DNA from: an uncultured Acidobacteriota bacterium
Lineage (GTDB): Bacteria; Acidobacteriota; UBA6911
Assembly (NCBI GenBank): GCA_963827655.1
Contig: CAWHCF010000001.1
Span: 48,399 to 112,398 of the forward strand
Length of the DNA stretch: 64,000 bases
Reading direction: 5' to 3'
Program-made: the position numbers and the translations under genes
Notes under the pieces: model-generated
The model's input: only the letters and a program-made list of their open reading frames with translations
The model's database searches: none
What the model was told of the DNA's origin: nothing
Part shown: piece after piece, positions 1-64,000 of the stretch
How positions within the stretch are numbered: the first letter of the stretch is position 1
Layout of the letters: each line of letters begins with the position of its first letter

Positions 1-1201
1 GGGACTGCTTCCGATAAGATGGGGACGGTCACGTTCACAAGAGACGTGGCTCCGATTCTGCAGAAAAGCTGCATCAGTTGCCATCGGCCCGGAGAGATTG
101 GGCCCATGCCGCTCACTTCTTACTCCGAGGCGCGCCCCTGGGCCAAGGCCATTCGTGAAGCCGTCGCCGGCAGGAAGATGCCCCCCTGGCACGCGGCCGC
201 AGACTCACGCCCGTGCGAGAACGATCCGCGTTTGTCGCAGCGCGAGATCGACACAGTTCTCGCCTGGGTTGATGGCGGGGCGAAAGAAGGAGATCCCGGA
301 GACATGCCCCCCATCCCAGCCTTCGTCGAAGGGTGGAGTATCGGAAAGCCCGACGTGGTCTTTTCCATGCGGGAGGAGTTCACCATCCCCGCTGAAGGGG
401 TAATCCCATTCACGTACTTCGCCGTACCGACGAATTTCAAGCAAGATACCTGGGTCCAGGCCGCAGAAGTTCGGCCGGGAAATCGCGCCGTAGTGCATCA
501 TGCCGTAATTCTGGTTCGCGAACCTCGTTCCAATACTGAAGGCACTGATCCGAATCAGAACCTTGAACGGCGCCTCGAGCGGATGCTTGTCGGAACCGCT
601 CCGGGGATGCCCGCGGCGGTTTTCAAGCCGGGCCAGGGGAAGCTTATCAGGCCCGGAAGTATTTTGATCTTCCAGGTGCACTATACGCCGAATGGCTCGA
701 TTCAGAAGGATCGCACCTCAGTGGGCCTGATCCTGGCGAAAAGCTCCGGTGGAACAAGTCGTGGTGAGCTACGCGATCGGCAACGATCGATTCCGGATTC
801 CGGCGGGCGACCCGAATTACGAGGTTCGCTCCTCGTTCACGTTCCCGGAAGACGCGCGGGTCCTGAGCGCAATGCCTCACATGCACATGCGCGGCAAAGA
901 TTTCAGCTACACCGCAGTCTATCCCGACGGGCAGCGCGAGCTGCTCCTGAATGTACCCCGGTGGGACTTCAACTGGCAGCAGGTCTATCGTTTCAAAGAG
1001 CCGGTCTTCATGCCGAAGGGGAGCCGGATCGATTGCCTGGCGCACTTCGATAACTCTCCCGGGAACAAGTCCAATCCTGATCCTGCCAAGGACGTTCCCT
1101 GGGGAGATCAGGTCTGGGAAGAGATGATGATCGGCTGGATGGATTTCGTCTTCGAAAAAACGCGCGGCGCGCCGAGCTCTGGCGATGAGCAGTTAAAGTA
1201 G
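1..1201 (+). CDS. Cytochrome c domain fused to a copper type II ascorbate-dependent monooxygenase-like domain (5' partial; apparent +1 frameshift at A-run 739-742)
   Basis: Frame open from base 1; CISCH heme motif; [14 protein letters not shown] and EEMMIGW copper-ligand motifs. Removing one A joins ORF 19..1053 to ORF 749..1201 (LAK-APVEQV). Confidence 0.75.
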
Positions 1202-1325
1202 CGTCTTCGCGTCTTAGCGATCTGGCATCTCGCAGCCTGACCTGAAGCGGTGTAGAATCTCTCCCCGCGCCCATATGACGGTTTGAAGAGACAACTTTCG
1301 TAACCGAAGGATCCTTGCCAAGCCT

Positions 1326-2378
1326 ATGAAGATCCCAAGAGTAGTTGCACTGAGCACTCTGATCGCCACAATCGTCTGCCAGGGGTTCCCGACCGGAGAC
1401 CAACAAGCCGAAAAAAGCGAAGGCAGCGTGGTGCGAGCCGATGCGGCGCTCGATAAGCTCGTCCCGCCCACTGCCAAGATCGAGAAGATCGCGAATGGAT
1501 TCGATTTCACCGAAGGCCCCGTTTACATGCCCGAGGGCTACCTTCTGTTCAGCGATATTCCCCGCAATACGATCTACAAGTGGATGCCGGACGGCAAGGT
1601 CTCGGAGTTTCGCAAGCCGAGCGGCTTCAATGGAACGGACGCTCCAGCCGGAGCCTTCATTGGATCCAACGGACTGACCCTCGACCGGGAGGGCCGCCTG
1701 ATCATTTGCCAGCACGGCAATGGCAGGGTCATCCGCCTGGAAAAGAACGGCGCTGAAACTGTCCTGGCGGACAAGTATGAGGGGAAGCGGCTCAACAGTC
1801 CGAACGATGCGGTTTACAAATCCGATGGATCGCTTTACTTCACCGATCCTCCGTACGGGTTTCCGAAACAGGATGACGATCCGAAGAAGGAACTGAAATT
1901 CAACGGCATTTATCGGCTGGCCGGCGGGAAGTTACAACTGCTTGTGAAGGATCTGAGCCGGCCCAATGGCCTCGCGTTTTCGCCGGATGAAAAATATCTC
2001 TACGTCGCCAACTCCGACCCGGCACGCAAACTCTGGATGCGTTACGAGGTCAAGTCCGACGGAACGCTGGGGGCCGGTACCGTGTTCTACGACGTTACGC
2101 GCGAAACCGCCGATGGACTTCCAGACGGGCTAAAAGTGGACAAGCAGGGGAACCTGTACTGTACGGGACCTGGAGGCGTCTGGATCTTTTCTCCGCAAGG
2201 AAAATACTTGGGGAAGATTCAGGCTCCTGAGATACCGGCCAACTGTGCCTGGGGGAAGCATACACAGGGAAGCAGTTCTGCGGCGCTGGGCCCGCGGGAA
2301 GAGGCAAAGACGCTCTACCTCACCGCGCGAAAAGGGGTATATCGAATACAGCTGGCGGTCGCCGGCATCCGGCCTTGA
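1326..2378 (+). CDS. SMP-30/gluconolactonase family protein, secreted
   Basis: N-terminal signal; FTEGP, LLFSDIP, SNGL, LNSPND, PNGLAFSPD and PDGLKVD motifs. Confidence 0.9.
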   Translation: MKIPRVVALSTLIATIVCQGFPTGDQQAEKSEGSVVRADAALDKLVPPTAKIEKIANGFDFTEGPVYMPEGYLLFSDIPRNTIYKWMPDGKVSEFRKPSGFNGTDAPAGAFIGSNGLTLDREGRLIICQHGNGRVIRLEKNGAETVLADKYEGKRLNSPNDAVYKSDGSLYFTDPPYGFPKQDDDPKKELKFNGIYRLAGGKLQLLVKDLSRPNGLAFSPDEKYLYVANSDPARKLWMRYEVKSDGTLGAGTVFYDVTRETADGLPDGLKVDKQGNLYCTGPGGVWIFSPQGKYLGKIQAPEIPANCAWGKHTQGSSSAALGPREEAKTLYLTARKGVYRIQLAVAGIRP

Positions 2379-2462
2379 ATCTTGGCCACCTTCGCGTGTC
2401 GCAGAGATGAATCCAGAACGCGAAGAAACGTGGACGTTGTCCTGGAAAGGAGAATCACCCTG

Positions 2463-2852
2463 ATGAATCGCAGAAAGCATCTGAAGCTTCTGGTCGCAGC
2501 GCCTGCCATTCTATCGAGCACCGCAGCCGCAGCGCCGTCACCGATCCAGCTTCATCTCGATCTCGAAGTCGATCCTGCCAAAGAAAGTGAAATGGTGTCA
2601 AATTTTCGCAAGACCTTCCGTCCGGCGATCAGCAAGCAGCCGGGATTTGTGGACGTCAAGCTGCTCAAGCTGCAGAGTGCGCTCGTAGGAAAGGCTCCGG
2701 CCAACTCCACTTATCGACTGTTGATCAGTTTCGAGACGGAGGAGCTACGGAAGAAGTGGGTCGCAACCGACACGCATCAGCAGGTGTGGCCCACGATCGA
2801 GAAAACCCTGAAAGGTGCAAAGCATATCGTGCTGCTGTACGACGTCGTTTGA
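2463..2852 (+). CDS. Small exported dimeric alpha-beta barrel (ABM-like) protein
   Basis: AGGAG SD upstream; MNRRKHLKLL twin-arginine-like leader; KQPGFVDVKLL and W...HQQVWP pattern typical of ABM-like proteins. Confidence 0.6.
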   Translation: MNRRKHLKLLVAAPAILSSTAAAAPSPIQLHLDLEVDPAKESEMVSNFRKTFRPAISKQPGFVDVKLLKLQSALVGKAPANSTYRLLISFETEELRKKWVATDTHQQVWPTIEKTLKGAKHIVLLYDVV

Positions 2853-2866
2853 CGTTTGCGGTTCCG

Positions 2867-3610
2867 TTACCTGGCTTTAAACAACCAATTCAAGGCATTC
2901 CGGATCAGCCGCTGCATCATGGGGTGGCCCAGCGCATCCGGCGTGTGTCCGGGAGCCAGATAACAGAAGCGCCCCTGCCCGAGTTCTCTCCACCAGCCGG
3001 CCGGCGCTTCCAGATTGTCCCTCGCGATCGAGCGCAGGAGGAGGTGTTCACGGTCGAGGTAGTATTTCACCGTGTGCTGTTCGTCGAAAACTTCAAAGTC
3101 CTCGACGCCGGCGGTAACCGGATGCGTCCTGTTTTCAACCCGCACCGTGAAGACATAGGGTTTCGGGTGACCGCCGTAATCTCCCCCGAAGAGTTTGTAG
3201 TAGAGACCTCCGGGTGGATAGATACCCTGGGAGTTATGCAAGGCAAGGAAGCCTCCGCCGCCGTGCACGAAATCCCAGATCGCCTGCTGCTGGGAGTCGG
3301 TCATCCATTTCACCGGAGGCTTGTCATATCCGTTGGGCCAGTTCATGCCGTCTCGAAGGATGACCAGGAGCTGATACTCTTTCAGCGCTTCGGCCGACAG
3401 GGCCTCGACGTTTTCGATAAACGTAATCGGAATATTCTCGCGCAAGAACGCCGGAGCCAGGTGGTCGCGAATATAGGTGGGGCTGTGATACCGGTCGCCG
3501 ATCAAAGCCAGGGCGCGCGGGCGCCTGGCCGACTGGTAGACGCCGGGCGTGTTCTGCGCCTGGGCCAGCGCCGCCAGCGCAATCATCAGTGCAAACCAGC
3601 TGCGGATCAT
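2867..3610 (-). CDS. ThuA-like (class I glutamine amidotransferase-like) domain protein
   Basis: Signal peptide; FVHGGGGFLALH, HPVTAGVEDFEVFDEQH and GQGRFCYLAPGH motifs. Start placed at ATG 3610. Confidence 0.85.
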   Translation of the reverse strand: MIRSWFALMIALAALAQAQNTPGVYQSARRPRALALIGDRYHSPTYIRDHLAPAFLRENIPITFIENVEALSAEALKEYQLLVILRDGMNWPNGYDKPPVKWMTDSQQQAIWDFVHGGGGFLALHNSQGIYPPGGLYYKLFGGDYGGHPKPYVFTVRVENRTHPVTAGVEDFEVFDEQHTVKYYLDREHLLLRSIARDNLEAPAGWWRELGQGRFCYLAPGHTPDALGHPMMQRLIRNALNWLFKAR

Positions 3611-3727
3611 TGCGATTACTCTACTACACGATAGCCAGGACCTTCCAGAACAAGCTGCGACATAATAGCCCGTTAAATAGTTCGGTTTTGAGCGGAAGTT
3701 GGCGCGTTCGCTGTTTCCGCAGCATTC

Positions 3728-3809
3728 AACCGCGAAGACGCGAAGACCCGACGGCCGTGAGGCTGCAACCCAAAAGAAAAAGCACCGCAGAGACGCAAAG
3801 GCCGCAGAG
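3728..3809 (+). repeat. Composite intergenic repeat, copy 1 (direct repeat with 9704-9793)
   Basis: aaccgcgaagacgcgaag...gccgtgaggc.gc.a..caaaagaaaaagcaccgcagagacgc..agg.cgcagag is shared with 9704-9793. Confidence 0.8.
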
Positions 3810-3905
3810 GCACGCTCAATTGGCGTCGGTGAATCACTCCACATTTTAGAACGCATCACAAATCTTTCAGGAAGGGATTCAATAACATTAGGTCGCATTT
3901 TTTGC

Positions 3906-3935
3906 TTGACAGAGTTTTCTGGTTGTGTTTAAGCT
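3906..3935 (+). promoter_or_regulatory. Candidate sigma70 promoter for the island operon
   Basis: TTGACA (3906-3911), 18-bp spacer, TAAGCT, in an AT-rich intergenic region. Confidence 0.4.
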
Positions 3936-4234
3936 CGGCTCAGCAAAATAGCGAGACTCCTAACGCTGCTACATATGCTTCCCCCATCCGCCCGCCCCTT
4001 CGGGCGTTGAGCAGCTCGAGAGAATCGAGTTTTTGAAGGCTTCTTCCAACTCGCGCAAAGAGATTTCATGTAAGTGGGTCTTCCTGTAGACGGACGACTG
4101 TAGACGGACGACGGCCGGGACGATTTGATTTGCATTTCGTCTTCGCTATCGGGGTACTGGTGTGGTGCAATCGTGAAAGCAGCCGAACACACCAAGACCC
4201 AGTTTGAGATGATCAATCGTGGAGGTGAGCAAAA

Positions 4235-4973
4235 GTGACCAAGTTCAGGATTACGCTTGCGCTCGCGTTTCTCTTCGTTCTGGCATCGACTGCCGCGGCT
4301 GGCACTCTGACGGCGAGCACCGGCACGGTTACCCCTGGCGGCCCTGTTACGGTGACCTGGAGTGACGTTACTGGTCCAACAATTTTGGACTGGATGGGAC
4401 GGTACGTCCAGGGAGCCCCCGACGGGGCATACGATGACTATGTATTCACCAGCACTTGCACGCACGATCGGGGCATCACTCCTACTGTCGTCGGGCTCGT
4501 GTACCTTCGCGATGCCAACCACGCCCGGCACATATGAATTTCGGCTGTATGCGACCAACGGCAGCACTTTGCTGGCGAGGTCCGGTCCAGTCCAAGTGTC
4601 CACTGCCTCCGCTCCTCCCCCAGGTCCTTCCCAAAGTGTCGGCGGCGCCAGGATCGTCACCTACACCACGAGTACTACGCTCACGGCGGACGATGTCAGT
4701 CGCTCCATTATCAACAACGGTGGGGCTAGCGCTCCCATCACACTGAACCTGCCCGCCTCCGATGTTGGCAATGTGGTTACGGTCTACATAATTGCTGGCC
4801 AGCCGATCACGATCAACCCGAGCGGAACGGAACGAATCCAGATCCTAACGAACGCGAACGGCGACGCGATCCAGAGCGACACCTTGCGCGGAACCATGAT
4901 TACCCTCGTTTGCCATGTACGTGGCTCATGGGAACCCATGGGCCAGATAGGAACATGGTTTGATGTCAATTAA
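4235..4973 (+). CDS. Secreted protein: Ig-like domain, Pro linker, beta-rich C-terminal domain (frameshift near 4460-4475)
   Basis: GGAGGT SD, GTG start, signal peptide; VTVTW...DWMG.Y in the first frame continues as GSCTFAMPTTPGTYEFRLY in the second frame. Confidence 0.65.
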
Positions 4974-5241
4974 AAAAGTTCTACTTCTCCCTTGCCTGCT
5001 TATAACAAATCTGTCTGTGGCATGGTCGACGACTTTCTTGGTCCGTCCTGGAGGCATGGGTTCGATTTGCACACAGTACGTAGCGGATGTCGGTCAGACA
5101 CTTATGCCGGCCGGGACGCAGTACGGCACCCTTCCTGGAATGACGCAGCCCGCGCCGTTCCCTCGGTATTACCTGACTAACAATCCGGACCGCGGCTGGC
5201 TTCCGTGGCCGGCGTTCTGTATGGGGGCGATACTTCCTTGA
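4963..5241 (+). CDS. Small secreted protein; internally deleted paralog of the downstream beta-helix protein
   Basis: Signal peptide; FLVRPGGMGSICTQY and DVGQTLMPAGTQYGTLPGMT...PDRGWLPWP match the N- and C-termini of 5238..7162. Confidence 0.6.
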   Translation: MSIKKVLLLPCLLITNLSVAWSTTFLVRPGGMGSICTQYVADVGQTLMPAGTQYGTLPGMTQPAPFPRYYLTNNPDRGWLPWPAFCMGAILP

Positions 5242-7162
5242 ATAAACGCACGTTTGACAACTTGATTCTCACCCTCGGTTTGATCCTGATCGTTCTGGTG
5301 GGCGAGTCGCGCGCAGCTACTTACTTCGTCCGAAGTGGAGGAACCGGCATAAATTGCACGCAGTATCAGACGGTCGGCACGGCGAGTGGAACAATCCAAG
5401 CGGCTATAAATTGCACATCAACCGGAGGCGACGTCGTAGATATAGGCCCGGGCGTGTTCCACGAACGCGTAACCTTCCCGGCCAGCGGCAGCGTCGGCAA
5501 CCCGATCATCGTGCGTGGCGCGCTGGATCCGGCAGGAGGTTTACTGACAACTGTCGACGGCACAAGCGCTATAACCGGCACATGGCAGCTGGCGAACGAT
5601 ACGCAAAACGTCGACGCCTGCGGTGGATCTTTTTGCCGGCACGGCTACACTTTCCGGCTCGGGGACATACCGTATCAACACACCTTCCAGTGAACCTTGG
5701 CATATCCAGGAGGGAACCGGAAAAAAGCTACTACGCATTTCCAACCAATGGATGAACGGCACCAGGGACTACAACAACTATTGCCGCTCAGGATTTGAGT
5801 TTTTGAACAAGCCGTCCAATTTTATCGATGACGTTGATTGGGGCGTTAGCTATTGGGACGGGATAGAGGCACTTTGGGGTTACAGTTCAGCAACTGGTTA
5901 CACTTATGTTCGGTATAGAGACGGGACAAACCCAGGCACGAAGAACCTGCGATGGGCACCGGGTGGGGAGTATGATTTTGAAAGTAGTTCCGTAGTCGAA
6001 ATCAACGCAAGGTCGAATATCACGATCTCGAACCTGATCATACAGGGTGCGCTGAACGGTGTTCTGATACGGGGTGGCGGCAACCAAGGGGAGGGAACTA
6101 CCGCCGACAACAACACCGTGCAAGGCTGCACAATTCGCAATTTCGAATATGGTGTGCTGGTCTACGGACGAACAGACAATACCAAAGTTCTTTCTTGCGA
6201 CCTGCGTTCCGGCCTGCTCGGCATGTCAGGTTTTCAACCGGTTGCTTGGCAACCGGTTTCGACGATCTCGACGGATCCCGTCTATCCATATAATCGGAGT
6301 GTGAGCTGGCACATGTATGCCATGATGAAGTTCATGAACGATAAGTCTTACAGTATCAGGCATCCGGGCGTTGCGATCCACCCCGGCATTATGAACAGGG
6401 TCTTTCCTGTTGAGCCGACAAACATTGAAATTGCCTACAATGAGATGACCGAGCTCAACTACGGCGTGGACATGCTCGGAGGAGATGGGATCGACATTCA
6501 CCACAACACGGCGCACAACAACGTGGACATCGGCTTTCAGCGGTCTCCGAGCTCCACCGGCGGCACGCAATATAAAGATCCACGACAACGATGTGTGGGA
6601 GCAGAAATATACTCTCTTCAGGTGGCATTCTGCCAATCAATCTGCCGGCGACAACTACATTTACCGGAATCGAGTTTCTGCTCTTGACAGAGTCGGTGTG
6701 CACTGTTTCCTCCCCAGCCAGATTGGTTCCGGACCTCAGGTTTCAGAGCTGAACATATGGTTTTATCACAATTCTTTCTCGGGAGGTGCTACCGTCTGGG
6801 AGCTTGACAAAATCATAAGCATGCCTGGGTTTCGCGCTGTTAATAACGTGATTTCTCACTCCGGCAACACAGCCATTGATTCCGGTTGGCTCACGATGGG
6901 TGTATTCGATTACAACATCATGAGCGCGAACCTTGGAGTCGGCGGTCCTTGGTATGGCGGCAATAATATAACAGGGATGCCGGCCATCTGGTCAACGAGT
7001 CAGATCGAGAAAAACTTTGTCCTGCCGGCCAGTCATGCTGCGCGAAATTCCGGAGTGGATGTGGGACAGGTATTCACCGCAGCTGGCACACAATATCCTG
7101 CCCTACCGGGCATGACACCAACGCCGCAACCTGATCGTGGCTGGCTAAAGTGGCCCCCATAG
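5238..7162 (+). CDS. Secreted right-handed parallel beta-helix (pectin lyase-like) protein (two apparent frameshifts, about 5632 and 6560)
   Basis: TTG start overlaps the upstream TGA; AATYFV after the signal; GTIQAAIN...GGDVVDIGPGVFHE, NITISNLII, NNTVQGCTI, NIEIAYN and IDIHHN repeats; joins ORFs 5205, 5623 and 6485. Confidence 0.75.
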
Positions 7163-7435
7163 AATTAGCGGTGTAGGTACGGCTTTTTGAAGGGAAATGA
7201 TGAATACGCAACTCGCGTTTTCTTTGCATCTTTGCATGTTCGAGGTTAATGCTGTTAATGCGACTTTACGATTAAGTCAGGGAGATTGCCGGCTGAGCGA
7301 GGAAGCCCTGCGTTCCTGAACTCTCGCCGGCCGTGAAGTGGGAACGGTTTCATCGGCGATATCCGTCAAATTCCGATTGACGGGCAGTTGGCCATTTTAA
7401 CCATAATTCGCAGCCCAGGGTACTTGGGAGTGTGT

Positions 7436-9841
7436 ATGACGGAATTAAGGAAATATACGGGGAAAGCTTCCGGGTGGTTTGTCTATCTATTTCTGGCCGT
7501 AGGTTCTCACAACATCATCGCCGGGTGGTTGCATGCACAGCCGGTGTCTTTCGTCACCGCCAGGAGGTTCAGTGCCGGCTCGGGTCCCGTATCAGTTGGC
7601 GTGGGCGACTTCAATCAGGATGGAAATCGGGACCTGGCAGTGGCCAACAGCGGTTCCAACAATGTCTCGGTGCTTCTGGGCAATGGCAATGGAACGTTCC
7701 AGCCGGCGGTCAATTTCCCGGTCGGCGGATCCCCGAATTCCGTCGTCGTGAGTTACTTCAATGGCGACTCGATTCAAGATCTCGCCGTGGCGAGCTCCGT
7801 GAGTTCGACGTCTACGAGTGTTTCAGTGCTCCTGGGCAATGGCAATGGAACGTTTCGGCCGGCGATGAGCTTTCCTGCCGGCGGATTAGGCCTTCCCATG
7901 ACCTACGGTGATTTCAATAATGACACCTTTCAGGATGTGGTCATCGGCTCGATCTCACCGTTCATGAATGGCGTAGTGCTCCTCGGAAACGGAAACGGCA
8001 CACTTCGGCCACCCCTGAACGCTCCCATTGGGGGCAGTTCTCTGGTCGCGGGCTACTTCAATAACGATGGAATTCTGGACATTGCAGACGTCGCCTCAAT
8101 ATCTAACAGGATCCGGGTGCACGTCGGTAACGGAGACGGAACGTTCCGGTCACCCCTGTTTTCTCCTGGCGTCCAAGCTCCTCGAACACTAGAGTTGGGC
8201 CACTTTAATCGCGATGTCATCGCGGATCTGGTCGTGGCCGACGTTGACTCGGGCGATGTGGGCATACTTCTGGGCAATGGAGATGGAACATTTCGACCTG
8301 GCGGATTTTCTGGCCTTCTCTTGCCTGGTCCCTTCGCTGTAGACGACTTCAATGGTGATACCATCGATGATCTGGCCCACAGTTCTGGCGGGGGGGTTGG
8401 TGTAGCGCTAGGCCGAGGAGACGGATCGTTCCGTCGGCCATTCATAAGCACTGCTGCCTCTGGTTCTTTCTTCGCAGTGGGTGAGTTCAATAGCGATGGG
8501 CACAAGGATCTCGTGACGACCGACGGCGACGGAGTGACGATCTTGCTCGGTTGGGGCGATGGGACGTTCCGGGGGTCTTGGAACTATGACCTCGGGACGG
8601 AATTGAGACCTCTTAGCGCTTTTTTAAGGCCGATGGTCACGCGCGGTGATTTCAATCGCGATGGCATTCAAGATCTCGCGATTGCGATCCCTGGTATTCC
8701 CGGTAGAATCTCGGTATTTCTGGGCAACGGAGATGGATCACTTCGCTGGTTATACGACTTTGGGGCTGGCGGCGCCGACTCTCTCGAAGTGGGTGACTTC
8801 AACGGCGATGGGATTCAGGATCTTGTGATCTCCGACGCGCTATTCCTGGGTAATGGGAATGGCACATTCCAGCCAGCAATAAACTTCCCCGGTGTCGATG
8901 CTCCTTCTGGCATCGCAGTGGGCTTCCTGAATGGAGACGGGTTTCTGGACCTTGCAGTGGTGAGCCGTTCTGCCAGCAGTATTACGGTGCTGCTCGGTAA
9001 TGGGAATGGGACATTCCGGCCGCCATTGTCGTTTAATACTGGGGCTCCTGTGCGTTTTCCTGAAAAAAGATCTGTCGCCCTGGGCGATCTTAACCGCGAT
9101 GGCAGTCTAGACCTGGTGGTCACCAACTCCTCTGCCGGCAGTATCACGGTGCTGGTCGGGAATGGAGATGGCACGTTCCGGGCGCCATTACTCTTTGATA
9201 CCGGCAGAGAACCTGTTGCCGTTGCCGTTGGGGATTTCAATAGGGATCAATTCCTGGATGTCGCCGTGGCCAGTCCCGCTATTGGCATCCTGGTGCTCCT
9301 GGGCAATGGGAATGGAACCTTACGCATCCCGTCAAACCTTGGTAGGAGTGCTGACGCCATCACACGGGGCGATTTCAATAGCGATGGGATTGACGATCTG
9401 GCGGTGACCGGCTCTTCCTTACCCGGCACCCTGGTGCTCCTCGGCAATGGGGATGGAACGTTCCAGCCGGCGGTGATTTTTGAGACGGCTAACGGCTCTT
9501 CACTCCTCGTTGGCGATTTCAGCGGGGACGGCCGTCCAGACCTTGCGATCGTCGGCAATCTGGACGCTTTCTTCTTCCGTATCAATACGCTCTCGGTGCT
9601 GATCAATAACACTCCTGATCCGCGCCTGACACTGGAGCCCCTGGAATCTGACCGCGCACAAGCTCGCGTTCCGCTGTCTTGGTCAATTTTGTTCCGGAGA
9701 ATTAACCGCGAAGACGCGAAGCGCAGCCGTGAGGCCGCGAATCAAAAGAAAAAAAGCACCGCAGAGACGCCGAGGGCGCAGAGAAACGCAGAGTCTTTCA
9801 CTCTTTCTCTTGGCGAGCTTTTCTGTCATGAACTGCCCTAA
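7436..9841 (+). CDS. FG-GAP/VCBS repeat secreted protein (true stop probably TGA 9616-9618 after NNTP)
   Basis: About 13 GDFNxDGxxDLAV...VLLGNGNGTF repeats. The tail after NNTP runs into an intergenic repeat; one missing base would give NNTP-stop. Confidence 0.88.
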   Translation: MTELRKYTGKASGWFVYLFLAVGSHNIIAGWLHAQPVSFVTARRFSAGSGPVSVGVGDFNQDGNRDLAVANSGSNNVSVLLGNGNGTFQPAVNFPVGGSPNSVVVSYFNGDSIQDLAVASSVSSTSTSVSVLLGNGNGTFRPAMSFPAGGLGLPMTYGDFNNDTFQDVVIGSISPFMNGVVLLGNGNGTLRPPLNAPIGGSSLVAGYFNNDGILDIADVASISNRIRVHVGNGDGTFRSPLFSPGVQAPRTLELGHFNRDVIADLVVADVDSGDVGILLGNGDGTFRPGGFSGLLLPGPFAVDDFNGDTIDDLAHSSGGGVGVALGRGDGSFRRPFISTAASGSFFAVGEFNSDGHKDLVTTDGDGVTILLGWGDGTFRGSWNYDLGTELRPLSAFLRPMVTRGDFNRDGIQDLAIAIPGIPGRISVFLGNGDGSLRWLYDFGAGGADSLEVGDFNGDGIQDLVISDALFLGNGNGTFQPAINFPGVDAPSGIAVGFLNGDGFLDLAVVSRSASSITVLLGNGNGTFRPPLSFNTGAPVRFPEKRSVALGDLNRDGSLDLVVTNSSAGSITVLVGNGDGTFRAPLLFDTGREPVAVAVGDFNRDQFLDVAVASPAIGILVLLGNGNGTLRIPSNLGRSADAITRGDFNSDGIDDLAVTGSSLPGTLVLLGNGDGTFQPAVIFETANGSSLLVGDFSGDGRPDLAIVGNLDAFFFRINTLSVLINNTPDPRLTLEPLESDRAQARVPLSWSILFRRINREDAKRSREAANQKKKSTAETPRAQRNAESFTLSLGELFCHELP
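9704..9793 (+). repeat. Composite intergenic repeat, copy 2
   Basis: Direct repeat of 3728-3809. Confidence 0.8.
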
Positions 9842-10022
9842 AAAACATTGCGTCGCATAGGAGCTCGACCAAAGGACCGAGACAACGCCAATCCTTCGCG
9901 GTCGGCGAAAGAGAATCGACCAACGCTGGCGCCGTGGAACGAATCGGCGCCGCTAAATAAAGACGCTGCCTAGAGCCGCTCCGAGTAATCGCTCTTTCCG
10001 AAGTAGAGTCCCAAGCCATTCC

Positions 10023-10139
10023 CTTGCCGTAGGCTTGTTGAGCGGCGACGGCCGTCCAGACATCGCGGTCGCTGGTTCTCGCCAGTTTGTGGGTAATCGT
10101 TTCCACAAGCTCTCGGTGCTGGTCAACAACACTCCATAG
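10023..10139 (+). pseudogene. Orphan C-terminal fragment of an FG-GAP protein
   Basis: Reads LAVGLLSGDGRPDIAVAG...KLSVLVNNTP-stop, homologous to LLVGDFSGDGRPDLAIVG...TLSVLINNTP at about 9502-9616; in-frame TAA at 9954 upstream and no start codon. Confidence 0.75.
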
Positions 10140-10184
10140 CGTTTCTTCGTGTCTCTTCTGTTTTGTTTTTGCATCTTGCATGAT

Positions 10185-12472
10185 TCATGTGAGAGCTTTC
10201 TCGCCGGCGGCTGGATTGGATGTCTCAAAAATGACCTTCTTGAATCGCTGGTACAGGAATGAAACTGCAAGGAGCAGGCACCCCAGACTGATGAACGAAA
10301 GGACTCGGTACAGCGTTCGCAGAGTCCATATGTCGACCGAGAAGACTTTGACGATCGCCACGAAAAAGAGCGCAATACCGAACAGCCGGATCGGACGATA
10401 GCGATAAAAAATTCCGGCTGCAACCGCTGCAATGGAATACACACTCCAGAGCAGCGACAAGCTCAGTTGCCGGCTGTTCCTCACCTGTGCGGCCAGCGAA
10501 CCAAACTGGGACGCACTCACCTCTTCCCGCCCGGCGGCAGAGCAAGGTGGCGCAATCGGTCTTCATGGTACGCCCACGACTCCTGGGTGATGAGAAAAAC
10601 AGTGACCCCATTCGCCAGCAGAATCAGCCCGGTGTGCACTGGTCGCTCCCAGCGTTCCGTGCTCGAAAAGGTTTCGGCGGTAAAACATCGCCATCAAGTA
10701 GACGGCCGCGATGGCGGCCAGGAAAGAGAATACGCGGCGGTTAAAGACAAGCGTATATCGCGAGAGGGGCTCGAAAGCGTCCCAGGCAAAGAGCCTGAAC
10801 AAGCAGAGGACCAGGACGGCAAATGCAGCCTGCCGGATCCGGACCGACGCAATCCGGAAACCGATCCAGATCAGCACAACCGATTCCGCAGCCCAGCTCA
10901 GCGTGATCCAGTTCTGCTCGAGCTCGATCGGAATCGAGAGCGTGACCAATGTGACCGAAACCCCGATAAAGGCAAGCGCCGCCGTACTCCTCTCGCGGTC
11001 GCGGCTCAGAAGCGGGCGGCGTAAAGGTAGACCAGAGCGAGCGCCAGGGCAAAGGAACCCATCCAGGCGTGGTACTCCGACCAGCGGAGTACGCGGTAGC
11101 TGGCGCCGTAGTAGCCGAGTCCCGTGCCCAGGACGACCAGGATCTCCAGTAAATCGGCCGGGAAGACCGACCAGAGTCTCCCGAGAATACTCTGCAGTAG
11201 AAACGCCAGGAATACTCCAGTGAGCAGGGCGAAAACGAGCAGCCGATCCGGCTCGCGAAAGTCAACCGCGATCCAGAAAGCGATCCCGAGAGCATTCAGG
11301 ACGAAGACACCCGGGGCGATTCGATTCGTTCGAACGCGCAGGCTGGCGCTCAAGGCCACTGCGTCAAAGATCAGCAAAAACCACCAGTAGTATTCCGGAT
11401 CATGGCCTAGAACCGCCTGCGTAGAGATGAAAAAGAGCACCACCGCTGTGGCTTCCAGCAACCCAGGGCTTTTTGCCTTTTCCAACCGGCGTCGCAGGGC
11501 TTCGCAAAGACAAACATAAAGGACAACAAAGAGGACCAGGAAGATCTCGGTCGTCCACAGCGCGTCACGAGTGTAGAAGCGATTACCCCAGTGCCAGAAC
11601 AACCCGACCGTGCCAATGAAGCTCAGCACATTGAGAAAGGGCCAGCTACGCCACAGTGCCAGCAGCCCCATTCCGCCGTCGAGAATCAAGAGGTAACCGA
11701 GCAGTCCTATCTGGTTGTTGGTGTCGGTGCTCAGCCAGTAGGGCGTCAGGATGCCCCCCAGGACTCCAAGAACGGCAAGTGTCTTGCTGGAGTAGCGAGC
11801 CGACAACAGGCTGGCCGCCGCGGTGACAAGCGCCATCAAGAAGAGCGCCGACGCCTGGGGAAGCAAGGAGTAGAAATTGAAAGACGCATAGAGCGACAGG
11901 TAGAGAATCGAGATGCCGCCGCCCGCGACCGCCTGGCCGTAGAGTTTGTATCCCTTCTTCTGAAAGCGCTCACCGGCATACAGGAACGCCAGACCGGAGA
12001 ACGATCCGATAAGCACACGCCCGCCATCGCCAATCCAGCGATTGTCGAAAGCCAGCTTGAGAAAGTAGAGGCAGCCCAGGACGATGGCGAATATGCCGAT
12101 CATCAAGAGCCAGTTGCCGCCGACCAGCGCCTCGAGCTCCGGAGAACCGCGCGGCCGTGGCGGCGGGGTGCATGTTGCGGGAGAAGGCGTGTCACCAGCC
12201 ATCGGCGGCATGGAAGGGGGATGAAATGGCGCCTCACTCTCACTGCGCAGGCCAGCCGGAATCGATGCCTCGGGAGTCTCAACCGCCGCTGATTGAGGGG
12301 GTGACGTCTCGACTTCTCGTTGCCGGCGTTCGACGAGAGAGCGCAGGTTTTCTATTTCGGACCGCAGCCAGGAGACCTGGGCTTCGAGGTTGGCAAACTT
12401 TCTGCTGTACCACAGAATCAGCAGCGCAAGGGCGATTCCCACAAAACCCAGAAAGGCGAACTCAAGCATCAC
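10185..12472 (-). CDS. DUF2339 predicted membrane protein (frameshifts near 11020 and 10600)
   Basis: ELEALVGGNWLLMIG, YFLKLAFDNRWIG, LYLSLYASFNFYSLL, TLSWAAES and C-terminal RVLSFISLGCLLLAVSFLYQR; split over three ORFs. Confidence 0.85.
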
Positions 12473-12582
12473 GAAGCCGCTTCCCTTTCGAAAAGTGTTG
12501 GCGTTTCTTCGTGTCTCTGTGTCCTGGTGGTGTTAGTTACGCAGCGACAACCACGAAGACACGAAGACACAAAGATCGATCT

Positions 12583-13971
12583 CTACGGTTGCCGCACAAA
12601 CTGGGCATTGCGAGCGTCCAGCGCCCGGAAGAGCGCGTCGCGGACCTTGTCGTACTGAGCAGGAATTTCAATTGGCGGGTTGGCAAAGCGGGATTCTACG
12701 TCCGGGATCTCCGAGGCGTGATACTGGGTCTTGAAGCCGGTGAATTTCAGGCCGTGGGCCGTCGAGATTACCACGACCCGCGACCCGCGCGGCACTTCGC
12801 CATGACGGATCAGTTTCTTGAGCGCCGCCAGAGCCACGCCAGTATGCGGGCAGTTGTAAAGGCCCGTGAGATCCCCCTCGGCAGCCGCTTCGGCCAGTTC
12901 ATCCTCGGACGCCTGTTCAACCGATCCGTTGAATTGCTTCAGCACGCGAATCGCTTTTTTGATGCTGACCGGGTTGCCGATCTGGATGGCGCTCGCCATC
13001 GTTGGCTTGGCAGAAACGCCTTCGATGGAGCTGAATCCCCGGAGATAGCTGCGATAGAGCGGATTGGCATTCTCGGCCTGGGCACAGACAATACGCGGCA
13101 ACCGATCAATCAAACCAACGGCCTGCATGATGAGAAAACCCTGCCCCAGAGCGCTGACATTCCCCAGGTTGCCGCCCGGAATGACAATCAAGTCGGGCAC
13201 TCCCCAGTCGAACTGCTGGCACAGCTCGAAGCTGATGGTTTTTTGCCCCTCGACCCGCAGCGAGTTCATCGAGTTCGCCAGGTAGATATTGTGCTTGCTG
13301 GTGATCTCCCGGACGATCTTCATGCAACCGTCGAAATCGGTGTCGATTGCCAGCGTGATCGCTCCATGGGCCAGAGGCTGCACGAGTTGAGCGTGGGAGA
13401 CCTTGTTTTTGGGCAGGAAGACAATTGCCGGGATCCCCGCGGCAGCGCAATATGCGGCCAGCGCCGCCGAAGTATCTCCCGTGGAAGCGCAGGCGACGGC
13501 CGGAATATCCTTCCCCTCATGCCGCATCTGCTTCACCATGCTCACGAGCACGGTCATGCCCAGATCCTTGAACGATCCAGTGTGGCTATTACCGCATTGC
13601 TTGATCCAAAGGTCCTCGACCCCCCAGCGGTACCCGAGCTGTTCGGCCCAGAAAAGATTGCTTCCACCCTCGCAAGTGGACACGATGTTTTCATCCAGGA
13701 TGTCCGGGCAGACAAATTCTTTCTTGCCCCAGACTCCCGACCCGTAAGGCCAGAAGGTGGTCATGAACCGGCTGTCGAATATGTTCTTCCACTCTTCTGG
13801 AGAAGTCATTCTCAGGGGCACTGGATCGTGTATGACTTCCAGCAAGTCATTGCACTTCGGACACTGGTAAATGATCTCGTTGAGGGCGTATTCACCGGGG
13901 CAGCCGCTGATGCACCGAAAGATCGCTCGATATCGCGCCCCAGGGTTGGGGTATTTCAGTGGTATAGGCAT
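12583..13971 (-). CDS. thrC: Threonine synthase
   Basis: [12 protein letters not shown] lysine motif, [43 protein letters not shown]. Confidence 0.93.
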
Positions 13972-14169
13972 ACAGGATCTGAATCAGTATCGATCGAGCA
14001 TGATTCTACCCTATTTTGTTTCTTTGTAGCCTGGTGTCTCTTCGTGTCTCAGCTAATCAGCGGTCAGCCGTCAGTTCCCGCATCAGCGCCGCAACAGCTT
14101 CACAGGTGCTTGCCTGCAGGGTGGGTGGCGGGGTAACCTTGCTCTCATCCCGAACGGAAAGTAACGCTA

Positions 14170-15726
14170 ATGCAGACCTTGCCCGAGCTGATTCGCTGGC
14201 GCGCGCGTGTGACTCCCGAAATACCTGCTGTCTGGTTCGAGGGAAGGCAGATCACGTATCGCGAGCTTGACCGGCGCTCCAGCCAGGCAGCCAATGCGCT
14301 GATCGAGCGCGGAGTGCGTCCGGGAGATCGCGTCTGTGTCCTGGACCAGAATCACGCCGGGTTCATCGAGCTCATGTTTGGTCTGGCCAAGGCCGGCGCG
14401 GTTTACGTTCCGGTGAATTGGCGCCTCGCGCCACCGGAAGTCCGTTACGTGGTCAATGATTCCGAGGCAAAACTCCTCTTCGTGGGCGGCAGCTTCTGCC
14501 AGATCATCGAAGAGATTGAGGACCAACTCACGACGGTTCGGAAAATCGTTTCTTTTTCAGGTGGCAGTGATGCCTGGGAATCCTACACCGCGATGCTGGA
14601 CGGGGCTTCGGAAGCGGACCCCCGGGTTCAGATCGTCGATTCGGAAACCACGTGGCAGCTTTACACCAGCGGGACCACCGGGAGACCGAAGGGAGCGGAA
14701 TTAACCACGTCAAACCTGTTTTCTGTTTTCGGCTTTGCCCCCGCGCTCTTCGGAGGAATGCGCGAAGGGGAGCGGACGCTGGTCGTCATGCCGCTCTACC
14801 ATATCGGCGGATCCGGCTATGCCCTGATGGCGCTCATCGCCGGGAACACGCTGGTGATGATGCGCGAATTCAACCCGGCCAAAGCCCTCGACATCATTCA
14901 GGAACAGAAGGTGAATCACTCATTCCTGGTGCCGGCCGCCCTCCTGTTCATGCTTCAGGCTGAAAACTCCGCCCGGACCAACTCCTCCAGCCTCCGGGCC
15001 ATCGTCTACGGGGCCTCTCCCATTCCCGAGGACCTGCTGCGACGCGCCATGGATCATTTCCGATGCGAATTCTTTCAGGTTTACGGTCTCACAGAAACGA
15101 CGGGAGGGGTGACGCGCCTGCGCTTCGAGGATCATCATCTCAACGGACCGCTGGCCCGGCGTCTCAAGTCCTGCGGCCAGCCGCTCTTCGGCGTGGAAGT
15201 CCGGGTAGTGGATTCCGAGGGACAGGATGTGGCGCCCGGAGTCATGGGAGAGATTGTTGTGCGAGGTCCCGTGGTAATGAAGGGCTACTGGCACGACCCC
15301 GAGGCCACCGCCAGAGCCATCCGGGACGGCTGGTTGTACACGGGCGATGCCGGTTACCTGGATGAAGATGGCTACATCTATATTCAGGATCGGGTAAAGG
15401 ACATGATTGTCTCGGGCGGCGAAAACATCTATCCCGCCGAAGTGGAGAGCTGCCTTTTCGGACATCCGGCGGTGGCCGACGTGGCGGTCATTGGAATACC
15501 GGATGAACGGTGGGGTGAAGCCGTGAAAGCCGTGGTCGTGTTAAAGCCCGATACGGCGGTCGGCGCCGAAGAGTTGATTGAATTCTGCAAAGGGAAGATT
15601 GCGAACTACAAGAGACCGCGCTCCGTGGATTTCGTAACCGCGCTGCCGAGAAACCCCACCGGCAAGGTTCTCAAGCGAGAGCTCCGCAAACCTTACTGGG
15701 AGGGGAAAGATCGCAACGTAAATTAG
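14170..15726 (+). CDS. Long-chain fatty acid--CoA ligase (FadD-like)
   Basis: YTSGTTGRPKG, YGLTET, GWLYTGD, DRVKDMIVSGGENIYP, LPRNPTGKVLK. Confidence 0.92.
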   Translation: MQTLPELIRWRARVTPEIPAVWFEGRQITYRELDRRSSQAANALIERGVRPGDRVCVLDQNHAGFIELMFGLAKAGAVYVPVNWRLAPPEVRYVVNDSEAKLLFVGGSFCQIIEEIEDQLTTVRKIVSFSGGSDAWESYTAMLDGASEADPRVQIVDSETTWQLYTSGTTGRPKGAELTTSNLFSVFGFAPALFGGMREGERTLVVMPLYHIGGSGYALMALIAGNTLVMMREFNPAKALDIIQEQKVNHSFLVPAALLFMLQAENSARTNSSSLRAIVYGASPIPEDLLRRAMDHFRCEFFQVYGLTETTGGVTRLRFEDHHLNGPLARRLKSCGQPLFGVEVRVVDSEGQDVAPGVMGEIVVRGPVVMKGYWHDPEATARAIRDGWLYTGDAGYLDEDGYIYIQDRVKDMIVSGGENIYPAEVESCLFGHPAVADVAVIGIPDERWGEAVKAVVVLKPDTAVGAEELIEFCKGKIANYKRPRSVDFVTALPRNPTGKVLKRELRKPYWEGKDRNVN

Positions 15727-15753
15727 GCTTGAACCAGCTGGCGTCTGGAGGGG

Positions 15754-16140
15754 CTACCAGATTCGCGGCACCTGGTATCGGTCGAAGATCGGATCGGCGC
15801 TGATGAGGGTGAGACGTTCTTCGGCCACTTGACACACGAGAAGGCGATCGAACGGGTCTCGATGATGAAATGGGAGGCTGGCAGTCCTGGCAACATGGCG
15901 AAATGTAACGTCGAGCTGTTCAATGTCGTTCGCCTGCATTACTGTCGGGATGAAGGACTCTATCGGATCTGCGATCTTGAGCTTGCCGATGCTGCACTTG
16001 ATCGCGATCTCCCAGATGCTGGCTAGGCTGAGAAAGAGGCTATTCTCGGGATCAATGACCAGCTGCTTTGCCTTGGAACTGAATCCGGGCGCACCGCACA
16101 CCATCCACAAGAACGCCTGTGTATCCAGGAGAATCCTCAC
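15754..16140 (-). CDS. vapC: PIN-domain toxin (VapC family)
   Basis: ILLDTQ, SIWEIAIK, HRDPFDRLL, LISAD; overlaps the upstream antitoxin by 4 bp. Confidence 0.92.
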   Translation of the reverse strand: MRILLDTQAFLWMVCGAPGFSSKAKQLVIDPENSLFLSLASIWEIAIKCSIGKLKIADPIESFIPTVMQANDIEQLDVTFRHVARTASLPFHHRDPFDRLLVCQVAEERLTLISADPIFDRYQVPRIW

Positions 16141-16367
16141 GGCATGTAATCTTTGAAATCTTCGAGCGGAGCGTCGAAGTCCGGTGCGATGTAGAGGATC
16201 TTATCCTTTGCTGAGCCAAGCTTTCGGCGCCGCTTGATCTGGCGAAATGGGACGAGTTTTGCCACAGGCTTGTTGTCGCGCGCTATGATCACTTCCTCGC
16301 CCAGCATTGCCTTCTGAACCAGCTCGGAAAGCCGGGCCTTCGCTTCGTGAATATTGAATTGTTTCAT
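16137..16367 (-). CDS. Phd/YefM family antitoxin
   Basis: FNIHEAKARLSELV...GEEVIIARDNKPVAKLVP...DFDAPLEDFKDY. Confidence 0.92.
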   Translation of the reverse strand: MKQFNIHEAKARLSELVQKAMLGEEVIIARDNKPVAKLVPFRQIKRRRKLGSAKDKILYIAPDFDAPLEDFKDYMP

Positions 16368-16387
16368 CCTACGCCTCTCGATTCGAG

Positions 16388-16410
16388 CTTAGTCATTTTA
16401 TCTGACCAAG
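16388..16410. promoter_or_regulatory. Probable antitoxin operator palindrome
   Basis: CTTAGTCA-7 nt-TGACCAAG inverted repeat (1 mismatch) just upstream of the Phd gene. Confidence 0.45.
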
Positions 16411-16898
16411 CACCGTCAGCCAAGTTTTTCCCTTCGCTCGTTGAGACGGCCTCTCGGATTTCGGCCGTCCGCCGCTCGGGTTTAGCCGGCACGGCGTTCC
16501 CCTTCTCACGACTGGATAGTCCGATAATGGAGCACCCGATCCCAACGAAAGCTCTTATCCGATCATGATCGCAGCGCATGAACAGGGAAGCTACGCGCGA
16601 GCCAGCAAGCACTCGCGCTCCGTTTTGTTCAGAAGGTTTCCAAGCGTACGTTGAAAGAAATGATTGAGGCAGACAAGACGGCCGCGAACCACGAGGCAAT
16701 CGCCGATCATTACCACTCGGAGGCCGTTAAGGCTCGTGCCAAAGCCGGTGAGCCATGACCAAACGGCGCCAAATACGCAAAAACCCTTTGGGTTTCTGCG
16801 TTTCTCAGCGGTTCGGTTCGGACCTCCGGTATTGACCACGAAAGATGTAAGGACGATACGCTTCAGTTGCCGATGCCGTCGTGTTTGGTTGGGCAAGC

Positions 16899-18152
16899 CT
16901 AGAAGTAGGCGGGCGCGCCGGCGCGATCCATGACGGACCAGACCGTCTCAACCTTCTCACCGCGGAGGCCGTAAATCCGATCGTACAGATTCACATTGGG
17001 ATCACAGTGCGGGATGATAAGTTCCAGCCGATCCCCCAGCTTGACTTCCCGGCTGGGATTCTCCAGGAGCAGCCTGCCATGTTCGTCGCCGGCAAAGGAG
17101 TACGTCACACCGGTGAGATCGCGCGGCTCCGGCCCGAACTTTCGATCGGTGGCGATCGCCTTGATTCCGCCATCCAGGACAGCCTTGTTACCGGATCTAT
17201 GAATGACCGTAGTGAGCACCGTGAGCGAAGGGGCAAAGTCTTCGTACACGTCGCCGCTCTGTCCGCCGATTCTCCGGTAGTCCACATCCATGAAGACGTA
17301 GGAGCCGACCTGCAACTCCGAAATCCCCTCAATCGAGGAATCGATGTTGTAAGTCCCTGTGCTTCCCCCCGAGAGAATCGCAAGTTCAAAACCGTTCTTG
17401 CGCAGAAGATCCCGGGTCTCGAGCGCTTTGCCCATCGCCTCTTTGGAGCTCGCTTTGCGCGCCTCGAAGCCGACCACATGCGAGGAGTGCCCGGCGTAAG
17501 CGGATATGCCTTTGAGCTGCAGGCTCTTGGCCTTCTGGATCTCCTGGGCCAGCTTCAAGGCCGGCTCACCCGGCTGGGTGCCGGTCCTATTGCTGCCTAC
17601 ATCCAGGTCGAGCATCAGGTTGAGGCGCAGGCGCGCGGCTTCGGCCGCTTCCTGCAGTTCCTTGACGTTATCCGGATGATCCACGGCGACCATCATGTCC
17701 GGACTATTCTTCGCGATCGCGATAAGGCGCTTGATCTTGGGCTTCCCTACCATCTCCGACGTAATCAGTATTCCGGGAATACCGGCCCGCGACATGACCT
17801 CCGCTTCGGCTATGGTCGCCGCGCAAATCCCGCGCGCGCCCGCCTTGATCTGGCGCTGCGCAATCTCGACACACTTGTGGGTCTTAGCGTGCGGCCTCAG
17901 ATCGATCGAATTACTCCGCGAATGTCCCGCCATCTTCTCGATGTTAGCCTCGAAGCGATTGAGATCCAGAAGCAAGCATGGAGTCGGCAGGTCAGACCGG
18001 GACATGCCGGCCAACGAGTCCTTTTTCTGCATTTTCTTATCCATCTCCCTCCGGGTGTAGCTCTCGTGTTTGGCAAACAGGAGTGTTGGCGCGAGGTAAA
18101 CGGGAGAGGTTGCCAAAATTGACGTCACGAATTTTCGTCGATTCGGTTTCAT
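16899..18152 (-). CDS. DSD1/D-threonine aldolase family PLP-dependent enzyme with Tat-like signal
   Basis: LPTPCLLLD, LRPHAKTHKC, SGGSTGT, ELQVGSYVFMD, GDEHG, PHCDPNVNLYD; N-terminal NRRKFV. Confidence 0.88.
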   Translation of the reverse strand: MKPNRRKFVTSILATSPVYLAPTLLFAKHESYTRREMDKKMQKKDSLAGMSRSDLPTPCLLLDLNRFEANIEKMAGHSRSNSIDLRPHAKTHKCVEIAQRQIKAGARGICAATIAEAEVMSRAGIPGILITSEMVGKPKIKRLIAIAKNSPDMMVAVDHPDNVKELQEAAEAARLRLNLMLDLDVGSNRTGTQPGEPALKLAQEIQKAKSLQLKGISAYAGHSSHVVGFEARKASSKEAMGKALETRDLLRKNGFELAILSGGSTGTYNIDSSIEGISELQVGSYVFMDVDYRRIGGQSGDVYEDFAPSLTVLTTVIHRSGNKAVLDGGIKAIATDRKFGPEPRDLTGVTYSFAGDEHGRLLLENPSREVKLGDRLELIIPHCDPNVNLYDRIYGLRGEKVETVWSVMDRAGAPAYF

Positions 18153-18279
18153 AGGTTCCCTCGTAAGTCTGCCGAGTTGGTTCAGCAGCGCGCTCGCATC
18201 GCTGATGAGAATTTATCCTTAAGTGAACGGAGAGCGCAATGAAATAAACGTGTCCTGGCGTCTTGCTTAGTGGCGGTTG

Positions 18280-19002
18280 TTACTTCTTCGGTTCGGACGG
18301 ACGGAGTTCAACCCGGCTCGGGAGAGCGCGTGGATCCATCTCCAGCAGGTCCACAACAACCTCGGCGACATCCTCGGGCCACAGCTTCCACGTGTTCGAG
18401 CGCTTGTGTTCCTTTTCCTGGCCGAAGTCGGTGTTCACCGAGCCCGGCATGACGTAACTGACCCGGATATGGTCGTGACGAACCTCCTGCATTAACGCCT
18501 CCGAAAAGCCGATCAGTCCGAATTTCGAAGCGTTGTAAGCCGCTCCCCCGGGAAAAGCATTTTTGCCGGCCAGGCTGCCGATATTGATGATGTAGCCTCC
18601 GCCGCGGCGCTTCATCAGTGGAAGGGCTTCGTGGCAGCAATAGAAAACCCCGGACAGATTCGTTTCGAGAGTCGCTTTCCATTCATCGACGGGCATTTTC
18701 TCGACGTAGCTGTAGGAGCCGACTCCTGCGTTATTGACCAGAATGTCGAGACCGTCCAATTTCTTGCCCGCTTCCTGGATCATTGCGCGCACCTGATCGA
18801 AGTCTCGGACATCGCACGCAGTTCCCGCAACTCGCTCGGTGCCCTTTGATCGGAGCGCCGCGACGGTACGGTCGACATCCTCCTTCTTCCGGGCGCAAAG
18901 AAAAAGGCTTGCGCCCCGGCTGGCGAGCGCATGCGCAATTGCCAGTCCAATACCGCGTGTGCCGCCGGTCACCAGCGCTGACTTTCCTGCGATTCTGCTC
19001 AT
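18280..19002 (-). CDS. Short-chain dehydrogenase/reductase
   Basis: TGGTRGIG, NNAG, YNASK. Confidence 0.92.
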   Translation of the reverse strand: MSRIAGKSALVTGGTRGIGLAIAHALASRGASLFLCARKKEDVDRTVAALRSKGTERVAGTACDVRDFDQVRAMIQEAGKKLDGLDILVNNAGVGSYSYVEKMPVDEWKATLETNLSGVFYCCHEALPLMKRRGGGYIINIGSLAGKNAFPGGAAYNASKFGLIGFSEALMQEVRHDHIRVSYVMPGSVNTDFGQEKEHKRSNTWKLWPEDVAEVVVDLLEMDPRALPSRVELRPSEPKK

Positions 19003-19055
19003 GAAAGACCCTTCTTACCGCGAAGACTCCAAAGACGCCAAGAATTTCGTTTTTA

Positions 19056-19490
19056 TCATTCATCACGATCGGATTCGGCCAGTTGTACAATCGTGCCGTG
19101 CGCCCGCGTTGGAGAAATAAAAGCTTCCTTCCACGACGCATTGCTGTAGTTCTCCCCCACGATTCGATACCCGGCCGCCTTGAGCTTTTGCACCAGCGCC
19201 TCGATGCGCACCACCTTGAAGGTCAAATGATGGACTCCTTCCCCTCTCTCACGTAGAAACTTGGCCACGAAGCCGTCGTCGTTCAGCGGCTCCAACAGCT
19301 CAATTTTCCCTCCGTTCGGATAACGGTACTGCTCGAAACGAAAGCCTTCCTTGCGCTGGTCGTGTCCGAAAAGAAATTCGCCGCCTAGAACATCGCCATA
19401 CAACTTCGAAGCTTCCCTGATGCTATGAACCGCGAGGGCAGTATGATCGAGTTTCAAGATATGTTCGCGGAACTCGGATAAGTCAGTCAT
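19056..19490 (-). CDS. VOC family protein, methylmalonyl-CoA epimerase-like
   Basis: LDHTALAV, IELLEP, FLRERGEGVHHLTF, AFISP...GTIVQL. Confidence 0.8.
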   Translation of the reverse strand: MTDLSEFREHILKLDHTALAVHSIREASKLYGDVLGGEFLFGHDQRKEGFRFEQYRYPNGGKIELLEPLNDDGFVAKFLRERGEGVHHLTFKVVRIEALVQKLKAAGYRIVGENYSNASWKEAFISPTRAHGTIVQLAESDRDE

Positions 19491-19738
19491 CCCACCTCCA
19501 GAATCATGATGACGTCACCTTCTCTCACGCTCGCGCCTTCCGAGGCAAAAATCTTTCGCACCAGGCCTTTGACCGGCGACTCGATCGGCATTTCCATCTT
19601 CATTGATTCCATGATAACCAGCGTGTCTTCTTCGACCACCGCCTGCCCTTCGGCCACCACGATTTTCCAGAGGTTACCGGTAATGTGCGCCCTGGATTTC
19701 AATTGCGGATTTCGGATTGCGGATTTCGGATTTACCAA
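19487..19738 (-). CDS. Stand-alone biotin carboxyl carrier protein
   Basis: AHITGNLWK...MESMKME biotin lysine motif. Start uncertain: ATG 19754 would fit if one base is removed near 19694. Confidence 0.85.
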   Translation of the reverse strand: MVNPKSAIRNPQLKSRAHITGNLWKIVVAEGQAVVEEDTLVIMESMKMEMPIESPVKGLVRKIFASEGASVREGDVIMILEVG

Positions 19739-19840
19739 CCTGTTCTTCAGTCATTAAAGCATCCAGCGGGTTTCCAACGGAACCCCCGCCCACACCTCTT
19801 TGTTTTTCAGTCCGCAATCCGCAATCTGCAATCTGCAATC
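19694..19840. repeat. Inverted heptamer arrays (GGATTGC/GGATTTC ... GCAATCC)
   Basis: Left array 19694-19733, right array 19808-19840. Confidence 0.85.
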
Positions 19841-19841
19841 G

Positions 19842-20174
19842 TTAGATGTTCCACTCGTCCGGAACCTGGACGTTCATCCGCATCAGCGCCGCCGCATAAG
19901 TCTTCCCCTGCGGATCGATGCGCAAGGAGGCGGTCCCTCCTCCACCGAGCGCGCGCGTCAGCACAAAATTGAAAGCATGAATCTTCGGCAGATCGTAGCG
20001 CTTGACGGTCCCCTGGCAGAAGTCGCCGAAATGCGCCTTGACGCGCTCTTCCGTCACCTGCTCGGCGATCAGCGAGTAGTACTCGGGCCTGCGCGCAATG
20101 ATTCCGCAGTTCAGCGTATCGCCCTTGTCGCCGCTGCGGCCATGAGCAATCCGGGCCAGCGCAACTTCCTTCAC
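19842..20174 (-). CDS. AtuA-related small protein
   Basis: IAHGRSGDKGD, RYDLPKIHAFNFVL, LGGGGTASLRIDPQGK. Confidence 0.85.
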   Translation of the reverse strand: MKEVALARIAHGRSGDKGDTLNCGIIARRPEYYSLIAEQVTEERVKAHFGDFCQGTVKRYDLPKIHAFNFVLTRALGGGGTASLRIDPQGKTYAAALMRMNVQVPDEWNI

Positions 20175-21535
20175 TCAGCTCCCCCTCTCAAAGTGACGCA
20201 CGGGCGAATGGCGGTCTTCGGAATAAGACTGGGCCAGTAAACAATCTGCTTGTGCGGCGTGGGGCGCCCCACCTCGAGTCCGCAAGACGTCGGAATACCG
20301 CACAGGATGTGGGTGATCATTTCGCGGGAGATCTTCTCCGCGCTCTTGGGATCGTCCACGAGGAACGCCATCCGGAGATAGACTTCGTCCGGATCCTCGG
20401 CTCGACGGGACATATCTCCGTGGACTCCGTCGTAGCCGAAGATCGAAACCAGGTGGTCATGATATCGGATCCCGAGTTTTTCAAGCCTCTTCAAAACCAG
20501 ATCGGCGCTGGCGCGGGCCTTCGCCACACAATCCGGCCAGGTGTAGACCAGGCCGACGGAAATCTGGTAGCGGCCCTCGTAGCTCATCGAGACCTTGTAG
20601 GTGGAGGTTGGAGGATGACCACGCACACCGCGGACCCGCACCCGATTGCCTCCGAGATCCTCCATCTCGACCTGGGTAATATCGCTGATCACATCAGCCA
20701 CGATGTAAGCTGCCGGATCTCCGATTTCGTAGAGGAGTTGCTCCTTCAACACTGCCGGAGTTATCAGTCCTCCCTGGCCCGGATGGAGCGTGATGATCAG
20801 CGAGCCGTCTTCGCCAACCTCGCCGATGGGAAACCCGAGATTGGCAAGGTCGGGGACATCCTGCCAGCCCCCGTTGAAATTACCCCCTGAAGCCTGGCCG
20901 CCGCATTCGAGCAGGTGTCCGGCCATCGTCCCTTTAGCCAGGAGTTCGTACTGCGTCGGCTCCCAGCCGAACTCATGAATCATGGGACCGAGCGCGAGCG
21001 CCGCATCGTTCACGCGTCCGGTCACAACGATATCGGCCCCCCGGTCAAGCGCTTCGGCAATCGGAAAGGCGCCGAAGTACGCGTTGGCGGACAGAATCTG
21101 GCCCGGGATCTCCTTCTGGGACGCGCCGGTGTCGAAATGCCGCAGGTCGATTCCCATACGAGCGAGCGACTCGAGCTGAGGCATGAGATCGTCGCCGTAA
21201 ACCACCCCGACCTTCACTTCCGGAAAGCCGGCTTCGCGCGTCATCGCCACCAGGGCGTCGGCAAGACCGAGGGGGTTTAGACCGCCGGCATCTGCGATCA
21301 GCCGTACTCGATTCTGCCGCAAAAGTGGCAACGCCGTTTTTACCAGCGGCACGAAATCGTGGGCGTACCCCATGCTCGGATCTTTCAGGCGTTGCTTCTG
21401 CAAGATCGACATTGTGATTTCGGCCAGGTAATCCATGATGACGTAGTCGAGCGGTCCGCCCCGGAGGAGGTCCAGCAGGGCGTCGTTGCGATCGCCCCAG
21501 TATCCGAGCCCGCCGCCAATTCGAATAGTCTTCAT
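20171..21535 (-). CDS. Acyclic terpene utilization AtuA family protein (DUF1446)
   Basis: GYWGD, DYLAEITMSIL, SANAYFGAFPIAEALDRGADIVVTGR, GHLLECGGQ, EQLLYEI. Start placed at MKTIRIG. Confidence 0.88.
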   Translation of the reverse strand: MKTIRIGGGLGYWGDRNDALLDLLRGGPLDYVIMDYLAEITMSILQKQRLKDPSMGYAHDFVPLVKTALPLLRQNRVRLIADAGGLNPLGLADALVAMTREAGFPEVKVGVVYGDDLMPQLESLARMGIDLRHFDTGASQKEIPGQILSANAYFGAFPIAEALDRGADIVVTGRVNDAALALGPMIHEFGWEPTQYELLAKGTMAGHLLECGGQASGGNFNGGWQDVPDLANLGFPIGEVGEDGSLIITLHPGQGGLITPAVLKEQLLYEIGDPAAYIVADVISDITQVEMEDLGGNRVRVRGVRGHPPTSTYKVSMSYEGRYQISVGLVYTWPDCVAKARASADLVLKRLEKLGIRYHDHLVSIFGYDGVHGDMSRRAEDPDEVYLRMAFLVDDPKSAEKISREMITHILCGIPTSCGLEVGRPTPHKQIVYWPSLIPKTAIRPCVTLRGGAE

Positions 21536-21555
21536 TTCCGCTGCAACCTCGTGCA

Positions 21556-21604
21556 AATCGTCAATCGCGATCAATCGTCAATCGTCAATCGTCAATCGTG
21601 AATC
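21556..21604. repeat. (AATCGTC)n heptamer array
   Basis: About 6 units abutting the enoyl-CoA hydratase stop codon. Confidence 0.85.
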
Positions 21605-22365
21605 ATTCAATCCAGTGTGGCTTTCGCTTCTCGAGAAAGGCGCGAATGCCTTCCTTACTGTCTTCCGTCTTCATCAAGCGCGCCAGGGCCGATTCCAGGT
21701 ATTCGAGTGCGGACGGAAGCGGGAGATCTTCCACGGCAGCGATCGCCTCTTTTCCCAGCCGGAGAATGCAGCCGCTTTTCTCGGCAAGGCGTCGCACGAA
21801 TGCATGCGGCCGCCCCGTCGAAGGTTTCGCGGGGATAGACCTGGTTGACGATTCCGCAATCGCGGGCGGCCTCGGCTGACATACGTTCCCCCAGGAAGAT
21901 CATTTCGGTAGCCTTCTTGCGCCCTACCACCCGGTAGAGCAGTGCCAGAACCATCATGGGAAACATTCCGACGTGAATCTCCGGCGTGGAAAAGTGAATG
22001 TCTTCGCAGGCAAGCGACAGGTCGCACGCGAGGAAGAGGCCGAGGCCGCCGGCCATAACGTGTCCTCGCGCCAGCGCTACGGTCGGTTTCGGGCATTGGT
22101 GGATCTCGAGCAGAAGCTGGCGGAAATCGCTTCGTCCGAAGCGATCGCCTTCCCCGAGCGCGGCTTTCAGATCCGCGCCGGCGCAGAAGACCTGATCACC
22201 CTCGCCGGTCAGGGTAATGACCCGAATGTCGGACCTGTCAGCCGCATCGCGCAACGAACGCCGCAGTCCTGCGAGAACGGCGTTATTCAGGGCATTGCGC
22301 TGTTGGGGGCGGTTGATCGCTATGCGGGCGACACCTTGCTCGAATGACGTCAGGACTTCGCTCAT
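21603..22365 (-). CDS. Enoyl-CoA hydratase/isomerase family protein (frameshift near 21800)
   Basis: INRPQQRNAL, FCAGADL, AGGLGL, PEIHVG; C-terminus EDSKEGIRAFLEKRKPHW lies in another frame (21603..21797). Confidence 0.88.
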
Positions 22366-22410
22366 GGCAGGGGTCTAACCACGAAGACGCAAAGAGACAA
22401 GCACCGAGTT

Positions 22411-23967
22411 TCACACAGGGGTGACGGTATTCTTCCGCCATGGTCGTTCGACTTTCTTGTTTCTTGTGGCTTTAAGAGCCCGGATCAATAGCGGGCGCGT
22501 GTTGCGCGGGTCTATGATGTCGTCGACGCCGCCCCAGCCGGCAGTCTTGTAAATGTCAATCTCTGCGAGAATGTTGGCCCGCATCCGCTCGCGCACTTCG
22601 GGGGCCATCTTGTCGAGACCCCCCGTTTTGATCGCGTGGATCCCCACCATCCCGTCGGCCCCCATGACTGCGATCTCGGCGGTCGGCCACGCCACCAGGT
22701 AATCCGGCTCATAGTGTTTGCCGCACATGACGTAGTACCCTGCCCCGTAAGACTTCCGCAGCACCACCGTGAGTTTAGGCACGCTGGCATTCGCGGTGGC
22801 AAAGAGCATTTTCGCTCCATGGCGGATGATTCCCTGCTGTTCGACCTTGGAACCAACCATGAAACCGGGAACATCGACCAGATAGAGCAGCGGGATATTA
22901 AAAGAGTCACACAGATTGATGAAGCGCGCCGCCTTGTCCGCGGCGTCCACGTCGAGAACTCCACCCAGATGCTTCGGGTTGTTGGCCACGATTCCGACGC
23001 TATATCCGCCCATGCGGGCAAGGCAAGTGATGATGTTCTTTGCCCACTTCCGCTTGACGTCAAAATAGTCGCCATTGTCGGTGATCGCCCGGATCAAATT
23101 GTACATGTCGTAGCTTCCACGCGGATTCTCGGGCAGAAGATCGAGAATCGACTCCTCCCGGCGGTCGTGCGGATCGTTGCACTCGATGACCGCAGGCCTC
23201 TCGTGGCAGTTGCTCGGGAAATAAGAAAGGTACTTCTTGACCGCATCAAGACAGTCGGCGTCGTTCTGGGCCAGGTAGTCTCCCATGCCGCTGACGCTGC
23301 AGTGCATTTCGGCGCCGCCCAGGCTTTCCTCGTCAATGACCTCTCCGACAGCCGCACGCACGAGGGCCGGACCCGCAAGCGCCATGGACGAAGTGCCCCT
23401 GACCATGGGGACAAAGTCCGCAAGACCGGGAATGTAGCCGGTCCCGGCCGCACCGGGGCCGACCATCGCAGCCACCTGAGGCACGACGCCGCTCATGAAC
23501 ACCTGGTCGCGAAAGAGATCTCCGGAGTCGGCGAACAGCGAGACGCCGTCCTGCATGCTGTCATCAGGATCAATCCGGGCGCCGGCAGAGTCGATGAGCC
23601 AGACCACCGGGATGCGCTGCTTCAGAGCCAGGTCGCGCAGACGGCGGCATTTCGCGTCTCCCACCCGGCCGATGGAACCCCCTTTGACCGTGAAGTCGTA
23701 CGATATGACAGCGACGCCGCGGCCCGAAATCTCGCCCATTCCAATCACGACGCCGTCGGCGGGGACCAGGTCACGCTTCGGAGTCCCCATCTGAGTCGCA
23801 TGCATGCCGTATTCGAGGAAGCTGCCGGGATCCAGCAGGTAATCGAGTCTTTCGCGGGCCGTCATCTTCCCGCGCTCCTTCTGCCTGGCAACCCGCTTCT
23901 CGCCTCCCATGCCCAGGACTTGAAGGCGGCGTTCCTCGAGTCGCCTTACTTCCTCACGCATGGTCAT
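22411..23967 (-). CDS. Acyl-CoA carboxylase carboxyltransferase (beta) subunit
   Basis: GKMTARERL, DFTVKGGS, DSAGARI, DVPGFMVG, EIAVMG, DDIIDP. Confidence 0.92.
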   Translation of the reverse strand: MTMREEVRRLEERRLQVLGMGGEKRVARQKERGKMTARERLDYLLDPGSFLEYGMHATQMGTPKRDLVPADGVVIGMGEISGRGVAVISYDFTVKGGSIGRVGDAKCRRLRDLALKQRIPVVWLIDSAGARIDPDDSMQDGVSLFADSGDLFRDQVFMSGVVPQVAAMVGPGAAGTGYIPGLADFVPMVRGTSSMALAGPALVRAAVGEVIDEESLGGAEMHCSVSGMGDYLAQNDADCLDAVKKYLSYFPSNCHERPAVIECNDPHDRREESILDLLPENPRGSYDMYNLIRAITDNGDYFDVKRKWAKNIITCLARMGGYSVGIVANNPKHLGGVLDVDAADKAARFINLCDSFNIPLLYLVDVPGFMVGSKVEQQGIIRHGAKMLFATANASVPKLTVVLRKSYGAGYYVMCGKHYEPDYLVAWPTAEIAVMGADGMVGIHAIKTGGLDKMAPEVRERMRANILAEIDIYKTAGWGGVDDIIDPRNTRPLLIRALKATRNKKVERPWRKNTVTPV

Positions 23968-25124
23968 TGCTTCAATCCTTCCAGCTTCGCGACGATCTCT
24001 TTCATCACTTCATCCGAGCCGCCGCCGATAGTGAACAACCGATTGTCCCGATATGAGCGGGCGATGGGATACTCTTCCATATAGCCGTAGCCGCCATACA
24101 TCTGCAGGCAGCTATCGACGACGAACTTGGATACCTGGCCGGCGAAGAGCTTGCACATCGAGATCTGCTTGGTTGCGTCTTCTCCGTTATTGAAGCGGTA
24201 GGCGCATTCGTAAACCATGGAACGGAGCGCAGTCATTTGAGTGAGCATATCGACAAAGCGATGCTGGTTTACTTGAAAGGAGGAAATCGGCCGGCCAAAC
24301 ACACGGCGCGTGCGAGTGTATTCCTTGGTTCGCTCGTAGGTCACAAACGTGGAGGCCATGGCAGAAACACACGCAATGAGTCGTTCGTCTTGAAATTGCT
24401 GCATCTGGTAGATAAATCCCATGCCCTCCTCCCCGATGCGGTAGTCGAGCGGGATGCGCACGTCGTCGAGAATCAGTTCGGCGGTGTCGGAGCAATGATT
24501 CCCGAGCTTTTTCAGCTTTCTCCCCACCGAGAAGCCCGGCTGATCGGTGGGAACCACGAGCAGGCTGAAGCCATGATGCCCTTTCTCAGGATCTGTCTTG
24601 CACAGCAGCGTGACGAAATTAGCCTGAGTGCCGTTCGTGATAAACATCTTGCGGCCGTTTACGAGATAGTGATCGCCGTTGCGCCGCGCCCGCGTCTGGA
24701 TACTTGCCACATCGGAACCGGCCCCGGGCTCGGTTACGGCTATCGAGCAGATGTAGTCCCCTTTGATCGCAGGCTCCAGGAATTTTCTTTTCAGCTCTTG
24801 CGAGCCGTAGCGGGCCAGCGCCGGAGTGGCCATGTCCGTCTGCACCGTGATCCCGACGCCGAAACCTCCAGCCGGAACGCGGGCGAGCTCTTCGGCCAGA
24901 ATCACGGTGTACCAGTAATCGGCATTCATCCCTCCGTATTCCTCGGGATAACGAAGGCCGAGGAAGCCCATCTCTCCCATGCGCTTCCATACCCAGCGGG
25001 GAACAAGTTCATCTCTCTCCCAATCGTCAACGTGAGGTATCACCTCCTTGGCAAGAAACGAGCGCAGGGTCGCGCGAAACATGTCATGTTCTTCGGTGAA
25101 GGGAGAAAAAGGTGGAGCAACCAT
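23964..25124 (-). CDS. Acyl-CoA dehydrogenase (AtuD/long-chain type)
   Basis: TEPGAGSDVA, NGRKMFITNG, CLQMYGGYGYMEEYPI, IGGGSDEVMK; GGAG SD before ATG 25124. Confidence 0.92.
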   Translation of the reverse strand: MVAPPFSPFTEEHDMFRATLRSFLAKEVIPHVDDWERDELVPRWVWKRMGEMGFLGLRYPEEYGGMNADYWYTVILAEELARVPAGGFGVGITVQTDMATPALARYGSQELKRKFLEPAIKGDYICSIAVTEPGAGSDVASIQTRARRNGDHYLVNGRKMFITNGTQANFVTLLCKTDPEKGHHGFSLLVVPTDQPGFSVGRKLKKLGNHCSDTAELILDDVRIPLDYRIGEEGMGFIYQMQQFQDERLIACVSAMASTFVTYERTKEYTRTRRVFGRPISSFQVNQHRFVDMLTQMTALRSMVYECAYRFNNGEDATKQISMCKLFAGQVSKFVVDSCLQMYGGYGYMEEYPIARSYRDNRLFTIGGGSDEVMKEIVAKLEGLKQ

Positions 25125-25269
25125 CCCGAGTACTCCATATTCAAGGGATTCTGTTCGGTTCCGATTTCGAAAAAATATCATTTCGGGCACCAAACTTCAC
25201 TGACATTCTCACTCCCCGGCGCGAAGAATCGCGAATACCGGGCACGCCGACTAGCTTTCCCACTTTGGC

Positions 25270-25286
25270 GATGTATACTATACATC
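25270..25286. promoter_or_regulatory. Perfect palindromic operator overlapping a -10 box (TATACT)
   Basis: GATGTATA-C-TATACATC upstream of the RHH antitoxin gene. Confidence 0.55.
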
Positions 25287-25293
25287 ACAACCC

Positions 25294-25321
25294 GATTGAC
25301 CGTTGACGATTGACGATTTAC
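25294..25321. repeat. (GATTGAC)n heptamer array
   Basis: 4 units between the operator and the antitoxin start codon. Confidence 0.8.
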
Positions 25322-25333
25322 CCTTGTAAGACC

Positions 25334-25594
25334 ATGAAACGGACTCAGCTTTATCTTGATGAAGAGATGGCAAGAACCCTGGCCAGGTTGAGCCGCCAGA
25401 AAGGCACGACAATTTCTGAACTCGTGCGTGAAAGCGTGCACGAAAAGTACATGACTGTGAGGGCGGACGGAAAGGCGGCTCTGGCACGGCAACTCAGCGG
25501 CATCTGGGCCAAGAGGAGAGACCTGGCAAAAATCGATCAAGTCATTCGCACACTGCGAAAAGGGGCGCGCCTCAAGAGGTTCGGGCTTGACTGA
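25334..25594 (+). CDS. CopG/ribbon-helix-helix antitoxin
   Basis: MKRTQLYLDE...ISELVRESV...LSGIW; overlaps the PIN gene. Confidence 0.85.
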   Translation: MKRTQLYLDEEMARTLARLSRQKGTTISELVRESVHEKYMTVRADGKAALARQLSGIWAKRRDLAKIDQVIRTLRKGARLKRFGLD

Positions 25595-25973
25595 GATCTT
25601 GCTCGACTCTGATGTGATCATAGCGTGGCTGCGTGGCTACCATCCCTTTTCCAAGCTCATACCCGAACTCCTGAATGAAGGGAATTCGCTTGGCTGGACA
25701 CCGGTTTCGGTCGCTGAAATCTTCGCGGGTGTACGGAAAACTGAGGAGCAGCAGGTCTCCAACCTGTTTCTCATTCTCGAGTTCGTCCCTCTATCCGTAG
25801 AGATCGGCAGGAAGGCCGGATACTATTTGCAGGCTTATTCAAGGTCGCACCACGTCGAGCTGGGCGATGCCCTGATAGCTGCGGCCGCCTGCCTGAACGA
25901 CAAGCCTCTCTGGACTCTCAACAAAAAACACTATCCGATGAAGGACGTCCGTTTCTATTCACCTCGGGCGTGA
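25587..25973 (+). CDS. vapC: PIN-domain toxin (VapC family)
   Basis: ILLDSDVII, SVAEIFAG, LGDALIAA, WTLNKKHYP. Confidence 0.9.
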   Translation: MTEILLDSDVIIAWLRGYHPFSKLIPELLNEGNSLGWTPVSVAEIFAGVRKTEEQQVSNLFLILEFVPLSVEIGRKAGYYLQAYSRSHHVELGDALIAAAACLNDKPLWTLNKKHYPMKDVRFYSPRA

Positions 25974-26070
25974 CGCGAAGGCTTTGCGTACCGGCGTCTT
26001 TGTGGTTGAATAGTCCGGACCAGAATCAGCCGCAAAGACACAAAGACCCAGTAATCCGCCGGGTTCCGAT

Positions 26071-27206
26071 TTGAAGATAGACCGGGTTGAAACTTTCTTG
26101 CTTCGAGCCCCGCTGGCGCGCGCTTTCGCGTACTCTCAGGCCTGGTACCGGGAACGTACCGCCCTGATTGTCCGAGTTGTGACGGACGATGGATTGGAGG
26201 GCATCGGCGAGTGCTTTGGACCCGCCGCGGCAGTCTCCGCCGTGATTGAAAGCCTGTACGCGCCTGCTTTGATCGGCGCCGACCCGCTGGAAAACGAAGT
26301 CCTCTGGGACCGGTTGTACAACATGCTGCGCGATCATGGCCGCAAGGGTTTGCCGATCGAAGCTCTCAGCGGTATCGACATCGCCCTGTGGGATCTCAAA
26401 GGCAAATCGACAGGGCTTCCGGTTCACAAGCTGCTGGGCGGCTCATTCCGCAGCAAGGTCCAACCGTATGCAACCGGCTTCTATCGACACGATAGCATCG
26501 GAAACCAGGATGAAGCCCTGTGCGGCGAAGCCGAGGGCTACCTCGAAGCAGGACTCAGAGCGATGAAAATCAAGGTGGGCTTTGGCTTGCTGGAAGACCA
26601 GCGCACGGCGCGCGCCATTCGCCGTGTCACCGGCGACCAGGTTCGCTTGATGGCCGATGCGAATCACGCTTACGATGCGTCGACCGCAATCCGGCTGGGA
26701 CGAGTCCTGGAGGAGGAGCAATATGACTGGTTTGAAGAACCGGTCACGCCAGAGGACACCGAAGGATATCGATTGGTTCGAGACGCTATCGACGTTCCGA
26801 TTGCCGGGGGGAGGCTGAATTCACTCGCTTCGGCATGAAGAAGCTGATCGTGAATCGACTGGTGGACATTGTCCAACCCGATTGCTGCGCCACCGGCGGG
26901 TTGACGGAGGCCCGGCGCATTGCGGTTCTGGCCAACACCTTCGGGGTTCAGTGCGTTCCCCATGTTTGGGGCACCCGGATCGCCATGGCCGCCGCATTGC
27001 ATTTTATCGCATCGCTTCCGCCCACGCCGCCCTCGCTCGCGCCCGCGGAGCCGCTGCTGGAATACGACTGCTCACTCAATCCACTGCGAGAGGCGGTGAT
27101 CAACGAACAGATCACTCCGGATCGCGAAGGCATGGTGGAAGTACCTCAGGCGCCTGGCCTCGGCGTCACGTTGAACCTCGAATTCGTACGGCCCAAAAAT
27201 CGGTGA
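26071..27206 (+). CDS. Mandelate racemase/muconate lactonizing family enzyme (D-galactarolactone cycloisomerase-like); -1 frameshift in G-run 26806-26811
   Basis: SGIDIALWDLKGK, KIKVGFG, MADANHAY, WFEEP; adding one G gives IAGGEAEFTRFG, then DIVQPD, PHVWG and PGLGV. Confidence 0.88.
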
Positions 27207-27274
27207 CAGGCGCGTGATCTCAGTGGCGGATCTCGTTGACGCTTACCTCAGTTCTGAAATAAGGTGCCTGTCAC
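27203..27274. repeat. REP-like hairpin (GTGACAGGC...GCCTGTCAC family)
   Basis: 9-bp terminal inverted repeat, same family as 38313-38403. Confidence 0.6.
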
Positions 27275-27278
27275 CTAA

Positions 27279-27504
27279 GGGCTCGCGCAGAAATAACTTC
27301 ACATTCTGGCGCGAGGGTCGGTGCTCAATCATGGACTGGTTTCTGTTTGCTAACACGCTGAGGATCGCGCCCCTTCGGGCTGCGCAGCCCGCTGGCTTTG
27401 TTGCTCGCTCCTCACGTACCGCACCGGGTACGCATCGTCGCTCGCGCCTCGCCAGCGGGCCTGGGGGCCTGCAGCAGAATGCGAACTTATTTCTGCGCGA
27501 AGCC
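27279..27504. mobile_element. 226-bp MITE with 18-bp terminal inverted repeats and TAA target duplication
   Basis: TAA|GGGCTCGCGCAGAAATAA ... TTATTTCTGCGCGAAGCC|TAA (16/18 match); no transposase inside. Confidence 0.7.
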
Positions 27505-27534
27505 TAAGAAACGCAAAATCGTGGAGGTTTCTGT

Positions 27535-28560
27535 ATGAACCGGAATCGACTCATGCTTCTGATTGCTTTCCTGGCGCCGTCTCCCGTCCTGGGCGAGGTC
27601 CACAAAGTGGAAGCCAAGGTCTACTACCGCACGTTCTTTCGCGGGCATCCAGTCTTGCAGCGCATAAAACCCGGCGACCGTGTTATCACCAAGACCATCG
27701 ATGCGGCGGGCCAGGACGACAAGGGAGTCCAGCGTCATCCGGAACCGGGCAACCCGCTCACCGGACCGTTCTACATTGAAGGAGCCGAGCCGGGAGATGC
27801 GCTCGTCGTGCGTTTCGTGCGCGTCAGCATGAACCGTAACTGGGGATATACCCAGTATCGCCTGGGACTCTTCTCCTTGACCCCCGAGTACGTGGAGACC
27901 ATCTACCCCAACAAGTACAAGGAGAATTTGATTCACAAAGGCCGCGCCAATACGGTGCCATGGGATCTTGACCTGGAGCGCAAGGTGGCGCGGCTGCGAG
28001 AGCCAGTCAGCAGTCGAATCAAGCTGGAGTTTCCCACCAAACCCATGCTCGGATGCGTGGGGGTGGCCCCAGGCGGCGATTTTGCGCCAACCTCGGGTCC
28101 GTCGGGATCCTACGGCGGCAACCTGGACTACAACGAGATCGGCGAAGGCGCTACCGTGATACTGCCGGTCTATCATCCGGGCGCGCTCCTCTTTCTCGGG
28201 GACGGGCACGCGCTTCAGGGCGACGGTGAGCCGACCGGGACCGGCATCGAGACTTCACTGGACGTCGAATTCGAGGTTGAGGTACGGAAGAAAGCGGGCG
28301 TGAGCGGGCCACGGGTCGAAACCAGCGATTACATCATCAGCATAGGCAGCCAGCCCGAATTTGCCAGCTCGCTCGATAATGCTCTGAAAATGGCCACGAC
28401 CGACATGGCTCGCTGGCTCGTGAACGAGTATCAACTGGAACCTTGGGCCGCGCACCTTCTCATCGGCTATCAGGCCCGCTACGACGTGGTGACCGTGATG
28501 GGTTCGATGGCGCTGAAAATCCCCAAGAAATATCTGCCGCAACGAACGGCGCCGCGCTGA
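27535..28560 (+). CDS. Acetamidase/formamidase family protein with signal peptide
   Basis: NPLTGPFYIEGAEPGDAL, PMLGCVGVAP, GGNLD, GDGHALQGDGE; GGAGG SD. Confidence 0.9.
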   Translation: MNRNRLMLLIAFLAPSPVLGEVHKVEAKVYYRTFFRGHPVLQRIKPGDRVITKTIDAAGQDDKGVQRHPEPGNPLTGPFYIEGAEPGDALVVRFVRVSMNRNWGYTQYRLGLFSLTPEYVETIYPNKYKENLIHKGRANTVPWDLDLERKVARLREPVSSRIKLEFPTKPMLGCVGVAPGGDFAPTSGPSGSYGGNLDYNEIGEGATVILPVYHPGALLFLGDGHALQGDGEPTGTGIETSLDVEFEVEVRKKAGVSGPRVETSDYIISIGSQPEFASSLDNALKMATTDMARWLVNEYQLEPWAAHLLIGYQARYDVVTVMGSMALKIPKKYLPQRTAPR

Positions 28561-28823
28561 ACCAACGTTGAGATCGAGAACAAGGAGGTGGTGTGGGCGG
28601 CGCTGGAGGACTTCAAGAACTCCGGGCAGACTTCTCCGACTGTCTCATCGGGCGTCTGAATCAAGGCTCGGCTGCGACGAAACTGCGTCCTTCGACTCGG
28701 CAGTCAAGGGTCTGCCCGGCTTCCGATTGCTTTAACCCGACCTTGAACAACTTGCGTCTTCGTGTAACAAGACAAAAAACTTGTTTTCCGGGCAAGATTT
28801 CCACAAGCAGAGACAAAGCTTCT

Positions 28824-28888
28824 GCCACGGATTACACGAATTTCACAGAGCCAATTCAGATTTCGTGAAAATTCGTGGAATCCGTGGC
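28824..28888. repeat. Inverted nonamer-type repeat
   Basis: GCCACGGATTACACGAATTTCAC ... GTGAAAATTCGTGGAATCCGTGGC. Confidence 0.7.
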
Positions 28889-28991
28889 GAGTACTTGGTT
28901 GCGGTCATTCGGCCGCGCTGTGTTTGGCAGTTAGGGTAAAAACATCTCGCCGGAAATTGACCCTGCGCCTAACCAGGATAGGATCCATTGC

Positions 28992-29714
28992 ATGATTCCT
29001 TTGCGCGACGACAATCCCACATCGATAACGCCCGTTGTCACAATCGGACTGATCGCGATCAACGTCCTGGTGTTCTTCTACCAGGTCTCGCTTGGCCCTC
29101 GAGAGGAGGAGTTGCTGGTCTATCAGTACGGCTCCATACCGGCTGTTGTCTTCGGGTCCAGACAGTTGCCTTCAGACATTCAGGCCATTCCACCGACGTT
29201 CAGTCTCATCACCAGCATGTTCCTGCACGGCGGTTTCATGCATCTCATAGGCAACATGCTGTACCTGTGGATCTTTGGAAACAACATCGAAGACGCCATG
29301 AGTCATATCCGGTATGTCCTCTTTTATCTGGTCACCGGAATTGCGGCTTCATTGGCTCATGCGTTCACCAACCCGGGATCAACCGTACCAGCAATCGGCG
29401 CGAGTGGCGCTATTTCAGGAGTATTGGGAGCCTACCTTCTGCTCTATCCACGGGCCCAGGTTTTGGTCCTGATCCCCCTCGGCTTTTTCTCGCGTCTCAT
29501 GTACATACCCGCCGGGTTTGCTCTGGGCATCTGGTTTCTGTTTCAGCTCGTAAGCGGCGGCCTGAGCGCGGGTCAGCCGGGCGGTGGCGTGGCCTGGTTT
29601 GCGCATATCGGCGGTTTTCTTGCGGGTATGCTTCTGGTCGGAGCCTTCAAACGCCGCTCGGTCCGGTTCTTCAATCCAGCGCATCACCATTCCGGACGCG
29701 TCGAAAACTGGTAG
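28992..29714 (+). CDS. Rhomboid family intramembrane serine protease
   Basis: MIPLRDDNP, SMFLHGGFMHLIGNM, GASGAISG, AHIGGF. Confidence 0.93.
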   Translation: MIPLRDDNPTSITPVVTIGLIAINVLVFFYQVSLGPREEELLVYQYGSIPAVVFGSRQLPSDIQAIPPTFSLITSMFLHGGFMHLIGNMLYLWIFGNNIEDAMSHIRYVLFYLVTGIAASLAHAFTNPGSTVPAIGASGAISGVLGAYLLLYPRAQVLVLIPLGFFSRLMYIPAGFALGIWFLFQLVSGGLSAGQPGGGVAWFAHIGGFLAGMLLVGAFKRRSVRFFNPAHHHSGRVENW

Positions 29715-29800
29715 CGTCTTCGAGGTTAGGGCGGCAGAACAAAACACCAACCACGAAGACTCAAAGACTCGAAGAAGCGCTAAGAAGGATCACGAGGAGT

Positions 29801-32005
29801 CTAGCGCAGCAACTGGGCGGCGGAATCGATGTGAGCCGCGAGAGCCACAAGGCAGTCGCGTACCACCTGCACCCCGGCCTTTGCCTCCTCCGGTCGCTTT
29901 TGCTCAAGCGCCTCGCGCACGTAGGGAATCGTTTTCACCCCATAGCCCGTGTAAAAACCGGGCGCGTAGAGCTGGTGTTTAAACCAGGGCCTTCCTGGCA
30001 GACCACCCGGCGCGGTCAGCAGTCGTTCGCTTTGATAAAGGAGACGGTTCAGGGCGCGAAGGTGCGTCGCCTCGCGATCGAAAATGCCGCCCGAAGCGGC
30101 TGCCTGAGCATAAGCGTGCTCAAAGGCTTCTGCGCTCTTCCTCACAGCCTGTTGCGCCGTCTTCAGCGGCCCGATGTCGGTTCCAGCTTCTTTCGAGGCG
30201 AGCTTTTCCAACTCGTCCACATATCGTCCGATGGTATCGGCCAGGTTGGTGAATTCAAACGGAAGCACCGGCGCGCTGGCCAGGCGCATCACTGCCGTCC
30301 CGTCAAGCTGAGCCAGCGCCCGCCCATAGACAAAGGTCGTATCTGAAAAGCGCGTATACCACGCGATCGAGTCATAGATGGAATGGTAAACCCCTCCCCC
30401 TCCTTCACCGCCGAAACTGAGGTTGAGTGACGCGACGCCCAGATGATCGATAAAGGCAGTATAGTCCGAACCGGAACCCAGGGCGCCGATGCGCAGGTCG
30501 GTCCGCTCCTCAATGTCCTTCTTCTCGCTTTGCTCCTTCGCCTGTTCCAGCTGTTTTTTTCGCGCCTCGTCGTACACTGATTGCCCGCCATTCGGATCGG
30601 GGATATCACGAGCTACTTCGTGCATGAAGCGTTCAAGGGAGTGGGACCCCGAGGCTCGATACGAGCCTTTTCCATTACTGTCGCCATTGATGTATATGAC
30701 CGCCTTCTCCTTGAGTTCTGCGGCATGATGCTCAACCCATTCGGTCGAGCCCAGAAGACCCTGCTCTTCCCCGTCCCACGCGGCCAGAATGATGGTTCGC
30801 TTGGGCCGCCAGCCCTGCTTCAGAAGCTCGCCCAAAGCCCGGGCCTCCTCCATGAGCGCGATCATTCCGCTCACCGGGTCAGCGGCTCCGTTGACCCACG
30901 CGTCGTGGTGATTTCCCTGGATGATCCATTCGTCAGGAAAAGCAGTCCCTTCGATTCGGGCAATCACGTTGTACACCGTGTGGAGATCCCAGGCGTGGGA
31001 TACCCTGAAGTGCACCAGTGCCGGCCCCGGTCCCACGAAATAGGTGAGGGGAAGAGCGCCACGCCACGATTCGGGCGCCACCGGACCGCGCAGGTTCTTC
31101 AGAATCGGGAGCGCATCACCCCAGCTGATCGGCATCACCGGAATCTTGGTGACGGTAGCCGCCTGTTGCAGCGAAAGCCGCTTGGCTTGGGCCGTTGCTC
31201 CGACCCCGGGGGTCAGAGGGTCGCCGGGGTGGATGGGCATATCGGCGACACTGCCGCGCTGCACGCCGTGCTCGGGCCTGTAGGGACCCTCCGCGTAAAC
31301 CGGCCCTTGATAGTATCCATCATCTTTAGGGTCCGAGTAGATCAGGCATCCGATCGCCCCATTTTCATGCGCGACCTTCGGCTTGATTCCGCGCCAGCTT
31401 GCGCCATAGCGCGCCAATACGATTTTCCCTTTCACATCCACGCCCATCTTTCTCAGTGTTTCATAGTCCTCCGGCACGCCGTAGTTAACATAGACCACCT
31501 GCGCAGTGACATCGCCGTCGACCGAATAGGCGTTATACGTGGGAAGCTGATTCGCGTCGGAAGAATCAGGATCCTCGACAATGGCAGGTTCTTTCAACCG
31601 GGCCAGATATTTTCCGGGCGAGAGAAGTTCAAGCCTGCGCTCCTTAGGCATCGGAAACAGGACGCGGTACTCCTCGATCGAGGCTGAAAGTCCCCAGGAT
31701 CTGAATTTGTTCAGGATCCACTCGGCGTTCTCCTTGTCTCTCGGGGAACCGAGATGATGCGGTTCTGCAGCGAGCACATCCATGTATTCCCGCAAGAGCC
31801 TGGCATCCGGGATGGCGCGCATTTTCTCTTCCCAGGCCATCTGCTCCTTTGCTTGTGCCCCTGAAAAACCGCGCTTCGAGCTCCCCTGCTGCGCTCCGAT
31901 GCCGGCGATCCCGATGGAAAACGGAAGGGCCGTCAGGGTGCAGAGTAAGGCGATCTTGATTGACGATTGACGATTGACGATTGACGATTGGGGTTTGGCA
32001 GCCAA
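29801..32005 (-). CDS. Glutamate carboxypeptidase II-like M28 peptidase (PA and transferrin-receptor dimerisation domains)
   Basis: VYVNYG, GNHHDAW, GAADPVSG, WDGEEQGLLGSTEW, GSGSDY, YHSIYD. Start uncertain. Confidence 0.92.
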   Translation of the reverse strand: MAAKPQSSIVNRQSSIKIALLCTLTALPFSIGIAGIGAQQGSSKRGFSGAQAKEQMAWEEKMRAIPDARLLREYMDVLAAEPHHLGSPRDKENAEWILNKFRSWGLSASIEEYRVLFPMPKERRLELLSPGKYLARLKEPAIVEDPDSSDANQLPTYNAYSVDGDVTAQVVYVNYGVPEDYETLRKMGVDVKGKIVLARYGASWRGIKPKVAHENGAIGCLIYSDPKDDGYYQGPVYAEGPYRPEHGVQRGSVADMPIHPGDPLTPGVGATAQAKRLSLQQAATVTKIPVMPISWGDALPILKNLRGPVAPESWRGALPLTYFVGPGPALVHFRVSHAWDLHTVYNVIARIEGTAFPDEWIIQGNHHDAWVNGAADPVSGMIALMEEARALGELLKQGWRPKRTIILAAWDGEEQGLLGSTEWVEHHAAELKEKAVIYINGDSNGKGSYRASGSHSLERFMHEVARDIPDPNGGQSVYDEARKKQLEQAKEQSEKKDIEERTDLRIGALGSGSDYTAFIDHLGVASLNLSFGGEGGGGVYHSIYDSIAWYTRFSDTTFVYGRALAQLDGTAVMRLASAPVLPFEFTNLADTIGRYVDELEKLASKEAGTDIGPLKTAQQAVRKSAEAFEHAYAQAAASGGIFDREATHLRALNRLLYQSERLLTAPGGLPGRPWFKHQLYAPGFYTGYGVKTIPYVREALEQKRPEEAKAGVQVVRDCLVALAAHIDSAAQLLR

Positions 32006-32074
32006 TCGGATACATGATGGAGTTCATTCGTCACACACCACAATCGTCAATCGTCAATCGTCAATCGTCAATCG
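31958..32074. repeat. Inverted heptamer arrays (GATTGAC)n ... (AATCGTC)n
   Basis: Left 31958-31990, right 32041-32074. Confidence 0.9.
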
Positions 32075-32083
32075 AAGGTTCTC

Positions 32084-32974
32084 CTACTTCGGATTCGCCG
32101 CGGGGCCGGCTGTGACGACCTTCGTGAACGTTCCATTCCCCAGGCGCTGAAACGGTCCGCCATCCTGTGAGAATTCCTCAACAAGAGTGAACGTATTCTC
32201 CGAGATGACCGAAATGGCACGCCTGAGGCGAAAAGTCTGCCCCTTTACCTGAACCGGTACGGCCTCCAGCCGAATCCCGGGACCTGTCCACGTGCCTGTG
32301 TTGAACATGACGATGCCGTTGTTCCGGTACTCGAAATAGGTGTAAAGCTTGCTGGCAGGATCAAATCCGATGAAGCCGTTTCCGCGCAGGATATCCTTGC
32401 CTGCTCCGGTTTCGAATCGGCTTTCAAGAAACTTTCCGTCGAGGACACGGTCGAACGTCATTTGGCCTTTCAGTTCGCCGCCCGGACCCAGCGGGCTTTC
32501 CCTCGCGACCATCTCGAATTTCCATTGCCCTACGAAGTAGTCCAACTTCTGCACCGGCGAGAGATCCTTCTTTGCAATCACGTCTCCAACCCGCTTGAGG
32601 TCGTACGTGAAACCCAGCTTCTGCGCTCCGAGGTTAACTTCACCCTTCCCATCGAGCGTCTCCCCTTTAAGCACAAAGTCAAAGTTGACGGTGACTGGTC
32701 CCTGCGGCGCGTCGATCTGAACGACGGCCGTGACCTTTTCCCCATCCCGTTTGATTTCCTTGAATGGAATCTCTGTCGTTCCGGTTACTCCGGAAATACT
32801 GCCGGAGTAAGTTTCGCCCTCCTTCTTGAAAGAAACGGTGGCTTTTCGCTCTCCCTGGAGGGATCTCACCATTCCTTCCCACCGTCCTTGCAGCGGGTCC
32901 TGTTGCGCTCGGCCCGTCATCGCCGCCGCAAAGACCAAGAAAACCGCAAACGCGGGTACCATCCTTCGAGTCAT
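32084..32974 (-). CDS. Secreted two-domain beta protein, C-terminal DUF1579-like domain
   Basis: Signal peptide ending AQQ; LDYFVGQW...SPLGPGG...GFDP...YTYF. Confidence 0.65.
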   Translation of the reverse strand: MTRRMVPAFAVFLVFAAAMTGRAQQDPLQGRWEGMVRSLQGERKATVSFKKEGETYSGSISGVTGTTEIPFKEIKRDGEKVTAVVQIDAPQGPVTVNFDFVLKGETLDGKGEVNLGAQKLGFTYDLKRVGDVIAKKDLSPVQKLDYFVGQWKFEMVARESPLGPGGELKGQMTFDRVLDGKFLESRFETGAGKDILRGNGFIGFDPASKLYTYFEYRNNGIVMFNTGTWTGPGIRLEAVPVQVKGQTFRLRRAISVISENTFTLVEEFSQDGGPFQRLGNGTFTKVVTAGPAANPK

Positions 32975-33079
32975 AGTTCTTCTCCGAGATCTTGAGAGGA
33001 TTCAATTATTACCATAAGCCATAGACGCTGCCAAACTGCCGTTCGCGTTTCTTGGCGTCTTTGTGGTAAACGAGTTGCG

Positions 33080-34573
33080 ATGAACGGATATGACGTAGCT
33101 GTGATCGGGGGCGGTCCCGCGGGTTCGACCGCCGGTAGACTCCTGGCGGAATGGGGTTACTCGGTCGTCCTCTTCAACCGGCCTGAGAAAAGAAGGCCCA
33201 GTCTGGCCGAGTCCTTGCCGCCGAGCACCCGCAAGCTCTTTGGCTTTCTGGGCATTCTCCAGAGACTCGAGGACGCCCGCTTTTACCGGTCGAGTGGCAA
33301 CACGGTCTGGTGGGGCGATCCGGAGGGGAGTGTCGAACGATTCGGCGGGTCATCCCAATCCTGGGGTTACCAGGTACTGCGCAGCGATTTTGACCAGTTG
33401 CTCCTTGACCTGGCTGGATCCGCCGGAGTTCACGTGCGTCCCAACGCAACGGTCCTGAAAGTGAACCTGGAAGCCGACCACCGGGTTTCGATTCAATATG
33501 ACGATGCCGGGGACACGCGAGCCGCATGCGAGGCTCGATTCGTGCTCGATTGCTCGGGTCGCAGCGGCGTGATCGCGCGCCGCGGATTGCGCAAGAAAGA
33601 AGCTCGCTACAGCACACTCGCGATCGCCGCCGCGTGGCGCAATGAGACTGGTTGGGGACTGAAAGACGCAACTCACACTCTGGTCGAGGCCTATCCCGAC
33701 GGCTGGGCCTGGTCAGTACCCCTCTCGGCGCAGCAACGCCACTTCACGGTCATGGTGGATCCGCAGCAGGTTCAGGCTTCACGAGGCCGCGGCCTGGAAG
33801 AGATCTATTTTGATGAGATGGGAAAGACCGTCCAGTTCAAGACCATTCTCCGCGCTGCGACAACGGAGGGCGCTCCGTGGGGGTGTGACGCCTCGCTTTA
33901 CTCTTCCGAGACGTTTGCCGGCCCGCAATTCATTCTGGTGGGAGACGCCGCCTCGTTTATCGATCCTCTTTCCTCGTTCGGCGTAAAGAAGGCCCTGGCA
34001 TCAGCATGGATGGCCGCGGTCGTGGCAAACACTTGCTTCAAGAAACCGGCGCTACGGCAGATCGCACTCGACATGTTTTCCAATCGCGAGCGTCAAGTTT
34101 ATGCGAGTTATCTCCGGCAGAGCGCGCGCTATTTTCAGCAAGCTTCCATGCGCTATCCGACTCCATTCTGGATCGCTCGCGCCCAGGTTGCGGAAGGTTC
34201 GCAGGTCTGGGACCCTGACGAGGAGGAGCTCAAGCGCGATCCCGACGTCCTGGCCGCCTTCGCTGCTCTCAAGGGCAGCCGTGCCATTCGGCTGCAATGC
34301 GCACCGGATGTGCGCGTGGAGAACAGGGCCGGCATCGAGGGAAACGAAGTGGTACTGAAAGAAAGCCTGGTCAGCCCGGGCCTGCCCTCCGGAGCTCGAT
34401 TCCTGGGCGGCGTGGACCTCCCACGGCTGGTTGAAATAGCAGGAGAACACAGCCAGGTGCCGGATTTGTTTGCGGCCTACAATCGAATCTGCCCTCCGGT
34501 CGACCTGGGAAACTTCCTCGGCACGCTTTCTGCTCTCCTGGCCAAGGGGATACTGAGGAACCTTCACCACTAA
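33080..34573 (+). CDS. qhpG: FAD-dependent monooxygenase QhpG-like (CTQ biogenesis)
   Basis: VIGGGPAG, GWAWSVPL, VGDAASFIDPLSSFG, small C-terminal winged-helix-like tail; directly upstream of qhpA as in characterised qhp loci. Confidence 0.8.
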   Translation: MNGYDVAVIGGGPAGSTAGRLLAEWGYSVVLFNRPEKRRPSLAESLPPSTRKLFGFLGILQRLEDARFYRSSGNTVWWGDPEGSVERFGGSSQSWGYQVLRSDFDQLLLDLAGSAGVHVRPNATVLKVNLEADHRVSIQYDDAGDTRAACEARFVLDCSGRSGVIARRGLRKKEARYSTLAIAAAWRNETGWGLKDATHTLVEAYPDGWAWSVPLSAQQRHFTVMVDPQQVQASRGRGLEEIYFDEMGKTVQFKTILRAATTEGAPWGCDASLYSSETFAGPQFILVGDAASFIDPLSSFGVKKALASAWMAAVVANTCFKKPALRQIALDMFSNRERQVYASYLRQSARYFQQASMRYPTPFWIARAQVAEGSQVWDPDEEELKRDPDVLAAFAALKGSRAIRLQCAPDVRVENRAGIEGNEVVLKESLVSPGLPSGARFLGGVDLPRLVEIAGEHSQVPDLFAAYNRICPPVDLGNFLGTLSALLAKGILRNLHH

Positions 34574-34598
34574 CCGCAAAGACTCGAAGACACCAAGG

Positions 34599-34625
34599 TT
34601 CGTTCGGGACTTCGCCCCGAACGAA
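34599..34625. other. Intergenic hairpin between qhpG and qhpA
   Basis: TTCGTTCGGG-7 nt-CCCGAACGAA perfect 10-bp stem. Confidence 0.5.
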
Positions 34626-34771
34626 AGGCCCCTCGTGAACAACTACCTGTTGCTTTGAATGCTTCGCTGAGCGCCTAAGACACGCGAAGAGACTCAAATA
34701 GACTCCAGGGTGCTGCTTATTGGATTGAATCGACCATAGCCTGTGTGCTACAAGTCAAGACGTTCCGTCTT

Positions 34772-36508
34772 ATGTCGAAAGCACAGTTTCTCGCCCGCCT
34801 GGTCTCTTTCTACTTTGTCGTTCTTTCACTTTTCGCTCAACAGCCGGCTCCACAACAGCCCAGTCCCGCCAGGGCCATCGAAGAGAAGCCCGAGGATGAT
34901 GGAATTCCGATCACAAGCACGGTGGTCCGAACGGCGTGCGCCCCGTGCCACACGATCGATGATAAGAACCGCATGTCGCGCATCTCCTACCGGCGCACCA
35001 CGCCCGAGGGATGGCAGGAAACCATCCGGCGGATGGTTTCTCTGAACAAGGTCGAGCTTACGCCCAAGGATGCCCGCGAGATTGTGAGATATCTCTCGAA
35101 TCATCTGGGTCTCGCACCTGAAGAAGCCCGCCCTGCTCTGTTTGAGGTCGAGCGGCGGATGATCGATTTCAAGTACACGGATCGGGACATCGAGCAAATC
35201 TGCGCCAGGTGTCATTCGCTGGGCCGGGTCATTTCGCAACGCCGCACCAAGGAGGAATGGGAACTCCTCATTGCCATGCACCGCGGGTACTATCCGCTCT
35301 CGGACTTTCAGGCATTCCGGCGCACGGGACCTCCTCAGACACAACCGGGACCGGACGGGCGCCCGCCGGATAACCGTCACCCCATGGAAAAAGCCGTGGC
35401 GCATCTAGCAGAAGCTTTCCCGCTGAAGACCAACGAATGGTCGGCGTGGTCCGCCAACATGCGCGCGCCGAAGCTGGCGGGACGCTGGGCGCTCTCAGGC
35501 TACCAGGTCGGACGTGGGGCGCTCTACGGGCAGATGGTGGTCACGACAAATCCGGAAGCGGAAGACGAGTTTGTGACCCAGGTTCGATATGCGTACGCGC
35601 GCTCCGGGAGTTCGGTCGAACGCGCGGGAAAAGCGCTGGTCTACACCGGATTCCAGTGGCGCGGCCGTTCGTTTGACGGCAAGGACGAGAAGAGCGGACT
35701 ACGCGAGGTGATGTTCGTCGAACGCGATTGGCAGCGGATGTCGGGGCGCTGGTTCACAGGCGCGTATGACGAACTGGGAACTGACATAAGACTGCAACGC
35801 ATAACCAACGATCCTATCGTTCTGGGTGTTGAACCGATCGCTTTAAAAACCTCGTCTTCCGCCAGGACGGTTCGAATTTTCGGCGCCAATTTTGCGGCCA
35901 AACTCACGCCCGCCGACGTAAACTTCGGCCAGGGAGTTAGAGTCACCCGAATCGTCAGCGCCGATCCGGATAGTGTCTCGGTCGAGGTCGAAGTCGCAGC
36001 CGACGCTCCCGTGGGCGCGCGGGATGTGTTCGTTTCCGGCGCCGCGCGCCATGCGGCTGTCGTCGTTTTCAACAAGACAGATGGAATCAAGGTTCGTCCA
36101 CAGGCAGGGATGGCACGAGTAGGCGGCGCAAACTTTCCTAAACAATACCAGCAGTTCGAAGCGGTCGCTTACAACAATGGCGCCGATGGCAAGCCCGACA
36201 CCAAAGACGATTTGGATCTTGGAATTGTCGATGTCGCCTGGAGCCTGGAGGAGTACACGGCGACATTTGGGGACGACGACAAAGAATTCGTGGGAACAAT
36301 CGACGCTTCGGGACTCTTCACGCCCAACATCGACGGTCCGAACCCCAAGCGCAAGAACCAGACCAACAACTACGGAGACGTCTGGGTCGTCGCCACGTTT
36401 AGCCCGGAAACAGGCGGCCAGTCAGCCAGACCCATCCGGGCTCGCGCCCACCTTCTCGTGACCGTTCCGGTCTACATGAGGTGGGAGCCCTCAGAGGTGA
36501 CGCGATGA
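34772..36508 (+). CDS. qhpA: Quinohemoprotein amine dehydrogenase alpha subunit (di-heme)
   Basis: CAPCH and CARCH heme motifs; RISYRRTTPEGW, VYTGFQWRG, MARVGG, GLFTP..GPNPKR, LLVTVP. Confidence 0.93.
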   Translation: MSKAQFLARLVSFYFVVLSLFAQQPAPQQPSPARAIEEKPEDDGIPITSTVVRTACAPCHTIDDKNRMSRISYRRTTPEGWQETIRRMVSLNKVELTPKDAREIVRYLSNHLGLAPEEARPALFEVERRMIDFKYTDRDIEQICARCHSLGRVISQRRTKEEWELLIAMHRGYYPLSDFQAFRRTGPPQTQPGPDGRPPDNRHPMEKAVAHLAEAFPLKTNEWSAWSANMRAPKLAGRWALSGYQVGRGALYGQMVVTTNPEAEDEFVTQVRYAYARSGSSVERAGKALVYTGFQWRGRSFDGKDEKSGLREVMFVERDWQRMSGRWFTGAYDELGTDIRLQRITNDPIVLGVEPIALKTSSSARTVRIFGANFAAKLTPADVNFGQGVRVTRIVSADPDSVSVEVEVAADAPVGARDVFVSGAARHAAVVVFNKTDGIKVRPQAGMARVGGANFPKQYQQFEAVAYNNGADGKPDTKDDLDLGIVDVAWSLEEYTATFGDDDKEFVGTIDASGLFTPNIDGPNPKRKNQTNNYGDVWVVATFSPETGGQSARPIRARAHLLVTVPVYMRWEPSEVTR

Positions 36509-37941
36509 AGAAGCTTGGCCTGCGCGAGTTTCATCGATTTGAGGCGGCCGGTACGACCTTTCTTTACCTGGTTCCCAGCGCCGCGGTTCTTGCCCTCGAC
36601 CACGCCGCTTCGGCAGTCCTCGAGGCGCTGGGTCGCGGGCCGATGACACCCCAGCAGCTGATCAGCGAACTTTCCGGCCGTTTTTCACCCGCTGATCTCA
36701 AAGACACGATCTCGGAACTGATCGGCGTCCGCGCCATCGGTGACGTCGAGGCAAGCGAAAGCTCCAGTCCTCGAACCCTTCCACCGATGCCTTTCCCCCT
36801 GACCACCATGGTTCTCAACCTGACCAACCAGTGCAATCTGAGCTGCACTTATTGTTACGAGTACGGCCAGGACAAGATCGTCGACACGAAGGACCCGAGA
36901 CGGGCCCGTTTCATGACCGAGGAAACGGCGGCTCAGAGCGTCGATTTCATGCTCAAACAATCGGGTCCCAACAAGACTGTGCACCTGACATTCTTTGGCG
37001 GTGAAACCCTTCTGAATTTTCCCGTGCTGAAAGCTACCCTTGGGTATGCGCGCCGGCGCGCGGCGGAGATGGGAAAGGAAGTGGACTTCAGTCTCACGAC
37101 CAACGCCACGCTGCTGCGTCCGGAGACCATTGAATTCCTGGCGGAGAACCATGTCGGCGTCACCATTTCGATCGACGGGCCGAAGGAAGTCCAGGACCAG
37201 TTTCGCGTGTTCCACAATGGAGACGGAAGCTACGACATCATCGCGCCCAAGATTCGCGAGCTGCTGCGACGCCACCGCACTCGCCCTGTCGGCGCGCGCG
37301 TCACGCTCACAGCCCAGACCCTCGACATCACCCGGATCTTCCGCCACCTGACCGACGAAATCGGCTTCTGGGAGGTGGGGTTTGCGCCGGTAACTACTTC
37401 GTCCAATCAGCAATACGCAATCAGCGACGCCGGCTTCGATCACATGCTCAACCAGTTCCGCTTGCTGGCTGCTGAATTCCTGGAATATTCGCTCCAGGAT
37501 CGCCGGCACGGTTTCTCGAACGTCAAGGACACGCTCGAGGAGATCCACAAGGGACACAGCAAAGCCTACCCTTGTGGCGCCGGCCTGGGGCTGCTGGGCG
37601 TCTCCACCGACGGTGACGTCGCGCTTTGCCATCGCTTCGCCGCCTCGGATGCGCACAAGCTGGGAACCGTCCGAGACGGTATCGATTCGTTGGTGCAGAT
37701 TGATTTTCTCGAGAAAAACCATATCGCCAGCAAAACCGACTGCAGCAGGTGCTGGGCCCGGCCGCTCTGTTCCGGCGGTTGTTATCACGAAGCTTATGTG
37801 CGCTACGGCACGACCACACATCCTAATCTCCATTACTGTGAATGGATCCGCGGCTGGACCGACACATGCCTGCGCATCTATGGCGAGCTCGCGGAACGCA
37901 ATCCGAAATTCCTCGCGCAATTCGATGAGGGGGCGTCATGA
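36505..37941 (+). CDS. qhpD: Radical SAM/SPASM thioether-forming maturase
   Basis: CNLSCTYC; SPASM CGAG...CHRF...CSRCWARPLCSGGCYHE; ATGA overlaps with qhpA and qhpC. Confidence 0.93.
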   Translation: MKKLGLREFHRFEAAGTTFLYLVPSAAVLALDHAASAVLEALGRGPMTPQQLISELSGRFSPADLKDTISELIGVRAIGDVEASESSSPRTLPPMPFPLTTMVLNLTNQCNLSCTYCYEYGQDKIVDTKDPRRARFMTEETAAQSVDFMLKQSGPNKTVHLTFFGGETLLNFPVLKATLGYARRRAAEMGKEVDFSLTTNATLLRPETIEFLAENHVGVTISIDGPKEVQDQFRVFHNGDGSYDIIAPKIRELLRRHRTRPVGARVTLTAQTLDITRIFRHLTDEIGFWEVGFAPVTTSSNQQYAISDAGFDHMLNQFRLLAAEFLEYSLQDRRHGFSNVKDTLEEIHKGHSKAYPCGAGLGLLGVSTDGDVALCHRFAASDAHKLGTVRDGIDSLVQIDFLEKNHIASKTDCSRCWARPLCSGGCYHEAYVRYGTTTHPNLHYCEWIRGWTDTCLRIYGELAERNPKFLAQFDEGAS

Positions 37942-38312
37942 AGCATCTCAGGACCATTAACCGAAAGGCCGGACTCCTCGAGCAATACCTGGAGTCGTCA
38001 TCGGCCCGCGAGAGTCAAACTGACGAGGCCGGCGGCGATGTCGTGGCTCTCCAGCAGGGACCACCACAGCAACCGCCAGGCCCTCACTTTCCGCTGGGCT
38101 GCTCTCTGCAATTCGATCCGGGCTGGGAAACAGATTCGAATGGCGGCACCGCCGGTCTATGCCAGCCTGTGGAACGGGACCTGTTTGACTGCCATACGGG
38201 TTGTTACTGGCCGGCACAAGTCCCTGATCAACTCAATCATGCGCCGGACTGGACCAGTAAATGCGCCGCCGCCCAGAAAGACTGGCGCAAGATCGATCTG
38301 ATTTTTCCGTAG
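37938..38312 (+). CDS. qhpC: Quinohemoprotein amine dehydrogenase gamma subunit precursor
   Basis: Leader MKHLRTINRKA...VVAL; core GCSLQFDPGWE...LCQPVERDLFDCHTGCYWPAQVPD...DWRK. Confidence 0.95.
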   Translation: MKHLRTINRKAGLLEQYLESSSARESQTDEAGGDVVALQQGPPQQPPGPHFPLGCSLQFDPGWETDSNGGTAGLCQPVERDLFDCHTGCYWPAQVPDQLNHAPDWTSKCAAAQKDWRKIDLIFP

Positions 38313-38403
38313 GAAATTCGGTGACAGGCTCCAAATTGCGTGGCGAAAAACCAGTCTCTTGGTCCCTCTTAACCGCGCAATTTGGAGCCTGTCACCGAAT
38401 TTC
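38313..38403. repeat. Perfect 28-bp inverted repeat (REP-like stem-loop)
   Basis: GAAATTCGGTGACAGGCTCCAAATTGCG at 38313-38340 and its exact complement at 38376-38403. Confidence 0.9.
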
Positions 38404-38451
38404 GCCCGGACCTGGCTGTTTTTCGACAAAAACTAAGCAGTCAAGACCGTC

Positions 38452-39558
38452 ATGAGATCCAGGATCGTACTCATCACTGCCGGATTGCTCTTACTTGGGG
38501 CGACCCAGGGACAGGATCGCCGCGACGACCCCGCCCCGGGCAACGGCACACTTTATCTCGGCGTCTTCTCCAAGAAGATCGTGATTATCGACGAAGCCAC
38601 GGGAGGGGTCACCGGCGAGATTCGGCTCAAGACCGGCATGCCCAGACAGATGTCGTTATCTCACGACCGAAAGCGGTTCTATGTAGTGAATGCGAACATG
38701 GAAGAGATGGAGGTCGTGGATATCTCTTCCAGGCAGGTGCTCGACACCTTCCGGATCGGTGAAGGCGACAAAAAGGTTCGCATTCGCAGCTTCCAGGTCG
38801 ATCCGCAGAATCGCTACATGATCCTTCTGACCAAAACCACGACCAAGCTCGCCGATCGATTTGAGATCGGCCCTCCGATGCTGCTCCAGTACGACCTCAA
38901 AGAGCACAGAGTTTTTCGAACCATACCGTGGCCCAAGAATGAGGAGCGCGAGTTTGCCAACCTGTTGTTCTCGCCTGACGGGAAATTCCTCTACTTCTTT
39001 TCCGATGATGTTCTGATATACGACACGACTGAATTCAAGCAGGTGGACAAGTGGGAGATTTCACGTCCGATCGAGGAGGGATTCGGGAGAATCAATTTTG
39101 GACCGCTGGACATCATTAACGAAGAGCCGGGCTTCTTCACCGGACTGTTCACCGTCCAGGATCCGGTGCAAAACCGCCGCGTCATGGGAGTGGCGCGAGT
39201 CAACCTGAGCGAAAAGAGCGTCGATTTCTACGCGCTCGGTCCCGCCACGCGCGTCAGCTTTTCCCTGGCGCCGGGGCGCAAACGGGCCTACGGTTTGATG
39301 GAACAGGTCGGTCGTCACGAATTCTGGACCTTCGACCTGGAGAATCGCCGTCTGCAAGGCAAGACGGAGTTCGCGGGACGACCGCGTATGGAGTTGAAGA
39401 CCAGCTCAAACGGCAGGATCCTTTACATCTATGAGGCTGGCAATACTATTGATCTCTACGACGCAGCCACGTACCGCCATCTTCGCACCATCGCTCTCGA
39501 CGCGGACATGGCTACGGACCTCTACGTCATGCCCCCAGCCGGGAGCACCGGCAAGTAG
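38452..39558 (+). CDS. qhpB: Quinohemoprotein amine dehydrogenase beta subunit (beta-propeller)
   Basis: Signal peptide; propeller repeats (LSHDRKRFYV, FSPDGKFLY, SSNGRILYI, IDLYDA); position after qhpC. Confidence 0.78.
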   Translation: MRSRIVLITAGLLLLGATQGQDRRDDPAPGNGTLYLGVFSKKIVIIDEATGGVTGEIRLKTGMPRQMSLSHDRKRFYVVNANMEEMEVVDISSRQVLDTFRIGEGDKKVRIRSFQVDPQNRYMILLTKTTTKLADRFEIGPPMLLQYDLKEHRVFRTIPWPKNEEREFANLLFSPDGKFLYFFSDDVLIYDTTEFKQVDKWEISRPIEEGFGRINFGPLDIINEEPGFFTGLFTVQDPVQNRRVMGVARVNLSEKSVDFYALGPATRVSFSLAPGRKRAYGLMEQVGRHEFWTFDLENRRLQGKTEFAGRPRMELKTSSNGRILYIYEAGNTIDLYDAATYRHLRTIALDADMATDLYVMPPAGSTGK

Positions 39559-39692
39559 AGACCCATAGCACTGCTGTTCGCAATTGCGGTGTATGGGCAG
39601 TTGAGGCCTGAGAGGCCGACAGGGAGCGGGTCAATTACAGGCCGTCGCAAGTAACGTGATCCGGAGGATTTAGCCTTAAAGAGTTCTTTTCC

Positions 39693-39832
<140 letters not shown>

Positions 39833-40086
39833 AAGCTTTTGTGCCACTAGGGGGCCGGACGGGCTTGATAGCCCGTCCGCACATGGATCGGTGGTTTTGC
39901 AACAGCCTCGGATGGCCCGCGCCGCAGACCAATTTTTTCACACCTTCTGACCGGCGGGGCTACTCACTGCCGGGCCTTCGGCCCTGGCGACAAGCGAGCC
40001 GACTCCTATCGTTCTGCCCAAACACGTTACTACCATCATTATGAACCAGCACCTGGCGTCTTCACTCCCTGGCGGTGGATTCTGAC

Positions 40087-41803
40087 ATGAGCCGTGTCCG
40101 TTTGATGGACCCGAACCTGCGCAAGGCGCTGGCGTACGTCTTTCCATATTGGCGCCGCCTGCTCCTGGTCCTGTCGCTGAGCGTGGTCAGCACCGCGCTG
40201 TCACTCTACATTCCCTATCTTTCAAAAGGCCTCGTGGATCAGGCTCTTCTCGGCCGCGACGCAGCGGCGCTGCTTCGCATTGTACTGATGTTCACCGGGA
40301 TAGCCTTGCTCAGCTTCGGGCTGAACCTTCTGAGCGGTCTCAGGTACACGCGAGTTTCGGCCGAGATTCTGTTCGATATGCGACTGGCGCTGTACCAGCA
40401 CCTTCAGCGCCTGTCACCTCGATTCTACGCGCGCACGCGCCTCGGCGATATCGTCTCGCGCATCAACAATGATATCGGCGAAATCCAGCGCATTGCCGCG
40501 GAAACAGCGCTGGCCTGGGCGGGCAACGTGCTCTTTCTGGCCGGCACAATCACCATCATGCTATGGCTCGATGCTCGCCTTTTTTCCCTCAGTGTGGCGC
40601 TGCTGCCTTTCGGCATCTGGACTCTCAGGCGCTACCGCAACCGGCTCTCCGCAGCCGTGTCGATCCTGCGCCAGCGCAGCGCGGATATAGGAAGTTTTCT
40701 TATCGAGACTCTTCAGGGGATGCGGTTGATTGTGACCTCCAATGCGCAGCAGCGGGAGGTTGCGCGCTTCAGAAGCAAGAACGACAGCTTCATCCAGGCG
40801 TTGATGTCGATGCAATTGTCCTCCTATCTGTCCGGCGGAATTCCGGGGCTGATCCTTTCGGGAAGCACCGTGCTCGTTTTCCTGTACGGCGGTCACAGGG
40901 TTATCGAGGGAACCCTCACCATGGGAACTTTCGTAGCCTTCGTCGCTTACCAGATGCGGCTGCTCCCGCCCATCCAGGCGCTCATGGGACTCTACGCCAA
41001 CCTCGCGACTGCCTCGGTATCGCTGCGCCGGATCCATGACATCCTCGACATCGCCCCGGAAGTGAGTGAACGCCCGGATGCCACCACTCTGCGCCAGGTG
41101 CGCGGCGATATCTGTTTCGAAAATGTCACGCTTTCTCACGACCGCGGGGCGCCGGCGCTCGAGAACATCAACTTTTCAGTGCGGAGCGGCGAGCTTCTGG
41201 CGCTGGTCGGCCCGAGTGGCAGCGGGAAATCCACCGTGGCGGATTTGCTCCTGCGCCTTCTTGATCCCGATTCGGGTGTGGTTCGGCTCGACGGGTACGA
41301 CCTGCGCGAACGTCAGCCTCATGGATCTGCGCCGGCACATCGTGCTGGTGGACCAGGCGCCCTTTGTCTTCAACGCTTCGATCGCCGAAAATATCCGCTA
41401 TGCGCGCCCCGAAGCATCCGACCCGGAGGTTGTCGAGGCCGCCCGCGCCGCCGGAATTGACCAGTTCATCCTCAGCCTGCCTGAGAAATATCAGACCCCA
41501 GTGGGAGAACGCGGCCTGGCTCTGTCGGCCGGCGAACGTCAGCGGATAGCGATTGCGCGCGCGTTCCTCGCCAACCCCGCGGTTCTGATCCTGGACGAGC
41601 CCACCGCTGCGCTTGATCCGCTTTCAGAACGCCAGGTTGTGGCCGGATACGAGGCGATCATGCGAGGCCGCACGACCATCCTGATCTCGCATCGCCTGCA
41701 ACTGGCTTCCAGGGCAGATCGGATCGTGGTGCTGGCGGGCGCGAAGATCGCGGAACAAGGAAGGCCGCAGGATTTGCGGTACCTTGGCGCGTTCGTGTCA
41801 TAA
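40087..41803 (+). CDS. qhpF: ABC exporter, fused permease/ATPase, QhpF-like (+1 frameshift near 41308)
   Basis: TM domain, GPSGSGKST, LSAGERQRIAIARA, ILDEPT; split over ORFs 40075 and 41066; qhp context. Confidence 0.8.
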
Positions 41804-41804
41804 G

Positions 41805-42058
41805 GATTGACGATTTACGATTGACGATTGACGATTGGAGCTTGGTGATAGTTGTTCAAACTTCTTCAATAGCCGGATGCAATGATTGCGCAACCAGCAC
41901 TTGACTTCTTTTGACAAACCGGGAGAGTGATTGACGATTTACGATTGACGATTGACGATTGGAGCTTGGTGATAGTTGTTCAAACTTCATTCAATAGCCG
42001 GATGCAATGATTGCTGCAACCAGCACTTCGAACTTCTTTTCGGACAAAACCGGGAGAG
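41805..42058 (+). repeat. Tandem duplication of about 125-130 bp covering a heptamer array and the qhpE start
   Basis: 41805-41928 and 41929-42058 are near-identical; the first copy has several small deletions. Confidence 0.85.
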
Positions 42059-42732
42059 GGATCCGCATCGCCATCGTCGACAGCGGCATTCATGCTGCGC
42101 ACCCGCACGTAGGTGGTGTCGCCGGCGGCATCGGGATTTCTGAGGACGGAGACGAAACCGGCGATTTCCTGGACCGCCTGGGGCATGGAACTGCAGTCGC
42201 CGCGGCTATCCGCGAGAAGGCGCCGGAGGCCGAGCTCTACGCGATCAAAGTGTTCCAGCGCTCGCTCGTTACCAGCGTCGAGAGGCTGGTACAGGCAATC
42301 AATTGGGCGGCGCGCCACGGCATGCAGCTGGTCAATCTGAGCCTCGGCACCGGCAAAACGGAGCATGAGACATCGCTACGGCCAGCGATCGATGCCGCGA
42401 GCCGATGCGGCACCCATCTGGTCGCCGCCTGCGAGAACTCCGGCGCGCGCTGGATGCCCGGTAGTCTGGACGGAGTCGTTCCGGTGGTGCTGGATTGGGA
42501 TTGCCCGCGCGATGAGTATCGCGCCCGCGTGGCGAAAGATGGACGAACCATTTTTGGCGCCTCGGGGTACCCGCGCGACATTCCCGGAGTTTCACGCGAG
42601 CGCAATCTGAAAGGAATCAGTTTTGCGGTCGCGAATATGACCGGATTTGCGGCTCGGGCGCTGGAAGCCCATCCGGGCTCATCGCTCGAGGACCTGGTTC
42701 GGATCCTGGGAAAATCAGGGACATCCCACTAG
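42007..42732 (+). CDS. qhpE: Subtilisin-like S8 leader peptidase, QhpE-like
   Basis: IAIVDSG, GHGTAVA, GISFA catalytic triad; short, no signal peptide; qhp context. Confidence 0.85.
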   Translation: MIAATSTSNFFSDKTGRGIRIAIVDSGIHAAHPHVGGVAGGIGISEDGDETGDFLDRLGHGTAVAAAIREKAPEAELYAIKVFQRSLVTSVERLVQAINWAARHGMQLVNLSLGTGKTEHETSLRPAIDAASRCGTHLVAACENSGARWMPGSLDGVVPVVLDWDCPRDEYRARVAKDGRTIFGASGYPRDIPGVSRERNLKGISFAVANMTGFAARALEAHPGSSLEDLVRILGKSGTSH

Positions 42733-42828
42733 TTTCCCGATTTCTGCCAGAAACGGTAAGCGGGCAGCTCCCTGGTTTCTCTCAATACTTGCAGAAATTG
42801 GGAAACCAGTGGGACGTCCCTGATTCTT

Positions 42829-44061
42829 ATGAGTATGCCTCGGAGAGACTTTCTGAGAGCTGCGGCTCACATCGCGACTGCCTCCGCTGGATTGGCAACG
42901 GCGGCGGAATCGGAACAGCAGCGGCGCATCGGGCGAATTATTCGAGAGTACGATGCCCAGGGCTGGCATCGCACGGGAAGCGAAACCGACAATTCTTCGG
43001 CCGAATGGCTGGCCGGACTGATGCGGTTAAGCGGGCTACAGCCCGTGATGCTCGAACCATTCGCTTTGAGCCGGATTGAGCCTCAGGCGGCATACATAGA
43101 AATCGACGGCCGGCGAATTTCCGGCCTGCCGCTGTTCGACGGCGCCTTCACGGGACCCGAAGGTCTTTACGGGCGTCTGGGACCCCTCGACAGCAACGCC
43201 GAGATTACATTCTGCGAAGTCCCTGCCGCCGGCCCTGCGCCCGAGTTTGAAGTTGCCCGAAGCCGCGGAAAGCAGAAAGCGATTGTGACCGTCACCCGCG
43301 GCCGCCGCCCCGGTCTGGCTCCCAGAAACGCCGAGAAGTTCAGCGCTCCTTCCGGACCGGTTGTCCTGCAGGTGGAAAGCGCAGCCGGAGACTGGCTCGC
43401 GCAGCAGTCCGCAAGCGCCCCCAAGGCGAGGATCGTCGCACAGGTTCGGAGAATCAGCGTGCAGGCCCGCAATGTAATTGGGACACTCCGCGGCAGAAGC
43501 GCAAATCACGCGCCGCTGGTTGTAATGACGCCCCGAAGCGGGTGGTGGAACTGCGCCGGCGAGCGTGGGGGCGGAATTGCCTGCTGGCTCGAGATCATTC
43601 GCGCCCTTGTGGATAGCAATCCAGCGCGCGACGTGCTTTTCGTCGCCACGAGCGGCCACGAACTGGGGCATCTGGGTCTGGAGCAGTTTCTCGAACGGCG
43701 TCCCAGGTTGGCCCGGGGCGCCCTGGCATGGGTTCACCTGGGGGCCTCGATCGGCGCCGCCCAGGAACCCCGTTTGCAATACTTTGCTTCCGATAAGGAG
43801 CTCGAGACGACTGCGGTCGCAGCAATGGAAGTCGCCGGCGCCAGACTGCCGGAGCCGGCTTCCCGCGGGACAGTTCCGCCGGGCGAGGCACGGAACGTTC
43901 ATGAGCTTGGGGGTCGTTACTTTTCGGTATCGGGAGGAAATGCGCTCTTCCACCTGGAGGCGGACCGGTGGCCGGCGGCAGTCGACGTTGGAGCCGTTTC
44001 GCTATACGCAAATGCCTTCGCCAGCCTGACCCTCAGGCTGGCGAAGACCACCAGTGCGTGA
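42829..44061 (+). CDS. Tat-exported M28/PA-like protein with atypical metal-binding motifs
   Basis: PRRDFLR Tat motif; HRTGSE, ARNVIGTL, VMTPRSGWW, TSGHELGHLG, FHLEAD. Confidence 0.65.
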   Translation: MSMPRRDFLRAAAHIATASAGLATAAESEQQRRIGRIIREYDAQGWHRTGSETDNSSAEWLAGLMRLSGLQPVMLEPFALSRIEPQAAYIEIDGRRISGLPLFDGAFTGPEGLYGRLGPLDSNAEITFCEVPAAGPAPEFEVARSRGKQKAIVTVTRGRRPGLAPRNAEKFSAPSGPVVLQVESAAGDWLAQQSASAPKARIVAQVRRISVQARNVIGTLRGRSANHAPLVVMTPRSGWWNCAGERGGGIACWLEIIRALVDSNPARDVLFVATSGHELGHLGLEQFLERRPRLARGALAWVHLGASIGAAQEPRLQYFASDKELETTAVAAMEVAGARLPEPASRGTVPPGEARNVHELGGRYFSVSGGNALFHLEADRWPAAVDVGAVSLYANAFASLTLRLAKTTSA

Positions 44062-44072
44062 AGGAGGGTACG

Positions 44073-44972
44073 ATGAAGATTCTCGTGTCTGGCTCCACCG
44101 GGCTCGTGGGCAAAGCTCTTGTTTCTTCTCTCACGGGAGCAGGGCATCAGGTGACTCGACTGGTTCGCTCCCGCTCCGGCGCCGGTGAGAAAGATATTTA
44201 CTGGGACCCTGCGACCGGCAGCCTGGACTCCAGCCGGCTCGAAGGTCTTGATGGCGTGGTTCATCTCGCCGGTGAGAGCATCGCGGAAGGACGATGGACC
44301 GCTGAGAAGAAAGCTCGCATCCGCAATAGCCGGGTCAAAGGGACACAGCTTCTCGCCGATGCTCTGGCTCAACGAGTGCAGCGGCCCAGGACCTTGATCT
44401 GCGCGTCCGCGATTGGTTATTACGGCGATCGAGGCGCCGAGATTCTTCGCGAAGACAGCAGACCAGGCTCAGGGTTTCTGCCGGATGTCTGTCGTGAGTG
44501 GGAAGCCGCCACAAAGCCGGCGGCCGAGAGCGGAATTCGCGTGGTGAATCTCCGCACGGGGCTGGTTCTGAGTTCTTCCGGCGGCGCACTGCCGAAAATG
44601 CTCCCCCCTTTCAAGCTCGGCGCCGGCGGAAAGCTGGGCACGGGCCAACAGTTCATGAGCTGGATTTCAATCGACGACCTGGTCGGCGCAATCCAGCACG
44701 CGCTCGAGAAGAACAGTCTCAGTGGCCCGGTCAATGCTGTCTCGCCGCATCCTGTCACTAACCTCGAGTTCACCAAGACTCTCGGGCGCGTCCTGTCGCG
44801 GCCCACGATCTTCCCGATGCCGGCTTTCGCCGTTCGATTGATGTTCGGAGAGATGGGCGAGGATCTCTTGCTGGCAAGCGCGCGCGTCGAACCCGCGCGC
44901 CTGGCGGGCTCGGGCTACCTATTCCGCTATCCGGTGCTGGAAGGCGCCCTGCGACACGTGCTGCGGAAATAA
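44073..44972 (+). CDS. TIGR01777 family NAD-dependent epimerase (YfcH-like)
   Basis: ILVSGSTGLVG, VHLAGESI, ASAIGYYGD, GFLPDVCREWE, SWISIDD. Confidence 0.92.
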   Translation: MKILVSGSTGLVGKALVSSLTGAGHQVTRLVRSRSGAGEKDIYWDPATGSLDSSRLEGLDGVVHLAGESIAEGRWTAEKKARIRNSRVKGTQLLADALAQRVQRPRTLICASAIGYYGDRGAEILREDSRPGSGFLPDVCREWEAATKPAAESGIRVVNLRTGLVLSSSGGALPKMLPPFKLGAGGKLGTGQQFMSWISIDDLVGAIQHALEKNSLSGPVNAVSPHPVTNLEFTKTLGRVLSRPTIFPMPAFAVRLMFGEMGEDLLLASARVEPARLAGSGYLFRYPVLEGALRHVLRK

Positions 44973-45010
44973 GACAACCGCCAAGACGCGAAGAAACCGG
45001 AAGGAAGAAA

Positions 45011-45886
45011 TCAGGCGGGAGGGGGGACGACAACCTTTTTGTAAGGGTGTCGTGCGGATATAGCCTCGCTGTACAGGAATACGTTTAGCGCCTGGTCATA
45101 GAGCTCCCGCGTTATGGTTAAATCACCTTGCCAGCATCCGAGCTTCTGGTAGCTCGCAATCGAGCTTGAAAGCGCCTCGAGGTCGATGTTCGGAAATAAG
45201 ACGGCTTCCTTCTCCGCAACCTCGCGCGCAGGCGCTTCGGCTACCCACAACCTCGCTTTTTGGTATGCTCGCGTGAAGGCCGGCGCCATCTCAGTCTGGA
45301 GAAAAGCCTGAGAAGCCATGAGGCTGCTGAAGGCGACGGGAGGCATCGCCTGACCAACCGCAGCCACCACATAGCCGATCCGCTCGATCTCGAGCTGCTG
45401 AGGCGAAGGTCCCTGCTGATGGACATAGTCTCCGCGACCGCCACGAAACACTGCGTCAATCTCCTCCACGCCTCCCGCATCAATCACGTTGATCCTGTTC
45501 CATTCCACTCCCTGGCAGTGCGCGGCGTACTTCAGCATGATCAGCGGCTGCCCACCATGATCCGCCAGCAGCGACTTCCCTTCCAGCTTCTTCCAGTTAA
45601 ATGCCGGATCCCGTTCGCGTCCGGCCAGGAAGAAACCATCGCGCTGGTTAATCTGGGCAAAATGGACCGGCAGATCCTTCTCGCCCTTTTCCATCGGTCC
45701 CCAGTTCGAGCCGACGGCCGCTTGAACCACGTCCACTTCTCCCTTCCGGATGAGGTCGCGGGCCGTCTGATCTTTGCCGAGCACGCTGTATGCAGGCTCC
45801 AGTCCCTCTTCAACCAGGAAACCGGCGGTGACCGCGGCAATCAGAGGTGAGTAAAAGCTTGAATGGCGTGAAACCAGAATTCTCAT
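45011..45886 (-). CDS. NMT1/THI5-like substrate-binding-fold protein without signal peptide
   Basis: HSSFYSPL, INQRDGFFLAGR, FNWKKLEGK, GGQP, GDYVH. Confidence 0.7.
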   Translation of the reverse strand: MRILVSRHSSFYSPLIAAVTAGFLVEEGLEPAYSVLGKDQTARDLIRKGEVDVVQAAVGSNWGPMEKGEKDLPVHFAQINQRDGFFLAGRERDPAFNWKKLEGKSLLADHGGQPLIMLKYAAHCQGVEWNRINVIDAGGVEEIDAVFRGGRGDYVHQQGPSPQQLEIERIGYVVAAVGQAMPPVAFSSLMASQAFLQTEMAPAFTRAYQKARLWVAEAPAREVAEKEAVLFPNIDLEALSSSIASYQKLGCWQGDLTITRELYDQALNVFLYSEAISARHPYKKVVVPPPA

Positions 45887-46041
45887 GATTGACGATTGAC
45901 GATTGACGATTGACGATTTCCAACTAAGAACGAATCTTTCGATCGGGATTCCGTCGATTGACGATTATTGACGATTGACGGCGGAGCAATCGTGACTGGT
46001 AAATCGTCAATCGTCAATCGTAAATCGTAAATCGTCAATCG
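45887..46041. repeat. Inverted heptamer arrays (GATTGAC)n ... (AATCGTC)n
   Basis: Fill the whole gap between the GMC stop and the next ATG. Confidence 0.9.
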
Positions 46042-47742
46042 TTAAAGGTTGCCTTTGCGCATTTCTTCAGCGATGTAGGCACAGGCTCGGGCCGTCAGTG
46101 CCATCATCGTGATCGTGGGATTGACGCATCCCGATGAGGTGAAGCTCGCTCCGTCCGTAACGAAAACGTTCTTCACCTCCCACATTTGATTCCACTTGTT
46201 GAGCATCGAGGTCTTGGGATCACTCCCCATGCGACAAGTTCCGATTTCGTGGATGCACACGCCGGGAGCCGCCAGCTTGCGGTTTTCATAGGTAATCTGC
46301 ACTCCGGCGGCATGCAGCATTTCTTTTGCCGACTCGAAGATGTCCTCGGCCATTTTCAACTCATTCTCGGAGTGGGAGCAGACGATGTGCAAAGCTGGAA
46401 CTCCCCAGCGGTCGAAAATGTCTTTGTTCAACGCCACGTAGTTTTCACGCCGGGCCAGCATCTCGCCCCATCCCCCGATGCCCACAGAGTAAGGCCAGTT
46501 ATTCTTGACCGCCTTCTTGAACTCCGCACCGAAGCCGGCAGTATTCCGAGCATGGCCGGGAAACATCCCGCGGGTGCCGCTCCCCTGGTAGCCCCAGCCT
46601 CGAATATAATCCTTGCGCCGGCTGGTGAGATTGCGAAATCGCGGGATATAGATGCCGTTTGCCCGCCCGTCGTCCCAGCTTGTGACCGGACCCTTCCCTA
46701 CCTCGAGGATTCCTCCCGCCCCTACCCGGATAGTGTGGTCCATCAGGTAGCGCCCCAGCACATCATGCGAATTCCCCAGTCCTTCAGGGTGGACGCGCGA
46801 CCTGGAGTTCAGTAGCAGGCGCGTGGACTCCAGAGTGGAAGCACACAACACCAGCACCTTGCCGAATACCTCCCGGCCGGCTCGTGTTTCCCGATCGAAA
46901 TAATGGACTCCGCGAGCCTTGCCATTCTTGTCCACGACGATGTGACTGGCGACGGCATTGCCAATCAGAGTCATTCGACCTGTCGCTTCGGCCGCGGGAA
47001 GAGTCGAAACCGGACTGGAATAGTACGACCCAGTGGTGCATCCGCGCGAACAGTGGCCGCACCAATGACACTTGAGACGCCCCTTGTGATTCTGGGTGAG
47101 AATCGCGGAACGGCCGATAGTGAGGCGCCGATCGCCAAACCGGTCCACCGCTTTCTTGAGGATCCTCTCCGCGCAGGTGAGATTCATACCCGGAAGAAAC
47201 TTTCCGTCGGGCAGCTGGGGAAGATTTTCCGCGCTGCCGCTCACCCCTATGAAGCTTTCCACCTTGTCGTAGTAGGGCGCCAGGTCGGCATAGCCAAGCG
47301 GCCAGTCTTCACCGTAACCGTCGTGCGACGCAGCCTTGAAATCGTAATCGCTCATCCGATACGACTGGCGTCCCCATACGATCGACCTTCCTCCCACCTG
47401 ACGGGAGCGCACCCAATCAAAGGGCTTGTCGGGCGGCGTGGTGTAGGGATGCTCCGCGTCCATGACATACATATGGCGGTTATATTCATTGGCCACGGTG
47501 ATGGAGCTGAGCTGTTCCCGCGCGATCACGCCCGGTTGCCCGAATCCACGAAACGGCAGATCGAAGGGCCATTTGTGCTCGGTGAAATCTTTTTCCGGGT
47601 CGAGTTTGCGCCCCGCTTCCAGCACGGCCACTGAAAGGCCGGCTTCGCACAACTCCTTCGCCGCCATCCCGCCGGTGGCGCCGGATCCAACAATGATCGC
47701 GTCATAGATTTTGGTTGCCACGTTGATCACCTCGATCTCCAA
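46042..47742 (-). CDS. GMC family oxidoreductase
   Basis: IVGSGATGG, VGGRSIVWGRQSYR, CHWCGHCSRGC, HEIGTCRMG, NPTITMMAL. Confidence 0.92.
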   Translation of the reverse strand: MEIEVINVATKIYDAIIVGSGATGGMAAKELCEAGLSVAVLEAGRKLDPEKDFTEHKWPFDLPFRGFGQPGVIAREQLSSITVANEYNRHMYVMDAEHPYTTPPDKPFDWVRSRQVGGRSIVWGRQSYRMSDYDFKAASHDGYGEDWPLGYADLAPYYDKVESFIGVSGSAENLPQLPDGKFLPGMNLTCAERILKKAVDRFGDRRLTIGRSAILTQNHKGRLKCHWCGHCSRGCTTGSYYSSPVSTLPAAEATGRMTLIGNAVASHIVVDKNGKARGVHYFDRETRAGREVFGKVLVLCASTLESTRLLLNSRSRVHPEGLGNSHDVLGRYLMDHTIRVGAGGILEVGKGPVTSWDDGRANGIYIPRFRNLTSRRKDYIRGWGYQGSGTRGMFPGHARNTAGFGAEFKKAVKNNWPYSVGIGGWGEMLARRENYVALNKDIFDRWGVPALHIVCSHSENELKMAEDIFESAKEMLHAAGVQITYENRKLAAPGVCIHEIGTCRMGSDPKTSMLNKWNQMWEVKNVFVTDGASFTSSGCVNPTITMMALTARACAYIAEEMRKGNL

Positions 47743-47747
47743 CCAGA

Positions 47748-49751
47748 TTAAAGATGCCTGGGCGCGGCCAGGGCGTTGACGATCGCCTCGACATCGTAGA
47801 CGCAGCCGCCCCAGGTCCCGCCACCGACTCCTTGCAAGGCGGCCCAGAGCCGTGTATCGACCGGAAGATCCAGGTCTGCAGCGAGATCGTCTCTCGGGGC
47901 GCGGCGCGCCAGGACTCGAGTGCCCTCCTCAGGTCCAAAGATGGCGTCTCCTGCGCCCACCAGATCGACGCTTCCATCCAGGCGTTTCCGGTCGACGACA
48001 ATCTGGATCCGATCCCCTTCAAGTACCTTGCCGATCGGTCCGCCAGCCAGCGCTTCCGGACCGATATGCCCGATGCAGGCACCGGTCGAAACCCCCGAGA
48101 AACGGGCGTCGGTCAAGACCGCCACCTCTCGACCCCAGGGGAGATGCTTCAAGGCCGCGGTGATTTCGAAGATCTCTTCCATTCCCGCGCCGATCGGACC
48201 GCGACAGATGAGCACCAGGATATCGCCCGAGCGAATACGTTCCGGTCCCTGACTCTTGATGGCGCGGATGGCTTCTCGCTCGGTGGTAAAGACCCGGGCC
48301 GGTCCAATCTTGCGATAGACTCCGTCGTCATCCACGACTCGAGGGTCGATCGCCGTGCTCTTGATCACCGAGCCTTCAGGCGCCAGATTTCCGCGCGGGA
48401 ACGTCACCGTGCTGGTCAGACCTCGCTCCGAGGCGCGCTCCGCACTCATGATGACGTCGTCCGGATCGACCCCATCGCGCCGGCGGAGTTGATCGCGCAC
48501 CTTGCTCCGGCGCTCCGAGGTTTCCCACCAGTCCAGCATGCGGCCGATTGTTTCTCCCGAGGCGGTCAAACAATCCTCCTTCAGCAACGCCATCCGGCGA
48601 AGGTGCAGCATCACTTCCGGGACGCCACCGGCAAGAAACACCTGCACGGTCGGATGATTTCTGGGACCATTGGGAAGGGCATCCACCAGGCGGGGAACGC
48701 TCCGGTTGATCTCGATCCATTCATCGATCCTGGGTCTGGGAAGACCGGCCGCGTGCGCGATGGCCGGGATGTGAAGCAGCAGGTTGGTCGATCCGCCGAA
48801 GGCGGCATGAACCACCATGGCATTCCGAATCGAATCCGGGGTCACGATATCGCGCATTGTGAGGCCGCGCGCCTCCAGGAGAGTCAAAGCGCCCGCGGAG
48901 CGTCGGGCCATGTCCAGCCATATCGGATGTCCTGACGGCGCAAGGGCGGAATGCGGCAGCGCCATTCCCAGCGCCTCACCCACGACTTGCGAGGTCGCGG
49001 CGGTCCCGAGAAACTGACACCCGCCGCCAGGCGAGGCGCACGCCCGGCAGCCAAGATCCGACGCCTCCTGCAAGCTGAGCAGGCCGTGGGCGAACCTGGC
49101 GCCGATCGATTGAATCATGCCGGCGTCCTCCCCTTGCTCAGCCAGCAGTGTCACCCCGCCGGGAATCAGGACGGACGGGAGATCCGGATTGCCGGCCAGC
49201 GCCATCATCATGGCGGGCAGACCCTTGTCGCAAGTGGCCACGCCCAGAACGCCCCGGCGAGTAGGCAAAGAGCGAATCAGGCGGCGAAAAACCTGCGCCG
49301 CATCATTGCGGTACGGAAGGCTGTCCATCATACCTTTCGTCCCCTGGGTCCGGCCGTCGCACGGATCGGTACAGAACCCGGCAAAGGGGATGAAACCGCG
49401 CTCCTTGAGCTCCTCGGCAGCCGCTTGCATCAAAAGCCCCACCTCCCAGTGACCGGTGTGATAGCCCAGGGCAACCGGTTTCCCATCCGGCGCGCGTATC
49501 CCTCCCTGAGTACTCAGGATCAAGAATTCTTTTCTCCCGAGTTCGGCAGGGTTCCATCCCATCCCGGCATCGAGGGTCAAGCCGAACAGGTCGCCGCTCG
49601 GCCTCTCGAGAAGCATCTCGCCGGTAAGAGGCAAGCTCCCTTCCGGTCCGCGAGATTTGGTGACCACATCACACAGGCTATCGCGCCCCGAAGGGAGGAT
49701 TTCTTCGAGGCCGGCAACTCGGCCAGCTTGATTTTCTCTTGGATTAAGCAT
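47748..49751 (-). CDS. yagF: YjhG/YagF family D-xylonate dehydratase
   Basis: [50 protein letters not shown]. Confidence 0.9.
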
Positions 49752-49755
49752 TCGA

Positions 49756-50505
49756 TCATCCTTCGAAGGTTGCGACTACGGGTGCATGATCGCTGGTGCC
49801 GACTTGCGCCAGAACGGCGCAGAGCGCCACGCGCCGGGCCAGGGATTCGCTGGCCAGAATGTAATCGAGCCGCCAGCCGATGTTGCGCTGGCGTAAATTG
49901 CGCCAGGGCGCCCACCAGGTGAAGAGCTGATCGTTGTGCGGGTCCAGAGCCCGTCCGACGTCAACCAACCCTTTGCCTATAATGCGCTCGAGAAGGTCTC
50001 GTTCCTCGGGAAGCTGCCCGATGCAATTCGCCTTTCTCTCTTTTGGATGCACGTCCATGTCGGTCCGAGCGATGTTCATGTCGCCGCAAAGCAGAAGCTC
50101 ACGCCCGGCCGCATGGGACTCTTCCACGTATTCTTCCATGGCTTGCAGAAATTTCATTTTCGCGGGAAAGTCCTTCCCCCCATTGGGCACATAAATGGAA
50201 GCCACGGTCAGGTTCCCGATGTCGACCGACGCGATTCGGTTCTCATAGTCGAAAGAGGGGTGCCTGAACTCAGGTTTTTCGGTGCGCAAGTCTTTGCGAA
50301 TGTGCAAGCCTACTCCGGAATATGCCCTCTCGCCATGCCAGTAGCACCAGTACCCTTCCATTTCGCAGAGTGCAGCCGGCACTTGATCGGCCGACGCCTT
50401 GATTTCCTGAAGGCAGATGAACTCGGGCCGGTCGCGTTCCACCAATTCCCGCACCTGCGACTCCCGCGCTCGAATGCCGTTCACATTCCAGGTAGCGATT
50501 TTCAT
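49756..50505 (-). CDS. xth: Exodeoxyribonuclease III
   Basis: [34 protein letters not shown]. Confidence 0.93.
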
Positions 50506-50621
50506 TTCGTCCAGATACTTTTACCAGTGATAAGAGACAAGTGACAAGGATCTTGGCGTCTTGGAGGTCTGCTGTTTTCGTCTCTTTACCGCAAAGTCGT
50601 CATGACGCTAAGATCATTCCG

Positions 50622-51911
50622 ATGAATGGTTCTGAAATAACCGAGCTGCTTGTCGAGGCCCGGACTCGAACGTTAGATCTGGTTGCCGACCTCAGCGACG
50701 AGCAAATGATCGGGCCGCGGCTCGACATAGTCAATCCTCTGCTTTGGGAAATCGGACACGTTGCCTGGTTCCAGGAGACCTGGGCCTTACGCCACCTGCG
50801 AAAACAGGCGCCGCTGCGTCAGGATGTCGACCTGCTCTACGATTCGGCTGCTGTGGCGCATGAAACCCGATGGGATCTTCCGCTCCCTTCGAGACAACAA
50901 ACGCTGGCCTACATGGAGGAAGTCCTGGACTGCGTGATCCACCGGACGGGCGCGAAGCCGCTCACCGAGCAAGAAATTTATTTCCATCTTCTGGCGCTCT
51001 ATCATGAGTACATGCACTCGGAAGCTATCGCTTACACGAGGCAAACCTTGAGTTATCCGAGGCCTCAATTAGCCGTGGCCTCTTCCGGGGCGAAGGATGC
51101 CGGGATGAGAGCCGGCCCGCTCCCGGGCGATGCCTTGATTCCGGGCGGCTCATTCATGCTGGGAGCCGCACCCGGCTCAGGTTTCGTTTTCGACAATGAA
51201 AAATGGGCCCACGCCGTCGAAGTGCGTCCCTTTCGGATCGCGCGCGCGCCGGTAACCAATGTCGAGTTTGCCGCGTTCGTCAACGAAGGGGGCTACGCGC
51301 GCGAGATGCTCTGGAGCGCAGCCGGCTGGGAATGGCGGCAGAAAAATGGCGCCGAGCATCCGATTTACTGGCTACGCCAGGAGGGCGGTAACTGGCTCGT
51401 CCGAATCTTCGACCGGTTGGTCCCGTTGGAGAATCATCTTCCTGTTCTCCACGTAAGCTGGTACGAGGCGGAAGCGTACTGCAGATGGGCAGGGAGGCGA
51501 TTGCCGTCAGAGGCCGAGTGGGAGATGGCGGCGTCCATCACCCTGGAGGCAGAGAAACGGAAGTATCCGTGGGGAAATGAACCTCCGACGTGTGAGCGCG
51601 CAAATCTGGATTGGAGAGCCATGGGGTGCATCGAGGTCGGCGCTTTACCGGCCGGCGACAGCGCTCACGGCTGCAGACAGATGATGGGCAATGTGTGGGA
51701 ATGGGTGGCTGACGATTTTTCTCCTTACCCCGGTTTCGTGATCGATCCATACCAAGAGTATTCGGCTCCCTGGTTTGGAAATCATAAGGTCTTGCGCGGC
51801 GGTTGCTGGGCCACTCGTTCTGATCTGATCCGCAGCACGTGGCGCAACTTCTATACGCCCGACCGCCGCGATGTGTGGGCCGGCTTTCGCACCTGCGCCG
51901 TCGAGCCCTAG
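50622..51911 (+). CDS. senA: Selenoneine synthase SenA (EgtB-like DinB plus FGE-sulfatase domains)
   Basis: NPLLWEIGHVAWFQE, HEYMHSEA iron ligands, FDNEKW, RLPSEAEWE, GNVWEW, RNFYTPDRRD; adjacent senB. Confidence 0.85.
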   Translation: MNGSEITELLVEARTRTLDLVADLSDEQMIGPRLDIVNPLLWEIGHVAWFQETWALRHLRKQAPLRQDVDLLYDSAAVAHETRWDLPLPSRQQTLAYMEEVLDCVIHRTGAKPLTEQEIYFHLLALYHEYMHSEAIAYTRQTLSYPRPQLAVASSGAKDAGMRAGPLPGDALIPGGSFMLGAAPGSGFVFDNEKWAHAVEVRPFRIARAPVTNVEFAAFVNEGGYAREMLWSAAGWEWRQKNGAEHPIYWLRQEGGNWLVRIFDRLVPLENHLPVLHVSWYEAEAYCRWAGRRLPSEAEWEMAASITLEAEKRKYPWGNEPPTCERANLDWRAMGCIEVGALPAGDSAHGCRQMMGNVWEWVADDFSPYPGFVIDPYQEYSAPWFGNHKVLRGGCWATRSDLIRSTWRNFYTPDRRDVWAGFRTCAVEP

Positions 51912-51963
51912 AGAAATCCACCACGAAGACACGAAGACACCAAGAAACGAAAGCCTGGTCGTC

Positions 51964-52914
51964 GTGAAAATCGAAGTCGTCACGCCCGCGCCATCTCAAG
52001 CCGGAAATGGAAATACCATAACTGCGCGCCGTTATGCGCGCATCCTCGCCAGCCTGGGACATCAGACCAAGCTCGTGAACCGTTACAATGATGGACGTTG
52101 TGACCTGCTGATCGCGCTTCATGCCAGGCGCAGCTCACGTTCTGTACTGCGGTTCCGGAGGCTCTATCCCGAATCACCTCTGATCGTCGTGTTGACCGGC
52201 ACGGATCTGTATCGGGACATCAAGACCGATCCCGCTGCCAGGCGGTCTCTCGAGCTGGCAACCCGGCTGGTCGTTCTTCAGAGACTGGCTCCGGCCGAGT
52301 TGCCCAAAGAGCTTCATGCGAAGACGCGGATCATTTATCAATCCGCACAAGAGATCGCGGGTAGCGTGGAACCGCCGGCAGAGCGCTTCAAAGTTGTCGT
52401 CATCGGCCATCTGCGGCGCGAGAAGGATCCGCTTCGAGCGGCTTATGCGGTCCGTGAAATGCCGGCGGCTTCACGAGTGAGGGTTATTCAGATCGGTCGC
52501 GCTCTCGACGCGCGGCTCGAAAGACGGGCAGCGCGGGAGAATGCTCGAAATCCGCGCTACCGCTGGGTGGGAGAGTTATCGCATGGAAAGACGCGCCGGC
52601 ATCTGGCCAGTAGCCATCTTCTCGCGTTGACCTCTCGCATGGAAGGGAGCTCGAACGCGCTGTCCGAAGCTCTCGCGTCGTCGGTCCCTGTGATCGCCTC
52701 CAGAATCCCGGGCTTGATCGGCACGCTCGGGGAGCGCTATCCGGGTTATTTCCCTGCGGGCGACACCCGCGCGCTCGCGCGTCTCATGCGACGCGCGGAG
52801 GCAGATTCACGCTTCTACAGAACTCTCAAGGCCCGCTGCGCTCGAGTGAAACACCTGGTTTCTCCTGAACGGGAGCGGAGTGCCTGGCGAACGCTGCTCA
52901 AGGAACTCGCGTAA
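51964..52914 (+). CDS. senB: Selenosugar synthase SenB (TIGR04348-type glycosyltransferase)
   Basis: VVTPA...GNTITARRY, IALHARRS, VVLTGTDLYRDI, IYQS, GHLRREKDP, SRMEGSSN, YPGYFP. Confidence 0.88.
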   Translation: MKIEVVTPAPSQAGNGNTITARRYARILASLGHQTKLVNRYNDGRCDLLIALHARRSSRSVLRFRRLYPESPLIVVLTGTDLYRDIKTDPAARRSLELATRLVVLQRLAPAELPKELHAKTRIIYQSAQEIAGSVEPPAERFKVVVIGHLRREKDPLRAAYAVREMPAASRVRVIQIGRALDARLERRAARENARNPRYRWVGELSHGKTRRHLASSHLLALTSRMEGSSNALSEALASSVPVIASRIPGLIGTLGERYPGYFPAGDTRALARLMRRAEADSRFYRTLKARCARVKHLVSPERERSAWRTLLKELA

Positions 52915-53084
52915 ACAACAACTACCACGAAGACGCAAAGACCTGACACGGCCGAAACCAAAGTTTTCTTCGTACAGAAGCCCGAGCTGACAGACTCGAA
53001 GAAGCGCTAAGAACCTTGTTGGCAGAGGCTGGCTGTCCAGCCGCAAGATTTACCCGAAAGTGTCAGCGTGATAGACTTCCAGAA

Positions 53085-56000
53085 ATGAGGGCTAGACTGG
53101 CCTTTCTCGGATTATTTCTGGCCGCCGGTATCGTCCGGCCTTTGCCCGCATGGGCCCAGGCCGCCTCAGGAACCATCGCAGGCCGGGTCACCGATGTCTC
53201 GGGATCAGCCGTCCCTGGAGCAGTGGTAACGGTTACTCGAGCCGAAACCGAGTCGGATCGAAAAACAGAGACCGGGCCGCGTGGTGACTATACAGTTCCA
53301 CTGTTGCCGGCCGGTTCCTACCGGGTCTCGGCGTCGCGTCCCGGCTTTCGCACGGCGATCCGCGAGGGAATTCAACTGGAGGTGGATGAGAAAGCTCGAA
53401 TCGACCTCGTTCTCGAAATAGGTCCAATCGAACAGATAGTCAGCGTGCAGGGCGATGCCCCGATTATCCAGGGCGGCACCTCATCGCTCGGAACCGTCAT
53501 CGATTCCAACTATCTGCGCAACCTTCCCCTGAACGGGCGTGCGTTTCTGCAGCTAGGGCTGCTCTCGCCCGGCAGCGCCCCGCCCGCACCCGGCTCCGAA
53601 CTCTCGACCCAAAGCGCCAGCGGACTTCATTTCAACGGCGCGCGCGAGTCGGCCAATAGCTTCCTGCTTGATGGAGGAGACAACAACGACTGGTTCATCA
53701 ACCGCATCGTAGTCAGCCCGTCGCTCGAGTTCATCCAGGAGTTCAAGGTGCAGTCCTCCAATTACAACGCCGAGTTCGGCCGCAACGGAGGGGCCCAGGT
53801 CCTGATCGTCACGCGGAGCGGCGGCAACCGGTTTCACGCCAGTGCCTACGATTTTTTCCGAAATGCCGTGCTCGACGCGCGTAACCTCTATGATCCGCCC
53901 GATCAGCCAATTCCTCAGTTCCAGCGAAACCAGTTTGGCTTTTTTGCGGCCGGGCCGATCCACAAGGATCGCGCCTTTTTTTCGGGATCTTACGAAGGAG
54001 CGCGCGTGCGGCAGGCCATCACCCGCACGGCCCGGGTTCCGACCCCTGCAGAAAAGAGTGGAGACTTTTCAGGACTGGGGTCGCCTGTGCGCGATCCGTT
54101 TACAGGACAGCCGTTTCCCGGCAACAGAATTCCAGCCGACCGTCTGGACCCGATCGGGCAGTCAATCGCCCGGCTCTATCCTGACCCGAACCGGACGGAC
54201 CCACAGGCCAACCTGGTCTCCACGCCGGTGGGAAGACTCGATTCGGACCAGGTTTCCGTAAGAACCGATTTCAAACTCTCCACCAGAGATTCACTTTTTC
54301 TCAGGTATAGCTTTGCAGGGGATGACTCGCTGGAGCCATTCAACGAGGGGGCGACAAACTTGCCGGGCTTCGGGAGCCTGATCGTGGGACGCGCGCAACA
54401 CCTGGTGATATCCCAGACCCAGGTCTTTCGCCCCACTTTCCTTCATGAATGGCGCTTCGGATTCAACCGCCTTCGGCGAGAAGTGCTGCAAGAAAACGTC
54501 GGACGAGACGTCGCCGGCACGCTGGGCATCCCGGGCCTCTCGAGCGACCCCGTTGATCTCGGTATGCCGGTAGTTGTGGTCCCCGGATTCGAGCAGCTGG
54601 GAGATAGCGCGGCCCTTCCGATAGTCCGCCATGACAACACTTTCCAGATTGCGAGTAATCTGACCTGGGTTCGCGACAAGCACTACTGGAAGGCCGGCCT
54701 GGACCTGCGCCGGTTTCAGGTCAATGGCTTCAACCACGTCTTCGCCCGTGGTCAGTTTATCTTTCAGCCGACGTTTACTGGACAGTCACTCGGGGACTTG
54801 CTGCTGGGTCTTCCCACAGTTACCATCCGCGGGCTGAACGACAATCCCCAGGCCATGCGGACGGGCTCTTACAACTTCTACCTTCAGGATGACTGGAAGG
54901 CACGGCCCAATCTGACTTTCAATTTGGGGCTGCGCTACGAGTTCAATCCCGCGCCGGTGGACGTTCACGATCGAATGGTGATTTTCGACACCACGAGCCA
55001 CCAACTGGTCCGGGTGGGACAGAATGGAGTCTCACGGTCGGGCCTTGAAAGCGATCGGAACAACTTCGCCCCGCGCTTCGGATTCAATTGGAGTCCCGGG
55101 GCCAGTTTTCGTACAACCATCCATGGCGCCTACGGAATCTTTTACGACGCCAGCACACTGGTCTCGAACTCCTCCCTTTATTTCAACCCTCCGTATTTCG
55201 AACTGAGCCTTTTCGTCCCGTCCGCGAACCAGCTGCTCAGTCTATCGGATCCATTCCCCGAGACGAACGGAATCGGTCCACCTCCCACCGTGAACAGCCT
55301 GGCTCCGAATTTCCGCAATTCCTACGCGCAGCACTGGAACCTGACGGTGGATCGCCAGGTTGGCAGTAACACCCTGGCCCGGATTGGGTACGTTGGTTCG
55401 CGCGGGGTGAAGCTGATTCGCCGTCGAGATTTGAACCAACCCCCTCCCGGCCCGGGTCCGGTCGACGCGCGGCGGCCTATTCCGGGGTTTGGCAACATAA
55501 CCTTGATCGAACCGGCCGGCAGTTCGATCTATCACTCCATTCAAACCAGCCTCGAGCGGCGCTTCGCCGAGGGAATTCATTTCCTGGGAGCTTACGCCTT
55601 CTCCAAGTCGATCGACGACGCCTCCGACTTTCTCGCAACCAGTGGAGACGACAACTATCCGCAGGACAACGCGCGCATTTTTCTCGAGCGCGGGTTTTCG
55701 AACTTCGACCTTCGGCATCGTTTTACTTTTACAGGGCTCTTCACCGTCCCCTATGGCCGGGGCCGGCCGCCGTCAGGAGGGGTTTCCTATCTCCTGAGCG
55801 ACTGGCAGTTCGGATTGATTACATCGATGCAGTCTGGGTTCCCCTTCACCCCGAAACTCAGTCGCGATAACAGCAATACCGGAAACATAGGCGGCCTGTT
55901 CGGATCAGACCGCCCGCATCTGGTCGGTGATCCAAGGCTGGAGAAGAGCACGCCGGACCGATTCTTCAACACGGATGCCTTTGTAATTCCCGTCCCCTAC

Positions 56001-56249
56001 ACGTTCGGCAACAGCGGCCGCAACGTGGTCACCGGCCCAGGATTGGTGAACGTCGATGTTTCACTGAGCAGGCAATTCCCGCTTCTGGGCGAAAAATGGC
56101 TCGAGTTTCGCGCGGAATTCTTCAATCTCTTCAATACCCCGCCGCTCGGCTTGCCCGAAAGAAACGCCGATCAAACGGCGACCTTCGGGAAGATCCTGTC
56201 GGCGGGTCCGGCGCGGCAGATCCAATTCGCCTTGAGATTCGCCTTCTAG
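53085..56249 (+). CDS. TonB-dependent receptor, Oar-like, with carboxypeptidase regulatory-like N-domain
   Basis: Signal peptide, GRVTDVSGSAVPGA, LPLNGR, QDDWK, NNFAPRFG, C-terminal RQIQFALRFAF. Confidence 0.92.
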   Translation: MRARLAFLGLFLAAGIVRPLPAWAQAASGTIAGRVTDVSGSAVPGAVVTVTRAETESDRKTETGPRGDYTVPLLPAGSYRVSASRPGFRTAIREGIQLEVDEKARIDLVLEIGPIEQIVSVQGDAPIIQGGTSSLGTVIDSNYLRNLPLNGRAFLQLGLLSPGSAPPAPGSELSTQSASGLHFNGARESANSFLLDGGDNNDWFINRIVVSPSLEFIQEFKVQSSNYNAEFGRNGGAQVLIVTRSGGNRFHASAYDFFRNAVLDARNLYDPPDQPIPQFQRNQFGFFAAGPIHKDRAFFSGSYEGARVRQAITRTARVPTPAEKSGDFSGLGSPVRDPFTGQPFPGNRIPADRLDPIGQSIARLYPDPNRTDPQANLVSTPVGRLDSDQVSVRTDFKLSTRDSLFLRYSFAGDDSLEPFNEGATNLPGFGSLIVGRAQHLVISQTQVFRPTFLHEWRFGFNRLRREVLQENVGRDVAGTLGIPGLSSDPVDLGMPVVVVPGFEQLGDSAALPIVRHDNTFQIASNLTWVRDKHYWKAGLDLRRFQVNGFNHVFARGQFIFQPTFTGQSLGDLLLGLPTVTIRGLNDNPQAMRTGSYNFYLQDDWKARPNLTFNLGLRYEFNPAPVDVHDRMVIFDTTSHQLVRVGQNGVSRSGLESDRNNFAPRFGFNWSPGASFRTTIHGAYGIFYDASTLVSNSSLYFNPPYFELSLFVPSANQLLSLSDPFPETNGIGPPPTVNSLAPNFRNSYAQHWNLTVDRQVGSNTLARIGYVGSRGVKLIRRRDLNQPPPGPGPVDARRPIPGFGNITLIEPAGSSIYHSIQTSLERRFAEGIHFLGAYAFSKSIDDASDFLATSGDDNYPQDNARIFLERGFSNFDLRHRFTFTGLFTVPYGRGRPPSGGVSYLLSDWQFGLITSMQSGFPFTPKLSRDNSNTGNIGGLFGSDRPHLVGDPRLEKSTPDRFFNTDAFVIPVPYTFGNSGRNVVTGPGLVNVDVSLSRQFPLLGEKWLEFRAEFFNLFNTPPLGLPERNADQTATFGKILSAGPARQIQFALRFAF

Positions 56250-56300
56250 ATCCCTCGAGTAGCCGGTGTGACATCCGAAAGAGACGCTGGGAAACACACC

Positions 56301-57791
56301 ATGGATCGAAAACCCATCGCCAGATTCAGCAACGAAGCCAGTGCTTCCATCCGTTTCCTGGCCGACCAGGCATTCTCAAGGGCCGCCGGGGCGCCGCTCG
56401 TTCCCGGAAACAGCGTGCGACTCTTGAAAGACGCGCAGGAGAACTATCCTGCGTGGCTCGAAGCGATCGGGGCCGCAAAAAGATACATCCACTTCGAGAG
56501 CTTCATCATTCACGGAGACGATATCGGGCATCAGTTCGGCGACGCGCTTGCCGCAAAGGCGCGCGAGGGCGTTCAAGTCAGGCTGCTCTATGACTGGTTC
56601 GGCGATCTCGGCTACACCTCGCGCAGCTTCTGGCGGTCGCTGCGGGAGGCGGGAGTTGAAGTCAGGCACTTTAACCCGCCGCGGCTTGACAGCCCCTTCG
56701 GCTGGCTTAGCCGGGATCACCGCAAGCTGCTCTCGGTCGATGGCCGCATCGCCTTTATCTCCGGTTTGTGTATCGGCCGCAGGTGGGTCGGATATCCCGA
56801 GCGCGGCATCGAGCCCTGGCGCGATACCGGAATCGAAATGCGGGGGCCGGCCATTGCGGACGCCGAACAGGCCTTTCAGCACAGCTGGTCGAACGCGGGC
56901 CCTCCCTTTCCGGAAGACGAGCTGCCGCAGCGGGACTCTATTCCTCCGGCAGGGGACGTGACCCTGCGCGTAATCGCAAGCGTGCCCAATACGGCCGGGC
57001 TCTACCGGCTCGATCACCTGATTGCGGCCGTTGCGCGCCGGTATCTGTGGCTGACCGATGCGTATTTTATCGGCACTACTACTTACATTCAGGCACTCAG
57101 GGCTGCGGCTGAGGATGGCGTGGACGTTCGTCTCCTGGTCCCCAGCGCCACCGATGTGCCGTTCATGAGTGCGCTATCCCGGTCCGGATACCGGCCCTTG
57201 CTCGAGGCCGGGGTGAAAGTCTTTGAGTGGAACGGCCCGATGCTTCATGCGAAGACGGCGGTAGCCGATGCGCGATGGGCCAGGGTAGGCTCGACCAATC
57301 TCAATCTGACAAGCTGGATAGGAAACTGGGAGCTCGACGTGGCGGTCGAAGACGAAAAGTTCGCGCAAGCGATGGAGAGGATGTACCTGGAGGATCTCAA
57401 GCACGCCACCGAAATCGTCCTGAGCCCCAGGAAGCGAATTCGCCCCACCGCCAAACGGCCACGCCGGTGGATCGGCGCGAGGGGCTCGGAGGGAAGCGCC
57501 GGGCGAATGGCAGCCGGAGCCATTGGCGTGGGCAATGCGGTCGGGGCTGCCATAACAAACCGCCGGCTGCTCGGACCGGCCGAAGCCAGAAGCCTGGCGA
57601 GCGTGGGCGTGGCGCTCGCGGGGCTCGCGGCGGTCGGTGTCCTCTGGCCGAGAGTGATAACGGTGCCGATTGCGGTGATCTGCGTCTGGGTCGCGGTCGC
57701 CCTGCTGATCAGGGCCTTTAGCCTCCACCGCGAGGCCAGCAAGCATGCGAAGGAGCTCAAGTCACAGTCCGTTATCGCGCGACAGGAGTAG
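56301..57791 (+). CDS. cls: Cardiolipin synthase / phospholipase D family protein
   Basis: Two HKD motifs ([18 protein letters not shown]); C-terminal TM segments. Confidence 0.85.
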
Positions 57792-58030
57792 TCTCGTTCA
57801 ACCAGGATATCGGGGCATTCTTTTGGGTCTTAGTGTTTCTTCGTATCTTCTTGTCCTAGTGGTAGTTGTTTCGTACTTAAGAAAGCAAGAAGCGCTTACC
57901 TGGAATCGAGGTGATGAAACCCCAGGTTATAGCCGCGGCACTTAGGGCTTGGCTATACCGATGGAGAGATGCTAGTATACCGGCTGCCTTAGGTTGCTAC
58001 TGAATAAGTCTAAGTCTGAGGGGTTCGCCA

Positions 58031-58348
58031 ATGAAAAGATTGACGGGTTTGTTGATTCTTGCTCTTGCCTTATCGACCATGTCGTTGTTTGCAGCCGATT
58101 GGACTGGTTACATTGCGGATGCAAGCTGCGCGGCCAAGAAGGGGGAAGACCCAGGACACGCATCCTGCGCGAAAAGCTGCATCGGCAAAGGCCAGGCGGC
58201 GGTTCTTGCCTCCGGAGGCAAGGTCTTTCAACTCGACAAGCAGGAAGAAGCCAAGAAGCTCGCCGGCGAGAAGGTGGTGGTCAAGGGAACTGCAAGCGAA
58301 GACGGCACCGCGATCAAGGTCGAGAGCATCACCAAGGCCGCCAGCTAA
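58031..58348 (+). CDS. Small secreted Cys/His protein (DUF5818-like OB-fold), copy 1
   Basis: Signal peptide; WTGYIADASC...HASCAKSC...GEKVVVKG. Confidence 0.75.
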   Translation: MKRLTGLLILALALSTMSLFAADWTGYIADASCAAKKGEDPGHASCAKSCIGKGQAAVLASGGKVFQLDKQEEAKKLAGEKVVVKGTASEDGTAIKVESITKAAS

Positions 58349-58542
58349 ACCTGTATTACTTACTTCTAATCGGATCGCGACGATTCGGGTTCGGATTGCG
58401 GATTGAAGAGCGGTCTTTTTCTTAGCCCTCTCCAAAATCCGTGATTCAAAATCTCAAAATCTACACTCAGGCTCGTGCTCGGGCCTGACATCGGGCTGTG
58501 TGATCTTTCTAATCTTGCCGATTTTTTTTGGAGGAGTTCTCG

Positions 58543-58860
58543 ATGAAAAAAGTGACTGCTTTGCTGATTTTAGTTTTCGCTTTGTCGACTATGTCGTTGT
58601 TGGCAGCCGACTGGACTGGCTACATCGCGGATGAAAAATGTGCGGCCAAGAGGGGAGAGGATACCGGACATGCAGGCTGCGCGAAAAAATGCATCGATGG
58701 CGGCTCCCCAGCCGTCCTGGCTTCCGGAGGCAAGGTCTTTAAACTGGACAAGCAGGAAGAAGCCAAGAAGCTCGCCGGCGAGAAGGTAGTGGTCAAGGGA
58801 ACGGCCAGCGAAGATGGCACCATGATCAAGGTTGACAGCATATCCAAGGCCGCCAGCTAA
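58543..58860 (+). CDS. Small secreted Cys/His protein, tandem paralog
   Basis: GGAGGAG SD; highly similar to 58031..58348 (WTGYIADEKC...HAGCAKKC). Confidence 0.78.
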   Translation: MKKVTALLILVFALSTMSLLAADWTGYIADEKCAAKRGEDTGHAGCAKKCIDGGSPAVLASGGKVFKLDKQEEAKKLAGEKVVVKGTASEDGTMIKVDSISKAAS

Positions 58861-58917
58861 GCCTCACTGATTCAGCCGGATGCTCCCCCGTTCGCGTGAA
58901 GAAAGGGGAAGTGTTCC

Positions 58918-58992
58918 GATTGCGGATTGCGGATTGCGGATTGCAGGATGTCGAGCCTCTCGACAGACTGAATCCGCAATCCAGAATCCGCA
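58918..58992. repeat. Inverted heptamer arrays (GATTGCG)n ... (AATCCGC)n
   Basis: Between convergent genes; a degenerate relative lies at about 58374-58462. Confidence 0.8.
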
Positions 58993-59020
58993 GCAAGAGA
59001 CAACCCGCAGTCAAGCGCAG

Positions 59021-60509
59021 CTACTTCGGATATACCATCGTAGTCGGGTCTGGCAACGGGATCCGTGTGATCTTGCCGATTTTCGCGATCTTGTTGAACG
59101 AATAGTCCGGTTTATCCGGATTTCCTTTCATCAAGTCATCGAGGTTTCCTACAACCAGAATCACCAGCTTGTCCGGGAGTAAATACTTCTGCGCGACGCG
59201 CAGGACGTCGTCGCTCGTGACGGCTCGGATCTTGTCGCGGTACGTCTCCCAGTAGCCCGGATCCCGCCCCGTGAATTCGTCGCTGGCGAAGGTTCCGGCA
59301 ATCGCCCTGGCCGATGAAAAATAGCGCGGAAAGATTTCGATGGCGCTATTCTTGACCGTCTCCAGTTCCTCTTCGGACACCTTCTCCTTGCGGATCCGCT
59401 CAATCTCGTCGAGGACGATCTGCGTTGCCTGGGCGCCGGTCGCGCTCTTGGTCTGAAAGCCGGCGCGAAACTGCCCGTCGTAGTACACACCGGCGGTGAA
59501 AGAAGTCCCGGCAGAATAGGCCAGCCCCTCATCCGAACGCACGCGGTTCAAGATCCTCGAACTGAAACCGGCCCCGCCCAGGATATCGTTCATCATATCG
59601 ATGGCAAATTCATCGGGATTCCCGCGCATGATGCCGAGGTGACCGATACTGACCCGCGCCTGGTTCACGTCGGCCTTGTTAACCGCGTACACGCCGGGGA
59701 CCGGAGTAAAGTCCGGCTTGGGCACCGGGAGCGCAGTCTCCTTGGAAACGGGCCAACCTGCCATGGCCTGATCCAGTTTCGTCTTCATTGCCGCGGTAGC
59801 GAAGTCACCCGCAACCGCAAAGATGAAATTTCCCGGATGGTACAACTTCTGGTGAAAGGAAACGAGGTCGTCGCGCGTTATCGATTCGATCGACTTCTTC
59901 GTGCTCAGCAGACTGGTGAAATGCTTTTCTCCCCGGATAAGACGATTCCATTCCCGCCCCTCGATGTCGTCGGTGCTGTCGTTCCGTCGTTCAATCTGCT
60001 GAAGCTGCTGACTCTTGTACAGATCGAGCCGATCTTGCTGAAATGCCGGACGCTGCAACATGTCAAAGAAGAGTTCCAGCGCCTTGTCGAGCTCCTTGCT
60101 CAGCGAATTCACCGACGCCCCGCCCGAAGTGTCGCCAATGCTGCTTGACAGGTCGGCCGCCAGGAAATCCGCTTCTTCATCGAACTCATGCGCCTTCCAT
60201 TTGGCGGTTCCCCCGGCGCGAAGCTGCGATCCTACGGCTCGGGCGAGCCCTTCCTTCCCCGCTGGATCCAGATAAGAGCCGGCTCGAATGGTGACCGAGA
60301 TGTTTACCAGCGGGAGATCATGATCTTCGACCAGGTAAGCCACCACTCCATTCTTGAGCACGTGGCGGTAGGCCGCACGCTTGGGCGGAGAGTAGTTCGA
60401 GTCGCGCGTATTTCAACTCTTTGGGATGAGACGGAATCTGAGGCTTGCTCTGTGCTGAAACCACGGACGCAACCGCCATAATCCAGATCAGGACCCTTAT
60501 ATGTCCCAT
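59021..60509 (-). CDS. M16 family peptidase, non-catalytic subunit (frameshift near 60390)
   Basis: LKNGVVAYLVEDHDLPLV, ILGGAGFSSR, VRSDEGLAYS; no HXXEH; signal peptide in ORF 60318..60509. Confidence 0.85.
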
Positions 60510-62246
60510 TACTTGCCTCCCTTTTCGACCTTTTGCTGGAGCAGCTTCTTGATCACCTGGAGCATGTCCTTCTGATCGGGAGGTGCGGAACCTTCCCCTT
60601 GCTCGATTTTCTGCAGCATAGCCTTTGCTTGATCCGCCGGCATCTGGGCCAGCATCCCTCTGAACTGCCGGACCTGAGCTTTCTCCTCGTCGCTGAGTCC
60701 CGTCAGGAGCGGATCTTCCTCGGCCCCCGCGGTCTTTTTCGTGTAGTACAAAGCTACTGTGCGGTTTTCAGGCTTGAAGTAGAGGTTGGCAACGCGCTGA
60801 ACGTCTTCAGCAGTGACGGCGGCGAACTTCTTGGGATCTTCGTTGAAAGTTCTCCAGCCGCGGTTACTATCGGCCAGCAGGAGCTGGATCATGAGGGCGA
60901 AGTTGCTCTGAAGCCTGCGGAAGTTGTCGGCTGCGAAACGGTTTTTTACTTTCTGCAACTCTCGTTCTCCGACCTTCTCCTTCTGTAGCTTCTCGATTTC
61001 CTTGTAGAGCGCCTGCTCGACCTGCTCCGGCGTATTGCCAGGTTTGGCGACTGCGCCGAGCGCGAAGTAACCCTCCCATTTCAAGCCGTTCTGCCCGGCA
61101 GATACGTTGGTAGCGATCTTCTGATCCAGAACCAGCGATTTGTAGAGCCGCCCCGTCCGGCCGCTCAGGAGAGATCCCAATACCACGAGAGCGGGTTCGT
61201 CTTTATGACCGTCAGCCACGCCATGATAGCGAATCTGCGCTTGAGGGTTGGTCTCGGCGTACGCAGTCATGCGCTTCTCCGCCTGCTGTTCCACTTCTCG
61301 AGTTCTCACCGGGGGCTGCGCCTCCGGATTCCGCTTCAGGCGTCCGAAGTAGAGGTCCGTCAGCTCCTTCGCACGGGCCGGGTCGAAATCGCCCACCAGA
61401 CACGCCGTCAGATTGTTGGGCGCATAATTGACGGCAAAGTAGGCGAGCGCTTCCTCGCGCGTTATTCCGTCCAGATCGCTGGGCCAGCCCACCACGGGCC
61501 AGGCGTAGGGAGACGATGTCCAGAACAAGGCGTCGAACTCCTCCTCGAACTTCCCGGTGGGCGTGCTGTCGGTGCGCATCCGGCGCTCTTCGTAAACCAC
61601 GTCGCGTTCGGCGTAGAACTCCCGGAAGACCGGATTGATCAGCCTGTCGGACTCCATCCAGAACCACAGCTCGAGCTTGTTCGCGGGAACATTGATGAAG
61701 TAGACGGTGTAATCGTAATCGGTTCCGGCATTCATGCCGCTGGCGCCGGCGCTGGTATAGATCTTGTCAAACTCGTTCTTGACCAGCAGCTTCTTCTGGG
61801 CCTCCTCTAACTGAGTGAGCTGCGCCAGCAACTCCTGATGCCTGGCGGTCCGGTTCTTGGGATCCTTGAGGTCCGTGATCTCTCCCAGCCTCAGCCTGCG
61901 GATCTGGTCCTGTTCCTCCTTCCGGAGCTCGGCCTTCACCGCATCCATTCGCTCCATCAGCTTTCAGGTCTTCCTGGATGTTCGAGGTGCCGATGGCCCG
62001 AGTGCCTTTGAACATCATGTGCTCAAAAAGGTGCGACAATCCTGTGATTCCCGGCCGCTCATTGACGGAACCTACCCTGGCAACCCATCCCGCGGCGATG
62101 TTGGGATCCCCTTTTCGCGGGACCATCAGCAGCCTGAGCCCATTTTCCAGAACATACTCCTGAACCGGGACTTGCTGGGCCAGGAGTGATACGGGCGGCG
62201 AGAGGGCCAGGCTGAGTAATAAGGCGACAAGCGATGTCCGTTTCAT
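60509..62246 (-). CDS. M16 family zinc peptidase, catalytic subunit (+1 frameshift near 61964)
   Basis: GSVNERPGITGLSHLFEHMMFKGT (HXXEH), NAGT, ERDVVYEERR, YAPNN. Confidence 0.9.
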
Positions 62247-62453
62247 GCGATGGCCTCGATTTATGAGGTGGAGGTTGGGGGTCAGGTCGTTAATTCAGAA
62301 TGCATCATGATGCTCTGAAAGCGAAGTTAAGAGATTAGCAGATCGGACAACCGGATACCATACGAGCGGCTTTTGGCGAGCCTCTTCGGGTCCTCGAGTC
62401 TTTTCGTGGTTAGTGAAGGGGAACAAAGGTCTAACGCAAAGACGCCAAATCCA

Positions 62454-62558
62454 TTACAACGCGTAAGGAACTGTAACAAATTTGTGCCGCCTGGGAGGAA
62501 AGTCGCGCGTGTTGCGCGTCACCAATCGGAGTCCGTTGTGTTTTGCCACGGCGGCCTG
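62454..62558 (-). pseudogene. C-terminal remnant of a PIN/VapC toxin
   Basis: QAAVAKHNGLRLVTRNTRDFPP...VPYAL-stop is a PIN C-terminal pattern; the rest of the gene is absent. Confidence 0.7.
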
Positions 62559-62622
62559 CGGGTACGCTGCGAAATCCCCAGTCCACCGGGAAGTAAGCTT
62601 GAGCGTCCTGGCGGTGAACGTC

Positions 62623-63682
62623 CTACGGAATATCTCCGAGCGGAACTTCGACGTACCGGATCTTCTTCCGGTTCCAGGTATAGGTGATGTGCAGGTTGCC
62701 GTCCGAGCCCTGTATGATCGCCGGATAAGAGAACTCACCCGGCTCGCTTTCCAGAGTCACGACCGGCGTCCAGTTCTCGCCGTCTTTGCTGACGGCCAGG
62801 TTGAGAGGACTGCGGCCCTTTTCCGTGTGGTTGTAGACCAGAACCATCCGCCCGTCACGCAAACCCACGGCATCGATGCCGCTGTTCGGATTAGGAAGCT
62901 TCGTCGGCCTGGCCTCGGTCCAGGTCACGCCGCCGTCGTTCGAATCGGCATAGGAGATTCGGCCGATATTCCGGGTCGAGCGGACAAACATCCGCAGCCG
63001 ATTGCCTCCGACCGGCACAATGGCCGGCTGAATGATTCCGTGGGTACGCCCCCCGGCCTCCGAGCCCGCGACCGCCGCCGCTTCTGTGGCGAGGCGGCGC
63101 TCCTGCGGCGATAATCGGTCCGTGCTTGCTCCAGCTCTTGCCGTTGTCGGAGCTTCGCTCGACCCAGCAGGACCAGGAGCGGTAGCTCTCGACGGACGTG
63201 CCGCTCACGATGGTGCCGTCGGCCAGCAGCAGCGGCTTGTTCTTTATCGGACCATAAAGGCCTGCGGGGAGATGTTCGATCGCCGACCAGGTCGCGCCGT
63301 CGTCCCGGCTCCATCGACGGCCTGCCGTCCAGGTCATTGGACTGGGCCCGAACTTGTAATAGAGCCAGAGCGTTCTGTCCTTGCTGTAGAAAAGCACAGG
63401 ATTGTATGCGGCGGTGTTGGGCTCGCGCGCCAGTTCGAAAGGCTCAGACCACTTGCCCTGAGACCTGCGCGCTCCCCATATGGCCACGTCAGGCTTCCCC
63501 TCCCCGGTTCCGCCAAACCAGGCCGCGAAGAATTGGTTGGGCCCCGTTTCGACGATGGTTGAGGCGTGGCACGAGGGAAAAGGAGCGCTCTCGTAGATGA
63601 ATTCGGCTCTGGGTGCGGCGACGAGTGACATTGCACACAAGAGGAGCGTTGTTAAGCTCAGGGTGGTGGCTACTCGAATCAT
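62623..63682 (-). CDS. Sialidase-like BNR/Asp-box protein (frameshift near 63050-63080)
   Basis: FPSCHASTI, WFGGT, Asp boxes SRDDGATW, SSDNGKSW, SNDGGVTW and SKDGENW, NPNSG, SYPAII. Confidence 0.85.
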
Positions 63683-63704
63683 AACCAACAGAATTTTCCG
63701 CCTT

Positions 63705-63992
63705 CTAGTCACGGTCTATTTCCAAGAATTCCTTGGTCGCTCCCCGGATCGGCTGAATCGGCAACCGACGCATCTTTCTCGGGGAACGCTCCGCCGGCAC
63801 AACGACTCCTAGAGACTGCAGTCTTTCGACGCGTGCATCAAAAGACTGCTCTTGCTCCTGCTGGTAAGGAATGACTTCCGCGACCGGCCGCCCGCGTTCC
63901 GTGATGATGATTCTGCGCCGATCTTTCACTTTGCGGATGATTTCGCTGAAACGAGCCTTTGCTTCGTAAATCGAATATTGTTTGGGCCCCAT
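63705..63992 (-). CDS. Phd/YefM family antitoxin without an intact toxin downstream
   Basis: YSIYEAKARFSEIIRKV...IITERGRPVAEVIP. Confidence 0.88.
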   Translation of the reverse strand: MGPKQYSIYEAKARFSEIIRKVKDRRRIIITERGRPVAEVIPYQQEQEQSFDARVERLQSLGVVVPAERSPRKMRRLPIQPIRGATKEFLEIDRD

Positions 63993-64000
63993 GACTGCAT

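Follow-up and report, generated by a model that had tools for sequence, protein, structure and literature searches.

The 64,000-nucleotide stretch of DNA analysed here (the window) contains seven co-oriented qhp genes on the plus strand, at 33080-42732, the place given in an earlier note or close to it. We consider it very probable that a Bryobacteraceae-like acidobacterium here carries a genuine qhp operon, encoding quinohemoprotein amine dehydrogenase (QHNDH) and a dedicated maturation line; the break in its qhpF gene is likely a consensus error. Seven specific families in a conserved order cannot be the product of chance. Five of the seven proteins (QhpG, QhpA, QhpD, QhpC and QhpE) pass curated NCBIfam cut-offs, and the protein roles used below are those described in the excerpts of PMC7876137. 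The cluster is of an ordinary, already well-known type, a periplasmic amine-oxidising enzyme with its cofactor-building helpers, here in a soil acidobacterium. The earlier note's placement of the system in an Acidobacteria-like genome is borne out, as the nearest loci come from Bryobacteraceae, Bryobacterales, Solibacteraceae and Vicinamibacterales metagenome-assembled genomes (MAGs). That note called the system complete, which is right as to the genes present but not as to the assembled sequence, in which an extra base near 41312 splits qhpF; likewise, its list of seven genes is right in strand and, exactly or nearly, in coordinates, but the ABC exporter occupies two frames rather than one ORF.

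Table 1. Features of the qhp region (positions are those of the window)
Feature	Position	Strand	Basis
qhpG, FAD-dependent peptidyl-tryptophan dihydroxylase, 497 aa	33080..34573	+	NF049967
qhpA, di-heme alpha subunit, 587 aa from GTG	34745..36508	+	TIGR03908
qhpD, radical SAM/SPASM thioether maturase, 486 aa	36481..37941	+	TIGR03906
qhpC, gamma-subunit precursor, 124 aa, leader of ~48 residues, core from ~residue 49	37938..38312	+	NF037958
qhpB, divergent beta-propeller subunit, 368 aa	38452..39558	+	fold and operon position
488-bp composite dispersed-repeat insertion in the qhpB-qhpF spacer	39565..40052	.	X2 contig junction and repeat copies
Inverted heptamer-array hairpin in the 488-bp composite	39692-39835		-64.3 kcal/mol, z -7.8
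Weak Acido-Lenti-1-like module in the 488-bp composite	39951-39985		Rfam RF01687, 26.2 bits, under the gathering score of 37
qhpF, ABC exporter (transmembrane and nucleotide-binding domains), interrupted at ~41312	40075..41803	+	two frames
Two tandem ~124-nt copies of a GATTGAC heptamer array plus the qhpE upstream region and first codons	41805..42053	+	direct repeats
qhpE, short subtilisin-like leader protease, 241 aa	42007..42732	+	NF049966

QhpA scores 500.8 bits against its model (cut-off 274.35) and matches all four QHNDH-alpha Pfam domains (PF09098, PF14930, PF09099 and PF09100). It aligns with the Paracoccus and Pseudomonas alpha subunits over ~515 residues, including both heme motifs: its two CxxCH sequences, CAPCH and CARCH, fall on those of 1jmx_A. 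By eye, its N-terminus is hydrophobic. QhpC scores 122.3 bits (cut-off 50), and its 72-residue core aligns with the solved gamma chains (1jju_C and 1jmx_G) and has lost none of their cross-link or CTQ residues: C55, E64, C75, D81, C85, C89, W91 and D97 correspond to C7, E16, C27, D33, C37, C41, W43 and D49. None of the eight varies across the 55 acidobacterial-type QhpC sequences compared.

The beta subunit is divergent. QhpB covers positions 12-323 of the 338 in TIGR03907 with an E-value of 2.3e-18, but its 66.4 bits miss the cut-off of 223.2; it has no Pfam match, and phmmer against the PDB at E <= 1 returned no QHNDH beta chain. Its AF2 model (pLDDT 86.9), however, finds 1jju_B and 1jmx_B at ranks 1-2 in a Foldseek search of the PDB (E 1e-18, TM-scores 0.71-0.79), although the best-matching Paracoccus/Pseudomonas beta fold is only 16% identical in sequence. 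QhpB is therefore predicted to adopt the seven-bladed propeller fold of the QHNDH beta subunit, and it has the expected operon position after qhpC; an ortholog cluster holds that position in 40 of 63 related loci. The N-terminus of QhpB looks signal-like by eye.

Among the maturation proteins, QhpD passes its model (578.7 bits, cut-off 453), and its translation shows the CNLSCTYC motif and C-terminal Cys-rich motifs. QhpE also passes (173.1 bits, cut-off 165) and matches Pfam Peptidase_S8. The pass for QhpG is narrow (252.9 bits, cut-off 240), and QhpG-like genes from five further genomes in the phylum, at 115-209 bits, fall under the same cut-off. The best pairwise and profile matches of QhpG in the PDB are variant-B flavin-dependent halogenases (CmlS 3I3L, CndH 3E1T and PltA 5DBJ), with which it has in common the FAD-binding motifs and the WxWx(I/V)P motif (here GGGPAG and GWAWSVP): phmmer gave 137.2 bits for CmlS and 59.9 for the solved QhpG (7ctq), and a 10-sequence QhpG profile gave 205.7 and 148 bits. 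In these halogenases a lysine in the tunnel above the flavin is essential. Unlike them, the protein here sits inside a qhp operon and has Ser71 in the column where CmlS, CndH, 8zop, PltA and ChlB4 have that lysine; the column is T in the profile consensus and Ser or Thr in the acidobacterial G proteins. We rejected an assignment of QhpG as a flavin-dependent halogenase on this residue and on its score against the CmlS model NF033113, 169.3 bits with a cut-off of 900, which the QhpG model outscores on 33080-34573. Moreover, since CmlS is reported as the nearest structural neighbour of true QhpG (PMC7876137, in the portion available), a closer match to CmlS than to 7ctq is what one expects for this family.

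These comparisons bear on a different reading of the cluster, which we regard as highly improbable: that the genes make a product other than QHNDH, such as a halogenated or otherwise modified thioether peptide (a ranthipeptide-like RiPP), exported by the ABC protein and with “QhpG” as its halogenase. The halogenase-like sequence of 33080-34573 and its WxWxVP-type motif would suit such a pathway, as would the matches of QhpD to PapB, SCIFF and other RiPP maturase models, all of them below their cut-offs. But the same co-oriented run of genes includes a di-heme QhpA and a QhpB-fold propeller, and the peptide core can be aligned over its whole length with solved gamma subunits; the serine at the halogenase lysine position, the ranking of the QhpG and CmlS models and the CmlS-like structure of true QhpG also speak against it. 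The earlier note had named, as an outcome that would refute it, a grouping of 38452-39558 or 33080-34573 with non-Qhp families, and this came half true, in that QhpB falls below its cut-off and QhpG lies nearer to halogenase structures; fold, synteny and family HMMs still assign both to Qhp. The LodA/GoxA CTQ oxidases with their LodB/GoxB flavoprotein maturases also pair a CTQ cofactor with a flavoprotein maturase, but QhpG scores far under the cut-offs of 400 for the LodB and GoxB models (139.6 and 103.2 bits), and no LodA-like gene is found here. To our knowledge (in part from the available portion of PMC7876137), the LodA/GoxA system is without a radical SAM enzyme, gamma peptide or heme subunit.

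The remaining gene, qhpF, is interrupted. Its 5′ part (40075-41460, frame 1) encodes the transmembrane domain and Walker A, matching ABC_tran positions 1-52, and its 3′ part (41066-41803, frame 2) matches positions 54-137; Walker A, the signature motif, Walker B and the H-loop are all visible across the two frames. NCBIfam has no QhpF-specific model, and the best matches were to generic MsbA-like models. One extra base causes the split: skipping base 41312, the sole lesion, gives a single 575-codon frame with zero internal stops. That base is missing in two contigs of metagenome run X2 and in one of run X3 (411 nt, with one other difference), all ~99% or more identical to our sequence over the compared parts, though these contigs may come from other strains. 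The best-matching run, X1, is uninformative because none of its contigs spans 41236-41323. Among relatives, 34 of 35 keep the two qhpF halves in a single frame. Frame breaks are also found elsewhere in the assembly: within the window, a G6 run breaks an enolase-family gene that would stay in frame with G7, and in 82 of 152 loci of OMP_b-brl_4 paralogs the colinear HSPs fall in two or more frames, with 1 of 28 other checkable genes being multi-frame. Taking these observations together, the extra base is likely to be a consensus error of the assembly.

The competing explanation, that the operon is real but qhpF is a genuine, very recent pseudogene in this strain, leaving the gamma subunit unexported and the enzyme inactive, seems to us unlikely, although several observations favor it. 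The frameshift is present in the sequence as given, and the base lies outside any homopolymer, so it is not the kind of error that long reads classically produce. The 488-bp insertion upstream of qhpF, absent from the X2 population, and the 124-nt duplication downstream would then mark relaxed selection at the locus. The patchiness of the cluster among relatives (QhpD is above its cut-off in only 2 of 41) makes loss of qhp plausible, and the periplasmic enzyme requires every qhp gene, according to the excerpts of PMC7876137. On the other side, the lesion is single, neither stop codons nor additional frameshifts accompany it, and the six remaining genes are intact; frame breaks are numerous elsewhere in the assembly; and the closely matching X2 and X3 contigs are intact at this base. 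We thus favor the consensus error, and because the single-base break is most likely of that kind, the organism probably has a working operon. More generally, since this assembly has many single-base frame breaks, it is a cautionary case: its “pseudogenes” should not be trusted as they appear.

If maturation follows the homologous Paracoccus and Pseudomonas pathway, the 124-residue QhpC precursor would be held via its leader by QhpD; QhpG would dihydroxylate W91, which together with C85 would form cysteine tryptophylquinone (CTQ); QhpE would remove the leader; and the cross-linked peptide would pass through QhpF into the periplasm, there to join the secreted QhpA and QhpB. The assembled enzyme would oxidise primary amines to aldehyde and ammonia, with electrons predicted to leave CTQ, pass the two hemes and reach an acceptor whose gene lies elsewhere. 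This soil Bryobacteraceae-like organism thus probably oxidises primary amines in its periplasm, an activity with a bearing on soil carbon and nitrogen turnover. The earlier note had found no qhpR regulator, aldehyde dehydrogenase or electron acceptor in the window, and our scan agrees: among the 57 window ORFs of at least 90 aa, none matched regulator, aldehyde dehydrogenase, c-type cytochrome or cupredoxin families at E <= 1e-5. A regulator family was also absent among the scanned neighbour clusters common to at least three related loci (13 representatives).

The qhp cluster is common in Acidobacteriota, with 63 public loci and presence in 31 of 401 sampled genomes; for QhpA, 0 of 14 control genomes were positive. 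The genes A-D-C-B-F-E are colinear in 23 of the 63 related loci, 7 of which also have G upstream, and in relatives G lies directly 5′ of qhpA. The full order G-A-D-C-B-F-E is found in Acidobacteriota and Gemmatimonadota MAG loci (e.g. L031, Bryobacteraceae; L037, Vicinamibacterales; L046, Gemmatimonadales), whose proteins are 53-66% (QhpA) and 61-78% (QhpC) identical to those here and whose QhpC has the same fifth Cys and DVVALQ leader motif. They differ in that both halves of qhpF lie in one frame in 34 of 35 cases, and in their extrapolated B-F gaps of -67 to 133 nt, where the gap here is 516 nt. The G gene at the 5′ end and F before E distinguish this cluster from what we take to be the Paracoccus order. 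The earlier note had taken the F-E order, together with the missing regulator, aldehyde dehydrogenase and acceptor, as a hint that substrate, regulation and electron acceptor may differ in this lineage; F does precede E, but the arrangement recurs, with upstream G, among acidobacterial relatives. Order loses its value as a pointer to new biology, as qhp gene arrangement, order and strands are already stated to differ across >1300 species (PMC7876137, available portion). The same source, as far as its excerpts go, covers the system, its maturation logic, its distribution and its variable order, and two preprints, seen in part, already mention QHNDH in Acidobacteria MAGs, so the QHNDH field gains little from one more cluster.

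Compared with the Paracoccus denitrificans and Pseudomonas putida systems (PDB 1JJU and 1JMX; QhpG 7CTQ; PMC7876137, in excerpt), the same seven protein roles are present, and D, E and G score above their equivalog cut-offs, whereas beta does not. Other differences are the leader of ~48 residues (28 in the excerpts of that paper), a fifth Cys in QhpC, C109, where both solved gamma chains have Ala, a Tyr or Phe instead of Trp just before the CTQ Trp in acidobacterial-type QhpC, a QhpG closer in sequence to halogenases than to the solved QhpG, and the lack of a qhpR-like regulator among the 57 ORFs of the window. It is conceivable, if doubtful, that the acidobacterial and gemmatimonadal enzymes form a distinct subtype rather than plain orthologs. 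The marks of such a subtype would be the invariant fifth Cys in gamma, Tyr or Phe replacing Trp beside the CTQ Trp, a leader of 31-48 residues with the DVVALQ motif, a beta subunit divergent enough to fall short of the curated model and a halogenase-like QhpG. If so, amine substrate range and electron acceptor could differ from those of the proteobacterial enzymes, given that no regulator, aldehyde dehydrogenase or small acceptor is linked to the genes. The fifth Cys, long leader, divergent beta and halogenase-like QhpG are specific to the clade and lend themselves to biochemical tests.

Repeats fill both spacers that flank qhpF, 516 nt upstream and 203 nt downstream; neither these nor the frameshift appeared in the earlier note. 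These repeats are copies of genome-wide dispersed elements outside the qhp system. Run X2, besides missing base 41312, also lacks the 488-bp insertion: its contig joins 39564 directly to 40053. Modules of this composite have from 15 to 114 copies in the genome, with no second full-length copy of the whole. Downstream, the direct-repeat families D1 (60 nt) and D2 (25 nt), both 100% identical, are spaced 124-125 nt apart, and the qhpE start lies in the second ~124-nt copy. The heptamer-array segments give ~650 BLAST matches in the genome, a count inflated by register shifts.

The seven co-oriented plus-strand genes claimed for 33080-42732 in the earlier note are borne out by the ORF listing and by NCBIfam and Pfam scans (see table). 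QhpA carries all four alpha-specific Pfam domains, and its two CxxCH motifs align with those of 1jmx_A, a chain of solved QHNDH. A profile search found QhpA-type proteins in none of 14 control genomes, so the cluster is not a random gathering of generic domains: this region is a real qhp operon. The qhpABCDEFGR system and the role of each protein have been described (PMC7876137), and the maturation mechanism that we assume for QHNDH here is drawn entirely from homology.

Genes of the qhp cluster, with the best family model for each, and the distant loci that hold a conserved ~330-aa protein
Feature	Position or loci	Strand	Model or example
qhpG	33080-34573	+	NF049967, 252.9 bits vs cut-off 240
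qhpA	34745-36508	+	TIGR03908, 500.8 bits vs cut-off 274
qhpD	36481-37941	+	TIGR03906, 578.7 bits vs cut-off 453
qhpC	37938-38312	+	NF037958, 122.3 bits vs cut-off 50
qhpB	38452-39558	+	TIGR03907, 66.4 bits vs cut-off 223.2 (below)
ABC exporter (qhpF)	40075-41803	+	generic MsbA-like NCBIfam models only; no specific model
qhpE	42007-42732	+	NF049966, 173.1 bits vs cut-off 165
~330-aa protein, distant loci	L057, L062, L069, L071, L073, L076, L077, L078, L081, L092		e.g. L077:6632-7639

Two of these genes were uncertain members of their families. The putative QhpB missed the cut-off of its model, has no Pfam match, and retrieved no QHNDH beta chain in a sequence search of the PDB. Its structure, predicted from an alignment that included 22 syntenic orthologs (pLDDT 86.9, pTM 0.83), nevertheless led Foldseek to two chains of solved QHNDH, 1jju_B at rank 1 and 1jmx_B at rank 2 (TM-scores 0.71-0.79, identity 16%), with an archaeal YVTN propeller as the next match (TM-scores 0.54-0.57). 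In related loci the gene has a fixed place after qhpC. Given the predicted fold and this conserved position, we assign it as a divergent QhpB.

The second case is QhpG, which clears its cut-off by a small margin and for which flavin halogenase structures outscore the solved QhpG, 7ctq: against the PDB, the single sequence scored 137 bits with the halogenase CmlS and 60 bits with 7ctq, and a 10-sequence QhpG profile scored 206 and 148 bits, respectively. Five halogenase structures have Lys, which is required for halogenation, at the column where the window protein has Ser71. The QhpG HMM also outscores the CmlS HMM, which gives 169.3 bits against a cut-off of 900, and the gene lies directly 5′ of qhpA in relatives. 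Moreover, CmlS is reported as the nearest structural neighbor of P. putida QhpG itself (PMC7876137). For these four reasons the higher halogenase scores do not remove the protein from the QhpG family.

Residues 53-124 of the gamma precursor, QhpC, align with the solved gamma chains, and C55, E64, C75, D81, C85, C89, W91 and D97 correspond to C7, E16, C27, D33, C37, C41, W43 and D49; all eight cross-link and CTQ residues are invariant in the 55 sequences compared (the window protein plus 54 orthologs with complete ORFs from the 63 related public loci). Three features stand out as marks of the clade: a leader of about 48 residues in the window protein, versus 28 in PMC7876137; a fifth cysteine, C109 (codon at 38262-38264), invariant in 55/55 acidobacterial-type sequences but Ala in both solved gamma chains; and Phe (43 sequences) or Tyr (12) in place of Trp immediately ahead of the CTQ Trp. 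Where an ortholog has a clean MKHL-type start, its length is 107-124 aa.

Although all seven genes are there, the system as assembled is not quite the complete one that had been claimed, as qhpF is split by one extra base at 41312. Frame 1 (40075-41460) encodes the transmembrane domain and Walker A, and frame 2 (to 41803) the remainder of the ATPase, with the switch located at ...CTGCGCGAACGTCAGC...; when base 41312 is omitted, a single 575-codon frame with no internal stop results. Every qhp gene is required for the periplasmic enzyme (PMC7876137), so the state of qhpF matters for function. Four metagenome runs from soil and rhizosphere supplied contigs for comparison over 39400-42000. Base 41312 is absent from two contigs of run X2 and from one of run X3, the latter a 411-nt contig with one further difference; the base is covered by neither X1 nor X5, and X1, with no contig spanning 41236-41323, provides no evidence at the site. 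The two halves of the gene are adjacent and in the same frame in 34 of the 35 related loci that have both, the exception being L093, which is broken in several genes. Because the shift is missing from those 34 relatives and from the near-identical contigs, a programmed +1 frameshift was rejected.

Either the extra base is a consensus error of the assembly, which we consider probable, or qhpF is a genuine strain-specific pseudogene, which seems to us rather unlikely. The pseudogene reading draws on the position of the extra base outside any homopolymer and on the chance that contigs with an intact gene derive from other strains; the single frame in nearly all relatives and the missing base in X2 and X3 speak against it, as do other single-base frame breaks in the assembly (8.18 Mb, 53 contigs, 90.3% complete). 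Within the window, a gene of the mandelate racemase/muconate-lactonizing family (26071-27206) breaks into two ORFs at a G6 run near 26810, where G7 would restore the IAGGE motif that is expected and connect the frame to the following ORF; this looks like a homopolymer-length consensus error. Of 152 loci in the source genome that are paralogous to the window's 1077-aa OMP_b-brl_4/CarboxypepD_reg receptor (53016-56249), 82 had colinear tblastn segments in at least two frames (e.g., contig C23:56162-59621); either consensus errors cluster in this family of paralogs or numerous copies have decayed. Among genes checkable against proteins of the related loci, 2 of 29 were multi-frame, one of them qhpF.

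Of 41 relatives, most of them from the same family, 2 have a QhpD that scores above cut-off; QhpA did so in 31 of the 401 genomes sampled from the phylum (25 of 228 genera); both tallies include an unpublished genome, G034, that is a non-carrier. Scanning public genomes yielded 63 qhp loci, all in MAGs, with a best QhpA identity of 66%: most are from Bryobacteraceae, Bryobacterales, Solibacteraceae, Vicinamibacterales or Terriglobia, and two are from Gemmatimonadota. One further oddity is L081, a typical Bryobacterales-type cluster in a MAG labelled Bordetella parapertussis, probably a mislabelled bin.

These loci fall into a closer group of 23 (QhpA at least 53% identical), 16 of which have a QhpG match, and a distant group of 40 (QhpA below 53%: 34-51%, mostly 42-48%), none of which has one within 10 kb. 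In two 99%-complete genomes of the distant type, G309 and G387, neither NF049967 (E <= 1e-30) nor an acidobacterial QhpG profile (E <= 1e-8) gave a match. At 11 distant Bryobacterales-type loci we noted a conserved protein of ~330 aa with no Pfam match. BLASTP of this family (335 aa) against the window QhpG gave no match; profile-profile comparison (hhalign) aligned the two over 301 columns with 94% probability and an E-value of 9e-8. By that comparison the protein is a remote QhpG homolog, and it is a candidate for a compact QhpG variant missed by current models.

Two other neighbors recur in the distant group. In 18 loci, an OMP_b-brl_4/CarboxypepD_reg outer-membrane protein is encoded close to qhpA (directly upstream in L074:5151-9744), and a CxxCH-containing protein of ~360 aa with no Pfam match is nearby in 9. 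Contig C3 of the source genome encodes, beside another such receptor, a homolog 38% identical to the CxxCH protein, so the pair looks like a general module rather than a QHNDH partner.

The earlier note also took the F-E gene order and the missing qhpR, aldehyde dehydrogenase and electron acceptor as hints of lineage differences. The order carries no weight: the operon occurs in more than 1300 species with varying arrangement, order and strands (PMC7876137), and QHNDH/qhpA is already listed in Acidobacteria in a UBA6911 Acidobacteria preprint and in a figure legend of a grassland-soil MAG preprint. The absences are true, as none of the 57 window ORFs of at least 90 aa matched a regulator, aldehyde dehydrogenase, cytochrome c or cupredoxin family at E <= 1e-5 (~15 of them have no family match at all), but they are common to the relatives examined: 13 representatives of conserved neighbor clusters were scanned and included no aldehyde dehydrogenase or regulator. 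Elsewhere in the genome there are six Aldedh genes, none on the window contig, and one cupredoxin domain, within a 1353-aa frame; no electron-acceptor candidate in the genome could be linked to the cluster. The upstream DUF1579 gene and the 410-aa ORF downstream (42829-44061) were rejected as cluster members, having no tblastn match in any of the 63 loci. The latter has a twin-arginine-like N-terminus, RRDFL, as judged by eye, and no match in NCBIfam at E <= 1e-3 or in Pfam at E <= 1e-5.

The spacers flanking qhpF are 516 nt (B-F) and 203 nt (F-E); in 23 colinear relatives, the extrapolated B-F gap is -67 to 133 nt. One X2 contig joins 39564 straight to 40053, which makes 39565-40052 a naturally polymorphic insertion. 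Within it, GTCATTT-type heptamer arrays form an inverted pair (fold -64.3 kcal/mol, z -7.8), and its other modules occur in 15-114 copies in the genome. With no second full-length copy there, and a longest partial match of 309 nt, this 488-bp insertion is composite rather than one element. Between qhpF and qhpE, the spacer consists of a ~124-nt tandem duplication that comprises a GATTGAC array and the 5′ end of qhpE. Heptamer arrays of at least 4 units number 434 genome-wide and 12 in the window, and are thus not a qhp-specific signal.

Scanning 32900-43000 gave 3 promoter-like and 13 terminator-like sites, not above shuffled sequences (means 2.9 and 10.0). A search around the cluster found no tRNA, and an Rfam scan of 31500-44500 found no riboswitch-like leader, only two sub-threshold matches, both in the B-F insertion; a sub-threshold miRNA model match on the heptamer hairpin was dismissed as spurious. 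The Acido-Lenti-1 motif (RF01687) has a weak copy at 39951-39985 (26.2 bits) and, in the source genome, at least 91 matches at E <= 0.01 and at least 37 over the gathering score among the 150 of 2225 candidates scored. These are often inverted pairs ~90-100 nt apart (starts ~135-140 nt apart), e.g., contig C26:67069-67114(-) and 67210-67255(+), so that in this genome the motif resembles the termini of a small, MITE-like dispersed element.
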